A stretch of 62,514 nt of DNA from Macrostomum lignano (lineage: Eukaryota). A program made the translations under genes and the position numbers. The DNA lies in NCBI GenBank assembly GCA_002269645.1, contig NIVC01001159.1:104197-166710 (forward strand). The letters run 5' to 3'. The notes beneath the pieces are model-generated. The model was given only the letters and a program-made list of their open reading frames with translations. It was not told the origin of the DNA and ran no database searches. Positions 1-62,514 of this stretch are shown one piece after another. The first letter of the stretch is position 1. The number at the start of each line of letters is the position of its first letter.

Positions 1-503
1 CAATTTATTGTTCAGAAAACTTGTGATTAATAATTGAACTTTAAATAAGGTAGTCACGGTGTTAGAAACTTTAAATATAGGAACACAAAAAATAATTAAA
101 AAATCAACCGTAACTGAGAAGCTACAAATTTTAAGCAGATTAACTTGAGTAGACATTGGAGCAGATCAACAAGTAGCTTACGCGAGCTCTTGAGCTGAAG
201 GGGCAACCCAGCAGTCGGGAAAGCAAAAACTTGAATAAATAATAAAAAAACACGTCGGATCAAAAAAACTTATAAATATAAAAAAAATTGCGGCTAAATA
301 TGGATAGGCACGGCACACAAAACAGAAGGCTGCAAGTTCAGGAAAAGTTCGGTTGCTTGAGTAAACTGGAGGACAGTGTTTCAGCAGCAAGAACGATTGT
401 TTGTCATAAGATAAACATCTCGATAACAAATTTTTAGCTAATTTTCGTGGCTACTGGGCTACATTTGCTTTGGGTTACAAAGCTGCTACTTTCAATTCTA
501 ATT

Positions 504-3500
504 CTAACTCTTCTCAAGGCTACTACTTAGCACGTTGCTGAGTGAATATAATAGTGTCGACGTCTCAGAACCGCTAAAAAATTTCATTGAGCAGCCTCTA
601 AACTTTCCGAGCTCTTTCTGATCGAAGCTAACAAGTCGTGAAAGCTGGTCGACCTTCTGCGGCGTAAGATGAAATAGGCCGTCTTCCATCCGAACTTTCG
701 TTTGCTGCAAGTGGCCGCTTACCACAGTCATGATGGTATTTAGGTCGAGCTCACGAAAGTTTTCCTCGATGAAATCGCAAACAGTCTGCACGTACACCGA
801 ACCCGTGTCGGGGCTTCTAAAGGCGGCTGAGCCTGGAATATTGGCATAGCAAACCAAAACGTCGCCCTTTTCGGGAAGAACTGCAGTGTTGCACACTGGA
901 GCGGGTGCCTCATCCGTTTCTACACGAGAATTGGGCAGAACAACTTGTCGCGATGGCTTCCGCGACAGGCCTGGATGAAGAACACCTTTGGCTTTCCTTC
1001 GAGGCTGCGGCAGACAGACGTCTGTGAAGTGGTGGTGAAGTCTTGGGCCTTTGAAACAATAAGTATGCAGTGTACACTAGACTTTTCTAAATGCGAAAAA
1101 CAAGTTCATTCTACGTGACCTACGCGCACTCGTTACCTTGGCCGTTAATTTAAACTTTCGCTTCAAATGACCCTTCTATTGATTCAATATTATGCATTTC
1201 TATTTGGGAGAATTTTAATATTACAATTTTTGTTTATGTCTTGATAAAAATATAAAAGATGATATTCTTGGCAATACGCTCGTAGTTGGGCTTACCTGGA
1301 ACCTATCAGTCAGATATTGAATGTGGTAGGGCAACCCGTCCCTACCGTAGATGCAGTCTTGGCTGCCGTGCGCCATCATGAAGCAGACAAAGCTGCCGTG
1401 CTTGGCAAGGTCAGGTGATTTCTTTATCTCACTGAGGAAATCATCTATCTCCGCAGCAGTGAGGTTCTCTTTTATCCAGACGATGAAGCGCAGACTCTCG
1501 AATACCTGTTTTACTCGTTCAACATCGCGAACCGAACCTTGACGCTCTTTGTGACTGAATGTGATGTGACTTCCGGAGTCGTACCTGCTGATGTTGATGA
1601 TCAGGCAGTAGCCTTGCGGGTCCGTAACTGGATAGAAATTTCCTTTGAGCCTGGAATGCAGCAGATGCTCAATATCTCGTATACATGTACTTTCTATTGT
1701 ATCAAGGCCAAACAATACAATGTAGTGGCACCTTGAGCGTTGAGGTTGGACTGGTCTGCCACGCACAGCTTCTGTAGGATTTCTAAAAGATTTTCATATT
1801 GACATAGGAATAAATTCAATATAGGCTGGTATATTGAATATTTGTAAGCACTTCCCCAAGACCACGAGAAAAATATCTTTAACTTTGACTCACCGATCGG
1901 GTTCATCATCGCTTGGTTCCTCGCCAGGGGCATGGTCCGTGAAAACGTTTCGTCTGAAATGGCCAAAAAGGGTAAGCAGTTCTCTCAGCTGTGTGCTGTA
2001 GCTGTGTGCTGTAGCTGTGTGTGCTGTAGCTGTGTGTGTGTGTGTGTGTGCTGTAGCTGTGTGTGCTGTAGCTGTGTGCTGTAGCTGTGTGCTGTAGCTG
2101 TGTGCTGTAGCTGTGTGTGCTGTAGCTGTGTGTGCTGTAGCTGTGTGCTGTAGATGTATGCTGTAGCTGTGTGTGCTGTAGCTGTGTGTGCTGTGGCTGT
2201 GTGTGCTGTGGCTGTGTGTGCTGTGGCTGTGTGTGCTGTAGCTGTGTGTGCTGTGGCTGTGTGTGCTGTGGCTATGTGTGCTGAGGCTGTGTACTGAGGG
2301 AACTCACGGCAGTGCCAGAGGCTTGTCGAAGTAAATCTTGCCGTCGTACCTAAAAGGCAGTGCGGTTTCTGAAGTCAGGGAAAGTTGCGTGAGCCGATGC
2401 TCTTTGTTAAAATCTATCTGTTTTATCGATTGTCATTCTGTTGAATTTGTGGTTATCGTGCAGCAGCCGTAAATTACGAGCTTTATACTCAACAGCATTG
2501 AAAAAGTCGCCACTCTGCACCAGTGAACAATTTCTCTTAAACTATTCTGAAATCAAAAAAATACGAGAAAACTGAGGGCTAGCTTTAATTCGTCCTCGCA
2601 CCGTCCGATTCCCCCCACTTCATTCCTCAACCCAAGTATGTGGCGTGGCGTAGCCAAAGTTGCATTACTAGCAAGACTGAGAGACTTCATCTGCACACTC
2701 GAAGGTGGCGACCATAGACGGAATCTTTCAGATGCTGCTGAGTATATATTGTTACTATGGTTTACCATAATACTTGTATGTCTATGGTTGAAGTTGGGAT
2801 GGGGGTGTGGGGGCGAAGCCCCCACATTCTTACCATAGAAAAAAATTTCATTAAGAAATTTCTCGAGTCACGAAGGAAGAGAAGAGAGAAGCTCGCTTAT
2901 TTAGATACATATAATAATCCTTGCAATATGTCCGGGAAAGTGATCGATTAAATCCCGCAAAATAAAATCTATGTCAATAACCTCCCTGAAAGTGAGCTTT
3001 AAATTGGTTTAATGACATTAACTGCCCGCTAATTTGCATTAAAGCAAGTTTGACTCCTGCAAGCGGGCTTAAACGTAGTCTATGGGATTAAAAAGCAAGA
3101 ATAAGTGCCCAGCGGGCACAAAGGTCATGGTACAATGCAAATTAGCGGGCAATTATGTCATTAACTGCCCGCTAATTTTGTCCCACTTTGTCAAGGACAC
3201 AAATGTCTATGTTTATGGCACAATAATAGTAATACCCATGCTTTGCGGGCGTTAATGAGAAATCCTCCTAACGCCGCCCTCTGATTTTCCCATTACGCTC
3301 GTAACGCCCTTCAAGCATGGGTATTAATGTACTATCACTCCTTGTCTTTGAGTTATTTTAATAATTGAATCATTTACTGTTTGTCAATGATAGATCAAAG
3401 TCAGAGAGACATTCTCAGTCGCCATGGAAACTCACCCACGCAGCAGCTCAGCCAGTTCCTTCCTACCCTCCTTTTTGGCAAAATCCAGCGCAGTCCTGCC

Positions 3501-5420
3501 GCGTCCGTCCTCCAGGCTCCAATCCACCCCCGAGTCCAGCAGAACCCGACCGACTGCGGCGGCGGTGGCGGGGGGCGCATGGATGGCTGCCCACGAGAGG
3601 GCCGTGGATTCCCACTGATTCCTGGCATTGGCGGAGGCTCCGGCAGCCAGCAGAGCGGAGGCTGCGGCAGAATTGCCAGCCCTGGCTGCATGGTGCAGAC
3701 AACTGCAAGCCCATATATTCGCACAGGTGGGGTCACCCAGCTGCACCAGCTGCTTCCACAGAGCCTCATCACGGCACGAGCTGTTCCGAGCTGCGTACAT
3801 CAGTGCGGTGAAACCCCAGTTGTCAGGCAGGTCGCAGCGGCCGCGGGTCACCGCTCGCCGTAGCCTCGCCGAGTCGCCCGCTTCGGCCAGCCGCTGCAGT
3901 TCCTTTCGATCCGCCTCCTCCTGCAAAAGCAAGCGGGAAATTTGAGCACAGCTGCTCAGCTGCAGCCGCATCGGCACCGCAGATGCCGCTCACCTGGGCT
4001 GTCAGGCCGGAGATATAGCCATTTTTTCCCACAACCAGCCGCATCTCCCTGCAACAGTAAAAAAGTGAGCGGCAAATTTGCAATTTTCCTAAATCTGACA
4101 ACTGGCCGCCAAAATTAAAATTTATTATTTACCATAGAAGTTTTATGGTAAATTTTAGAAAATATAAACTGGCAATTAGGCGGTTAAGGCCCCTTCGGGG
4201 GACCTGTACCTCCTTGTATGCCCCAGAGTATTTGTGAGACATTTGTGAAAAAGCATCCCCAGATGGCAAGTATATCCCAAAAACAAGCACCCGGATCCCC
4301 GATATAAATGCAACATAGTTTTGAAGCTAAAAATGGAATAAAGAATTTAAATAAACTACATGTAGCTTCTGAGCTTTAAGTCTTGACATCTCAGCAATTC
4401 CCCATGAGCCTTGACATCTCAGCAATTCCATTATGAGCCTTGTCATCTCAGCAATTCCATTATGAGCCTTGACATCTTTGCAATTGGCCTTGACATCTCA
4501 TCAATTCCCCCCAAGGTTCGCTTTTAAATGTGTCACACAGACACTCACTCTTGGTATATATTGGATTCCTAATTATCTAATTAGCTGCTCACAGATGGAC
4601 TTTTCAAAAGAACTGCAGCAGCGAACTGCTCACTCACCGCTCGATGTAGCTGGCCAGCTCTGAGTGGCCGCTGAGCCTCGCCAGGTCCGACGCCGTCCGA
4701 CCCTCGCGATTTTTCAGTCCGAGCAGCCGCGACCTCTTCGAGTTTCCGTGCTGTCTGCACTCATTGAACATTGCCTGCCTGAGCAGGTGCAGCAGGTGCT
4801 TGGCGCATTTCCAGCTTCCAGTCCGCGCCGCCTCCATCAGCGGAGTGGCGCCGTTGTCGTTCCGCAGCCACTTCGCATCGAACGACAGCAGCGTCAGCAG
4901 CCGCAGGTGGTCCCGCCGGGCTGCCAGGTGCGCAGCCGTGTCACCGTTCGCGTCAGCCGCCTTGGAGTTCGCGCCCAGCTTAAATAAGTACAAGATGCAC
5001 TTTTCAGTGTGCACGGGAGTCTCAGGAGCGTCGGCCACCAGCATGAGGACGGTCCGACGAGCTGCATCAGCTCTGGTGACCAGCTGGCGCGTTGCCAGCC
5101 GCCGCACCTGTCCGAAGTCACCTCGGATGGCGTCGTGGGCGAGAGTCTGGAGATCGGCTGGTGAGTCTCCGACGCTTTCCCGGTTGCTGGGGTCCGGCTG
5201 AGTGAGTTTCTGCAACTGCAATTGAGACACCTGGGAGTTACATCAAAGTACTGAAATTTTTTGAGTCAACTTGCACAAGCAACCGGAGTCGCCGACTGTA
5301 GATAATTACTACTACATGTATTCAGTTTCTGTCGCTTCAACTTACCGCAGAGTTAGGGAAGTCGGTAATTATTTCTTCATCTTCTGACGATGAATTCGAA
5401 TCGTCTGAGGAGCTTGACAT
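504..5420 (-). CDS. Ankyrin-repeat (~10 repeats) + caspase (p20/p10) fusion protein, 8 exons, ~735 aa, with one apparent 1-nt frameshift in the intersubunit linker
   Basis: Hand-spliced exons: 5420-5346, 5230-4638, 4048-3994, 3920-3436, 2349-2308, 1953-1894, 1650-1296, 1048-504. All introns are GT..AG and the phases match (0,2,0,2,2,2,0). Ankyrin motifs include GDTAAHLAA, GATPLMEAA, GFTALMYAA and GRTALDFA. Caspase motifs include YCLIINIS, RQGSVRD, FMMAHG (catalytic His), KPKVFFIQACRG (catalytic Cys, 967-965) and the p10 segment DVLVCYANIPGSAAFRSPDTGSVYVQ. The QACRG frame stops at TAG 922-920; p10 is in another frame. Confidence 0.88.
1988..2295. repeat. GT-rich minisatellite (gctgtgtg(tg)ctgta)n in intron 5 of the ANK-caspase gene
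   Basis: Direct tandem repetition of 13-15 bp units. Confidence 0.9.
3011..3326. repeat. Two adjacent inverted-repeat/foldback structures in intron 4 of the ANK-caspase gene (MITE-like)
   Basis: aatgacattaactgcccgctaatttgcatt (~3011-3040) is nearly the reverse complement of ~3133-3161. taatacccatgctt (3230-3243) pairs perfectly with aagcatgggtatta (3313-3326). Confidence 0.7.
4380..4510. repeat. ~29 bp tandem repeat (gccttgacatctcagcaattccattatga) x4-5 in ANK-caspase intron 2
   Basis: Visible tandem units. Confidence 0.8.
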
Positions 5421-7029
5421 GGCAAAGCGCGGGCTTCTTAATTGTTGGCGCAGGATGTTGTCCGCAGCTTTGCATCCTGCTGAGCAGCAGATTTTATTGC
5501 TTTGCGGCGGCTGCTCGCAGCGGATTGGCTGAACAAGTTTCCATGTCACTGATGCACATTACACAGCTATTTCGAACTCTGCTCGTATCTCGTCTCACCT
5601 GTTTCTTTAATTAGCAACGAAAGCTCTTTCAAAAGCTGTGTCAGAAATGTACGGCATTGCTGTACACAATAGATAGCTATGTTCTATAGAATATCCTGAT
5701 GGAATATCCAGACTATTTGAGCTGACTGAGACCCTTACTCTACTAAACATAAGCACCCACCTCCTGGCATATATCAATTATGGTAATTAATGCAAAAACT
5801 ATATTTCGGACTAAACAATATAATAAGCACAATGTCAGCTGAACCCGCACACAGGCACACTGAGATTAACATTATTAGTAAGGAGCAGAGAATATGCGTC
5901 TATAGTGTTGAGACTGCATCGAGCTAGCCTCATGAAGGCCTGCGTGCCGCCGGTGAAGAGGTGGATGAGAAGCATGAGAGATGAAGCCAACAATTCCTGG
6001 AAATCGGATGCTGCTAGAAATTCTATTTAAAGTACATGTTCAACTTTATGACAAACTTGCGTCCACAACACATGAATGTGGATCTCAGATGCAAAATCGG
6101 CTCTCAGTTTTTTTCTATCAACCCGGATTCCACTGATTGTACTTGAAGGACCTGTTAAGCTCATAAAGTGGAGCTCGAGTAACATGTACGCAAATTATAA
6201 GCATTGTGATAAACTTTTATTTAGTTAACAAATTCACTTTTTTACGAGCCGTCAACGGCTGAGCCGCAAATGTCTATGAGCATTTCGTACAGTACGAGCT
6301 ATGCTCACTAACTAAAAGAGCCACGAAATATAATGAAGAGAACACTGTCTGTTGGGGTGAGTTAAAGGCTGCTACTCAAAATAACTAAAGGATTGGAAAT
6401 CAATTCTTAAGAAGACCAACACAGATGACACTAGGAAGCTATGCTTGGCAAAAAAGTGACGAAAATTTGACTTGGAATAGGGGAGAACAAGCAAGGGAAT
6501 ATTTAGGGAATATTTAGGGAATATTATCCCCTTGATTGTTCTCCCAAGTCTAACTTCTTAGTGCCATTGTGAGCAGAATGACAAAGATTCATTTCTTTGC
6601 GTGCATAGGTTACTCGGGTTCCACTTTATGGTCTTAAAATTAACAGGTTAAAAAGTTTAAAAAGAGGTTTAGCAGTGTCAATGGCAGGGTAGAGATTAAG
6701 GTATTTTATTTGATTTTGAATTTATATAACTGATGCCAGCTGACATACTGAGTTCTTCTAGCTCGACAATGGAATTAGTAGTCAGTACTCTGTCAGTAGT
6801 ATAAAATCGCTAAACAAAAAATGAACCATTAAAAAATCCACTTAAGCAGACAAATAAAATGCAAACTTGAAATTTGAACTCAGGGGTATTTTAATCAATG
6901 CATCAGCCATAAACAGCTGCTGAGCTGATTCTCACGGTTTATTGTAAAAGTCGTGACTGACTCAAACAAAATGCGGCACTGCAGTCTGCAGATACAATGC
7001 GATTGGTAAAAATCATTTAGAACACCAAG

Positions 7030-10000
7030 TCAGGAGGTCATGTGAGGACACAGCCGGGCCACATTGTAGGCATTGAGCAGCTCGGGCTTGAGGAACTTCC
7101 TGGCCCGCCAGTCCAGCTCGCCAACCAGCGCCGAATCACCCCAGCTGTCCTCGAACTCCAGGTAAGCCGCCCAGAAGGCCACCGAGCCGGGGCCGAGTCG
7201 GCCAGCGAGGCGTTCGAACTCGCGACGTACTCGAGCGATTGAGGCGGCGGAGCGGCTCGATGCGGCCTCCAGCTGGCAGTAGCGGCGCAGGGCACGAACT
7301 CCGGCCGTGTCCCTGGTAGGGGTGGCGGGAACGGTGGGAAACTGCTAGACGATATGTATAGAAAACCACTTTTTTAACTAGTGGACTCAAGTCAAGATTC
7401 CTACCGATATGTATCGAAATCATCTTTCAACTTGTTGACTGAGTATAACCAGGACTCCTTCCGATATGTATAGAAAACCGCTTTAAAATCTAATAAACTG
7501 GGTGTAATCAGGACACCTGCCGATATGTATTGAAAACGACTTTATAAACTAAAACTGGGTGTAATCAGGACTCATGCCGATATGTATCGAAAACCGCATT
7601 ATAAACTAATAAACTTGGTGTAGTCAGGACACCTGCCGATATGTATCGAAAACCGCTTTACAAACTAATAAACTGGGTGTAGTCAGGACACCTGCCGATA
7701 TGTATCGAAAACCGCTTTATAAATTAATTAAGGTATGTAACAAAATTAATTTTTTCGAATTTAACAGATATTTTAAATAACTATGACTATACAGATGTAT
7801 CTACCCAGAAGCTAAATAAGCAATTCTAGCAGTCAAATCATAACTGAAACCCACCTGGAAGCCGCCCAGACCTCTCGGGTCGCGTCCAGACCATCGGCAG
7901 CATCCAGCTTGGCCACAACTTCATTGTCAGGATCCGCAGCAGCAGCTCCGGCTGCATCAGCCACGCTCAGCATGGAGGCGTCCTCAACCTCCGCAGGCAG
8001 TGCGGCCAGCCGAGCCCGCAGGTCATCAGCGAACTTGTCAGCAACGGGCGGGCAGGCCTGAGCAGCTGACAGCAGCCCCGTCAGCAGCTGCCGATCCTCT
8101 CCTGTAGACCTAGACGTCGAGTCGCCGAAGGTCTCCAGCAGGGCGGACAGAACCAGCGCGGCGGGCTCGCCGGCAGCCACCGAGTCCTCGTCGATGCCCG
8201 AAGCGGCGGGCAGGTCCTGGCGGCGGTGCAGCAGCCAGGCGGTGAGGCCGCACTCCAGCTTCAGCAGGCCGAACAGCAGGCGGCGGCTGCGCTTGTGCAC
8301 CCGAAGACCGCGCAGTAGGAAGGCCCGCGCCAGCTGGGCGGACTGCAGCACCTCCTTGGCTGGGGCTGACAGCCGGGCATCGGCCTGCGGGGTGGGGGAG
8401 ACCCTTGGCTGGTGTCATTGATGATGAAGCTTACCTCATTAACCTGTGATGCTGCCGATCGAGCCCATAGCTAAACTGTTAAATCCTCAGCCAGTAAAAT
8501 TACAGCCAACAGCCGGTAAAAGCTACAATCACAACCGGTGAAACCTACAATCCTAACTGGTGAAACCTACAATCACAACCGGTGAAACCTACAATCCTAA
8601 CTGGTGAAACCTACAATCCTAACCGGTGAAACCTACAATTCTAACTGGTGAAACCTACAATCCTAACTGGTGAAACCTACAATCCTAACTGGTGAAGCCT
8701 ACAATCACAACCGGTGAAACCTACAATCCTAACTGGTGAAACCTACAATCCTAACTGGTGAAACCTACAATCCTAACTGGTAAAACCTACAATCCTAACC
8801 GGTGAAACCTACAATCCCAACCGGTGAAACCTACAATCCCAACCGGTGAAACCTACAATCCTAACTGGTGAAACCTACAATCCCAACCGGTGAAACCTAC
8901 AATCCCAACCGGTGAAACCTACAATCCCAACCGGTGAAACCTACAATCCTAACCAGTGAAACCTACAATCCCAACCGGTGAAATCTACAATCCTAACTGG
9001 TGAAACCTACAATCCCAACCGGTAAACCTACAGTCCTAACCGGTGAAACCTACAATCCCAACCGGTAAACCTACAATCCTAACCGGTGAAACCTACAATT
9101 CCAACCGGTAAACCTACAATCCTAACCGGTGAAACCTACAATCCTAACCGGTGAAACCTACAATCTTAACCGGTGAAACCTACAATCCTAACCGGTGAAA
9201 CCTACAATTCCAACCGGTAAACCTACAATCCTAACCGGTGAAACCTACAATCCTAACCGGTGAAACCTACAATTCCAACCGGTGAAACCTACAATCTTAA
9301 CCGGTGAAACCTACAATCCTAACCGGTGAAACCTACAATTCCAACCGGTAAACCTACAATCCTAACCGGTGAAACCTACAATCCTAACCGGTGAAACCTA
9401 CAATTCCAACCGGTGAAACCTACAATCTTAACCGGTGAAACCTACAATCCTAACCGGTGAAACCTACAATTCCAACCGGTGAAACCTACAATCCTAACCG
9501 GTGAAACCTACAATCCTAACTGGTGAAACCTACAATCCTAACCGGTGAAACCTACAATTCCAACCGGTGAAACCACCTAATCAACAAAGCAAATGAAACT
9601 CACAGGCACCCCATCAGCGTCAGTCTCCATTCCCAAAGCCTGCTGTTCACTTTTCTCTTCATCTTTCAGCGACTTCTTTCTGCCCTCCTTCTGTCGCAGC
9701 CAGCGAGCCCGCGCCTCCAGCCGGTCGGTCCAGTGCCAGTCTGCAGCGGCCAGCCAGAGGTCCTCGCGGCCCGAGTGCACCTGCAGCATCCGAGCCAGAA
9801 CTTTGCTGGCCATCTGCGGGTGTCCGATCTGCTCGCAGAATCTGGCGTGCGCGAGCCAGCAGTCCAGGCGCTCCTGGAATCTGTAGCAGGCCTGGCGGTG
9901 CAGCCGGTGCAGACGCTGCACTATGGAGGCTTCGATTCGATCCCGCTTGAAATAATAGCTGGCAGCGGCCCGCCTGTGCTTCAGGAGCAGCAGCAGCCCC

Positions 10001-11971
10001 ACCTGGGTTTGGAGTGCGGGTGGAGGACAGTGAGTTGATTAGGGGGTGACTTTAGGGTTGATTAGGGGTGACTTTAGGGTTGATTAGGGGTGACTTTAGG
10101 GTTGATTAGGGGGTGACTTTAGAGTTGATTAGGGGGTGACTTTAGGGTTGATTAGGGGGTGACTTTAGGGTTGATTAGGGGGTGACTTTAGGGTTGATTA
10201 GGGGGTGACTTTAGGGTTGATTAGGGGGTGACTTTAGAGTTGATTAGGGGGTGACTTTAGGGTTGATTAAGGGGTGACTTTAGGGTTGATTAGGGGGTGA
10301 CTTTAGAGTTGATTAGGGGGTGACTTTAGGGTTGATTAGGGGGTGACTTTAGGGTTGATTAGGGGGTGACTTTAGGGTTGATTAGGGGGTGACTTTAGAG
10401 TTGATTAGGGGGTGACTTTAGGGTTGATTAAGGGGTGACTTTAGGGTTGATTAGGGGGTGACTTTAGAGTTGATTAGGGGGTGACTTTAGGGTTGATTAG
10501 GGGGTGACTTTAGGGTTGATTAGGGGGTGACTTTAGGGTTGATTAGGGGGTGACTTTAGAGTTGATTAGGGGGTGACTTTAGGGTTGATTAGGGGGTGAC
10601 TTTAGGGTTGATTAGGGGGTGACTTTAGGGTTGATTAGGGGGTGACTTTAGAGTTGATTAGGGGGTGACTTTAGGGTTGATTAAGGGGTGACTTTAGGGT
10701 TGATTAGGGGGTGACTTTAGAGTTGATTAGGGGGTGACTTTAGGGTTGATTAGGGGGTGACTTTAGGGTTGATTAGGGGGTGACTTTAGGGTTGATTAGG
10801 GGGTGACTTTAGAGTTGATTAGGGGGTGACTTTAGGGTTGATTAGGGGGTGACTTTAGGGTTGATTAGGGGGTGACTTTAGGGTTGATTAGGGGGTGACT
10901 TTAGAGTTGATTAGGGGGTGACTTTAGGGTTGATTAGGGGGTGACTTTAGAGTTGATTAGGGGGTGACTTTAGGGTTGATTAAGGGGTGACTTTAGGGTT
11001 GATTAGGGGGTGACTTTAGAGTTGATTAGGGGGTGACTTTAGGGTTGATTAGGGGGTGACTTTAGGGTTGATTAGGGGGTGACTTTAGAGTTGATTAGGG
11101 GGTGACTTTAGAGTTGATTATGGGGTGACTTTAGGGTTGATTAGGGGGTGACTTTAGGGTTGATTAGGGGGTGACTTTAGAGTTGATTAGGGGGTGACTT
11201 TAGGGTTGATTAGGGGGTGACTTTAGGGTTGATTAGGGGGTGACTTTAGGGTTGATTAGGGGGTGACTTTAGGGTTGATTAGGGGGTGACTTTAGGGTTG
11301 ATTATGGGGTGACTTTAGGGTTGATTAGGGGGTGACTTTAGGGTGGATTAGGGGGTGACTTAAGGTGGATTAAGGGGTGACTTCAGGGTGGATTAGGGGG
11401 TGACTTCTGGGTGGATTAAGGGGTGACTTTGGGGTGGATTAGGGGGTGACTTTGGGGTGAATTAGGGGGTGACTTTGGGGTGGATTAGGGGGTGACTTTG
11501 GGTGGATTAGTGGGTGACTTAGTGGATTAGGGTGTGACTAAAGGGTGGATTAAGGGGTGACTTCAGGGTGGATTAGGGGGTGACTTCTGGGTGGATTAGG
11601 GGTAGCCTTCCCCAAGGCTACAAGCCTTCAGGGTGATTAGGGGGTGACTTCTGAGTAAACTAGTATGTGACTTTAGGGTGGATTAAGGGGGGCTTACTTA
11701 AACGTGGATTAGGTGACTCAAGGGCGGATTAGGATCGCGTTATCAAGATTCACATTCCTAGAAATCAGGGAAATACTGATGCGCCAACCTCGTGCTGAGC
11801 ATAGGCCTGATAATCCCGCAGTCGCTTCTCCCTTTTTTGCAGCCGGTATTCGAACCCGCGCCGCTTTCGCAGCAGCTGAGCAGCTTCATCTGGGTTCAGC
11901 AGGCCGGATATGGTCAGCTGCTGCAGTTCCGGCAGCTGCTGTTCGAGCTGCTCTTCAGCATACTCAGCCAT
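7030..11971 (-). CDS. UTP6: U3 snoRNA-associated protein 6 (HAT-repeat SSU processome component), 4 exons, ~465 aa
   Basis: Exons 11971-11789, 10002-9604, 8384-7855 and 7312-7030 have consistent phases. The N-terminus MAEYAEEQLEQQLPELQQL..FEYRLQKR..DYQAYAQHE and the segments EASIVQRLHRL..LWLAAADW, ARAFLLRGLRVH and FWAAYLEFE..GELDWRARKFL match the UTP6 family pattern as I recall it. Confidence 0.9.
7340..7730. repeat. 59 bp minisatellite, ~6 copies, UTP6 intron 3
   Basis: gccgatatgtatcgaaaaccgc.. recurs with period 59 (e.g. 7635 and 7694). Confidence 0.9.
8520..9575. repeat. 22 bp minisatellite (ccggtgaaacctacaatcctaa)n, ~48 copies, UTP6 intron 2
   Basis: Visible tandem units containing CCTAA. 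Confidence 0.95.
10034..11700. repeat. 23 bp telomere-like minisatellite (gttgattagggggtgactttagg)n, ~70 copies, UTP6 intron 1
   Basis: Each unit contains TTAGGG twice. The array is homogeneous to ~11340 and degenerate beyond. Confidence 0.95.
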
Positions 11972-13352
11972 TAGCCAGCGGTTTCCAGTTGGTCTGCAAT
12001 GGGTATTGATTGATGGCAGCACTTGAGTAAAATTTGCTAAAAAACACTAAACAAAAGCTTTGCTAAATAAACCAGTGTTTCAATGATCTAGCATAAACTA
12101 GCTTTAATATATTCTGCTATAGTTCATTATTTAACATTAGCAACAGCTTATTAAGATTTTGACAAGGCTACAAGTGAACAGTTTCATAGGCTAGAGCAAA
12201 CTTTGAATGAAAAATTAAAATTAAAAAAATTAAAAAAATACTTTCTAAATCAGTTTTATTGTTAATGACTAAAGTGAATGGTTGAAACTTGGTTAACTTA
12301 ACTAATATTTTTATCAATGTCAATTATGCAACAAAACAAATGTTATTAGCAATCTGGCTTATTTAAAGTTGTCTCTTCTTTGCTTAAATTATCTCTCATT
12401 TGTACAAATTGTCATTTTTACCTTTTATCTTGCTAGTCTCAACTCTGTTTTTCTTTCTTCTCATTTTTTATTCCTTTCTTTCCTACTTATTGCACTACTT
12501 TCTATAGTGTGCTAATGCAAATTTGTTAAATTGAAACACTACTATTTATGGCATATGCATTATTTAAAATTAAATATTTTTAACAATATGGCTATATTCA
12601 TTTCTGTTTGCACTTGCCTATGGTAGCTAGCTGCTCTTATAGCTACACCTACAGAAATATGGTAGTTGCTGTCACATTCCATAGATCCCTAAATTCCCAT
12701 AGCCATAGTTATTAATTTTTTTAAAAATGAAAAATTATTATAAACAAGTAGAGTTTAGTAAGAAACAAGTACAGTTTACAAAGACACTTTAGTAAACTGT
12801 ACTACCAACTTAGAAACTCATAGAATATACCTAATAAAGTACAATAAAACACTAGCAAACTCTAATTTTTATTAATGTGAAAAGTACAACATTAGTACTT
12901 TTAGTAGCAATTAAGTATTGTTGCTTTGTAAAAAGACAAAATATAATCTTACAAAGGCAATCAAGTGTTTCTTTTATTTTCTAACTTAATTTGCAGTTGT
13001 TTAAGCACTAGGTTATCTTCTTGATTCAAATATTTTGTTTTCTAGACATTTTGTTAAAACTATAGCTATGGCTATAGGAATTATAGGAATATGGTAATAT
13101 TGGGATCTCTATGGCTACAGCTACAGTACATGGACTCCCCTTACAGCAGAACACTAGATTATAGTGACAATTCAATCTTTTCTTATATCAACTTTAAAGT
13201 CTTAAAAATAGACAATTCAAACAAAATTATGAACAAAAATGTAAAAACTCAAGGATATGACTTATATAGCAATTCTAGGACTATAGTACAAGCTAGGCTA
13301 GGCCTAGCAAAATTTTGAAGTGGTAGCTAAGAAATAGGTTATTAGTTCTTAT

Positions 13353-14429
13353 TGTGGTAGTTGGGTACCACCGATTGATTATTGGCTCATATGGTTTCTT
13401 AATAACATTACAGTTTCTGGACAATAAAATTATGTGTACCCTATTCTGGTCCCCGTTAGTCCACTCCCTGGCGCAAGTCATGACGTATTTCTGCCCTCTT
13501 TCTGTTCCCCTTGCCCCATTTTCTGGCTCTATATGACCAAATTGTGTTTTCCTTTTGTTTTACTATGTATTTCTGCGGTAATTTTGTTGAATCCCCTTTT
13601 TGGCCTTTTGAGTTTCGCCCTTCCCAGTTTCTGGGCCTTGCAAGCCTTTTTGTGACCTGTTTCCTGGGTATTTATTCCCGCCCCTTGTGCCTGTCCTCCC
13701 CTCAATCTCCTTTCTCCCTCTCTCTTGCTTTTTTCCCCTTTCTTCTACTCTTTCCGACACGCCCCTTAACTTAATAATGTTTAGTTAACGTAGTCTATTA
13801 CTTGAAGGAAAGAAAACCTAACTTAGTTTTATTTAAGTAAGCCTGCACCGCGGCACCCCTGATTCATCTGTCGTCGGTGGTCTCTTATTTTACACGCGTG
13901 AGGCCTAGTTTAATATTTTCAGTTTTTTTATACTAACTCGATAAGCAATAAACTCGCATTAATTTGCTGCAAACCATTTTCGATAAAAGCCATAGCTTAA
14001 CTTAAGTCATTTGCCCATGGGGCGTAAAATAACCCAGTCTCACCTCAAAGCAAGCTCTGAGACTTTTTCAACATTCCGTAATACGCAAATTACGGTGGTG
14101 GCAGCGCTACTCTACTGTTAGTAACACAACAAGAATACGAGACTCATTCAATCTACGGTGTCTGAGGACCCGCCATCTGAACGCTCGCGCCAAATGAAGG
14201 CCGCTCGCCTACGACCAAAACTACCCTCCCCCCGGGATTGAGGACCCCGGCAGACGGAGTATCTACGAGTTGTTTTCATTGGGATCCATTCACGCAAACT
14301 TTCCGGGTTTAATTCGTGCGAAATAACGACGGCGCCCAATCGAAGGCCCGAGCCGCTCAAGTTCGACATTAGATCAAGTGAACACCGGACAATCCCGACC
14401 ACCCCCAAGTCTAAATCGCCCCCACCTCA
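13353..14429 (+). repeat. 5' LTR
   Basis: Starts tgtggtag and ends cctca; about 98% identical to 22577-23653 by manual comparison. Confidence 0.97.
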
Positions 14430-14430
14430 T

Positions 14431-14450
14431 TGGTGTCAGCTAAGTGGGAT
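14431..14450 (+). promoter_or_regulatory. Primer-binding site, tRNA-Leu-like (TGGTGTCAGctAAGTGGGAT)
   Basis: Begins 1 nt after the 5' LTR. It is complementary to a tRNA-Leu 3' end (ATCCCACTTCTGACACCA) except for a 2-nt insertion. Confidence 0.7.
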
Positions 14451-14496
14451 ATCGAAATGCCACAATCCATTCGACGAGTCATTCAGAAACTACGCT

Positions 14497-15903
14497 ATGG
14501 CTTCAACTACTACTAATTCAACGGCTGCGGACGCGACAGCCGACGCCGCAGGCCCTGACAATTCAGCAATGAGACCGACCTACGACGAGATGATTCAGGC
14601 GGTGACTGACGAGGTGCGACGGCGCTTGGAGCAGACCAGCCTGGGCCAGCCGCAGCACCACCACCACGTGTATCAGCAGCCCCAGCAGCAGGATCGAGCT
14701 CCAGCGCCAAAACCAGTTAAGATTCAGCAGTATACTCAAAACCAGGAATTCGACGTCTGGATCCAGGCTCTCGAGGAGCGTTGTGAGCTCAACGGGATCA
14801 CAGACGATAGACGAAAGAAGGCAGAGGTCCTTGTGAATTTGGACATCGCCACAACCTATCCCGCAGTTGTCAGGATGGAGTTGCCAGACAACCTAACGTT
14901 TGGCGAGTTTAAACAGCGCTTGTCCAAACGTTTTACGCATGTGGCTGACACGCTGGAGTACCGGGAGCAATTCCGATGCTGCTAGCAAGGCAAGACTGAG
15001 AGCGTAGATGACTACGGCGATCGATTAATTGCTCTGGCCAACAAAGCGTTCCTGCACTTTACTCCGGTGCAAAAGCAAGCTGAGCTGGTGGACCAGTTCA
15101 CGGTTGGAGTGCGAATCGCCCAGTCGGCCTGAGAACAGTTAATCCTGGTGAGACCGCAGAATCTGACTGCTGCGAGAAGGGCCGTGCTACGCCTGGAGAC
15201 AGCGGCTAGCCTGGCTCAGCGAGTAGCACCGCCGCCAGCAGCGAGACATGTACGGGTTCTTGAGGATGACGACAGTCAGACGCCCACTGCAGTGCAACAC
15301 GACGCCAAGTCATCTCGGCCCAAGGAGAACTGGTTGCGGGAAGTGATGGAACAACAAACGGAAACTCTGCAAGAGCAGCGACAAATTCTGGAAACATTAA
15401 GCAACGAAATGCGAGAGTTCTACTCGCGGGGATCGCGCGACAACGACACCCCGGAGCCATGGGAACCAGCTTGCCATTAGCCGCGGGACTCGTGGGGCCA
15501 ACGCTCCAGATGTTTGGTACCTCCGACTCCTCGCCGCAGCGCCGACGGAAGCGCCCAATTTACGACACCCGGCACACGCCATGTGTAGCATCAACTGTTC
15601 CATCGACTTCAGCAACCACGAGACGGCAGCAACCCGCCACCAAGGACACCACCAGCAGGAGGTCAACGTCAACAACATCAGCAGCCACAGCAGTCGCAGC
15701 AGCAGACAAGTTCGCGCCTGCCGCCCTATCAGCTGCGGCGGCAGAGCGCCATGTGCTACAGGTGCAATTGTGAGCATCGCGGCGAAGAGTGCCCGCATCG
15801 ATGGTCGGCCAGCACCGTGCCCCAGCGAAACGGCAGCTCGGGAAACGGGACGGCTGGACGTGCCATCGGGGGCAGCGCCATCCAGCAGCCGAGCCAGCAC
15901 TAA
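14497..15903 (+). pseudogene. gag: gag, single frame with in-frame stops
   Basis: One frame from ATG 14497 to TAA 15903, interrupted by stops at 14983, 15130, 15478 and 15586. Retrotransposon gag-like segment (FDVWIQALEERC, ESVDDYGDRL) and a zinc knuckle CYRCNCEHRGEEC near 15754. Confidence 0.8.
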
Positions 15904-18900
15904 AGTCCCCGCCGAGGACTTTAGTCGCTCAGCAGGCCACTGCTGAGACCGCCTCTACACCTGTACAGAACTCTGCACCCAAGCGACCTTGAAGGGATCC
16001 ATATCTGACTGGTAAGATTCAGGGCCGCTATTTTGCTTTTCTACTTGACACCGGCTCAAAGTGCGAAGTCTTAGGATTCAGCACCTGGCACCGTCTATGT
16101 ACTGATGACCCAACCCTGCCAAATCGAGCCCTGCCAACAACGCATCGTGACCTACAATGGCGAACCAATCCAGATGGCAGGCCAACTAACTATGAAAGTT
16201 AAAATCGGAAGTTTTGAGCCGACAGTTAAGTTTCTGCTAGCAAAGGGATCACACGACAACATCCTAGGCTTCGAGTTTCTAGAGAAGTACAGCACCTCAC
16301 TAGATCTCGCTGCCGGGATGCTGTTCTTCAAGGACGGCACTGCCGCACCGCTTTGCTACACGCGAACTGAAGCTACCCCATGCAGAATTTATACAGCCGA
16401 GAGCACTACTGTGCCACCATTATCTTCAGCCCGAATCAAAATCAAATTAGCAAAAGGACGCGAAGAAAACCAAGGGACACCAGCTATGATCGAGCCGCTG
16501 AAACTGGCTCGGCGCAAAGACGATGTGCAGCATCTGGACGCCGCACCTGCCCTGATATCAATGGCGAATGGAGAAGGCGCAATTGAGATGATCAATCAAG
16601 GCACTACGGCCATCAAAGTGCGAGCGAACGCCCTAGTCGGGATTGCGAGACCAATCAGACTGCCCGAGTTTCATTTCTTTCCACTGCCGAAGCCAGAAGA
16701 CTCTGTAAACCAAATCCAAGATGAAGATCCTGATGCTTGGATCAAGGAGATCGACATCGGCAAGGATTTGACCAGTGACCAGCGCGCTCAAGTCATTGAG
16801 CTGCTAATGAAGTACAAGAACATCTTTTCCCAGGGGCCACACAATCTCGGCCGAACTCACCTGGTCACCCATAACATCGTACTAAAGGACAAGGATCCGG
16901 TACACCTGCCGACGCAAAGGATTCCGCCACATCTGTTACTGAAGGTGGATCAGCTGCTAGACGATCTTCTTGCCAAAGGTGTGATCAGACCAAGCTTTTC
17001 CAGCTACAACACCCCGCTGGTGATCATCCCGAAGAAGGACGGCAGCCTGAGGATTGTACAAGACTTTCGGAGTTTGAATCAGAAATGTGAGTACTTTCTA
17101 TACCCGATTCCTAATATTCAAGAAGCATTTGCCAGCCTTGAAGGAAGCCAGCTGTTTAGTACATTCGATTTAAATAGCGGCTACTATCAGATTCCTCTGC
17201 GTCCAGAAGATCAAGATCTGACTGCATTCGCTACGCTGCACCGCGGACAATTCGCCTATAATGTTATTCCTATGGGACTCAGCTCAGCTCCAGCCAGCTT
17301 CATGAGACTTATGAATGCTGTGCTCAACGGGATAGCCTACAAAAGTGCAATTGCCTATTTAGATGATGTCATTGTCTACTCCAAGAAGTTCAACGACTCT
17401 TCAACATATGGAAGAAGTTTTCAAACGAGTGCAAGACGCCAACTTAAAGTTCAAAGGCAAGAAGTGCCATTTATTTTGGGAAAGTCTAAATTATTTGGGA
17501 CACCTAGTAACTAAGGACGGCATCAAGACCGATCCGGCGAAAATTGAAGCAATCCAAACCTGGCCAAGACCAAGAACAGCCCGGCAACTTAAAAGCTTTG
17601 TCTGCACGTGCGCTTATTATGCTAAATTTGTACCCGGCTACGCAGAACTTGCAGCTCCGCTCCATGATTTGATCAAAGAAAAGAAAATTCGGAATTTCAA
17701 TTGTCTATGGGGAAAAGCCCAGCAAGACGCGTTCAACCAGCTCAAGGCAGCTATGACTTCGACATCAGTGCTCGCGTATCCGCAGTTCAGCGAGGATTCT
17801 GAAGTAATGTTTATCTTGAACACGGATGCTTCTGCGACCAGGATCGGAGCCTGCCTGAGCCAACGCCAAGCTGATGGAATCGAGCGCCCAATTTCTCCCG
17901 GCGACTCAAGCCAGCCAAAGCCCACTATCCGATTACGAAGCAGGAACTATTGGCAGTCGTAGACGGAATGCGACACTTCCGCTTCTACCTGCTAGCCAAA
18001 AAGTTCATCTGCGGAACCGACCATGCCGCACTAACCTGGATCCTGAGACAAACTCAACAGGTTGGAATTTTTGGAAGATGGCTACAACACCTAAGCGAAT
18101 TCGAGTTCGAGATCCAGCACCAAAAGTCGAGTCAGCATCAGAATGCCGATGGCCTCTCGAGACGGCCTGAGGACGACGCTGAATGCATGGAGGAGGCTCA
18201 GCCCGAGGCAGCTGCAGTCGAGGACCAAAGTAAGCAGCCAGCCGCGATAACTGGCGCAGCGGCGCCAAAGGTCCACGACAGCAGCCACCCTAGTCCTCCA
18301 CCGAGCAAGAAGCGACCGACCCGCCGTCACCGACGAAAGCCGCCGACGAAATCAACTGAGTCCAACGGCGAGACTACGCCGCCCGCAACACCGACAGCTG
18401 AAAGCAAGCCGCTGACAGAGCTGCATCCGCCGGCGACGAAGTCGAGGCCATCTGCCAGTCGTTACCGGGACTCACAGAGGTCGCCCACCAGCTTTAGCAG
18501 TTTGACATGTTGCCCCATTAGGAGCCACCGACTACTAGCTGAAGGTGACGAGGACAGCGACCACAGTGCAGCCAGAGATGACCACTGCCAACCCGCTCGC
18601 TGCCCTAAGTTCAAGAAGGTAAGATTCAGCAGCAACGCCGACAGCTCCGCTGACTCATCATTATCTGCTGACGATTCAAATTCCAACGACAGTGACGCCG
18701 AAGCCACCGACACGGATCGGCCTTTAAAGACAGCAATGGCCCGGTCACCGGTCCAAGTAGCGACCATGCGTAGGGAGCTCCTGACCCCGAACCATGCCGC
18801 CACAGCCGATGCCGCGCCAGCAAATCCTACAGACAGACGCCGTACTCTGAATCTAACAGATCACATCCCGAGGCCAGTCACTCGCGAGGAGCTCCAGACC

Positions 18901-20412
18901 CATCAGCGTGCTGACTCCGCCATTGCCATGGTGATCAATCTATTGGAAACCCGACAACCAAAACCGCCGATGAACCAATGTCTGAACATGACGAGAAATG
19001 AACGGAACCTGTTAGCATTTTACGAACAATTAGAAGTCCAAGACGATGGACTATTAGTTATACATCTCGACGATGTCGGAGAAGAGGACGAAGCGCGAAT
19101 CATCCTGCCGAAGAGTCTTGATGCCACCGTGTTCGCTGACCTGCATGGTTCGCCCTACTGCGGACACATGGGCCGAGACCTTACCATCGCTAAGGTGCGC
19201 GAGCGTTTCTGGCGACCTGCCCTGGCCAAGGCAGTGTCCGACTATGTCGCTTCCTGCCAGACCTGCACTTTAAGCAAAGGACGGCGGAGAATTCCGGCGC
19301 ATGTACAGTCATTCCCGGTCTGCAAAATCTATAGGTGATGCGCTATTGACATCTTGGGCCCCACTGGAGATCCGACAGATCGAGGCAATAAGTACATCCT
19401 CACCTACGTCGACACGACGTCGAAGTACCCATTCGCTTTCGCCATGAAGAACCAGCGCGCTAAGACAATAATCACGCTCCTGCAAGAGCAAGTCTTTCCA
19501 ATCACCGGAATTCCCGCTTGGATTCACTCGGATCAAGGCAAGCAATTTACAGGGCATGAGTTCCGACACTTCTGCGAAGTCTACGGTATCAGGCAGACAA
19601 CGACGCCACCATACTGGCCCTGGGCAAACGGACAAGCCGAATTGTGCAATAAGAATATTAAGAAAGTGCTCACCTGTCTCCTTGAAGACCACCAACAGTG
19701 GGACAAAATGTTGCCAGCTGCTTTGACTGCACTAAGATCCGCCGTCAATCGTACCACCGGGTTCTTGCTGCACTATGTAGTCTACGGAGTGCCTTATCGA
19801 TACCCTATCGACAACACCCTAGACCGCCTAGACGTATCAGCTGACCTCCCAGAGTACATCGCTAAACATCAGCACAGACTGGCCGAGACTGAGCGCATTG
19901 TTCGCCAGCGACTGAGAGCAGAGATCCAACGCCAAGAAGAGTTGTACTATGAAAACCGGCCGAAGCCAGTAGAACTGCAGCCCGGAGATTTGGTCTGCCT
20001 GGCCAACCCGAAGCTCGAGTTGGGAGAGCTGCCAAAATTCCACTGGCCGTATAAGATCGTTAAGAAAGTCGGCAAAGTCGCTTATTGGATTAAACCTGCC
20101 ACAGCACGATGAGGACGCCCAGCCGAAGTACTTGTACACTGGAACAATATTATCAAAGTGCCGCAATCAATGGCTGAACGACCACAGGAGCCGCCGCAAC
20201 CAACTGAGCGGCCGATGTTGCCCTGCAAGTCGAGCGAGAAAAGCGAAACGGATTCAATTAATCAGTCCGCACTAGAGCCGCAGGCCGCAGCTCAGCCTGA
20301 TCTTCAAGGCAGCCAATTATTCGAACCTAGCCTGCGCCATCCTGAAGTGCTAGAAGAAGACGACCCGGACCTGCCAGACATTGGAATGGAGGTTGAAATT
20401 CAAGGTAATTAA
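15840..20412 (+). pseudogene. pol: pol (protease, RT, RNase H, integrase) with frameshifts and stops
   Basis: Protease LLDTGS (~16045); RT DLNSGYYQ, PMGL and YLDD; RH TDAS, TDH and NADGLSR; integrase zinc finger H..GH..CQTC and core IDILGP/SDQG/NGQAE. Frameshifts near 16110, 17390 and 17900; stops at 15990, 19336 and 20110. Confidence 0.92.
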
Positions 20413-20554
20413 CTGCGAAATTTATATATGTGCGCTTTCTGCGAATTTTACTTGCGCACTACTGCCAGTAGCCACGTTTGCGAATTTGTTTATTTCCCTG
20501 CCACTGTAAAACCTTCTCTGCACCCGCTAATGTGCTGAAGGTTAGTGTTTTTCT

Positions 20555-20790
20555 AATTTGACCTTATGCCTGAGGGATAAAGGCAGCTTTTCTTTGTAAT
20601 TTTACCTTATGCCTGAGGGATAAAGGCAGCTTTTCTCTGTAATTTTACCTTATGCCTGAGGGATAAAGGCAGCTTTTCTCTGTAATTTTACCTTATGCCT
20701 GAGGGATAAAGGCAGTTTCTCTGTAATTTTACCTTATGCCTGAAGGATAAAGGCAGTTTATCTAATTTGTCCTTAAGCTTTCCGGTTAAA
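20555..20790. repeat. 43 bp tandem array (~5 copies) in the retrotransposon 3' non-coding region
   Basis: taattttaccttatgcctgagggataaaggcagcttttctctg repeated. Confidence 0.9.
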
Positions 20791-21847
20791 AGCAGCATCT
20801 ATCTATTTCTACGTGCTCATGCTTATGCGATGCGTTACAATAAGCTGCACCCTCGCGTTTCCTATTTAGCCTTAGGCTTTCTGGTAAAAGCCTGCACAAG
20901 TGCGTTATTTATCCCCATGCGATACAATATTTCGGCGTGAATTTTCCCGTTTGATCTGCGAAATTTTGCTGTAATTTTCTGTTCATGCCCAAAGTGCTGA
21001 AAGTGGTATGAGCATGCTCATTTCTGTAATATATATTCGCATGCTAAATTTTCATTATTTTGTAAACCTTCTCAGCTCCTTGATTAAAGCTGAAGGTAAT
21101 TTTGTTCAACCCGCCATTTTGACTGCCCTGCCGCACCCGGGTCAGGCCAACTTGTTTGAGGCTCTGTTCCTAGTGGGGGCATCTAAGGTGACTCGAGGCT
21201 CCAGATCTCTGTTCAGATCGAGCCGAGCTTGGGAAAATTCTCCCAGTGTCTTTTTCCTTTTGTTTGTATAGCTTCTCATGGAGATCTACCTACTATTTTG
21301 GTTAAACTATTATTCAGCTACTTTCCTATTATTAAAGCTAGTTAGGAACCTCAGTTTGTTACTAATGGTCAGTCAGTTGTCTAAATTTCTAACTTGTATT
21401 TGCAAACTCTGATGCGCCGCCCCTGTGCTACCCCCCCCATTCGTGTGAGCCCATTTGGGGCCTTCTCATTTTCAATTCCTCTGGCATCCAGCCTAAACCC
21501 TAAACAGGCGGCACCGCAACCCCTCTCTAGAAGTTTATCATTTTATTGCCCCTTAATTTCTCTCCCCCCCCCAATCTCCAAGCCACTTGGCAATGCGCGG
21601 TGGAAGGTGTGTGTGTATTTTTTCATTGACCGTTTTCTGGCCACCTTTGTTCATTATCTGGCCTAACCATAGAAGTATATAAGCAATAAAATTATCTCTG
21701 CGCTAAATTTCTCCGAATTGGACTTGACTAGCAAATCATCAGGCCATTGGTCTCCTATTAAGAAAATTTATCGCCAGCTCAAGTCGCCACTTTAATTGAC
21801 TACGGACTAATCACCTAGAGCAACTGCCAACAACAAGTCAAGCCGAG

Positions 21848-22528
21848 ATGTTTAATGAGCACCAGCCACCAGCAGTGAATAACGGCTCCGCCCAAGTCAA
21901 CCTCGAGGCTCTGGCAGCTCCGACCGCCGCCTATTGGCTCCGCCCCGGCGAGGCCGAGACGCTCCGGGCCTACGTGGCCACTGCCACTGGGACCGCCCCG
22001 GCGAGGACCCGGCTCAAAGACGAGCTTGAGAATGAATTACATCAGGTGGCCCGGCGGGGGAGACTAAGAATTGACCGGCCCTGGCGCCTGTTATGCCGAA
22101 TGATGGAGCTGGAGAACGTCCGAGACATTCTGGAGAAGATTCTCCGGAAGGCTGAAGACTGTCTACAATAGCGACGAGGCCACCCCCGCCCGGCGATGGC
22201 TCTTTTTGTTGCCATCGCCTTCTGGGAGGCTGGCCTCCTGAGTGGCGGGTGGACACCTCGGCTCCGCGCCTTCTGGGACGCAGCAGTCGAGAAGCGTCCC
22301 GAGAGACTACACTACTAGGACGGCCGGATCTATGTCATCAATCAGGACTACGACAACAGTGAGAGCGGGGACAGCAGCGAAGAACAGCCGAACGTGGCCA
22401 GCGGCCATGGGGACTTGTCTGGCGCCAGACGCAGCGCCACCCACGGCGCGGCCCGCGGCGTAGCCCGCAGTACTCGCCAAGCCAACCAAGGCGGCCGGGC
22501 CACCACCAACCGCAGCCGACACCCGTAG
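21848..22528 (+). pseudogene. Additional ORF (ORF3) of unknown function inside the LTR element, two in-frame TAG stops
   Basis: GC-rich island. MFNEHQPP..KAEDCLQ* continues in frame as RRGHPRPAMALFVAIAFWEAG..RLHY*DGRIYVINQDY..RSRHP*, about 225 codons. Confidence 0.5.
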
Positions 22529-22576
22529 CGCGGGAGCGCTTCGGTTTCGTCCAGTCGCCCATGGCCTGCCGGCGCA

Positions 22577-23653
22577 TGTGGTAGTTGGGTACCACCAATT
22601 TATTATTGGCTCATATGGTTTCTTAATAACATTACAGTTTCTGGACAATAAAATTATGTGTACCCTATTCTGGTCCCCGTTAGTCCACTCCCTGGCGCAA
22701 GTCATGACGTATTTCTGCCCTCTTTCTGTTCCCCTTGCCCCATTTTCTGGCTCTATATGACCAAATTGTGTTTTCCTTTTGTTTTACTATGTATTTCTGC
22801 GGTAATTTTGTTGAATCCCCTTTTTGGCCTTTTGAGTTTCGCCCTTCCCTAGTTTCTGGGCCTCGCAAGCCTTTTTGTGACCTGTTTCCTGGGTATTTAT
22901 TCCCGCCCCTTGCGCCTGTCCTCCCCTCAATCTCCTTTCTCCCTCTCTCTTGCTTTTTCCCCTTTCTTCTACTCTTTCCGACATGCCCCTTAACTTAATA
23001 ATGTTTAGTTAACGTAGTCTATTACTTGAAGGAAAGAAAACCTAACTTAGTTTTATTTAAGTAAGCCTGCACCGCGGCACCCCTGATTCATCTGTCGTCG
23101 GTGGTCTCTTATTTTACACGCGTGAGGCCTAGTTTAATATTTTCAGTTTTTTTATACTAACTCGATAAGCAATAAACTCGCATTAATTTGCTGCAAACTG
23201 TTTTCAATAAAAGCCATAGCTTAACTTAAGTCATTTGCCCATGGGGCGTAAAATAACCCAGTCTCACCTCGAAGCAAGCTCTGAGACTTTTTCAACATTC
23301 CGTAATACGCAAATTACGGTGGTGGCAGCACTACTCTACTGTTAGTAACACAACAAGAATACGAGACTCATTCAATCTACGGTGTCTGAGGACCCGCCAT
23401 CTGAACGCTCGCGCCAAACAAAGGCCGCTCGCCTACGACCAAAACTACCCTCCCCCTAGGATTGAGGACCCCGGCAGACGGAGTATCTACGAGTTGTTTT
23501 CATCGGGATCCGTTCACGCAAACTTTCCGGATTTAATTCGTGCGAAATAATGATGGCGCCCAATCAAAGGCCCGAGCCGCTCAAATTCGACATTAGATCA
23601 AGTGAACACCAGACAATCCCGACCACCCCCAAGTCTAAATCGCCCCCACCTCA
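22577..23653 (+). repeat. 3' LTR
   Basis: Copy of the 5' LTR, followed by the TSD ttat. Confidence 0.97.
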
Positions 23654-24406
23654 TTATATTGTGTAAAATTATTATAGGCCTGGTAAATGACAACATTAGA
23701 TTTAGGCATAGGAGTCAATAAATTATAAAAGGTATGCATAAAGCTTATCTAGACTATGCTTTATCTTCTTTAGGGTATAAACTATAGTCTGCTAAGCAAC
23801 ACTTAAAAAATGCATAGGGGGCCTATTTATGATTTTTGATGTAGCCAAAATGAGAAAACAAAAAGCAATGAGACTAAAGCCTAGTAGAAAAATGTGATGC
23901 TACCTGAGTGCCTTCTATTGCTTTACTCTACTGCTATAAGTCCATGGTCAACTGTCAAGTTCTTACTATATTTTTGTTTATAACTTATAACTTTAGGCCT
24001 AGTTTTAACTATTGTCTTTTATTAAATTTATTTAATATGCCTATCTTATTAAAGATAGGCCTATTAATAACTTTTAGTATTAAAGCCAAGCCAATATAGA
24101 GAAAAATTTTTACAATTAAAAATAATACTACTTTTTTAATAAAACTGTAGCCCTCATAGCCATAATTCCCTAGCCTAGGCTAAGCTAGGCCTAATTGAAG
24201 GCTTATAAAAATTCTCTAAGGTCCCCAAGGCAAGGGGTATCCTTGGGATTAGGAATAGATTTTTAAGGTTTAAAACTTAAAGATTAGACCCTAAGGAGTT
24301 TGTAGACTTGCAATCATGCAATGTTGCAATACTTTGCTGAAACTTCACACAGGCGTTTGCAACTTAAGTAAGTCTAATTGCAATTCCTTAAACAATTACA
24401 AGAAAT

Positions 24407-24968
24407 GGCAATCCTACACTTCCGTTCGGTAAATTATTTTGACACTGAATTTTGAACAGGCGTGTTAAATAACAATGTAACCAAACAAAACTGAAACAGT
24501 GGAACATGGTAGCAGTCTGTTAGAGTGCATAGTCACTTAGAGTGTGTCTGCAGGTCATTAAGGTGTCTATAATGGATAGTAATGTCCAATCCAGTACAGG
24601 ATAGCCCCAAATGGACATTGGGGATATAGACAATGCCAGAGGAATTCCTCAATGTGTGCATTGAAGAGAGCATCGCTCGTGCTATGCATGTTGCAGATCT
24701 TGCACTTTGCGTGGGCCTATGTGCCCTCCACGGTGTTGGTGTGGACTATTGGGTCTGCTGGATCTACGAAGTGCAGCCGATGGGAAATGAGAAATTGAAG
24801 CTCAAAAAACAAGCAGCTCACAAGCAACAGCTCCCTTAAACTGACACCCCCTTAAACTCTGTTCGCTCAAACTTTTGGCCATAGACACATTGCCAATTGA
24901 CGTCATTTGACTCGGTGGTACGAATTCAAATGTTAAAATAATTTACCGAACGGAAGTGTAGGATTGCC
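24407..24968. mobile_element. MITE / non-autonomous DNA transposon with ~45 bp terminal inverted repeats
   Basis: ggcaatcctacacttccgttcggtaaattatttt at 24407 is the exact reverse complement of aaaataatttaccgaacggaagtgtaggattgcc ending at 24968. No clear TSD and no transposase. Confidence 0.75.
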
Positions 24969-26230
24969 CTAGACTATATGTGAGAGATCAAGTAGATGAG
25001 GGGAGAAGAGAAGAGAGATGAGATGAGAGGCGCAAGAACCGAGAGGAGAGCTGAGAAGAGAAAAATCTTGAACAGGGCCAACAGGCTAGATTATGTATGG
25101 CTGTATGCTACTGACTAGGCCTACTGCAATAGCAGTAGCAGTATGGGAAAGTTTCAATCAAAGGACCCGACCCGAGTGGCAGATGGCCCGGGAGCCAGAG
25201 CTTGCCAACCCCTAAAGTGTATAACAGTGTCTTCAGTTATTCTTATTCAGCTATCATTGATTCATTACTTAGTAAATAATTTAATTAGTAATAGTAATTA
25301 TTTTGTTTGCGAGAAATTCGTTTGAGTTTATTTCCGTCGACTCGTGTTTAGCGTTTCTGGGAAAGAGCTCTTTTTTTGCTATTTGAAATTACTATATTAT
25401 CACTATAACAAAATGCACATAGGGCTAATGTTTAGGGAAGGAACCAAATGCTCAAATGACCTTGGGATTACCTCTATCGAAGTTTAACTTCCTGGTTTCT
25501 TATCAGAATCAGAAACAAGTAAATAAATTAATTCGAATCCACTAACTCTTTGGATTTGTAAGCAGCAAAAAAGCTTCGGATCGGAACCTAGCTATAAAAA
25601 TTGGAACAAGCAAAATGAACTGTTCTGGATGTATTTTTAGTTTTGAATTGTCCTTAAAGTTACGAACAATTTTGACGCAAATGAAGCACAGTATGTACTC
25701 CTTCTTTCGATCTTCCTCCTAGCTGAGAGCTAAGTGTAGCATATCTTGACCTGAGATCACTTATTATTTAATTTATAAGTAATACTTTATTGCTCACAGT
25801 AACTGTGATATTAACACCAATATCCCAGTTAATGTGTGCCAGTTTGAGTGCTTAGAGGCGGGACCCGCCATACCTCGCACTATATTTCATGCTTGCACAT
25901 ATGTATCTATAGATATTTTTACGAAAAAAATAATGTAGCTTAAACGCTTATGCAGCTCTTCTGAACCAAGTGCTGAGCTCATGAAAAAGTAGCGCATTTT
26001 GAAGCATTAAAATCAATACAATGCCTCGATGCTTGCAGTTATGCATCACAAAATTCTAAAAGCAAGCGGCGCGGCTTTCTCTGCCAAAAAACTGCCTTTG
26101 AAAAACAACAATTCGATCCTTAGCTATTCACACTAAAAGGCATTTAAAGGCGATGAAAAAAGAGAGTTGCCTGCCAAATAATCTAGCTGACTCGCTATGC
26201 CAGCTCGATAACTATCGGGCTCCGAGCATT

Positions 26231-27016
26231 ATGTCTGCTCTCTGCAGAATTTTCATAATTGTTCCTATCTTGAGCTGCCTAGTCGGCGTCTCTCACTGCC
26301 GGCAGTTCCACGCCTCAGACATGGGTTGTTTCTTCGACTTCAACAACAGCGTCAGAGACTTCAGCGGACCGAATTTCCTGGGCCTGACGCGCGTTGGTGC
26401 CTTTAGAGTAGAGCAGTTTGAATTCAATTCAGATGCAGGTATGGTTTACAGCAAAAATATGAGTCAGGAGTTCTGCGGCAGCATCTGTGCCCTGGGAGGC
26501 TTCAAATTCATGGCTCTGCAGGCTGAGACATGGTGCTTCTGCGATGAGTCCTACGGGTCGCTGGGCAAAGCGCCTGAGAGCGAATGCAGGTCACCCTGCG
26601 CTGCCAATTCCACCCAGAATTGCGGCGGAATTTACAGAAATCGCGTGTTCCTTCTGACCTACGGCGGTGGAGAGCTGCACAATGTCGATTACAGTACCTG
26701 CAGAAGTAGGTGATTCTTTGGGGAATTATTAGGAGGGAAAACGTCAACATCTAATTTAAAATTGTATTCGTTCATTGCAGACCAGAACTTTTTCGTCCTC
26801 GGAAATCGGACCTTCGTTGAGATCAGCGCCCAGAATGTGCCTGCCTTCAGGACTTTCGCCGCTCCTTCGCTACCCGACTGCGTGCTGCTGTGTCACTCCG
26901 GTTGCCAGGCGGTGATATTCAGCCAGCAGCAGCTCCTGTGCCACCTGCTGGACTATGCTGTCGTCCCGGCCGCTCTCAGCAGTGCCAGCAGCGGCGACTT
27001 CTTTGTCCGTGGCTGA
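26231..27016 (+). CDS. Secreted protein: signal peptide + WSC domain + PAN/apple-like domain, 2 exons
   Basis: Exons 26231-26666 and 26781-27016 (phase 1). Hydrophobic N-terminus; WSC pattern GCF..MSQEFCGSICA..WCFCD..SECRSPCAANSTQNCGG; PAN-like SLPDCVLLCHSGCQAVIFS..LCHL. Confidence 0.8.
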
Positions 27017-27434
27017 GTGGAAAACTTCTAAAGATCCGATAAGTCTGAAATCAACTCACGACTTTTTATTAACAAGTTTAATAAGAAACAATAATGCCAA
27101 ATTCATTGCTACCCAGACACTTTTCCTATAGGAGCCATTCCTTCCGTTTATGACTTCTGTAACTACCTGACAGAACAACTTTCTTTAGATAAAAGTAAGG
27201 TCGCAAGCTAAATTGAAGCATTAAATAAATTTTTCAGCAGTGAAATGCTTGGCCAACTGTATGCTTCATTCTGAAAAGTGTTCTTTGACGTAATTTTTGT
27301 CAGTAGTCATTCCAAATTTATTACGCTCACGTATGTGCAAACATTGATGTCTCTCGGTTATCCACGGAAGTTTTATTTTAATGAGTTAGTATTGGAACGA
27401 TCGTTATGAATGATTTACTAATATCAAGTAGTGA

Positions 27435-27727
27435 CAACAACAACAACAACAATAACAACAACAACAAAATACGCTGTCAGGATGGCAAAAGTCAGCGTCA
27501 CAGGGCGCGCTTCATGGCTTGGGCGCGAACAAAGGCCGCGCCACCGGCAGTGTCCGGGGCGCCAGCGTCAGCCAGCAGACAGTCGACATAACGCCGAGTT
27601 CGCGCTTGACCTCGCCGGTAGGGTGCCTGCAGCGTGAGCAGCAGCACCTCCTGTACCGGCTGTGGGCAGTACGACTCGGCGCGGATGAGATGGCCTGCGA
27701 GCTGGAGTCGCCGACGGCGCAGTAGAT
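27435..27727 (-). mobile_element. 5'-truncated non-LTR retrotransposon (RTE-like) 3' end with (TTG)n tail
   Basis: DLLRRRRLQLAGHLIRAE..YRRGQARTRRYVD..KRAL* resembles an RTE ORF2 C-terminus and is followed by a short UTR and a (CAA)n run on the plus strand at 27435-27465. Confidence 0.75.
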
Positions 27728-28994
27728 CAGTTTTATTAATTAAGTTATTGCTACTTATAAGTGATAACAGAATATGGAAAGCGAATTTTTTATAATACAC
27801 GAGTGTGCAAAACATTCGTGCACACTGACTTATATTGAATGTCGTATAACTTCGAAAGGTGTCTTCTCCAAAGTTTTAGGTTCAAGCTCAGTGGTTGAGA
27901 CCATGCAGCTGACGAAGGAAGGGTAAAATACACGGAAACCTTAAGTTTTATTAATTAAGTTATTGCTACTTATAAGTAGTCCTACTACTTAGAAGTCGTC
28001 ACAAAAAGCAAAAAAAACAATTTATGAACAGCATACGCCAGCATATTATATGTTAGTTTTTTATTACGATCAGTATAAGCAGAAATACAACATTATTCCT
28101 TTTGTTCAGATTGTGCTCAATTACCATGCTTATGAAGTGCGTGCAATTAATAGGTACTTTTAAAGCCATCTTTCTTACTGGAGATATTCTTAGGTTAATG
28201 TCACATTTATGTCTTGACAAACTGAAGATGCCACAGGCTTGGTACATTATCATGTGTAATCATCATTTTAACAACAATGAAGCCACTGCTTTACAGGTGG
28301 CGGGCTTATAATTAAAGTGCAGACTCCGAAAACCTCGATCCGCCATAAACAATTACTAAACAGAGGTGCATTTGGTAAAGAGAAAAGTATACTACATAAA
28401 AAACTAATTTTGTAATTAATTCGATTAGCAAGCGTTAGAACGTTAGTCGCTAATACTCTACTTCATACGCCTATTCGCGGGTTAAAGCAGACGTCAGCGA
28501 TGCAGTTCGATGTTGCCGGCGTCCATCAAATCGTAGGAAAATTGCAAATGGGTATTTTTACACAACACTGAAATTGTGATCCGGCACGTGAAAATGTGAA
28601 AATACCCATTTTCCAGCGACTTCCATCAGCGTGGGGGTAGGTCGCGCGGGATGCTGGTCGCTGCATTCAATAAGCTGTAGCAAAGATCGCTTAATTTCTA
28701 TTAGTGCTTTTACAGGCTTCTTCACCCTGCCAATCTAATCGAGAAAGTTGGGATCAAGAGCCGACTGTGTGGACGGCTGCATTCCAACAGTAAAGCAACA
28801 GGTGAGCCAGATGAGCCACCCGCGGCTTCCAATGTGATTTGGCATCTAAAGTAGCCCTTTCATAACTTTTCCGTGTGGACTCTAGCGGAACGAAACTGAA
28901 GCAAGATCAACAGTCTATCTCAAAGTTTTTCGCTGTTATTATCAGGAAATTAAATTAGCAAATACGAGTATTGAGGCTCGACTCAAAGCGCCGT

Positions 28995-31900
28995 TCACTT
29001 TCTGGCCAGGCTGCCAGCTAAGCGAGCCACAATTGCGGCATCTCTGTACGCAATAACGCCCTGCATGTTGCACCACGCGTTAGAGCCTGACGCCTTGGCC
29101 TCCGGCTTGTGGTAGGTCACCTGCAGCTCAGACAGGTCGCCAGTCAGCTGGGGGGCAGCCAGCGCCGGGGCCTGCTTCACAACACCACCGCCCATAGCTC
29201 GGAGCACGGCGTGCGGCGCGCACGTGTCCCACCTGTAGGTGTTGTCCTTGGACAGCACGTAGGCTGAGCACAGGCCGTCGATGACACACAGAAGTTTGTA
29301 GCCGGCTCCCGGCGCCGTTCGAATATCGAAGCTCTCGCACAGGTAGGTGCCCAACTTCTTGCAGTCCGACATCGAAGTGAGAACTGTTGGCTTAGAAGCG
29401 TTGGCTGCGGCCGCAGTCGAGTTGTCGCCGTCGGCATTTGGAGCGGCGCCAGGCGTTTGCCAGATGCGCAGGTCGCCAAGGCACGCGCCCCAGACCATCC
29501 GGCCTGTCCAGCTGAAATGCAATTTATTTTATTGATAGCAGATGTACCAATAGCAGGCCTGTGAATAAATGTTCAGTCTACTTCTAGATCGGCAGCTTTA
29601 AAACCGATTCGTTTATTATTGACTGACTTCACTTTGAAAAAACCCCTTTTTTCTATGGAAGCCTAATTAACCGATTCAGTTTTCATCATCCATTAAGACA
29701 GCGGTTTTCATCGTGAAGGCAATAAAACTGCGTGCAGTTACTTCGAGAAGTTCTCGATGGCGACGATGGCCCGTTTGATGATGTTGTGCGCAATCTCGAC
29801 TCGGCAATGGAACAGAGTCGAGGAGGCTGGTTTTCTTTACTCTCTGAGCATACCTAGCTTGCCGTGTATTTAGCCCCGAAGCAAGTATACCTCAGCGGTT
29901 ATTATTGAATTTTTCGCTGTGCCTCCTGCCCCGAAAAATCGCATGCTTTCTGCCCTTGCAAGCAGCGAAAAAAGGTAGGTGAAGGATAAGGTGAGGTAGC
30001 GGCCGCCTTCGCTAACAAACCCTGACAAAATCTAATCAATCTTTCGCGCAGCCCTGTCCCTGCATGGTCACTCCCGACACGTCGGATGCTTTCAAAGAAT
30101 GAAAAATTACCTCGGATCCTAATGCCTTTGAAGAGCTTGAAAAATGGGCATTGGCAATTCGCATCCTGCAGCTTTGAAACTAATTTTCCTGCTTGTAGCA
30201 TCTTCTAGCACTGGGTTAGAAATCTTTGATTCTGTCAAACACACTTAACTAACCATCAAAGCAGACTGTTGGATGGCTAGTTAGCCAGATGATCTATTCA
30301 GATAGGCAGTACTTCAATGCCTGATGCTCCTGGCATCTCAGAAAATCACTCGCTTTGGTGCATAAAGGCTATTATATGGCGTGTATCGGAGAGCTGATAA
30401 AGCGGCTTCGATGGTAAAAAAATTAAAACCCGACCAATAGTCCGTATTTTAGTGTCTGGCTCCAGCTGGATAGTACTACATCAACTTTGCATACACACCA
30501 GTCAGCAGATAATAGTCAACTTTTAGTTGGCATGGCTGAGCTAAAAGTTAATGACCAAGCGCGTACAGAAGACGCCAGCTACATGTACATGTACTCACGC
30601 CTTGCCGTCCATTGTCCGGAAGAACGGCTGGTTGATGACGCCCATGATCGGCAGGCCGGTGGCTTTGTCGAACACGCCGATAAGCACGGTGACATTCGGT
30701 AGGCCGTTCTGACTGACCGTCTCCCCCGGCCGGAACTCGGGGTCCCTGCCACCGGAGATGTACTCGGCCGTGCCGTCTGGAAGAGAATTTTTAAAGAATA
30801 TTGAGTCAAAACCGTACAGTAATCTGACGTCGATACGTCCGATAAGTCAACGGACGTTGTAGGAAGTCAGAATATTTGTATAAAAAAATCGTACAAAGCT
30901 GCTCGTCAGATCCGGCCTCAACTCACCAATGGGATCAATCCATAGGCCGATGGACTTTTTGTCCAGCTGCACCGAGTCCAGCTGATCAGCTTGTGCCGGC
31001 CTTGGCACCGTTACCTCCTCGTGAACGAGCCCGGTAAGAACAGTGGCTGCTCGATCATTGCCATCCAAGATTTTAGCTGGAAAAAATCATTAATAATTTT
31101 TATTCCAGGTGTTCAAATTGCATATGGTTACAGTGACGTTATAAAGTCATGGAGCTATGCGCTTATAATGATAAAATTTTTGAAGGGCTGAAGGGCTATG
31201 ACGACTGCCTTTTGGCAACATCGTCATAGGACCACTTTTGAGTCAATTCTGCCGATTCTGCTAGCTCCTGGGCATCATACAAGTGGGTAGACGATCACAT
31301 AGGGTGCACGGCAGCCCTGAATTTCCAATAGTTAGACATGTACACTGTCTGTGCCTTGGGGGTTAACCCTGATGGGTTTGAATCGAACGGCAACCCCTCG
31401 GCCAAAGGAATGTGACTTTGCACGGAATCAAACCTGGTGTCGTGGAGCGAGAGTCAGATCGTGTTTACCGCTAAGCTTCTTTGTTCCCTGGCTATCCATG
31501 TATGCTTTTTTATGCACCTCTGGCTGAACCGCTTGTTTCCGCGTTTCTTAATTACCGGATGTTTACTCTGTCGCCGAGGATAGCTTAAGATATAGAGCTC
31601 CAGTTATCTGCAAAATTCTGCTTCAGACCAGCAATGGTTTCTTACTGAGCACGGAGTGAGTCTTCTTGCGATTCTCCTTGATCTCCACGGTGACCGTGTC
31701 ACCCACAGTGTTGGTGAATTTGTTGTTCTCTTCGCCCAGAACCCGCTTGCCGAGGCCGGGAAACTGCCGAAATTGTTTTACGGGAGCAAAATTCATTCGG
31801 GCGAAGTCTTGGCAGTTGCGTTTTTTAAGCAAGCCAGCGCCATAAAACCCTTTGTGACGTAAATAAGCAGTGTTGAATGTATTCGATCCTGATAAACTTA

Positions 31901-34900
31901 TTATTAAGTTGATACTTAAAAAACCTGGGTCACTGGAGCCAGCTGTGCCCCACAAAATCCTGGTCTTCTACCGTTTCCATCGCAGCAAAACTGGGACAGA
32001 AAAGTTTTAGATTTTGCGTCGAAACTGACTTCTAAAAGACTTCACAACTCGTGACACCGATTGCAGACAATTTTACAGTATAATCATAAACTGATCTGCA
32101 TGGATTTGGCTATTTTGGAGCTTATCTAGACAGGCAGTGAGTGCTGCACAGCGGTAGGTTCGCGTCCGTTTAATTTTATACGCTTGTGAAACACCTGCAA
32201 TAGAAGAGTTTTCCCAAGTCATAATAATAATCATTCTGCAACTATTGGATCTTAGTGAGCGAGGCTACAGTCACTGCGTGTATTCAATCAAATAGAAACT
32301 CTCTTGAATCAATTTTCATACTCATCAGATTATATGCGTACACACGGCTGACCGAGAAAAAATTTGGCTAGCTAGTCGAAATTCTGGATGTCAGGAGAAA
32401 GTTCTGACGAAGCAAGAAGACGATGAGCGAACATGTACCTACGCTTTTATCATTAGAATGACTGCCTTTTTTAAATTGCGTATCTTCACCCGGAACCTCT
32501 CTTCCTTCGCTCTTTGCCCCTTCCTTTCTATAGCCAAAGCGATGCCTCTCATTTTCATCCCTGCTGCACTTTTTCAGCTCCCTAGAAGCCGCTAAGCCCC
32601 CGTCGCCATGCAGCCACCGGGTCAGGGTGTGTTGTGCAGAATCTTTTCCTGCAAAGGATTAGCGAGGCAAAGCTTCTGTACACTGTTGGCTTTCACAGCG
32701 AGAAAGAACTGTTTTAAACAAATACAGTCGATCTAATTCCGACAGAAGCTCCCCATCAAAAATACCTGCTGGCGTAGAACAAAGGAGAGGCAGGAGAAAA
32801 GCCCTCGGTAGGAAATGGCGCCCATTGTTCTGTCTCAGTCAGTTCAGTAAATTTTCACTCAGTTTCAAGCAATCTACTCACGTCAGGCTTTCAACTATAC
32901 AGTTTGTTGTTGCCTTTGCTGGCTTAATCCTCTTGGGGGGCAGAAGAGAATGAGGAGCTTTTCCTCGCGGGTGATGGAGCACTGGCCCGAGACGGAGGTC
33001 CCAGAAGGGTTGCTGGCTTATTTCGATCTGGCCGTCTGACGCGGGATTTGTCTGTCCAACATTTGAGAAAAAGCTTTCGGCCAGAAAATTGCTTACGAGC
33101 TATTTTGGATTTTAGTCTTTATTTGTTCTCCCGTTCCACTTTCACTGAGCTTAGCTGAGCTTCCAAAGGCTTCGGTTTTTACAAGAGAAACTTTTTACCG
33201 CTGGAAGGATTTACTTATGCGGGATTTTGGCCAGAAATATGGAGTCTGGACCGGTCAGCCTTTGCTTTCGTGAGAAAGTCGAGCAGCCTCATGAATCCCC
33301 AGTGGTAATTAAAACCTAGGCCGTCAAGTGATGATTGAATGGCATGCAGATTCAAAATCTAAACTGAATTGTTTTCCTGATTGAGTATTTTTCAGTGGCA
33401 AAATTGTTTTCAAGTTTCTGAAGAATTGACTGCAGTGACATGTTTAGCTCTTACCTTTTGCATCTATTTAACAAACTTGAGTTAAACTATTTAACATGTA
33501 CATGTATTTTCTAAATTTTATTTGTTTTCTGAGTTTTAATTAGCCATGTAGGACGAATACACGGGCATGATTTTGGTTGCGAGAAGACGTAATGGTGAGG
33601 CACTGTGTGATCAAACTCATTGGCTGATTGAGCAGTTGTTACATAGTCTTATTTATCCATTGTTGGTGCATCGAAGTTCGAAAGTACGTCAAGAGAATGA
33701 TAAAACTACGAGTACACAGTGCAACTAGTTCAACTGGCTCTTAGTGCCATAAAATCAATAAGCTTAGAGCAAAGTGTTTTTCCTTCTTAAAGAAGATGAC
33801 GGCCTTTTATGTTGATTGGACGCCAAAGTCATTTTTAGGATCAGGTGAGTTCAGTGTTTAGGCCCTTGCACGGTCCAAAACTGACTCCAGAACGCCAAGA
33901 GATCGATTTCACGAAGCAGCACAGCAACTGCCTGCGTGAGCTCAGTGCTTTCCCACTTGGTCAGGAGGAACCCACCCAGAAACAGCTTCAAGCCGCCGTG
34001 TGTCAGATTTCCTTCTCCAAGAATTTTAATTTCAAATCTCGACGCCAGAAAAACTTTCCTACTTACAAAAGAAACTTCGCTAGCTCGCCTGGCCCTGAGC
34101 CAGCGGCGGAGAAATCAATTTTCGGCTTTGCCTGGAAACGAGTCAGCCGGTCGGGCGGGAGGAGGATGTCCAGAAGAAATCCGTTCGGCGGCCACGCCCG
34201 TCGGCAGGGTAGCCGCTGAGGCGTCTCAAATTTCACTCTCTTTAGCGGGAGGGTCAGTCAAGACAAATCTGAGCGCTCAGATCGACCCTGTGTGGGACGA
34301 ACAGAAATCGATTTGGATGGGAAAGGGCAGATTTTTGTTAAAGTCTCTCTTCGCTAGAATATCAATTTAATTGATACAGTCTGGTGAAATACTTAAGTCA
34401 AAATTTCTGACACGATAGCTGCATGGGCCTTGATCTGGAAGGAGCTTGAAAACTAAAAAGTTAAAAAAGACTTAACAGCAGATTCAGAATAAGATTCGAT
34501 GTAAATAATTAGCAAGCATCTTAGACAGAGCGAACGGTAATTCAATTGAAAACCAATTTTGTTAAAATTCGGAAATTCCCACGGGCGATCTTTCTCGCCT
34601 TATCTAACTAAATTTCCTTCGTCAATAAGTCCCTGAGGAGGTCAGAGAGCCCTTTTTTTCCTAATTGAATTGGTCTGTTTCACTGTTACAATGCAAGCAT
34701 CGAATTGAATGAATTTTGGCGCTTTCTCACTAGCCATGATGTCTTTGCTCGGCAGCAGGGGCCATTATAGTTAAAGAGTTGGTTAGTTGAGAAGACAGAG
34801 ACAGTTGGAGAGCAAAGTAAGAAGCACTTGCAAGTTTGTTGTGCATAGAGATTAGAGCGGTAGAAACGCACCTTCTTCTCCAAGTCATGCCTGACCATCT

Positions 34901-35081
34901 CCTGCACCAGAACATCGGCCAGCGTCTTGAAATCGAAGCCGAACCTCTTGCCCTTGTCATCGCCCGTCTTCTCCTCGATGAGCAGGTGAAAGAGCGACTC
35001 CTCGCGGCGGATCGCCCTGGCCAGTTCGGCAGACTTTTCAGCAGCGTTGAGCAGCTCGCAGAGCAGTTCCGAGGCTTTCAT
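28995..35081 (-). CDS. INPP1: Inositol polyphosphate 1-phosphatase (FIG/IMPase superfamily), 5 exons
   Basis: Exons 35081-34872, 31763-31646, 31076-30927, 30776-30599 and 29511-28995 are phase-consistent. Motifs: DFKTLADVLVQE, GEENNKFTN, WIDPIDGTAEY, GVINQPF, YKLLCVIDG, WDTCAPHAVLRAMGG. Confidence 0.93.
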
Positions 35082-35793
35082 TGTGCAGCTTTTGAAAAGA
35101 AAGTGATTATGCACAGAAGTTTGTCTGTCCAGTGCGGTTTCAACAAGCGCTTGCTGACAGCCGATAGACTTTGCTTAAACGCGTTAACCCGTAGTCCGCC
35201 ACAGCCAATAAGATCCCCTTAGGGAGGGGGGGGAGGCGGGAAAATGAAAGCCAAAGTTTCCCCGCCAGCTGTCCATCCCTCACCCTTAATCCCTCCTTCT
35301 CTATGCGTACATCAGCCTCCTCTCCAAGTAGTGCGGTAGTCACCGCTTTTTATCCCGGCCAAGCGCGGGATTGTATTTGCATGCTACTGTAGTGCAGGGT
35401 GGCTGCGGCGCCAGCCTCAGTCTGCAATCATTATCAATCTTCCGCAGTGCTGACGTTGCGCAGGCTTGGCTGGCTGTGGAACCATGCACGGGTGGGCTAG
35501 TTGCGCCCGCGGCCATAATTCATCCGGCTGCCATGCGTACTGCCCCAGCCTCTTTAATCTGATTTTATTCGAGTCTTTTTTGTTTTTTGTTTTCCAACAT
35601 CATTTGTTTTCCAACGTCTTTTATCCGCCGAAATTGCAGAATTTCGTCGAGTTTTGCATTTTACTACCATTTAATCAGTGATTCGTGAAATGTTACTGCA
35701 CTGTTCGCGACTTACATGTAGCAACAAAGCGCGAAACTAAGGAATTAAGGCATCAAGAAAAAGTGGAGAAGTGCTATACAAAAGCCAGAAAGT

Positions 35794-36082
<289 letters not shown>

Positions 36083-38438
36083 CCAAACTGACGCTGAATT
36101 CTGCTTTTCAATGTATCTGCACACCTCATTTATCAATACGGGAACTGCTCGACCAACGACGGAACCTGGAGGCACGTCAAAGCGAGAAAGCTAGAATAGC
36201 AAGGATTATAAGGGAATTGGGGTAACCATTGGATGAAGACATCATCAGGATTTGAAATCGAGTCCGTGTCTCATTAGCCAGCAGCTAACCAAGAAGAGAT
36301 TTGCTTTGACGACTAGCGACGGTAGGAGGAAGAAGACACGCAATTATCGCTTGAGCGAGCACGCGGTTCATCCGTGAGTTCATCAGTGAGCAGTTCTCTA
36401 CGCTGCAGATTGAGTTGCATACGAGTAACAGTACATACTGTACAATTCTGGCGCTGGTGGCAGCGACTTATTATAAATAAACATATCTGAACATACCTCT
36501 GCTCAACCGGATTCCGTATACTAGGCTCAACTTGCTGTTGGTATGTTCTGAAACCCTTGGCCAGTAATTTTGAGTAGAAACTCAATCAAAGTTTTTTTAG
36601 GAAAGTGTTTTACTTGTATTTTTAAAAATGCACGCACAAGAACAAATGATGCGGCTCAGTGCTCACTGGAGCAATTTCCTAACTTTCCCAATCTCAAATA
36701 GGTTTGTCCGCTTGATTGGCTGTATTAAAAACAGTGCTGAAACTATACTACTCATGAGCCAGTAGTTAGTTGCTGGCAAAATCTGTCTTGGTGTTTTTTC
36801 GGTTTTTTTCTAGCACGGCAAAAATCAATAGTCTTTTTTGTTGCAAACAATATGCATGCAGTAGGATGGAATTCAGGATGCCTAGGGGGGTTTGGCTTGC
36901 AGCTTTCCAGAAACCAGGGCTGCTATTGAAAGCAATTGTTTTTCTAATCGAACAATGGCAGTTGAAAATATTCTTCAGAAAGCGAAATTATTTTCAAATC
37001 GCAATACGGGCTACAACTCACCATTGTTTCATTTTTCAAAAAAAATGCAGGAAATTCCACAAAGAGCTGAATAAAACGTAGCTGCGAACACCTCAGTGCT
37101 AGCTTGTTTGGTTGCCATGGCATCCAATCTAAGCCATAGAACGGGTGTCAGCAAACTCGAAGACGGCTCTCCGGTCCTTTGAAACTGCACAATAGCAATC
37201 CGACAGGCTCAAGGTCTGTGTCTCTCAGTCTCTCTCTATTGTGTTGAGCTTTTTGGATAGCTCCCGAGGCTTCTTAAGCGTACGGTACAGATAAAACTTA
37301 ACATCTTTGCTTGGCTTATAGCTACAAAATCTTTATTGAATTTTTTCAAGAGCTGATTGAAATGAAGTTAAAAAATATCTTACGTGTATTAAAAATCAAA
37401 ATTGTTAACTTGGTTGCCAGTTTATCCAATTTGGCCTTTTTCAGTCTAAGTCGATCTATAGGCAACACCAATGGTAGATTGTGTTTATAGTCTTTGAAAA
37501 AAACAAATGCACAAGCACATTGTCTCATGAATGTACTTTTAGTAGCCTTAAATAATGATTTTGATATGCTAATTTTGAATTATGAGTGTACAGCGTGGGG
37601 CAATGTTAAAAAACTGCTTTAAATAGGCTTTCCCAAAGAGAAAAGAGGTCGCCTACTTATTGGGGTCCAAGGGTTTTTTAATATACCCACCCTCCACCTC
37701 CAATAACGACGCTGATTGATTTGTCTCTGGCAAAAGTAAGTAATTGAAGCAAAGTGAATGAGAAAAATTAATTAGCTAATATAGATGGGAAAATAGCATG
37801 TATGCTTACAGATACCGTAAGACATTTTCTTACTGTGTACCCATATGTACTGCATTGTGCAAGAAGGAGGTTGATCAGAATCCGTGCGGGTGAGCCCGGC
37901 CGGAAAAGCAAAAAAGCAAAAGTAATAAACAGGCAGTAGTGAAAGGGGAGGCATTGGACTTGCTTCTGGGTCTTTGATGCAGTTCCCGCTGGTAGAGACT
38001 GGCAAAGTAATGGAGGAATGTCGCTGTCGTTTGCCAAAACCCGATGAGGCATTGTTGAATAGTGATGTAGGCTACAGCGAGCTCTAATGCCACCAAAGAA
38101 GTGCTCCTAATGGATATTGACTCCTCACACTACAATATTGACTCCTAATGGAACTTTTATGTCAAAATTCAGCGAATATAGAAGAATAGGTTTGAAATAT
38201 TGAGTTGTTTTGAACAGTTTGGTAATGCAACAAGTCTAATAAGCATTGGCATTCGTCACATATCCAAGTACCCACGTGTTGCCCTCAGAGGTGCACTGGC
38301 TTCAACTTTTCGTCTTTATTGGCACCCAATAACCAGGCGACCTCAATACTCTTAGGGCTTTCTTCTGTACTTCAGTTCGAGCATTAGAGCGACTCAGTTA
38401 ATCTTTACTACTCCTCTTAAACTGCTTTCAAAGTCGTC

Positions 38439-39633
38439 TCAGTCCTTATAGCAGTAGCTGTCCAGTCGGTGAAAATCCTCCAAACGCAAAAGGCCGCTGC
38501 TGAAACCGAAGCACCTGATGCTGCCTTCAACTCCATCGCCCTCCAGACTGGTGCTTAGGCGCATATAGCTGAACTGGTCCAAGCTCATCGAGCTCATGGT
38601 AGTAACAAAAGCGCTCCCGAGTTCCAGCACGGATCCGTTAAAATAAAAGGCAGCAACTGACGTTCGGTTGAAGGACACCCCGACTGACATCTCGACAGGG
38701 TGGTGGCTGGTAGCAGCGGTCGTTGTTTTTGACACCCATCCCGTGAATGTCCGGCTGGCCACGGAGCTGGTGGCGAGACAGACAGCCTGCTTTTGACAGT
38801 TGACCAAAATCCCGCCATATCCACCAAGGGTCTTGTTGGTGAATGAGCAATAGGTCCGGGACCTTAGATAAGAATTTGGTAGAGCGTGAATTTGATCTTT
38901 ATGTAAGAATAAAACTTTTTAGTTTGTCTCCATACAAGATTTTTGCTTACATAGAGTTGAAAGGTGCTCGGAGCACGGCATACAGAGAGAAGACGCCTCC
39001 ATAGTTTAAGTACTGCTCAAAGCCGGGAGTCTTCACGCTCAAGTATGAACTCTGAGTGCCTTTGAATTTAGCGCCGTCGATACCCATGGTTACATTATGA
39101 GATTTCAGACAATTGAGCCTTGGATTGGCTTCATTCACCAGGCCGCTCTTCTTGAATTTGTAAAACAGCTGCATCCTCAGTTCGGCGAACAGTGCAGATG
39201 AGCCATCTGAAGCGTGAGGCAGATGAGTGCATTCAGTCAGAAATAAGTCGCCACCAAAAAACTTATTCCAGAACTTTTACACATCGAGCTTACACTGGTT
39301 TCCTGGGTCAGCTGTGCTCTTAAACGAGAAGGTTTTGCAGTGGCCGGTTGTCCACTGAGCTGCGCCTCCGTCAGTGGCGCAGGCGTCACCCAGGTAACAC
39401 AAAGGGTCACCTTTGACTGGCCTAGCGAAGTGAAAGGCGTTGCAGCTCCTGGCCATGACGCACAGCATTGCGCAGCCAAACTCAGAGCCAAGCTTCTCGG
39501 CCCTCGGTCCGCCGATGGCAGCTGGACAGAGAGACTGCAGCTCGAATCGCAGGTTATGGAACGCTTGCTCGGTGGACTTGCTGTTCACTTTGACAAGCAG
39601 CAGCCAGTTGATAACGTGCCATAGCAGGTGCAT
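38439..39633 (-). CDS. Secreted PAN/apple + LamG/ConA-like protein, paralogue A, 3 exons
   Basis: Exons 39633-39294, 39206-38951 and 38862-38439 (phases 1,2). Signal-like N-terminus, PAN cysteine pattern GCAMLC..CNAFHF..CYL, and LamG3-like LFYKF..GAKFKG..FSLYA..SIRCFGF..LL. Confidence 0.75.
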
Positions 39634-40416
39634 TATTTTAGCTTATTTAAAAATATCGTTTACACGAAAGTTTTTGGATTAGCCGCTGACTTGCGGTGCT
39701 GAGGCACATTTATAGGAATATTACTCTACTGAGATGTCCAGTCACGGACAGCTGCAGCTGCTATTGGTCCATGCCAGAGCAGACTGAGATTGACGAGACC
39801 AGAAAACCTTCAAACTCGTTATAGAAATATGAGATAAAAGTGAGCACTGGGAGTCGTTTTTACTTTTAAAAAATGAATATTCTTTTATCATTGGAATGGG
39901 CCACTATTACTGTATAACCAGCAGAAAGTTTTCACAATTAATTATTAATGTCGGTTCCTGCAACTGGCTTGTGCCCGAATCACGTGACAGGCTAGCTGCA
40001 GTTGTCGCTGACAGGGTGTCGATCATATCCCTCCCAGGAAAGCGGCGGGCGCTGAACGCCGCGCGGAGCAGAGACGCTTTGAACTACTGACTCTTGCCTC
40101 AGATGGATGGACTGGCGGCACCTCAGGAGCATTTCCGCCTTTCCGCAGCTGTCAGCATCGTTGGGCACGTTTTCTTACGTTCTAAAAGTTTTTAACGTTA
40201 GATTTACGAACATAAAAATCCGCTGGATTTCAATTTGTCTCAAAATTTTATATCATATTTTTGTTTCCTTGAGGCGATTCAAGTTTGGCTTGGCATTTAC
40301 CTTGCATCAATTATTCTTTGTCATACACGGTTGCATTTCAGGTATTTAGCGCAGGAATTTCAGCAGGAATCAAGGAAGTAATACGGAAGGCAGGCTATGA
40401 TATACATATTGCATAT

Positions 40417-40530
40417 CTATAACATGTCTATAGCACAGTTTTTATGTTACACCATAGGAATCAGAAATTGATATATCTGTAACTATATTCCAGTGTAGCA
40501 TAAAAACTATGTGCTATAGACATGTTATAG
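40417..40530. repeat. 114 bp foldback (MITE-like hairpin)
   Basis: ctataacatgtctatagcaca..tttttatg.tacac arms are near-perfect reverse complements. Confidence 0.75.
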
Positions 40531-41553
40531 AAGTGCCATAGATGTGCCATAGATGTGCCATAGATATGCCATTAATAACGTATAAAACATGAGGATGCCA
40601 TAAAATTTCAATGTATTTTTCGATAGTCGAAACATTTTAAACGCCGATTCAAAAAAGGAATTGTCTGGAATCGAGCTAACCTGCATAAATGGAATATGTT
40701 CTCGGGCCTAATGGAATATTGGAATATCTAGATATTTTCTGTTCTGACTTGTTTGAGTGAGACTGAGCTCCAACTCTCAGGCCCGATACCTGCAGCCTCT
40801 TGCAGAATTATTTATTCCTGAAACTCAAACAGCGATCCCTGCTAAAATCTCTGCTTGATCTCTGCTTGATCAGGGCTGGGAGAGGTTCTAGAATTATCCT
40901 CCAGTATATGGCAATTGCTATCTAGCATGCAATTTATTCAATTAAATCAAGGATTTTATTTAAACAATACAGATGAGAGCAGAAGAGAAAACGGCAGCGC
41001 TTTTTCGCAGATGATGAAGCCGCTTAGAGAAGCTGGTGGCGACTCACTTTTCCATTTATTTTGCTTTGTTGTCGTTTCTATCTTCTCCGACTGTTCATCG
41101 TTTCCATGGGAACGTAATTTTCCATCAGTAATTTTATCTATTATAGAATTTCTGTTTAAATTTAACTGTTTAATTTTCAAGCGGATGCTTATTCCAAAGT
41201 ACCTGAAGCTGTGTGAGTTCCCGGAATCGAATTAAATTGCATTTAGCAGTATTCTGCCATCGAGTTTCGTATAAAATACACTTAATCCCGTATTCTTGTG
41301 ATATATGCTAGTATTCAGAGACTTTCGTAGGCAAGTTATTGTGCAATATAATATAACGACTCGTTTATTGCTTATGATAGCAATTGAAAACTCCAAGGCA
41401 GATCGAGAGTGACATTATAAAATTTCAGGGGTCACGAGAACTGTCTACGAGACTTCAACATTTTTATCAATTCTGCAATAAATTTTTTCATTACTTCTGT
41501 ACACGTCACTCTTGGCACGAGCAGCTCCAGGCCCTGTCGAGAACTCAATGTTG

Positions 41554-43153
41554 CTAGTCTTCATTGCAGTAGCTGTCCAGCTGCTGGATATCCTCTAGGA
41601 GCAGCAAAGCCAAACTGAAGCCGAAGCATCGAATGCTGCCGCCGGTGTCGCCGAAAACATCACTCGAGGAGAAACGCAAGTGCCGATAGCCCTGGTCAGG
41701 ACGGATGAGAAGACTGCTTCCAAGTGAGTAGTTTGACACAGCCAACGCTGATCCATTGAAATAAAATGTTGAAATGGCGCTTTGGTTGAACGACACTCCG
41801 ATGGACACCGGGAACGGCTGGTCGCCAATCGCAGAACCCACTTCCTGCGACTTCAGAGTGATGGCATACAAGTTGTCGGGCTCTATCAGCCAGCCGAAGA
41901 ATAGGCAAATGCGCCGGCTTTGGCAGCTATAAAAAATCACTTGCGCGGCGGAGTCTTCAAACCTTGATGAAAAGTATACGGTTTAAAATAGATTACTCAA
42001 TTGTTTGTTTAAGGTTTTTTGATATTTGTGACAGTCGACCCTCAGCCAGCTGTGAGTTAAACAGGTTAAAAACCATTTTCCCCGACAGCTGAGCACTCAC
42101 ACTCACAAAGACTCACTGGCACACTCAATGGCCTTGAAGTTAATCAACGTCAGGCTTGTACACATTCTGGATCGGCTCACATAATCGTGAGTTACGAGCG
42201 TACATGGAACAAGCCCCTGCTACGTGGACTAGACACGTTTTGATTTCATCTAAATGGCCTCACTAAATTTTCGCAGACCTAAACTCCTTCCAGTTTGCAG
42301 TCTCACGCATTTACCCGTCATGTCGAAGCTAAATTCAAATCAGTTGTATGAGAAAATGGTGACTGCAGTACGTGACAGCGAGTTACCTTCAAAAAGAGGC
42401 TTAATGTGATCAACGCTGGTCTTACTCGAAATTTTATAGATTTTATCTAAGAAACACGGTGAAAGGTTAAACGCTCACTGGCAACGGATTGGCTTCCGAA
42501 GCACTGCATACAGTGTATAGATGCCGCCGTAGTTCAAGTACTGCCCAAAATCGGGAATCTCGGTTTTCAGGAAAGAATCTTGATTGCCTTCAAACTGAGC
42601 TCCGTCCGAGCCTATGGTGACATTCTGAGCGGTCAGACAGTGCAGCCTCGGATTAGCCTCATTCACCGGGCCGCTTTTCTTGAATCTGTAGAAAAGTTTC
42701 ATCTTTTGTTCAGCGAGTAGGCCAGGGGTGTCGCCTGAAACGAGTAGCAATGACTAAAATTTTACTAAGATTTAAGTTGAAAACAAAGCATGACTCATAG
42801 ACCTCACCGGGATTCACATTGCTGGTGTCCTGGTACGAGAACGTTTTGCAGTGGCCGGCGGTCCATTGTGCTGCACCTCCGCCAGGAGCGCAAGCGTCAC
42901 CCAGGTAGCACAAAGGGTCGCCTTTGACTGGCCGAGCGAAGTGAAACGCGTTGCAGCTCCGGGCCAAAGTGCACAGCATTGCGCAGCCAAACTCAGAGCC
43001 AAGCTTCTCGGCCCTCGGTCCGCCGCTGGCAGCTGGACAGAGAGACACCAGCTTGAATCTCATTCGTTGCTTTGCCGGTTGCTCGTTTGAGCAGCTGCTC
43101 GCGAGTGAACCCAGCAGGAACAGGGAGCTAATGACGTACAACAATACTTGCAT
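41554..43153 (-). CDS. Secreted PAN/apple + LamG/ConA-like protein, paralogue B, 3 exons
   Basis: Exons 43153-42808, 42734-42479 and 41962-41554, with the same intron phases as paralogue A. The PAN segment is ~87% identical to A at the amino-acid level. Confidence 0.75.
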
Positions 43154-44506
43154 CTTCGTACCTCACTTTACTCTTCCAATTTTTTTAAACTATCGAATCG
43201 GTATCGGATCCGTCATCCGCCTTTCTGCTCAGGAATTTATACTCGAGCGAACCGCCCAATGACAGATGGAGCTGACTTACAATTGGCTCATCGTTTTCAC
43301 CTGACCTATTGTTGGCTTTGGGGCTCTCAGATATTCATCTCAGAGACTGATTTTTTCCTCGCTACATGTACGCTCGTAATGGAACAGTCGGAATGAAAGT
43401 GCAGTTCACTTGACTATTGAGTGTGTAGCGGGCTCCTACTGGCTTATTCGTCAATGCGAAGCTAGTTGGAGGAAAATTCGTGAAGAAATTCAAGAGAAAA
43501 AGCCTGAGATAACGTTTCTATAAGGTCAAACACTAACCTGCAGCATGCAGTTTCTCACGGATTTATCGTTATGTCGGCGATATATAATGATAAATTTCGG
43601 GTATAACGCACAATTTACCATATACAAAAGCTAATATAATCGTAGACTGCTGGGTTAAGGATTAATCCGACACCTTTTTTTAGCTGGAGAAAAGAACTTC
43701 TGCAACTGGGATCCCTGGAGCGGGCTTTGCAATTGGATGCACACAAATCATGTACATGTACAATATTAATATATAAACGTTACAATTGCAGTCAGAAAAC
43801 AGCAATAAATAACAGCAATAAAAAAGTCGAAAATTTAAAAATTGTCGAAAATTTGTGTCGAAAAATTTGAGAGGAAATCATTGAGTTCAATGATTAACTG
43901 TGCGTTACTGACACCCGTGCCGCAAATCGGGGCAGAGTCACAAATCAGAGAGTCATTATAATCCGTTAAAACAAAAATAAATAAATCATGTCAAAAAATC
44001 GGTCAATTCAATCTCTGCTGCTCAGTCAAGTAAGTTTTCAGAATTACAGCAACAAAATCGAATTATTATCGAGATTTTTTGGGAATTTTTTTCACAGACT
44101 TCTAAATTTACCGACAGGTCAAGAAAACTGTCTAAAGATTTATGGATGAAAATTGCTCCGTGAAAACAGAGTCGCATAATATCATTAAAAAAACAAAAAC
44201 ATCGCTAGGTTCTTCGCAATAACGCCCTAAAGAAACCTCTAAGATAGAAGAGGTAGCTACATTACATAGTTCGACGAAAAAATCTCCGAGAATGTTGAAG
44301 AACCAGCATAGAATAGAAAAGGTTGACTTGCCTAAACATAGTTGGAAGTTTAAAGGACAGTTCCAACCGTAATTTATCACATTTTAATAGAGAAAATATA
44401 TCGCTGAGTTTTATAAATAGAATTGCTAAATATTTGCCATCATATAAGTTATATTTTTATTTTATAGATCTTCTTAGCAATGTCAGAGTTTGTATTTTTT
44501 GTTGTT

Positions 44507-47500
44507 TTAATTGACTGCGGAAACAAGCCGGCGAGAGTTAAGGTTCGCGGCGGAGGCACTGCGGCCGTTCCTGGCCTGGTAGAACTTGTGCCCGGTGTCG
44601 TCTGTTTCCTTGTAGAGATAGCGCGAAGTCTCAGTGTCCAACAGCGCGGCTGGGCATGGCTCGATGTGCTTGGGCACGTACTCCATGCTGCGGGAAAGGT
44701 GGACAATCAGTGAATATAATGTGTTTACTATGCGCCTGAAACTGGTTGACGTCATGTTTGATTGATTTGGATCTTATTAGCTCTTAATTTGAGCGCTAAC
44801 TTTGGTGTCTACTTTCGAGAAGCAAATCGAGTTACTTGAGTTATCGAGAAGCTATTTTAGGGTTGCGTTTAGACAATATGGAGAGCTTAATTGGGCTTCG
44901 GAGCTGCGTATAAATACCTTGTAGTTTAGATAATACGGCAGTCAGTGACGTACGCATCGGAGGCGGTACGAGGCTGTGGAACCCCAAACACCCCCCACTA
45001 AAATGTAATTTTCCAAATATTAAATAAAAGAGGTGATCAAACTGTACGAATGGCTCAAAATTTATCAACTTAAAAGACAGGGGTCGGGTTTTCACCTAAG
45101 AGATAGGGACGCCAGTATTTCAGAGTTTTTATCCTCCTACTGCGTGTACATCACTGGCTATCGTAAAACTTTCCGTAATATTGTTTGAGTTTTGAAATTT
45201 TGATCGAAATTTGATATTAGTAGCAGATCAGGCTAATCAAGAACTCACCGATAGAGTGTGGTTCCATCAAACGGCCCTTCGGTTCTGGCGGCGTCCTGCG
45301 ACGGCTTGAAGCTGCGTCGGACGTCCATTGGGTGCGGCACGAAATGGCTGGCCGTGGTGCTCTGGCCCTCGAAGGGCGCTGAATTCGGCTGGTAGGTCTG
45401 GTTGGGCCCGACCTTCTCCCGGCCCGTGAGCGCCCACTTCTTGAAGTTGTCCCTGCAGGGGAAGATAATTTTTTTGTTCATTTAGGATAATGCGATTACA
45501 CTTAGTGTGCAATTTCTCCAACGTGCTGTTGCTGTGCCTGTACAGCATTTCGACGTTAGCGACGTCGTCCGACGTTAAAGACGCAGATGCTTTTACATTG
45601 CACTGTCATCCGTTGGTGTAATATAAAAATACCGACTTGCGTCCGTGGATGTCCGAACGTTGCACGAAGTGCTAGAACGACACTTTTTACTATTAATGCA
45701 TTGAAGAGTTCCGATACGTTTATTATCAAAATGGGCCCTTTAGGGTGTCAATATTTGGTCGCTATCAACACTAGCATTTCAATACTTGGGCCCCCAATTT
45801 TATGTCATAGGGCTTAAAAAGCTTGTTGTCTGCCCTCAGAAGCACAATAGCTCGTAAAGACATCACGGGCACTCTACAGGCTATTCGTCCCTTACACTTC
45901 TTTCTATAAGTAGGCGAATTCAGAAATATAATAGTATATATTTACTCGTCTCCTGCAACACGGTATTCACTAAACTAAGCTAATTAAGTGGTATGCCAAA
46001 ACTTTTCTAGACAATGTCGGAGCCACTTTCTACAGTTAGATATTCAGTATTCGTTTTTAAGTGGTGAGACCATTAGCAAGTGGTTGGGCCAGAGTGGCGT
46101 GAGAGACTCGAATTGTCGGGTACTCATTGGCAATGCGTTAGACAGCGAAAAGAACTGAGACGGTCTGCTGAGCAGTGAGCAGAGAGAGCAGACGCGAGGT
46201 TTTGATCCGTCTTGATTGCCTCGCTTCTTTGAATAGAAAATGATTTTCTAAAGCCTCGGTGTGATGAGTAGCCAGGCACGGCCTCTCTTCTCTCTCCCGC
46301 ATCTTTACTCTCCGTTCTCCCTTCTCTCTCCCCCACCCACTGGACCAGCTCAGTTCTGCCGGGCGACAGTCAACAATGAAAGCCATTCTTCTTTTTTGCC
46401 AGTTGCTCAGCTGCCTGCGGCTAAAGTTTGCTAGGATATACTGCGTATGGCTAAAGCTCTTGCAACCCATGGGTTCTGCTGCCTGCCTCTCCCCAAGTCT
46501 CACTCCGCCTGCCAGATTGCAACCCCTGCTTGCATTACAAACAAGTAACAATATGGATGCCTCTCAGTACAGTTGCAATGAATTGGTTGATTTTTTTTAG
46601 TACAGCTCCACTTCCCATGAAGCTGATTGGGTGAGAAGCAAGAAAAACAAACCTAAAAATTGCCCTAGCGACGTAATGGAGTTTTGTATCCTTGGTTATA
46701 GGCTCGGAAAAATTACCGAACTAAGGCTTCTGTTTAAGTCGCAAGAAACGTCCAAGAGACCGAAAGACTTTAAAATGTGGGTTTATACCGTAAGGGTTTA
46801 CATCTGGTGTAAAAAAGGATTAAAGGTGAGGAAAGATGAGTCAAAGGTGAGGAAAACTCACTTGTAATCTGTGGCGTCATTGAATTCTCCGCTAGGTAGA
46901 CCGCGCTCCGGCCTCCTAGTGTAGGTCTCCCTAACGACCTTGTGGGCTGGGTAGTCCTTGACGTAGGTCGTGGTGCCATCCACGTGACCCTCCGGGGGCA
47001 CGTAGGGCTCGGCTTTATGCACGGCGTGACGCTGCAGCTCCCACGGCTTGAAGTCAAGTCGGTGCGTTGTGTCGTCTTTGAACGGCGCGTTGGAGGCAAA
47101 CGCGGTAGCGTCCGGCTTCATCGAGCTGCGGACCATCGCCGATTTCGGGGTGAAGTCGCGCGTGAATGTGCTCAGGCCATCGAATGGCGCCGATGGGCGC
47201 GCCCAGACCTGGCGCTCTTTCTCCTTGCGCCGCTCGAGCGGATGCGGCACAAAGCTCTGCCGGTAGTCGGTCTGGTTCTCCAGCGGGGCGGACGACAGCG
47301 AGCGACCTCGTTCGGTTTGCAGCTGGTGGACGGTCTGTGAGAAACCAACATTTTTATCTGAGTTACAGCTCAATATTGGAATGCCAACTTAAGCTCCGGA
47401 ATGAACCCCAAAAATAAGACACGAGACCAAACCGCCTGAAATCAATAACTTGCCGGGTAAAGTTGAATAAAACGGGATTTCATGTCAACCTACAGTTCGT

Positions 47501-49195
47501 GTCTCGCCTAGCCGTATCAGGGCAGAAGTTGACTGAGAAACCGTGTTGTAAACGAGCTCTAAAATATTCCTTCAAGTCTGCCTGATCGTGTGATCCTGTA
47601 GAATTCTTGGGTCCCATTCTACCGGTAACTGTTGAGTTATCATACAATCCACGGTACTTCAGGCCCCAGTCCGGTGCTTAAGCTTATCCAGTACCATATT
47701 CGTGCTAATCATGTTTTAAAATCAAAATGAGTAAAAATTATAAGCCAGAAAAGCTACTGAAGTAATGCATTTAAAGTGATTTCTGTTCACTGTTGAGTTT
47801 GGACTTGAATGTGATCGGCAGAAAGCCTATTTGAACCGTCAATCGATTAAATATTTAGTGATCGAGTGAGGCAGAAGCAACTTTCAATGCCAAGAAAAAA
47901 CATTCTAAATATAAAAATAGTGTCCATATAGAAGGGATATTTTAAACCAACCTGAATTATGATCGCTGATAGTTCAGCATGTCATTAATAAGTCGATTAT
48001 ACTCTGGTTCAGGTAAAAGTGGATTTGTCTGTTCATTATCACATGATCGATTGCTGCAAGCTAAATTATTTTATTTAGAACCAACCTAATCGCCAATCAG
48101 CCCTTCTCACCTGCCCGGGTGGGCCACATAGTCGGTGGTGTAGGTAGGCAGGCCGCCGAACGGAGTCTTGGACGGCTCCCACTGCGGGTTGGTGCGGCTC
48201 CGCTCCAGCTTGGGCATGTCCCACTTCCGGTAGTCGTGCTTGTACGTCGGCTCGCCGCGGAATTCGCCAGCAACGCCGCGTTTCACTTCGCGCTTAGCGG
48301 GCACGGCTCGGTCTGCCCGCTTCTCCGTGTACTCCTTGCTGTACATGGTGATGCCATCGAACTGGCCGGAGGGCGGCCGGTATTGCTCAGCCTGGTGCTG
48401 CTTCGGCCTGTCCAGCGGGTGCGGCACGAAGTCCACCCGGTGGGTGGTCTTATCGGACAGAGGGCCTTCGCTGCCGGCCGCTCGGACTGTCGGCTTGAAG
48501 CTGCCGACCGGCACGATGGCATGCGGGATGAACTTGTTGGTGTACTCGGACAGCTGGCAGGGGCCGTCGCGGATCGGGCGATTCGGGTGCAGCTTGCAGC
48601 GATGCCGGCTGATAAAGTGACCAGAAAAAATTGTTCATATAAAGTTTTAACCATTTAATTTTAATTTGTATTTGGCGTAGCTATTAAAATCAATAAAGAA
48701 TGCAAACAAGAAACAAATTAGTGGCTTATAAATTCGTTTAATAATAAATAAAACCTTGTTTTTAAGTATTAAATCAGACAGAAGTGAGAAATGATTAATT
48801 TAAGTGTATTTTTTCTGTCTATTATAAATTTAAATGCTAAAATTGAACATTTTCAACAGTTAATTTATATGGTTTTGTAAAATTTCAAATCATTAGTTCT
48901 GATAAATTTTGAAGAGTCGTGCCAGGCCAATGAATGTATGTCAAACCATAAATTACTTAGAAAACAGCACAGAAATGTAGAGGAAAATGGGAGTCAAATA
49001 ACCTATTTGGAATTAAATAATCTAAGGGATAGTATAAGAATTTCGAAAGTTCAGTAAAACGATATTTTACTTTTACTAAATTCTTTTTTCAGCAAAAATT
49101 TCTTGAAAGTCGAAAACATTAAGAAAAGAAAAATGACGTTTTGCATACCCGCAATTGCAGATTTGACAGATGCACTGTGTTGGTCTCGCAGACAT
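44507..49195 (-). CDS. SAXO: Stabilizer of axonemal microtubules (SAXO/FAM154 family), 5 exons, apparent 1-nt frameshift near 47300
   Basis: Exons 49195-49149, 48608-48111, 47335-intron boundary gives start 47334 to 46862, 45452-45249 and 44687-44507. N-terminal CICQICNCGRHRC, repeated Mn-like motifs (FDGITMYSKEY, FGGLPTYTTDY, FDGLSTFTRDF) and C-terminal CPAALL..GHKFY. Confidence 0.88.
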
Positions 49196-50989
49196 TATCG
49201 CAAGTAAAGAAAAAGAAAGCCTTGAAGCTTAAGAATTAAAAAACTTAAATAATTATGGTGGCGAAGATTGATTTTGTGCCGACCCGTATGTACTAGCTAT
49301 TATACTTAATGATTTGCTTGCTTTCGTTTGAATAGCGATGTGATGTTTTACCTTGACAGCGAAAAAATACTTACTATTTAGGTGAAACTAATCCTAATAT
49401 ATTGATAACACTAAAAAATTACAAATTTACATTGTAAATCTATTTTCTGGCGCAAATTTTTATAAAGATTAATAAATTTGTTATAATTATACCTTTTATT
49501 AAATCCGCTTGTTTTTACTTAATATATACTTCAAGATTGCTTTCAATTTGAAAAAAAACTTTATCAATTTCGCATAAAATTCCTTCACTGATTTTTGCTT
49601 ACAGTTCTCGAAATGATCATTTTTCATTACAGCAATTGCTTTTAATCTACCAACAAAGTACTTAGGCACACAAGCTGCAGCTGTGCAGTGCTGTACTGGC
49701 ACAGTAATCAAATCTATACAATTTTTGTATTCTCATTCTCGAAATTTTTACATGTATAATGTGCCATAAAAGCCTAAGCAACAGCAGAGCTGCGTGCAGT
49801 CAGTTCCTGTGCTGATACTGTACAGTACCCTTGACTCAGGATTTACATATTCACAAATTTGAAAATTATTTTTATTTTTTTTAAAAACTAGCTCGTTTAA
49901 AAAATGCCTTAAGCAGAGCCCTTATTCCTTATTCATGAAAAAGGAAAAATGTTTACTTTAAAAAGGGGCCACTGCTGTGCTTAATTTTCGAAATACAAAC
50001 ACAAATCGTCTGGAGCTGCTTTGTCAATCATGCAGTTTTCTGCATTGAAAGCGTTTTCGTTGTTTAAATATGCAATACATCTATTCTACAGGAGGTTGGT
50101 AACGTAGGCAACGTAGAAATGAAGCTCTACGTCAGCTACCTCTAAAGAGTTTTTTAACCTGGATAGTCTGTTCTTACAATAACCCTGTGTAGCTGAGCTT
50201 TCTCAATTTGCAGAGCTACACGGATGCTGCAGTCTGAATGTAAATGCAGTGGGATTTTCGAGACAATTGCCTGTTTCTGAGCCTCCAGGGCGCTTTAAAG
50301 ACCATCAATTTGGAAACTACAATTACTTTATCTCATCGGTACTGTCATAATTTAAGCTATATGGCCGGCTACTAATACGAGTATACTCTCTCACTAATCT
50401 TGCTGTCAAGTTCTACCAGGGATTAAGAAATAATATAGTGTAGCGCGAATTTCTATTTATGCTACTGGTAGTAGTCTTAGTTTCAGAAAATGTCAGTAAT
50501 ATATTTAAAGCTTTTATACGAGTATAATGTAAAGAGGCGTAGCGCTCGTGGGAAGGATAAGTTTGTTTAGTTTCCTTTCCTTAATTCAAGATCGGGATCG
50601 TCAAAGTTTAACTTTCAGGTAAATGAGAAGATGATATGATAATTTTTTAGCTTGTTGATGAACAGTCTTGGGCCAGTATCAAAGGGAGTCATTCATAAAT
50701 TGTACTACGAAATTGTACTTCATAAGGAATAGCAGGGGAATCCGGGTGTTAAACTATCTTTTATTGGAACAGCTTACTTTTCTTTGGATTCCCGCCCTCG
50801 TTCTTTTATCTCCTAAAACTAGGCTTAGTGAATCTCAGGAAACGTGTTGGCAGCGAGCTATCAAATCAAATCAGTTATCCACTAAGAGTAAGCAAGAACA
50901 GGCGCTAAACGTTGCTGCCCATTTCGCTGACCCCTGGCGACAACAGGCAGCTGGTGCTGCGGTGTCGCGCAAAGAGTTCCGGTGGTGCC

Positions 50990-51430
50990 GGTGTCCGCAG
51001 CGCGGTCCCCCTCCAGGAGGTGGATTGTCGCTCGCCCGATAGCCCTTAGGTAGCGGACGAGCTGGCAGAGATTCTCGGGCCTGAAAACGTCGGAGAGGTC
51101 CGAGTTTGGGCCGAGCAGGGACAACTAAAGCACTCTAGTGTCATAGTGTCCTAAACGAGTGTTTAGTTGTCCCTGGGGCCGTGATAGGTGAGCCTGACCT
51201 GAGTAAAGGCAGGGCATTCACAGATGAAGTGCTCCGCATTCTCGACACCGGAGAGGCAGAAAGGGCATTCCTCACTGCGGATTTTTCCCTGCAGGTGGCG
51301 ATGCCTGGCAAAACAGCCATTACCCGAGAGAGTCCCTGATGTCCCTGCGGTTGAGTCCAATCAGGGCCCCGCCCTGCGATGGAACTGCGAGCCGGAATCC
51401 AGGCACGGTGCCGGTGGGTCTGGGGTCACG
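50990..51430 (-). mobile_element. Degenerate non-LTR retrotransposon ORF2 3' remnant (zinc-knuckle region, I/R1/Loa-type)
   Basis: [63 protein letters not shown], broken by indels. Confidence 0.6.
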
Positions 51431-52697
51431 ACGCTAAGCCATAAGAAACGATCCGGTTTGCAAATGCAGAATTTTTACTAATAATGGACCAAATAATAAC
51501 ACATTCGTAGTTAGCGGACAATGTAATCCAAGAATCCGCAAACGCATGCCTGCAGCATCAAGTCTGTAGCCACCGCCGTCGTATAAAATCTCTTGGTCAG
51601 TAGTTAAAGTCTCAGGAAATAAGAAAATGGATAGCCAGGGAGCAGACTCATTTGAGTCCTGCAGTTTGCGCTCTGTCACGGGAAACCCGAGGCTCGCTCG
51701 AGTCAATTAGCTAATGCTTTTCTGACGCCCAGTTCGCCCGGAGACAGCTGTGCAAAAAGAGTCCGCAGTCTGGTCTATTTGGTCGCGAATTTTCCAGGCC
51801 ACAGACAGCCTCAATATCTGATTTGTTGGTTTTGAGAGGCCATTTAAGCGTGCTTAATTAGGAGCACTCTTTATCTGGCCTCTCTTTCAGTAGTTTGATT
51901 TTATATTGCACTTTGCTTGATTGCTTGGTATTCGCAAGGCAGGCAAGCGTCTTTTCAATGACTTTACTAGCGCATAAAAATTTAAGAAGTTGCGAGTGAA
52001 GTTAAGCTAAAATTCGACCAATTGCTTCATCTTGATCTTTTCCGCTCAATTGAGTAGTTACGTCTAAGCCTTATAGGAGGGTCGCAATAAGCCAAATGGA
52101 CAAACAGTGGTCAGTAAGTTATTCAATCAAGCAACTATTTGAAAATGGAAACGATGTTGCCGTGTATATGGCACTGTGGCTAACTTACAACATAGTAGCT
52201 GGTATGATAATTAGTCTTAATAAATCTGCAAGATAGCCTATGGGCCCTTTCACGACCAATTTAAGGCCAGAACCTCGCTGTAATTACTACTTTTATTAGT
52301 ATTTTCACCTTGCTGGACATAGCCTTGATTGATCTTTAATGACCTCAGACTTGCAAGAACCCCTAAGAGGAAGAGTAGGTAACGTTGGGAGTACCACGTG
52401 CTGCGATACAGCAAGTAAAGTTACAAAATGGACCCCAAAAAAGTTGTCGGACAACTCGAAATTATATGTGTTCAATAGCTGCAGTCAGTAACTCAATAAC
52501 TCAATAAAGAGATCGACCGGAAGTGCATGCGAGCGACGCGAGAGGTGACAGAAGAGGCGCTCTTTCACACCTTGTCCGACACGATTTTTGCCAAAGTAGC
52601 AAACGTATTTAACAGTAGGTATCAGATTTTAGTTTTACTGGAACGCTTTCATTGTATCCTTGAATCCCTAGTCTACGTACTAAGATAGTTTGTACAG

Positions 52698-52743
52698 GGT
52701 GCAATCAGGGACTACTAAATACTTAGTAGTCCCTGGGTGCAAT
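52698..52743. mobile_element. 30 bp TIR-only hAT-like micro-element with 8 bp TSD
   Basis: ggtgcaat [cagggactactaa atac ttagtagtccctg] ggtgcaat: perfect 13 bp TIRs and a perfect 8 bp direct repeat. Confidence 0.75.
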
Positions 52744-53694
52744 ACTCAAGTAAGCTGGCTCTTACTGGCCGGCGCACGCGTGTGAGTGCCCACAATGTTT
52801 CAGAGTCTAAGGTGTCAGGACATTTCAGGACAAAAAATATCAATCAGATGCTGTAAGTCATGACAGAAAGCTGCGCGCTTAATGAGCTCTGAGACTGGCA
52901 GGCCTCCTTCATTTGAGTCTTCACTCGGGCTGGTTAGCGCTGCAGACCCGTATTACTTCTAGGCTTATTCGCGAGCACCAAAACGTTCGCAGCAAGAGAC
53001 GACCTATTGACTAGTTGGTCTATCAAAAACACCAGAGAGGGCGACGCGGGGTGCCAGATTTTCGTAGATCTCTCAGTACTTCGGGATGTCATATGTTTCT
53101 TTTCTATCCTATGGGGAGAAGAATGCCGGTTAATGTACCTAGTTATATAGATAATGATCTGAGTAACTCCGTGCGTAGAGACGAGACTGTGTGAGATCCA
53201 TACCTGGAAGGAAGAGCTTTTCCTAATCGAACTCAGTAACGAAAGGCTAATTTTTCTCTGTTTGCCCTAGTGTTTCATTTTGCACCTGATGGATTGCTTT
53301 TGAAGTTAAGTACATATAAAATTGTAACTCTTTGGGAAGTTGAAAATTTGGACCATAACCAAAATTTTGCGTGCATCACATAAAAATGCAGTGCAATATT
53401 TGGGAACCAAGGGTGCAATATGAAAATATTCGTACGCTCGTATGTCTGAGAAGACTTCAACTGCAGCAGATGTTGCTACACTTGAGTAGAACTCAGAATA
53501 AATTTGACGGAAGTTTATTGAGCATGTTAAGCTCGAGCAGCTTGTCTTATAAACAGGCTGCTTAAGTAAATAAGTAACAAGTTCCAAAGCATCTGTAAAA
53601 CTGTATTTTTCATTAAAGCAGGTTTCCAACTTTATGAAATGTTTCTCAGGCAAACTTTTTTGTACGATTTTGTCTCTGCTGGCTGTTGCCTTCA

Positions 53695-56600
53695 TCACTC
53701 CGGCTCCACTCGAAACTCGTCGCCCAAGAAGAGAGCCAGCCAGTACAGCACATTCACGGCCAGGAACGAGGCTGGAAATATGAATCGAGACGCCCGATCG
53801 ATACAGGACTCCGAGTTGGGACCGGATGTTCTACGGCTCTCCTTCAGCAGCATGTACTTCCTGTCTCCGCGCAGGCAGTGCAGGAACATGCTCGGGCAGG
53901 AGTCGCCGCCGCCAACGCCGGTTGGTCGGCCAGCGGCTTCTTCGACGTGTCCGTCGTTGGAGAAGTTCGGTCTCCATTGATTGCTGTCTCTTTGCGAGTG
54001 TGGCCGGCGATTCAGTCTGTTCCGTGTCTGCGAGTCGTCTTCCTCAATCAACTGAGCGCCCGCATTCTTCAGAGTGGTCGCTTCGGGCTCGGCGGAGTCG
54101 ATAGAAGCCTGGCAGCGTAGGAATTTTGACTTACAATAAATGTGAAATATTTGCTGCATTTTTAACAGACATTGTCTACTTGAGACAGGGTGGGGGCTGT
54201 GTGCGTCAATGGCGTCAGACCCAAGCAGACCCAAGCGAACATTCCAATTTAGCAGTTAGCAAGATTTCAATCCATAATATTACAATTTGACTGCGCTTAG
54301 AATCGAGCCTGGGCCGCTGGAACATAAGAGCGCTGGCTAACGGCTACTACTAACAGGCATTAACATGTAGGTAAAACTTGTTGCTTCAGGTAGCACCTGC
54401 CAGTTTATTGTACTGATCTATAGACGTTAATACTCCAGCATCTAGCTTTGAGATTATGCCTAGGGCTGAGGTATTTGAAATCAATAATCATATATAATAC
54501 GCTTGTACAAATAACAAATAAAAATTAACCTCCTTGGAGATATACTTTCCCAAGCTACAACGGGAGCCGAAATAATTGTGTATAAAGGAGAGATGTAAAG
54601 CTACTTATCGCGCGCGGCTGATTATTTTGATTACACAGTTGAGCACCGCTAAGCCGCGCACCTGGGGTCTCCTGGGAATTTCCACATTGCCAGTCTTGGT
54701 GAAATAGTTCACTCCCGCGTACTCCAGCAGGGCGGAGAACACGAAGAAGAAGCAGACCAGCAGGAAGACGTCCAGAGCGGTGGCGTAGGACACCTTCGGC
54801 AGGCCGATGCGGCCAGTCAGCGTGATGGTGACGCTTGTGAGCAGCGTTGTGATTGCTGCGGGGTTCCGATGAATTATAGGTGAACAATAAGCTTGTCAAC
54901 CGGTTTTAGTCGGAGAAAGGGTTAGAGTTAAAAAATTGAGGGTTAAAACTTGAAAACATAAAGTTTCAATCTCCTGCAAATACATCTCTTTATTACTAAT
55001 AACAAACCACTAAGCAACCTTACATTCCTCATCATGTACTCATGCTTAATCTATCACCGATTAACACTAACCCTAGCACCAACACCTCACCAAAATAGCC
55101 AACTCACAAGCACACCAATCCACAAGCACACCAATCCACAAGCACACTAATCCACAAGCACACCAATCCACAAGCACACTAATCCACAAGCACACCAATC
55201 CCAAAGCACACCAATCCAAAGCACACCAATCCACAGGCACACCAATCCACAAGCACACTAATCCACAAGCACACCAATCCACAAGCACACCAATCCACAA
55301 GCACACCAATCCACAAGCACACCAATTCACAGGCACACAAATCCATAAGCACACTAATTGAGATTCTCACTAATTCACAAACACACAAAAATCAATCAAA
55401 AATCAATTTGCAAGCAACTCAGCACACTTCGAAAGCAAAGAATGCTAAAGTACACAATGAAGGCTGAGAAACGCACAGAGAGTCACACGAGCCGGGGTCG
55501 CCTCCCTGTTGATCCAGAAGCTAACCCAGGAGATCGCCACAGTCATGTAGGAGGGCAGGTAGATCTGCAGTACATAGAATCCGATCATCCTCTCCAGCGG
55601 AATGGTCATGCTGAGCAGGTTTCGATACTCTGAAAAGTATCGTTTCCTCTATCGTGTCCAGCTTTTTGTTTAAGCAGTAAAATTAGTTCAACTAATGCAA
55701 AGTTGGGACCGCCCCATCAGCTGAACTTACACAGGTTGGGAAACACAGTATAAACGGATTAAACTCCTTGGTTTAAAAAATGGTCAATGGGGATTCAATC
55801 TTGTTGATATTTTTTCAAGCTACCCAAGAAGACATGGCTGAGTGGATTATCAAACTCCAGAGGTGACTTATGTCATTCAGGATGCAGAGGGTTTTTGCCA
55901 GACTCACCTTTCCCTAACCGGGTATGCTGATGCGAGAACAGCACCCTCTCCTGACGGAATAGAAACTGCGCCATGGCGGTCACCTCTACGCCCAGATTTT
56001 TGTTAGTTGAATTGACCACCGTGTCGGGAATGTAATGCAGGTGCGGGCCGGCTCTGGCCTCCTCCCACCACAGGTACACCAAGTTGTGCGAGTCGTACGC
56101 GACTGGAATGCGTTTTTAGTTGAAGCCAGCTAGGCATCAGATTATCAGAGGTCTTTGTACCAAATCCCAAACTGAGTTCCTGACTCACAGCTGCCAATGA
56201 ACAGCGGACATGTCTGCCGGTCAACAGGGAATTTCCTGAAGTCCATGTAGCAAACCGCCTTTACCGTGAGCCTGCAAGCATTAGCGTTGAAATATATCTG
56301 CTGTTTGAAACTCGTTCCAAACGCCTTTAAGTCAGCCATCAAATCACACGACTGATGTACAAAACAACGGAGAGTTCCGTAATCTGATCCGGTCAAACAA
56401 AAAATTGGTATCCTAATTCCAATTTTTTTTCACATTCCAGAAATTTTCGAGTATTGAACTATCGAAATTGTTATTAAGGCTTTTCGACAATTTCAATTTC
56501 GAAATTACGATATTCTGTACGACGCGTCAACCACTGCCAAAAAGGACGGATCAGCTCAGCGGTAAACGCTTCTCTCTATCGCGCCACGAACCCTTCGTTT

Positions 56601-57115
56601 GATTCAGTGTGCGGTCACATTTGTTTGGGAGCTTGTGCAAGAAGATGCAGATCTACTTTGATAGTGGTTTGAAATAACTATTCGCAGGAGGGCCCCAACC
56701 TGACGCAACGGCTTCGGCGACATCGTCAAACACTCTCTGTACCCTTGGGGTTGGCCCTCATAGTGTGAATTGCACGACAACCGCAGGCCAATTTTATTTA
56801 TACCGCATGGAGAAGAACACGGTGCCGTCCGCCTGAATGCGAAGCAGTTTGTTCGGCGTTGTCAGCTCGTGCAGCTGAGAGCCGCGTCCATTGAAAAAGT
56901 ACGTGTCCGGCCGCCAGATGCGGCTCAGGATGCTGATGCTGACTTTGATCTCGTCCTGCTGCGCAATTTCCGGATCGAATTTGAGCCGGCTGTCCATCCA
57001 GCACTGCCGGAAGTAGATCTCCATGGCGTACATCTGGCCATTGGGAGCGGCGCTTCAATGACAACCTCCTGTATTTGTATCTCTTCTAGTCTGTCTGTCT
57101 GTCTGTCTATCAGAG

Positions 57116-57192
<77 letters not shown>

Positions 57193-60100
57193 GTCTGTCT
57201 GTCTGTCTGTCTGTCTGTATGTCTGTCTGTCTGTCTGTCTGTCTTTCTGTCTGCCTGTCTGTCTGTCTCTCTCGTATCACTCTGGATCTATTTTCCAGCT
57301 TTAGAATCTTACACTAAGAGTGTTGGATAACACACAGTATTAGGAGCGATAATTATTTGAATACCATTTTCTCCTCGTCAATCGGTCCGAGGTTTTTGAT
57401 GAGCATGTTCACTGACACCGCCACCGGGTCGTCATCTGGAGGGAAGAGAAAGTGGATTAATAGTATTGCTTTAACCTCTGTGTTATTAAAAGTTTGTGCG
57501 AAGACACCTTATGTGATCTGTCATATAAAAGTAGTTACTCATGTTACGTCCTTTATGTACTTTAGTAACTCCACTTGCCAAGAAAGGCTGACAAAATTAA
57601 TTCAAGCATGGAGTGGCCTGTTAATCACAATTAAACTGTGACTCATTTTGAGTCTGTTGTCCCGCTAAGCCCCAGCCAGATTATTCCCACGCACACTCGC
57701 CCATGTCTCAGCCAACAAGACTTCACCGCTAAAATTTCCATAAGTTATTTCCGAGCCGACCCGGGCTCGCTTCACAAATTTTTCGGGGATCAGAGCGAAA
57801 GCTCGTAGCTCGCAGCCTGAGCAGTAAAGTTTACATTCAAGAACGAAGCTCCAGTCTTACTTTCTGACTCTTCGCTCTGCTGTGCCTCTACTTGAGCAGC
57901 GGAGCGGCATCTCAGCGCCAACTTCGCCCGCCATACTGTCGGGCCCGCGATCCCAATCTCTGGGATTTTGACACCGAGTTGAAAATGATGAACGACACGG
58001 GTCGGTCTTAGTTGAGGTGGTTTTCCAAACTCACTGTGAGCAGCCAGTCCCCATCTGAGTCTCCTGGGCCTGGGGATAAACAACTCCCGGTTTGCCAATG
58101 GGATTTGCTAATCCGCTTTCGGCTCACCTCAACCCGGCAATCCGGCTTCATGCCCTGCGATGCGAGCCGCACCGCAAATAACCGCTTCAAAACTTATCCA
58201 GCATTTTTACATTTCACTTCTATTCGAATTTCTCATTGTTGAAGAGCCATTTATTTCCTTTAAACATGCAGAGCTGCTGAAGCGGTTGCTTGAGAAATTT
58301 TCTTGGATTAAGCAAAAGTACACTCGGACTGGAGGAAAAGCAGTTTAACCAGAAAATATCTATGATAATATCTATGCAGAAGCTATCTTCGCAGTCAACG
58401 CAGAGAGCAGGAATGGCTTGAATTTTTTAATCCTGCTTAAGTCAGCCTAGACTTGGCAGGGTCAACACCAGAAACTCTCCAGCAGTGCAGGCACTTTTCC
58501 TTTGTGTCTGCTAAATGCTCGTTCAATGCATTGCAGGCCCTGCGGCTTTATGCCTGATAGCTTGGAATGCATTTTGCTGCCAAATTTGTGTGTGGGCCTG
58601 CATGCTTGCTTCTGTGCTGCATCAGCTGTTTCCTTTGCTCACCATGTCTCTCCCTCTCTCCCTCTCTTCTCCTTTCCCTCTCCCCTCTCTCCCTCTCTTC
58701 TCCTTTCCCTCTCCCCTCTCTCCCTGTCTTCTCCTTGCCCTCTCCCCTCTCTCCCTGTCTTCTCCTTGCCCTCTCCCTGTCTTCTCCTTGCCCTCTCCCC
58801 TCTCTCCCTGTCTTCTCCTTTCCCTCTCCCCTCTCTCCCTGTCTTCTCCTTTCCCTCTCCCTCTCTCCCTGTCTTCTCCTTGCCCTCTCCCTGTCTTCTC
58901 CTTGCCCTCTCCCCTCTCTCCCTGTCTTCTCCTTGCCCTCTCCCTGTCTTCTCCTTGCCCTCTCCCCTCTCTCCCTGTCTTCTCCTTTCCCTCTCCCCTC
59001 TCTCCCTGTCTTCTCCTTTCCCTCTCCCCTCTCTCCCTGTCTTCTCCTTGCCCTCTCCCGTCTCTCCCTGTCTTCTCCTTGCCCTCTCCCCTCTCTCCCT
59101 GTCTTCTCCTTGCCCTCTCCCCTCTCTCCCTGTCTTCTCCTTGCCCTCTCCCCTCTCTCCCTGTCTTCTCCTTGCCCTCTCCCCTCTCTCCCTGTCTTCT
59201 CCTTTCCCTCTCCCCTCTCTCCCTGTCTTCTCCTTGCCCTCTCCCTCTCTCCCTGTCTTCTCCTTGCCCTCTCCCCTCTCTCCCTGTCTTCTCCTTGCCC
59301 TCTCCCCTCTCTCCCTGTCTTCTCCTTGCCCTCTCCCTGTCTTCTCCTTGCCCTCTCCCCTCTCTCCCTGTCTTCTCCTTGCCCTCTCCCTGTCTTCTCC
59401 TTGCCCTCTCCCCTCTCTCCCTGTCTTCTCCTTGCCCTCTCCCTGTCTTCTCCTTGCCCTCTCCCCTCTCTCCCTGTCTTCTCCTTGCCCTCTCCCCTCT
59501 CTCCCTGTCTTCTCCTTGCCCTCTCCCCTCATCCTCTCTCCCTCTCTTCTCTCTCCTTTTTTCCTCCTCTCCCCTCTCCCCTCTCTATCTCTCACTCCCT
59601 CTCCTCTCCCTTTCTCCCTCTCCCCTCTCTGCAAGTTTAATAAAATAATACATCAAGGCAGGCATTGACACCCAGTCTGTGTGCTGCTGATCACACTACC
59701 ATTAGTGCTTGGCCAGTAACTGAACGAGTGCTAGGCGTTGATCCAGAGGAGCAGCTCACCGATAACCTCTCTTTCCCCAGTCAGGTTGTTAAGCTTGAAC
59801 TCCAGCCCAGGCCGCAGGTTGCTGTCGTACCGGCTGCTGTTGAGCATCTGGTCGAGCACCCGGGAGATGCGAACCAGCTGGGAGGCGTTGGCGGAGACCG
59901 CGGCTGCGTCGAGACGGCTGCGCGGGGGTGGCCGCGGCTCCCCTGAGCTGCGGTGCGAATCGGGGTTGACGGTCTCAAAGCCAGCCCATGCGCATTTCGG
60001 ATAACTAGAGTGGGAGTGGAGAGAGGTAGAGTGGGAGTGGAGAGGGGTAGAGTGGGACTGGCGAGAGGTAGAGTGGGAGTGGAGAGGGGTAGAGTGGGAC

Positions 60101-60395
60101 TGGCGAGAGGTAGAGTGGGAGTGGAGAGGGTAGAGTGGGACTGGCGAGAGGTAAAGTGGGAGTGGAGAGGAGTAGAGTGGGACTGGCGAGAGGTGAGTGG
60201 GACTGGCGAGAGGTAGAGTGGGACTGGCGAGAGGGAGAGTGGAGATATAGGAGAAATAAAGTAGGAAAAAGGAAATAGTGAAGACTACAAAGTCCCAAAA
60301 GTCTGAAATGTTAGCAGTGAGGAGTGAGTAAAGGATTTCTCCGCTCACCTCACCGACATCCAGCAGAGTACAGGAATCAGCCACTTGCTCAACAT
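53695..60395 (-). CDS. Cys-loop ligand-gated chloride channel, GABA-A alpha/GRD-like subunit, 9 exons
   Basis: Exons 60395-60349, 60004-59760, 57435-57365, 57033-56804, 56271-56189, 56102-55908, 55629-55477, 54855-54662 and 54108-53695 are all phase-consistent. Features: signal peptide, [15 protein letters not shown], Cys-loop [37 protein letters not shown] and M4 [10 protein letters not shown]. The 83 and 153 nt exons are typical of GABA-A genes. Confidence 0.93.
55105..55365. repeat. 16 bp minisatellite (ccaatccacaagcaca)n, intronic
   Basis: Tandem units. Confidence 0.9.
57085..57268. repeat. (CTGT)n microsatellite, intronic
   Basis: Direct reading. Confidence 0.95.
58640..59625. repeat. 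~1 kb polypyrimidine minisatellite (22-33 bp units, ctctccctgtcttctccttgccctctccc)
   Basis: Tandem units, almost entirely C/T on the plus strand. Confidence 0.95.
60008..60242. repeat. Purine-rich ~21 bp minisatellite (gagaggtagagtgggactggc), intron 1 of the channel gene
   Basis: Tandem units. Confidence 0.9.
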
Positions 60396-60586
60396 CGGAA
60401 GTCAGTCGAAACTCGAATTATTAGATTAAAAACATGCCTTCATATCCGGATGCTTGGCCCTGAGTAGGTCAACTACAACCTTGAGCAAAGTGGATCTTCT
60501 GCAAGCTAACAGAGAGTTTTAGCCACTCAGCGACTGTCTGGGAAAAGTGAGCAGCCAATGAGGAATGAGTAGAACGGATTGTGAGA

Positions 60587-60587
<1 letters not shown>

Positions 60588-60637
<50 letters not shown>

Positions 60638-60640
60638 CTA

Positions 60641-60689
<49 letters not shown>

Positions 60690-60715
60690 ACTATCTATCT
60701 ATCTATCTATCATCT
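60588..60715. repeat. (TATC)n microsatellite
   Basis: Direct reading. Confidence 0.95.
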
Positions 60716-61879
60716 ATCGTCGGCAAGTCATGAAAAGAGTTTTGCCCCAGGCCTGGAGCCCTCAAAGCCAGTGAGGCCCAAGGCACGTGCACCGGACTCA
60801 ACTGTCTAATTATTCATGCTGGCAGGGAACTGAAGCCAGCACGGAAGCCTGTCGCAAATAAACAAGCATTAATACACAGATATAACTTGAGAGGCAGCTA
60901 AGGAGTTTCCTGTCAGCTGCGTTCCTGACCCAGCCCCGGGCAGGCCAACCAAATGGTCTAATGGCGTCACCCCCACTGAGATGTCAGGCGGTGCTTATTC
61001 GGGGCTAAAAGCTGTGATTAACTCCAAGACCCCCAGTGCCATAGAAACAGACTGGAGTTGATGCCGCTTCCAGCTGCATCTGAACTGCTCAGCTCTTCCG
61101 TACAGGCTTGACACGACTTGTCAGTTTATTATTTATTAGGGCGGGCTGGGGCAGGCCGAAGACAGTCTCACTGTCTGAGTTGAAGGTACATAGAATACAC
61201 TTCTCAATGCCCTTCTCCAATACACTGAATGGGATCGGCACGGATCTATAGGCAGGCTATAATGCAATGTATTCTCAAGCTGAAGTCAGGCTGTATTAGC
61301 TGTAGCCACGACAGTACAAGCTGTGCGGATCTCTTGGATTTTCACCTTCTGCTTCACAAGCCTCACAAATCGCTCAGATGATGATTATTCTCGTGTTCAG
61401 ATGTCGAAGCTTATTGTCAGGTGTCTATTCAGCAAACTTGATGATTAAAAACACTGCATAGCTTCTTCTTTTGCAGCGTGTCCTGTTGTTTATTAATGGA
61501 ATCTCGGCACATGATTGAAAACCAGAATTGGAGCTCCTGTTCAACACACAAGCGCACCAATGCTGTACGCAGGCTCGCATTCACACAACGGTCTACACAG
61601 GGTGTACAGCTGCATGTGCACTCTCTGTGCCTTGGAAGCTGGCCCTCAAACTGAATGAATGAGGCCGCGCGCACTGAAGCGAACCAGGTGGCCGCGGGTG
61701 GCTCGGGAGCTAGACTCGTTTACCCCTGAGCTGCTCTACCTCAAATAAGAGAATACGAAAGCGTCGCCACGGATTTTATGGTGGGGGGGGGACAAAGCCA
61801 AGAATTCTAGATATACATGTACGCGACGAAATTCCTACATGTACATTATTTTCATAATCGGTGTTTTCAGCACTCATTA

Positions 61880-62410
61880 TAGCACTGCAGGCACTCATTT
61901 TAGCGCCGCAGGCACTCATTTTAGCGCCGCAGGCACTCATTTTAGCGCCGCAGGCACTCATTTCAGCGCCACAGGCACTCATTTCAGCGCCGCAGGCACT
62001 CATTTCAGGCCACAGGCACTCATTTCAGCGCCGCAAGCACTCATTTTAGCGCCACACCACCATTTTAGCGCCGCAGGCACTCATTTCAGCACCGCAGGCA
62101 CTCATTTCAGCGCCGCAGGCACTCATTTTAGCGCCGCAGGCACTCATTTTAGCGCCGCAGGCACTCATTTCAGCACCACAGGCACTCATTTCAGCGCCAC
62201 AGGCACTCATTTCAGCGCCACAGGCACTCATTTCAGCGCCGCAAGCACTCATTTTCGCCACACCACCATTTTAGCGCCGCAGGCACTCATTTTAGCGCCA
62301 TAGGCACCATTTTAGCGCCGCAGGCACTCATTTTAGCGCCACAGGCACTCATTTTAGCGCCACAGGCACCATTTTAGCGCCGCAGGCACTCATTTTAGCG
62401 CCACAGGCAC
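61880..62410. repeat. 21 bp minisatellite (aggcactcattttagcgccgc)n
   Basis: About 24 tandem units; the region is flanked by related ggggggacaaagc motifs at ~61785 and ~62455. Confidence 0.9.
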
Positions 62411-62514
62411 CAAAAGTTATTGATTTTCACAACGGGCCACAAGGTGGGGGTGAGGGGGACAAAGCATTGGTATGTCCCCCCAGATCTTTACTGGAGGGGA
62501 CCTGTCCCCCTGTC

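What the first reader, a model, noticed from the sequence alone, without database searches (positions are those of the whole stretch)
504..5420. Caspase with an ankyrin-repeat prodomain (about 10 ANK repeats fused to p20/p10)
Seen in sequence: the ORF track shows two ankyrin ORFs and two caspase ORFs as separate items, but seven GT-AG introns with matching phases and three small bridging exons (55, 42 and 60 nt) join them into one ~735 aa protein. The caspase has intact catalytic and S1 residues: AHG, QACRG, the RQG Arg and the AAFR Arg. Its linker contains VETD, the same tetrapeptide as the human caspase-8 autoprocessing site. Established: canonical initiator caspases use CARD or DED death-fold prodomains. 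Inference: this is a non-canonical initiator caspase recruited or activated through ankyrin-mediated binding, possibly a lineage-specific death or immune sensor. I cannot say whether such fusions have been catalogued elsewhere.
Basis: partly seen in the sequence, partly recalled or inferred. Interest (0 to 1): 0.82.

Follow-up and report, generated by a model that had tools for sequence, protein, structure and literature searches.

The report
Flatworm ankyrin-caspase gene, frameshifted copy
This is a real spliced flatworm (Macrostomum) gene that fuses about ten ankyrin repeats to a caspase protease, an architecture already described in flatworms, but this copy has a reading-frame break between the two protease halves and belongs to an undescribed Macrostomum-only lineage whose ankyrin module is also attached to protein kinases.

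Summary
The eight-exon minus-strand gene is real. All seven introns are GT-AG with matching phases. The 55, 42 and 60 nt exons are conserved in Macrostomum lignano proteins, one from an RNA-seq-based annotation. An AlphaFold model shows one continuous ~10-repeat ankyrin solenoid, a disordered linker and a caspase-3/7/8-like domain.

Two corrections apply. The last exon most likely starts at 1021, not 1048. QACRG and VETD/p10 lie in different frames, with the break at 'AA' 946-945. As assembled, the product is a 588-aa ANK-p20 protein ending at TAG 922-920. No plausible intron or slippery site rescues it, so it is either a young pseudogene or null allele, or a 1-nt assembly error.

The architecture is not new. 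'ANK caspases' were reported in Schistosoma (2014) and named as a platyhelminth clade (Genome Biol Evol 2024). That paper calls them parasite-restricted and lists none for M. lignano.

In my tree the window gene falls in a separate, 100%-supported Macrostomum-only family, sister to the M. lignano kinase-prodomain caspase. The true parasite-clade ortholog in M. lignano is PAA88208. The window's ankyrin module is shared at 80-92% identity with MAP3K-like kinases. Interest is modest.

The parts
5346..5420 (-). Exon 1 (75 nt): ATG 5420-5418 and a Ser/Asp/Glu-rich N-terminus, MSSSSDDSNSSSEDEEIITDFPNSA. Phase 0 donor GTAAGT.
   Evidence: P0001 has a similar N-terminus, MSSSS...SESEKITMFSDRA. Disordered in AF2.
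4638..5230 (-). Exon 2 (593 nt): ankyrin block 1 (about 5 helix-pair repeats). The phase-2 donor G|GTGAGT gives TGA 4636-4634 if the intron is retained.
   Evidence: 94% nt identity to the M. lignano L001 paralog, 88-92% aa identity to the ANK-kinase proteins P0004/P0005/P0009, 83% to P0007. dS is only 0.078.
3994..4048 (-). Exon 3 (55 nt): (R)EMRLVVGKNGYISGLTAQ, a conserved β-hairpin and helix end that bridges the two ankyrin blocks.
   Evidence: R226 and G237 are invariant; E224, M225, L227, I235 and L238 are conserved in at least 90% of sequences. High pLDDT with strands at residues about 228-236.
3436..3920 (-). Exon 4 (485 nt): ankyrin block 2 (about 5 helix-pair repeats). Phase-2 donor, TGA 3434-3432 on read-through.
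2308..2349 (-). Exon 5 (42 nt cassette): (G)YDGKIYFDKPLALP. It is shared with the ANK-kinase paralogs. Read-through of its donor (cc|gtga) gives Pro-stop, which matches how the ANK-only M. lignano models end.
   Evidence: P0004 ...LLRGYDGKIYFYEPLALP then kinase; P0003/P0014 end ...FDEPxxxP. P0081/P0082 skip it.
1990..2292 (.). Intron-5 minisatellite, 15-nt unit x 21 (TGTGTGCTGTAGCTG).
   Evidence: Its translation, AHTATAHTATA, forms the false N-terminus of the 'caspase-only' UniProt model P0079.
1894..1953 (-). Exon 6 (60 nt cassette): (P)RNVFTDHAPGEEPSDDEPD(R), an acidic disordered linker.
   Evidence: pLDDT 31-49.
1296..1650 (-). Exon 7 (355 nt): N-terminal part of the caspase p20, with FYPVTDPQGYCLIINI, ERQGS (S1 Arg) and MMAHG (catalytic His).
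504..1021 (-). It is 518 nt, so not in one frame.
945..946 (-). Frameshift site: 'AA' between GAC (Asp, 949-947) and GTT (944-942), where paralogs have a full codon (D-R-V) or two (D-R-A-V-V). Net -1 relative to an intact ORF.
   Evidence: (net +17 nt vs L001, which is -1 mod 3).
920..922 (-). Premature in-frame TAG, 13 codons after the end of QACRG. The product as assembled is a 588-aa ANK-p20 without p10.
912..923 (-). VETD in the p10 frame: the candidate autoprocessing Asp in the intersubunit linker.
   Evidence: P1 Asp is conserved in the Cys-intact paralogs and is Arg in the Cys->Gly paralogs P0001/P0023.
507..593 (-). C-terminal tail of about 29 aa that is not conserved (CSMKFF...LEKS). 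It arises because the paralog's TGA stop is TCA here.
   Evidence: Disordered in AF2.

Best explanation
The locus is one spliced gene of a macrostomid flatworm (Macrostomum or a close relative). It encodes a long-prodomain caspase with four parts:
- an N-terminal solenoid of about 10 ankyrin repeats, built from two exon-encoded blocks joined by a micro-exon hairpin;
- a disordered acidic linker of about 35 residues, encoded by two skippable micro-exons;
- a caspase-3/7/8-like protease domain with the His/Cys dyad and both S1 arginines;
- a linker Asp.

It belongs to a Macrostomum-specific multigene family. That family is distinct from the published neodermatan 'ANK caspase' clade and is sister to the M. 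lignano kinase-prodomain caspase. The same ANK module, through the 42-nt exon, is joined at a phase-2 intron to MAP3K-like kinase domains in other paralogs. The first ANK exon appears to be kept similar by gene conversion.

This particular copy carries a net -1 frameshift at 946-945, between the catalytic Cys and p10, plus a stop-loss tail. As assembled it cannot make an active protease. I lean slightly towards a very young pseudogene or null allele (about 55%) over a 1-nt assembly error (about 40%).

Inferred mechanism for intact family members (not shown here):
1. The ANK solenoid binds a partner or ligand.
2. Clustering brings the caspase domains together.
3. They dimerise and self-cleave at the linker Asp.
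4. The active enzyme then cleaves substrates.
Kinase paralogs with the same ANK module would respond to the same input.
For: Gene structure:
- GT-AG introns with matching phases.
- Micro-exons conserved in homologs.
- Locus colinear with M. lignano NIVC01003438.1, including introns and UTRs.
- That locus's fused model P0001 comes from an RNA-seq genome-guided annotation.
- P0081/P0082 join the ANK exon directly to the caspase exon.
- There is no in-frame Met between ANK block 2 and the His motif (sequence).

Domains:
- Pfam Ank plus Peptidase_C14, 143.8 bits once the frame is joined.
- Best solved matches are caspase-7 and caspase-3, E about 4e-29.
- AF2 pLDDT 77.8, and Foldseek TMt about 0.8 to caspases.

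Family placement:
- NJ tree: window family 100%, plus Casp.PK 85%, while neodermatan Casp.Ank plus PAA88208 is 96%.
- The window ANK region gives no BLAST hit to Casp.Ank prodomains.
- The ANK module is 80-92% identical to that of ANK-kinases.
- dS is 0.078 in ANK exon 2 against 0.56 in p10.
- Every protein examined that carries the family-type ANK module is from M. lignano.

Frameshift. Stop-loss.

Linker Asp: conserved in Cys-intact paralogs and lost together with Cys in P0001/P0023.
Against: - No transcript or read data exist for this species, so splicing and the frameshift are unverified at this locus.
- The p10 frame stays open for 181 codons with conserved motifs, and dN/dS is 0.43. That fits an assembly error as well as a very recent lesion.
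- The tree is neighbour-joining on 35 sequences, and the deeper node joining the two ANK-caspase groups has only 27% support. A single origin of ANK caspases followed by prodomain replacement is not excluded.
- No binding partner, activity or expression is known for any ANK caspase.
- The ANK prodomain could instead be autoinhibitory or substrate-targeting.
Confidence: 0.72

Rival explanations
1. The gene is intact and functional in the animal. The missing base at 946-945 is an assembly or consensus error, and the true product is a 727-aa active ANK caspase.
For: - The p10 frame is open for 181 codons, where chance would give about 0.2%, and keeps conserved motifs (GDVLVCYANIPGSAAFR, GSVYVQT).
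- dN/dS is 0.43 for p10 and 0.14 for the p20 end.
- There is only one disabling lesion, and it lies at an AA dinucleotide that may be a shortened A-run.
- The catalytic Cys is intact here, whereas the nearest paralog has Gly.
Against: - The run is only 2 nt long, so it is not a typical long-homopolymer error site.
- A stop-loss tail is also present.
- The family already contains a catalytically dead lineage (P0001/P0023), so decay does occur.
- No read data are available.
Confidence: 0.4
2. The ankyrin part and the caspase part are separate genes or alternative transcripts, for example a polycistronic unit resolved by SL trans-splicing or intron-retention isoforms. On this view the fusion is a gene-model artefact.
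For: - M. lignano databases contain ANK-only models (P0003, P0011, P0014) and caspase-only models (P0079-P0081, P0084).
- About 7% of M. lignano transcripts are polycistronic precursors.
- Four donors give an immediate TGA on read-through.
Against: - The caspase-only models P0079 and P0080 do not start with Met. P0079 begins inside the translated intron-5 minisatellite, so they are truncated predictions.
- The ANK-only models end exactly at the exon-5 donor read-through. They could be isoforms, but they do not make the caspase half independent.
- The caspase half has no in-frame Met before MMAHG.
- The acceptors of exons 6 and 7 are phase 2, so an SL-donated AUG would be out of frame. This last point rests on my own recollection that the SL ends in AUG.
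- At least 10 independent fused models exist, including RNA-seq-based ones.
Confidence: 0.07
3. It is simply an ortholog or member of the already published platyhelminth ANK-caspase clade (Casp.Ank), whose prodomain has diverged beyond recognition.
For: - The architecture is the same.
- The paper places the M. lignano kinase-prodomain caspase, the window family's sister here, next to the Casp.Ank clade.
- My tree joins the two groups, although at only 27%.
Against: - M. lignano has a separate protein, PAA88208, that groups with neodermatan Casp.Ank at 96% and has its own ANK region.
- The window ANK region shows no similarity at E<1e-3 to those prodomains.
- The window family groups with Casp.PK at 85%.
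Confidence: 0.15

Closest known systems
Platyhelminth 'ANK caspases' (Casp.Ank): first noted in Schistosoma (Lee et al. 2014, as cited in PMC11463336) and named in 'Evolution of Apoptotic Signaling Pathways Within Lophotrochozoans', Genome Biol Evol 2024. Examples: S. mansoni XP_018647858.1, E. multilocularis CDS36952.1.
   Same: An N-terminal ankyrin-repeat prodomain, a long low-complexity linker, and a C-terminal p20/p10 caspase with QACRG. Proposed to be initiators recruited through ANK-mediated protein binding. No function has been tested.
   Different: - The caspase domain falls in a different clade. Casp.Ank groups with M. lignano PAA88208 (96%), while the window family groups with Casp.PK (85%).
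- The ANK prodomains show no specific similarity.
- The host is a free-living macrostomid, whereas the paper calls ANK caspases parasite-restricted and lists M. lignano as N/A.
- This is a multi-copy family rather than a single gene per genome.
M. lignano kinase-prodomain caspase (Casp.PK, PAA54824.1/PAA75167).
   Same: It is the closest caspase domain outside the family (85% bootstrap sister). It is Macrostomum-specific and has a long non-death-fold prodomain. Its kinase domain resembles the kinases fused to the window-type ANK module (30% identity, 120 bits).
   Different: The prodomain is two kinase-like domains plus a Gln-rich linker, not ankyrin repeats.
M. lignano ANK-kinase paralogs (e.g. 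P0004 = BOX15_Mlig015152g1, P0005, P0007).
   Same: The N-terminal half is nearly identical (80-92% aa) through the 42-nt exon, with the same exon structure.
   Different: The C-terminal effector is one or two STE/MAP3K-like kinase domains (best solved match ASK1/MAP3K5) rather than a caspase.
Human caspase-7/-3 and caspase-8/-9 (Peptidase C14A).
   Same: The fold (Foldseek TMt about 0.8), His/Cys dyad, QACRG, S1 Arg179/Arg341 equivalents, an intersubunit-linker Asp, and a C-terminal motif resembling the caspase-3 C-terminus (my reading, from memory of caspase-3).
   Different: About 28-30% identity. There is no CARD or DED. The prodomain is a ~360-residue ANK solenoid.
Molluscan STAND/NLR-like caspase-ANK proteins (Haliotis rufescens XP_048241358.1; Batillaria attramentaria KAK7463151.1).
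   Same: A caspase domain and ankyrin repeats occur in one polypeptide, and the ANK array is the plausible sensor.
   Different: They contain an nSTAND3 NTPase (and ZU5 in the Batillaria protein) and more than 20 ANK repeats. The domain order differs, and they are 1900-2000 aa long.

Membership tests
Caspases (MEROPS C14A / Pfam PF00656) | Peptidase_C14 domain above the Pfam gathering score. | tested here: met
   99.3 bits for the in-frame p20 part, 33.2 bits for p10, and 143.8 bits when joined. The cutoff is 21.4.
Caspases (MEROPS C14A / Pfam PF00656) | Catalytic His (xHG) and Cys (QACxG), plus the S1 arginines (Arg179/Arg341 equivalents). | tested here: met
   MMAHG, QACRG, ERQGS and AAFR are all present. 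However, AAFR lies in a different reading frame from the others.
Caspases (MEROPS C14A / Pfam PF00656) | p20 and p10 encoded in one continuous ORF. | tested here: not met
   There is a net -1 frameshift at 946-945 and TAG at 922-920. No credible rescuing intron or slippery heptamer was found.
Caspases (MEROPS C14A / Pfam PF00656) | Caspase α/β fold. | tested here: met
Published platyhelminth ANK-caspase clade (Casp.Ank) | Ankyrin-repeat prodomain N-terminal to the caspase domain. | tested here: met
Published platyhelminth ANK-caspase clade (Casp.Ank) | The caspase domain falls inside the monophyletic Casp.Ank clade. | tested here: not met
   In the NJ bootstrap tree, Casp.Ank plus PAA88208 has 96% support and excludes the window family. 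The window family plus Casp.PK has 85%. The union of the two groups has 27%.
Published platyhelminth ANK-caspase clade (Casp.Ank) | Prodomain homologous to the Casp.Ank prodomain. | tested here: not met
   BLASTP of the window ANK region against S. haematobium, E. multilocularis, H. diminuta and PAA88208 gives no hit at E<1e-3. No profile-level test was done.
Published platyhelminth ANK-caspase clade (Casp.Ank) | Restricted to parasitic platyhelminths, as stated in the paper. | tested here: not met
   All close relatives are from free-living Macrostomum.
Initiator (apical) caspases | Long prodomain that mediates recruitment. | tested here: met
   The prodomain plus linker is about 445 residues. 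A recruitment function was not tested.
Initiator (apical) caspases | Death-fold (CARD or DED) prodomain. | tested here: not met
   Pfam finds only Ank families in the N-terminal half.
Initiator (apical) caspases | Monomeric zymogen activated by induced proximity, acting upstream of executioners. | not testable with these tools
   This needs biochemistry.
Pseudogene (unprocessed) | A disabling lesion in the coding sequence. | tested here: met
   A frameshift and a premature stop, plus a stop-loss tail.
Pseudogene (unprocessed) | Relaxed constraint or absence of expression. | tested here: inconclusive
   dN/dS is 0.43 for p10 and 0.14 for the p20 end against a paralog, and the downstream frame is still open. 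No expression data are available.
STAND/NLR-type caspase-ANK receptors | A central STAND NTPase domain. | tested here: not met
   There is no NTPase hit in the window protein, in contrast to the Haliotis and Batillaria proteins.

The most novel reading that the evidence does not exclude
Macrostomum flatworms lack FADD and DED caspases. They may have evolved their own combinatorial death and stress signalling toolkit. In it, one ankyrin 'input' module is exon-shuffled at a phase-2 intron onto alternative effectors: a caspase, MAP3K-like kinases and possibly others. Gene conversion keeps the module homogeneous, so a single upstream ligand or adaptor triggers proteolytic and kinase outputs in parallel. 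This would be a lineage-specific analogue of death-fold or NLR sensor-effector networks, arising independently of the parasite ANK caspases.
Probability: 0.2. Interest if true: 0.65.

Novelty: new variant of a known kind. Interest (0 to 1): 0.36.

Why it matters
The headline claim, a caspase with an ankyrin prodomain, is already in the literature, so it is not a discovery in itself. Three things remain useful:

1. ANK-prodomain caspases are not confined to parasitic flatworms, as currently published. A free-living macrostomid carries them. M. lignano has both an ortholog of the parasite clade (PAA88208) and a second, expanded lineage, which weakens the proposed link between ANK caspases and parasitism.
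2. The second lineage shares its ANK module with MAP3K-like kinases. That is a clear case of effector swapping at a phase-compatible intron, and it suggests a testable shared-input signalling system in a transgenic, RNAi-tractable model (M. lignano).
3. For annotation: this copy is frameshifted, and several database 'caspase-only' models in the family are truncated artefacts.

Tried and rejected
- **Cryptic intron.** I enumerated all GT/GC-AG pairs that would restore the frame after QACRG. Every GT-AG option either deletes essential p10 elements or, in the one case that keeps p10 (925->867, 59 nt, donor GTGTAG), removes VETDEAPAPV..., which is conserved as coding in P0019, P0079 and P0082. The GC-AG options are 32-77 nt with poor signals. 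Rejected.
- **Programmed -1 frameshift.** There is no X XXY YYZ heptamer between QACRG and the TAG (by inspection). Rejected.
- **Separate caspase gene.** The caspase-only models are truncated predictions; P0079 starts in the translated minisatellite. Rejected.
- **Tandem family array in the window.** tblastn with 10 family proteins finds only this one copy.
- **Synteny with the M. lignano P0001 locus.** Similarity ends about 200 nt beyond the gene, so orthology or allelism cannot be claimed.
- **Species identification.** No M. lignano protein matches either the caspase gene or the INPP1-like exon at 95% or more. I could not name the species.
- **Full-length profile search for other ANK+C14 fusions.** The list was swamped by giant ankyrin proteins, so only a few informative hits could be extracted. 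It is not a census.
- **First tree attempt.** It timed out and was redone with numpy distances.
- **Supplement of the published GBE version.** It is not held, so I used the bioRxiv supplement.

Full report
**1. What is in the sequence**

Region 504-5420 holds a minus-strand, intron-containing gene. The exons are:
- 5420-5346
- 5230-4638
- 4048-3994 (55 nt)
- 3920-3436
- 2349-2308 (42 nt)
- 1953-1894 (60 nt)
- 1650-1296
- a last exon ending at the TAG stop 506-504

Every donor is GT (GTAAGT or GTGAGx) and every acceptor is AG behind a pyrimidine tract. The phases match (0, 2, 0, 2, 2, 2, 0). Pfam finds Ank/Ank_2 repeats in the N-terminal half and Peptidase_C14 in the C-terminal half. The best solved-structure matches are caspase-7 and caspase-3, at E about 4e-29.

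**2. Two errors in the observation**

(a) The model sums to 2210 nt, which is not a multiple of three. In the last exon, QACRG (973-959) is read in frame 0, which ends at TAG 922-920 (…QACRGSHRDKLFCPILV*). VETD (923-912), AAFR and all of p10 are read in frame +2.
- tblastn with M. lignano homologs switches frame at about 947-941.
- Against the in-frame M. lignano paralog, the linker indels sum to +17 nt, which is -1 mod 3.
- Close paralogs read …CRGSRRD-R-VDAAKSREQTD… (P0079) or …CRGSRLD-RA-VVAPNSREETD… (P0082), where the window has GAC-AA-GTT-GTT. This places the lesion at 'AA' 946-945.
- No credible cryptic intron restores the frame, and I see no slippery heptamer.
- As assembled, the gene encodes a 588-aa ANK-p20 protein without p10. 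With one base restored it encodes 727 aa.

(b) The acceptor at 1048 inserts AQDFTTTSQ, which is absent from all homologs. The acceptor at 1021 (…cacttcacag|ACG) gives RFQ|TSVCRSLEGKPK, exactly as in P0001.

In addition, the paralog's TGA stop is TCA here, which adds a non-conserved tail of about 29 residues.

**3. Is the fusion real?**

Yes, on five lines of evidence.
- The nearest relatives are all from the free-living flatworm Macrostomum lignano, and about ten clusters carry Ank plus Peptidase_C14.
- The 55-nt exon peptide is highly conserved: R226 and G237 are invariant, and E224, M225 and L227 are conserved in at least 90% of sequences. The 42- and 60-nt exon peptides are also recognisable in P0001 and P0002.
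- The locus is colinear with M. lignano NIVC01003438.1 (P0001) through exons, introns and UTRs, at 74-94% nt identity. That annotation derives from a genome-guided RNA-seq assembly.
- P0081 and P0082 join ANK exon 4 directly to caspase exon 7, so exons 5 and 6 are cassette exons between three phase-2 introns.
- The apparent 'caspase-only' models P0079 and P0080 lack an initiator Met, and P0079 begins with AHTATAHTATA, the translated intron-5 minisatellite. The ANK-only models P0003 and P0014 end exactly where read-through of the exon-5 donor gives Pro-stop. The caspase half has no in-frame Met before MMAHG.

**4. Structure**

The AF2 model of the repaired protein has pLDDT 77.8.
- The 55-nt exon forms a β-hairpin between the two blocks.
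- Residues 411-445 (exons 5-6), the intersubunit linker 578-607 and the C-terminal tail are disordered.
- Foldseek matches the N-terminal half to two-block DARPin fusions and the C-terminal half to caspase-7/3/9/8, at TMt about 0.8.

**5. Comparison with what is known**

The architecture is already described. PMC11463336 (Genome Biol Evol 2024) names 'ANK caspases' as a maximally supported clade that is sister to the DED caspases. It says they were first seen in Schistosoma (Lee et al. 2014) and calls them restricted to parasitic platyhelminths, with one convergent case in an annelid. No functional work exists.

I took reference sequences from the preprint's supplement and built a bootstrapped NJ tree of 35 caspase domains.
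- The neodermatan ANK caspases group at 96% with M. lignano PAA88208. That protein is in the authors' own set, and Pfam confirms it as Ank plus C14.
- The window gene falls in a 100%-supported Macrostomum-only family (P0001, P0015, P0018, P0026, P0028, P0079, P0080, P0083, P0084).
- That family is sister, at 85%, to the kinase-prodomain caspase PAA54824.
- The two groups join at only 27%.
- The window's ANK region shows no BLAST similarity to the Casp.Ank prodomains.

The window gene therefore shares the architecture but is not a member of the published clade. ANK caspases are also evidently not parasite-restricted.

**6. Family context**

The window's ANK module recurs at 80-92% identity in many M. 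lignano proteins whose C-terminal part is one or two protein kinase domains. The shared part includes the 55-nt and 42-nt exons.
- These kinases are STE/MAP3K-like. The best solved match is ASK1/MAP3K5 at about 100 bits.
- They resemble the kinase of PAA54824 at 30% identity and 120 bits.
- The divergence point is the phase-2 intron after the 42-nt exon, which is consistent with exon shuffling.
- Synonymous divergence from the P0001 gene is 0.078 in ANK exon 2 but 0.56 in p10. This indicates recent gene conversion or exchange of the ANK exon.
- In an exhaustive profile search, every protein I examined with the family-type module is from M. lignano.
- Outside flatworms, the only ANK+C14 proteins recovered were molluscan STAND-type proteins with an nSTAND3 NTPase.

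**7. Catalytic state and the linker**

Most paralogs keep [LM]M[AT]HG and QACRG. P0001 and P0023 have QAGRG. The linker P1 Asp is present in the Cys-intact paralogs (REQTD, REETD, RETID; VETD here). It is Arg in the two Cys->Gly proteins. This is consistent with autoprocessing at that Asp. The exact VETD match to human caspase-8 is not conserved among paralogs and is best treated as coincidence.

**8. Source organism**

An INPP1-like exon elsewhere in the window has M. lignano as its best hit. Identity is 69% overall and about 90% in the conserved core. No M. lignano protein matches either gene at 95% or more. The window is therefore from a macrostomid, probably a Macrostomum congener or an unannotated, divergent region. 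I cannot name the species.

**9. Mechanism**

*Shown:*
- one gene;
- an ANK solenoid, a flexible linker and a caspase domain with a full catalytic inventory;
- a frame break in this copy;
- a family with swapped effectors.

*Inferred:* in intact members the ANK solenoid binds a partner. Clustering then drives dimerisation and self-cleavage at the linker Asp. Kinase paralogs share the same input.

*Unresolved:* whether this copy is a young pseudogene or null allele (my slight preference, given the additional stop-loss and the dead paralog lineage) or carries a 1-nt assembly error. The 181-codon open p10 frame and dN/dS of 0.43 would fit either.

**10. Verdict**

The residual novelty is a second, Macrostomum-specific ANK-caspase lineage with a kinase-shared module in a free-living flatworm, which contradicts the published 'parasite-restricted' distribution. 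Interest is modest (0.36).

Noticed in passing
M. lignano PAA88208 (from bioRxiv 10.1101/2023.12.11.571055, supplementary file 1, part 40): The published lophotrochozoan caspase survey lists M. lignano as having no ANK caspase. Its own sequence set nevertheless contains PAA88208, which is Pfam Ank + Peptidase_C14 and groups at 96% bootstrap with the neodermatan ANK caspases. The 'parasite-restricted' statement therefore looks wrong.
   Followed up: yes
window 4638-5230 compared with 597-896 (vs L001): Synonymous divergence from the M. lignano paralog is very uneven: dS 0.078 in ANK exon 2 against 0.56 in p10. This suggests gene conversion or exon exchange of the ANK exon among ANK-caspase and ANK-kinase paralogs.
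   Followed up: partly
window 14497-20112 (+): A Ty3/gypsy-type LTR retroelement. It has a gag-like ORF (14497-14985) and pol split over at least four overlapping or adjacent ORFs (16105-17514, 17363-17962, 17950-19338, 19354-20112). The pol frame is therefore broken in several places. P0019 (a chimeric M. lignano model) matches 17399-17779 at 28%.
   Followed up: no
window 8513-9574 and 10034-11602: Two long satellite arrays: a 22-nt unit x 48 and a 23-nt unit x 68. The second is extremely G-rich on the + strand (GC skew +0.64). They flank ORFs at 7833-8351 and 9577-10002 (-).
   Followed up: no
window 58647-59630, 60006-60242, 61870-62410: Further tandem arrays with 31/62-nt CT-rich, 21/42-nt and 21-nt units. 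They generate long spurious ORFs in several frames.
   Followed up: no
window 2771-3013 (intron 4) vs L001 13103-13369: An element of about 240 nt inside intron 4 is 94-98% identical, in inverted orientation, to a segment in the corresponding region of the M. lignano paralog. It is probably a shared mobile element, perhaps a MITE.
   Followed up: no
window 28998-31014 (-): A spliced inositol-polyphosphate 1-phosphatase-like gene (Pfam PF00459 in its homologs). The best hit is M. lignano, at only 69% overall identity. I used it as a species check.
   Followed up: partly
window 46858-47373 and 48107-48514 (-): Two ORFs with repeated '...Y..DF.PH/W...' motifs (FVPHPLERRK..., DFKPWEL..., VDFVPHPLDRPK...). 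They look like exons of a repeat protein of the axonemal-microtubule-stabiliser type. Not searched.
   Followed up: no
Haliotis rufescens XP_048241358.1 (P0142); Batillaria attramentaria KAK7463151.1 (P0170): These are molluscan proteins that combine a caspase domain, an nSTAND3 NTPase and more than 20 ankyrin repeats, with ZU5 in the Batillaria protein. They are NLR-like receptors with a built-in caspase effector.
   Followed up: partly
M. lignano P0244/P0280/P0281, P0009: The same family-type ANK module also appears in models named 'SH3 domain-containing' by UniProt, and in one model (P0009) with a Pfam ANF_receptor match. These may be further effector swaps or chimeric gene models.
   Followed up: no
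M. lignano P0001/P0023 vs window 965-967: The closest full-length paralog has QAGRG (GGT, where the window has TGT) and has also lost the linker Asp (REESR/REETR). It appears to be a catalytically dead 'pseudo-caspase' lineage within the family.
   Followed up: partly
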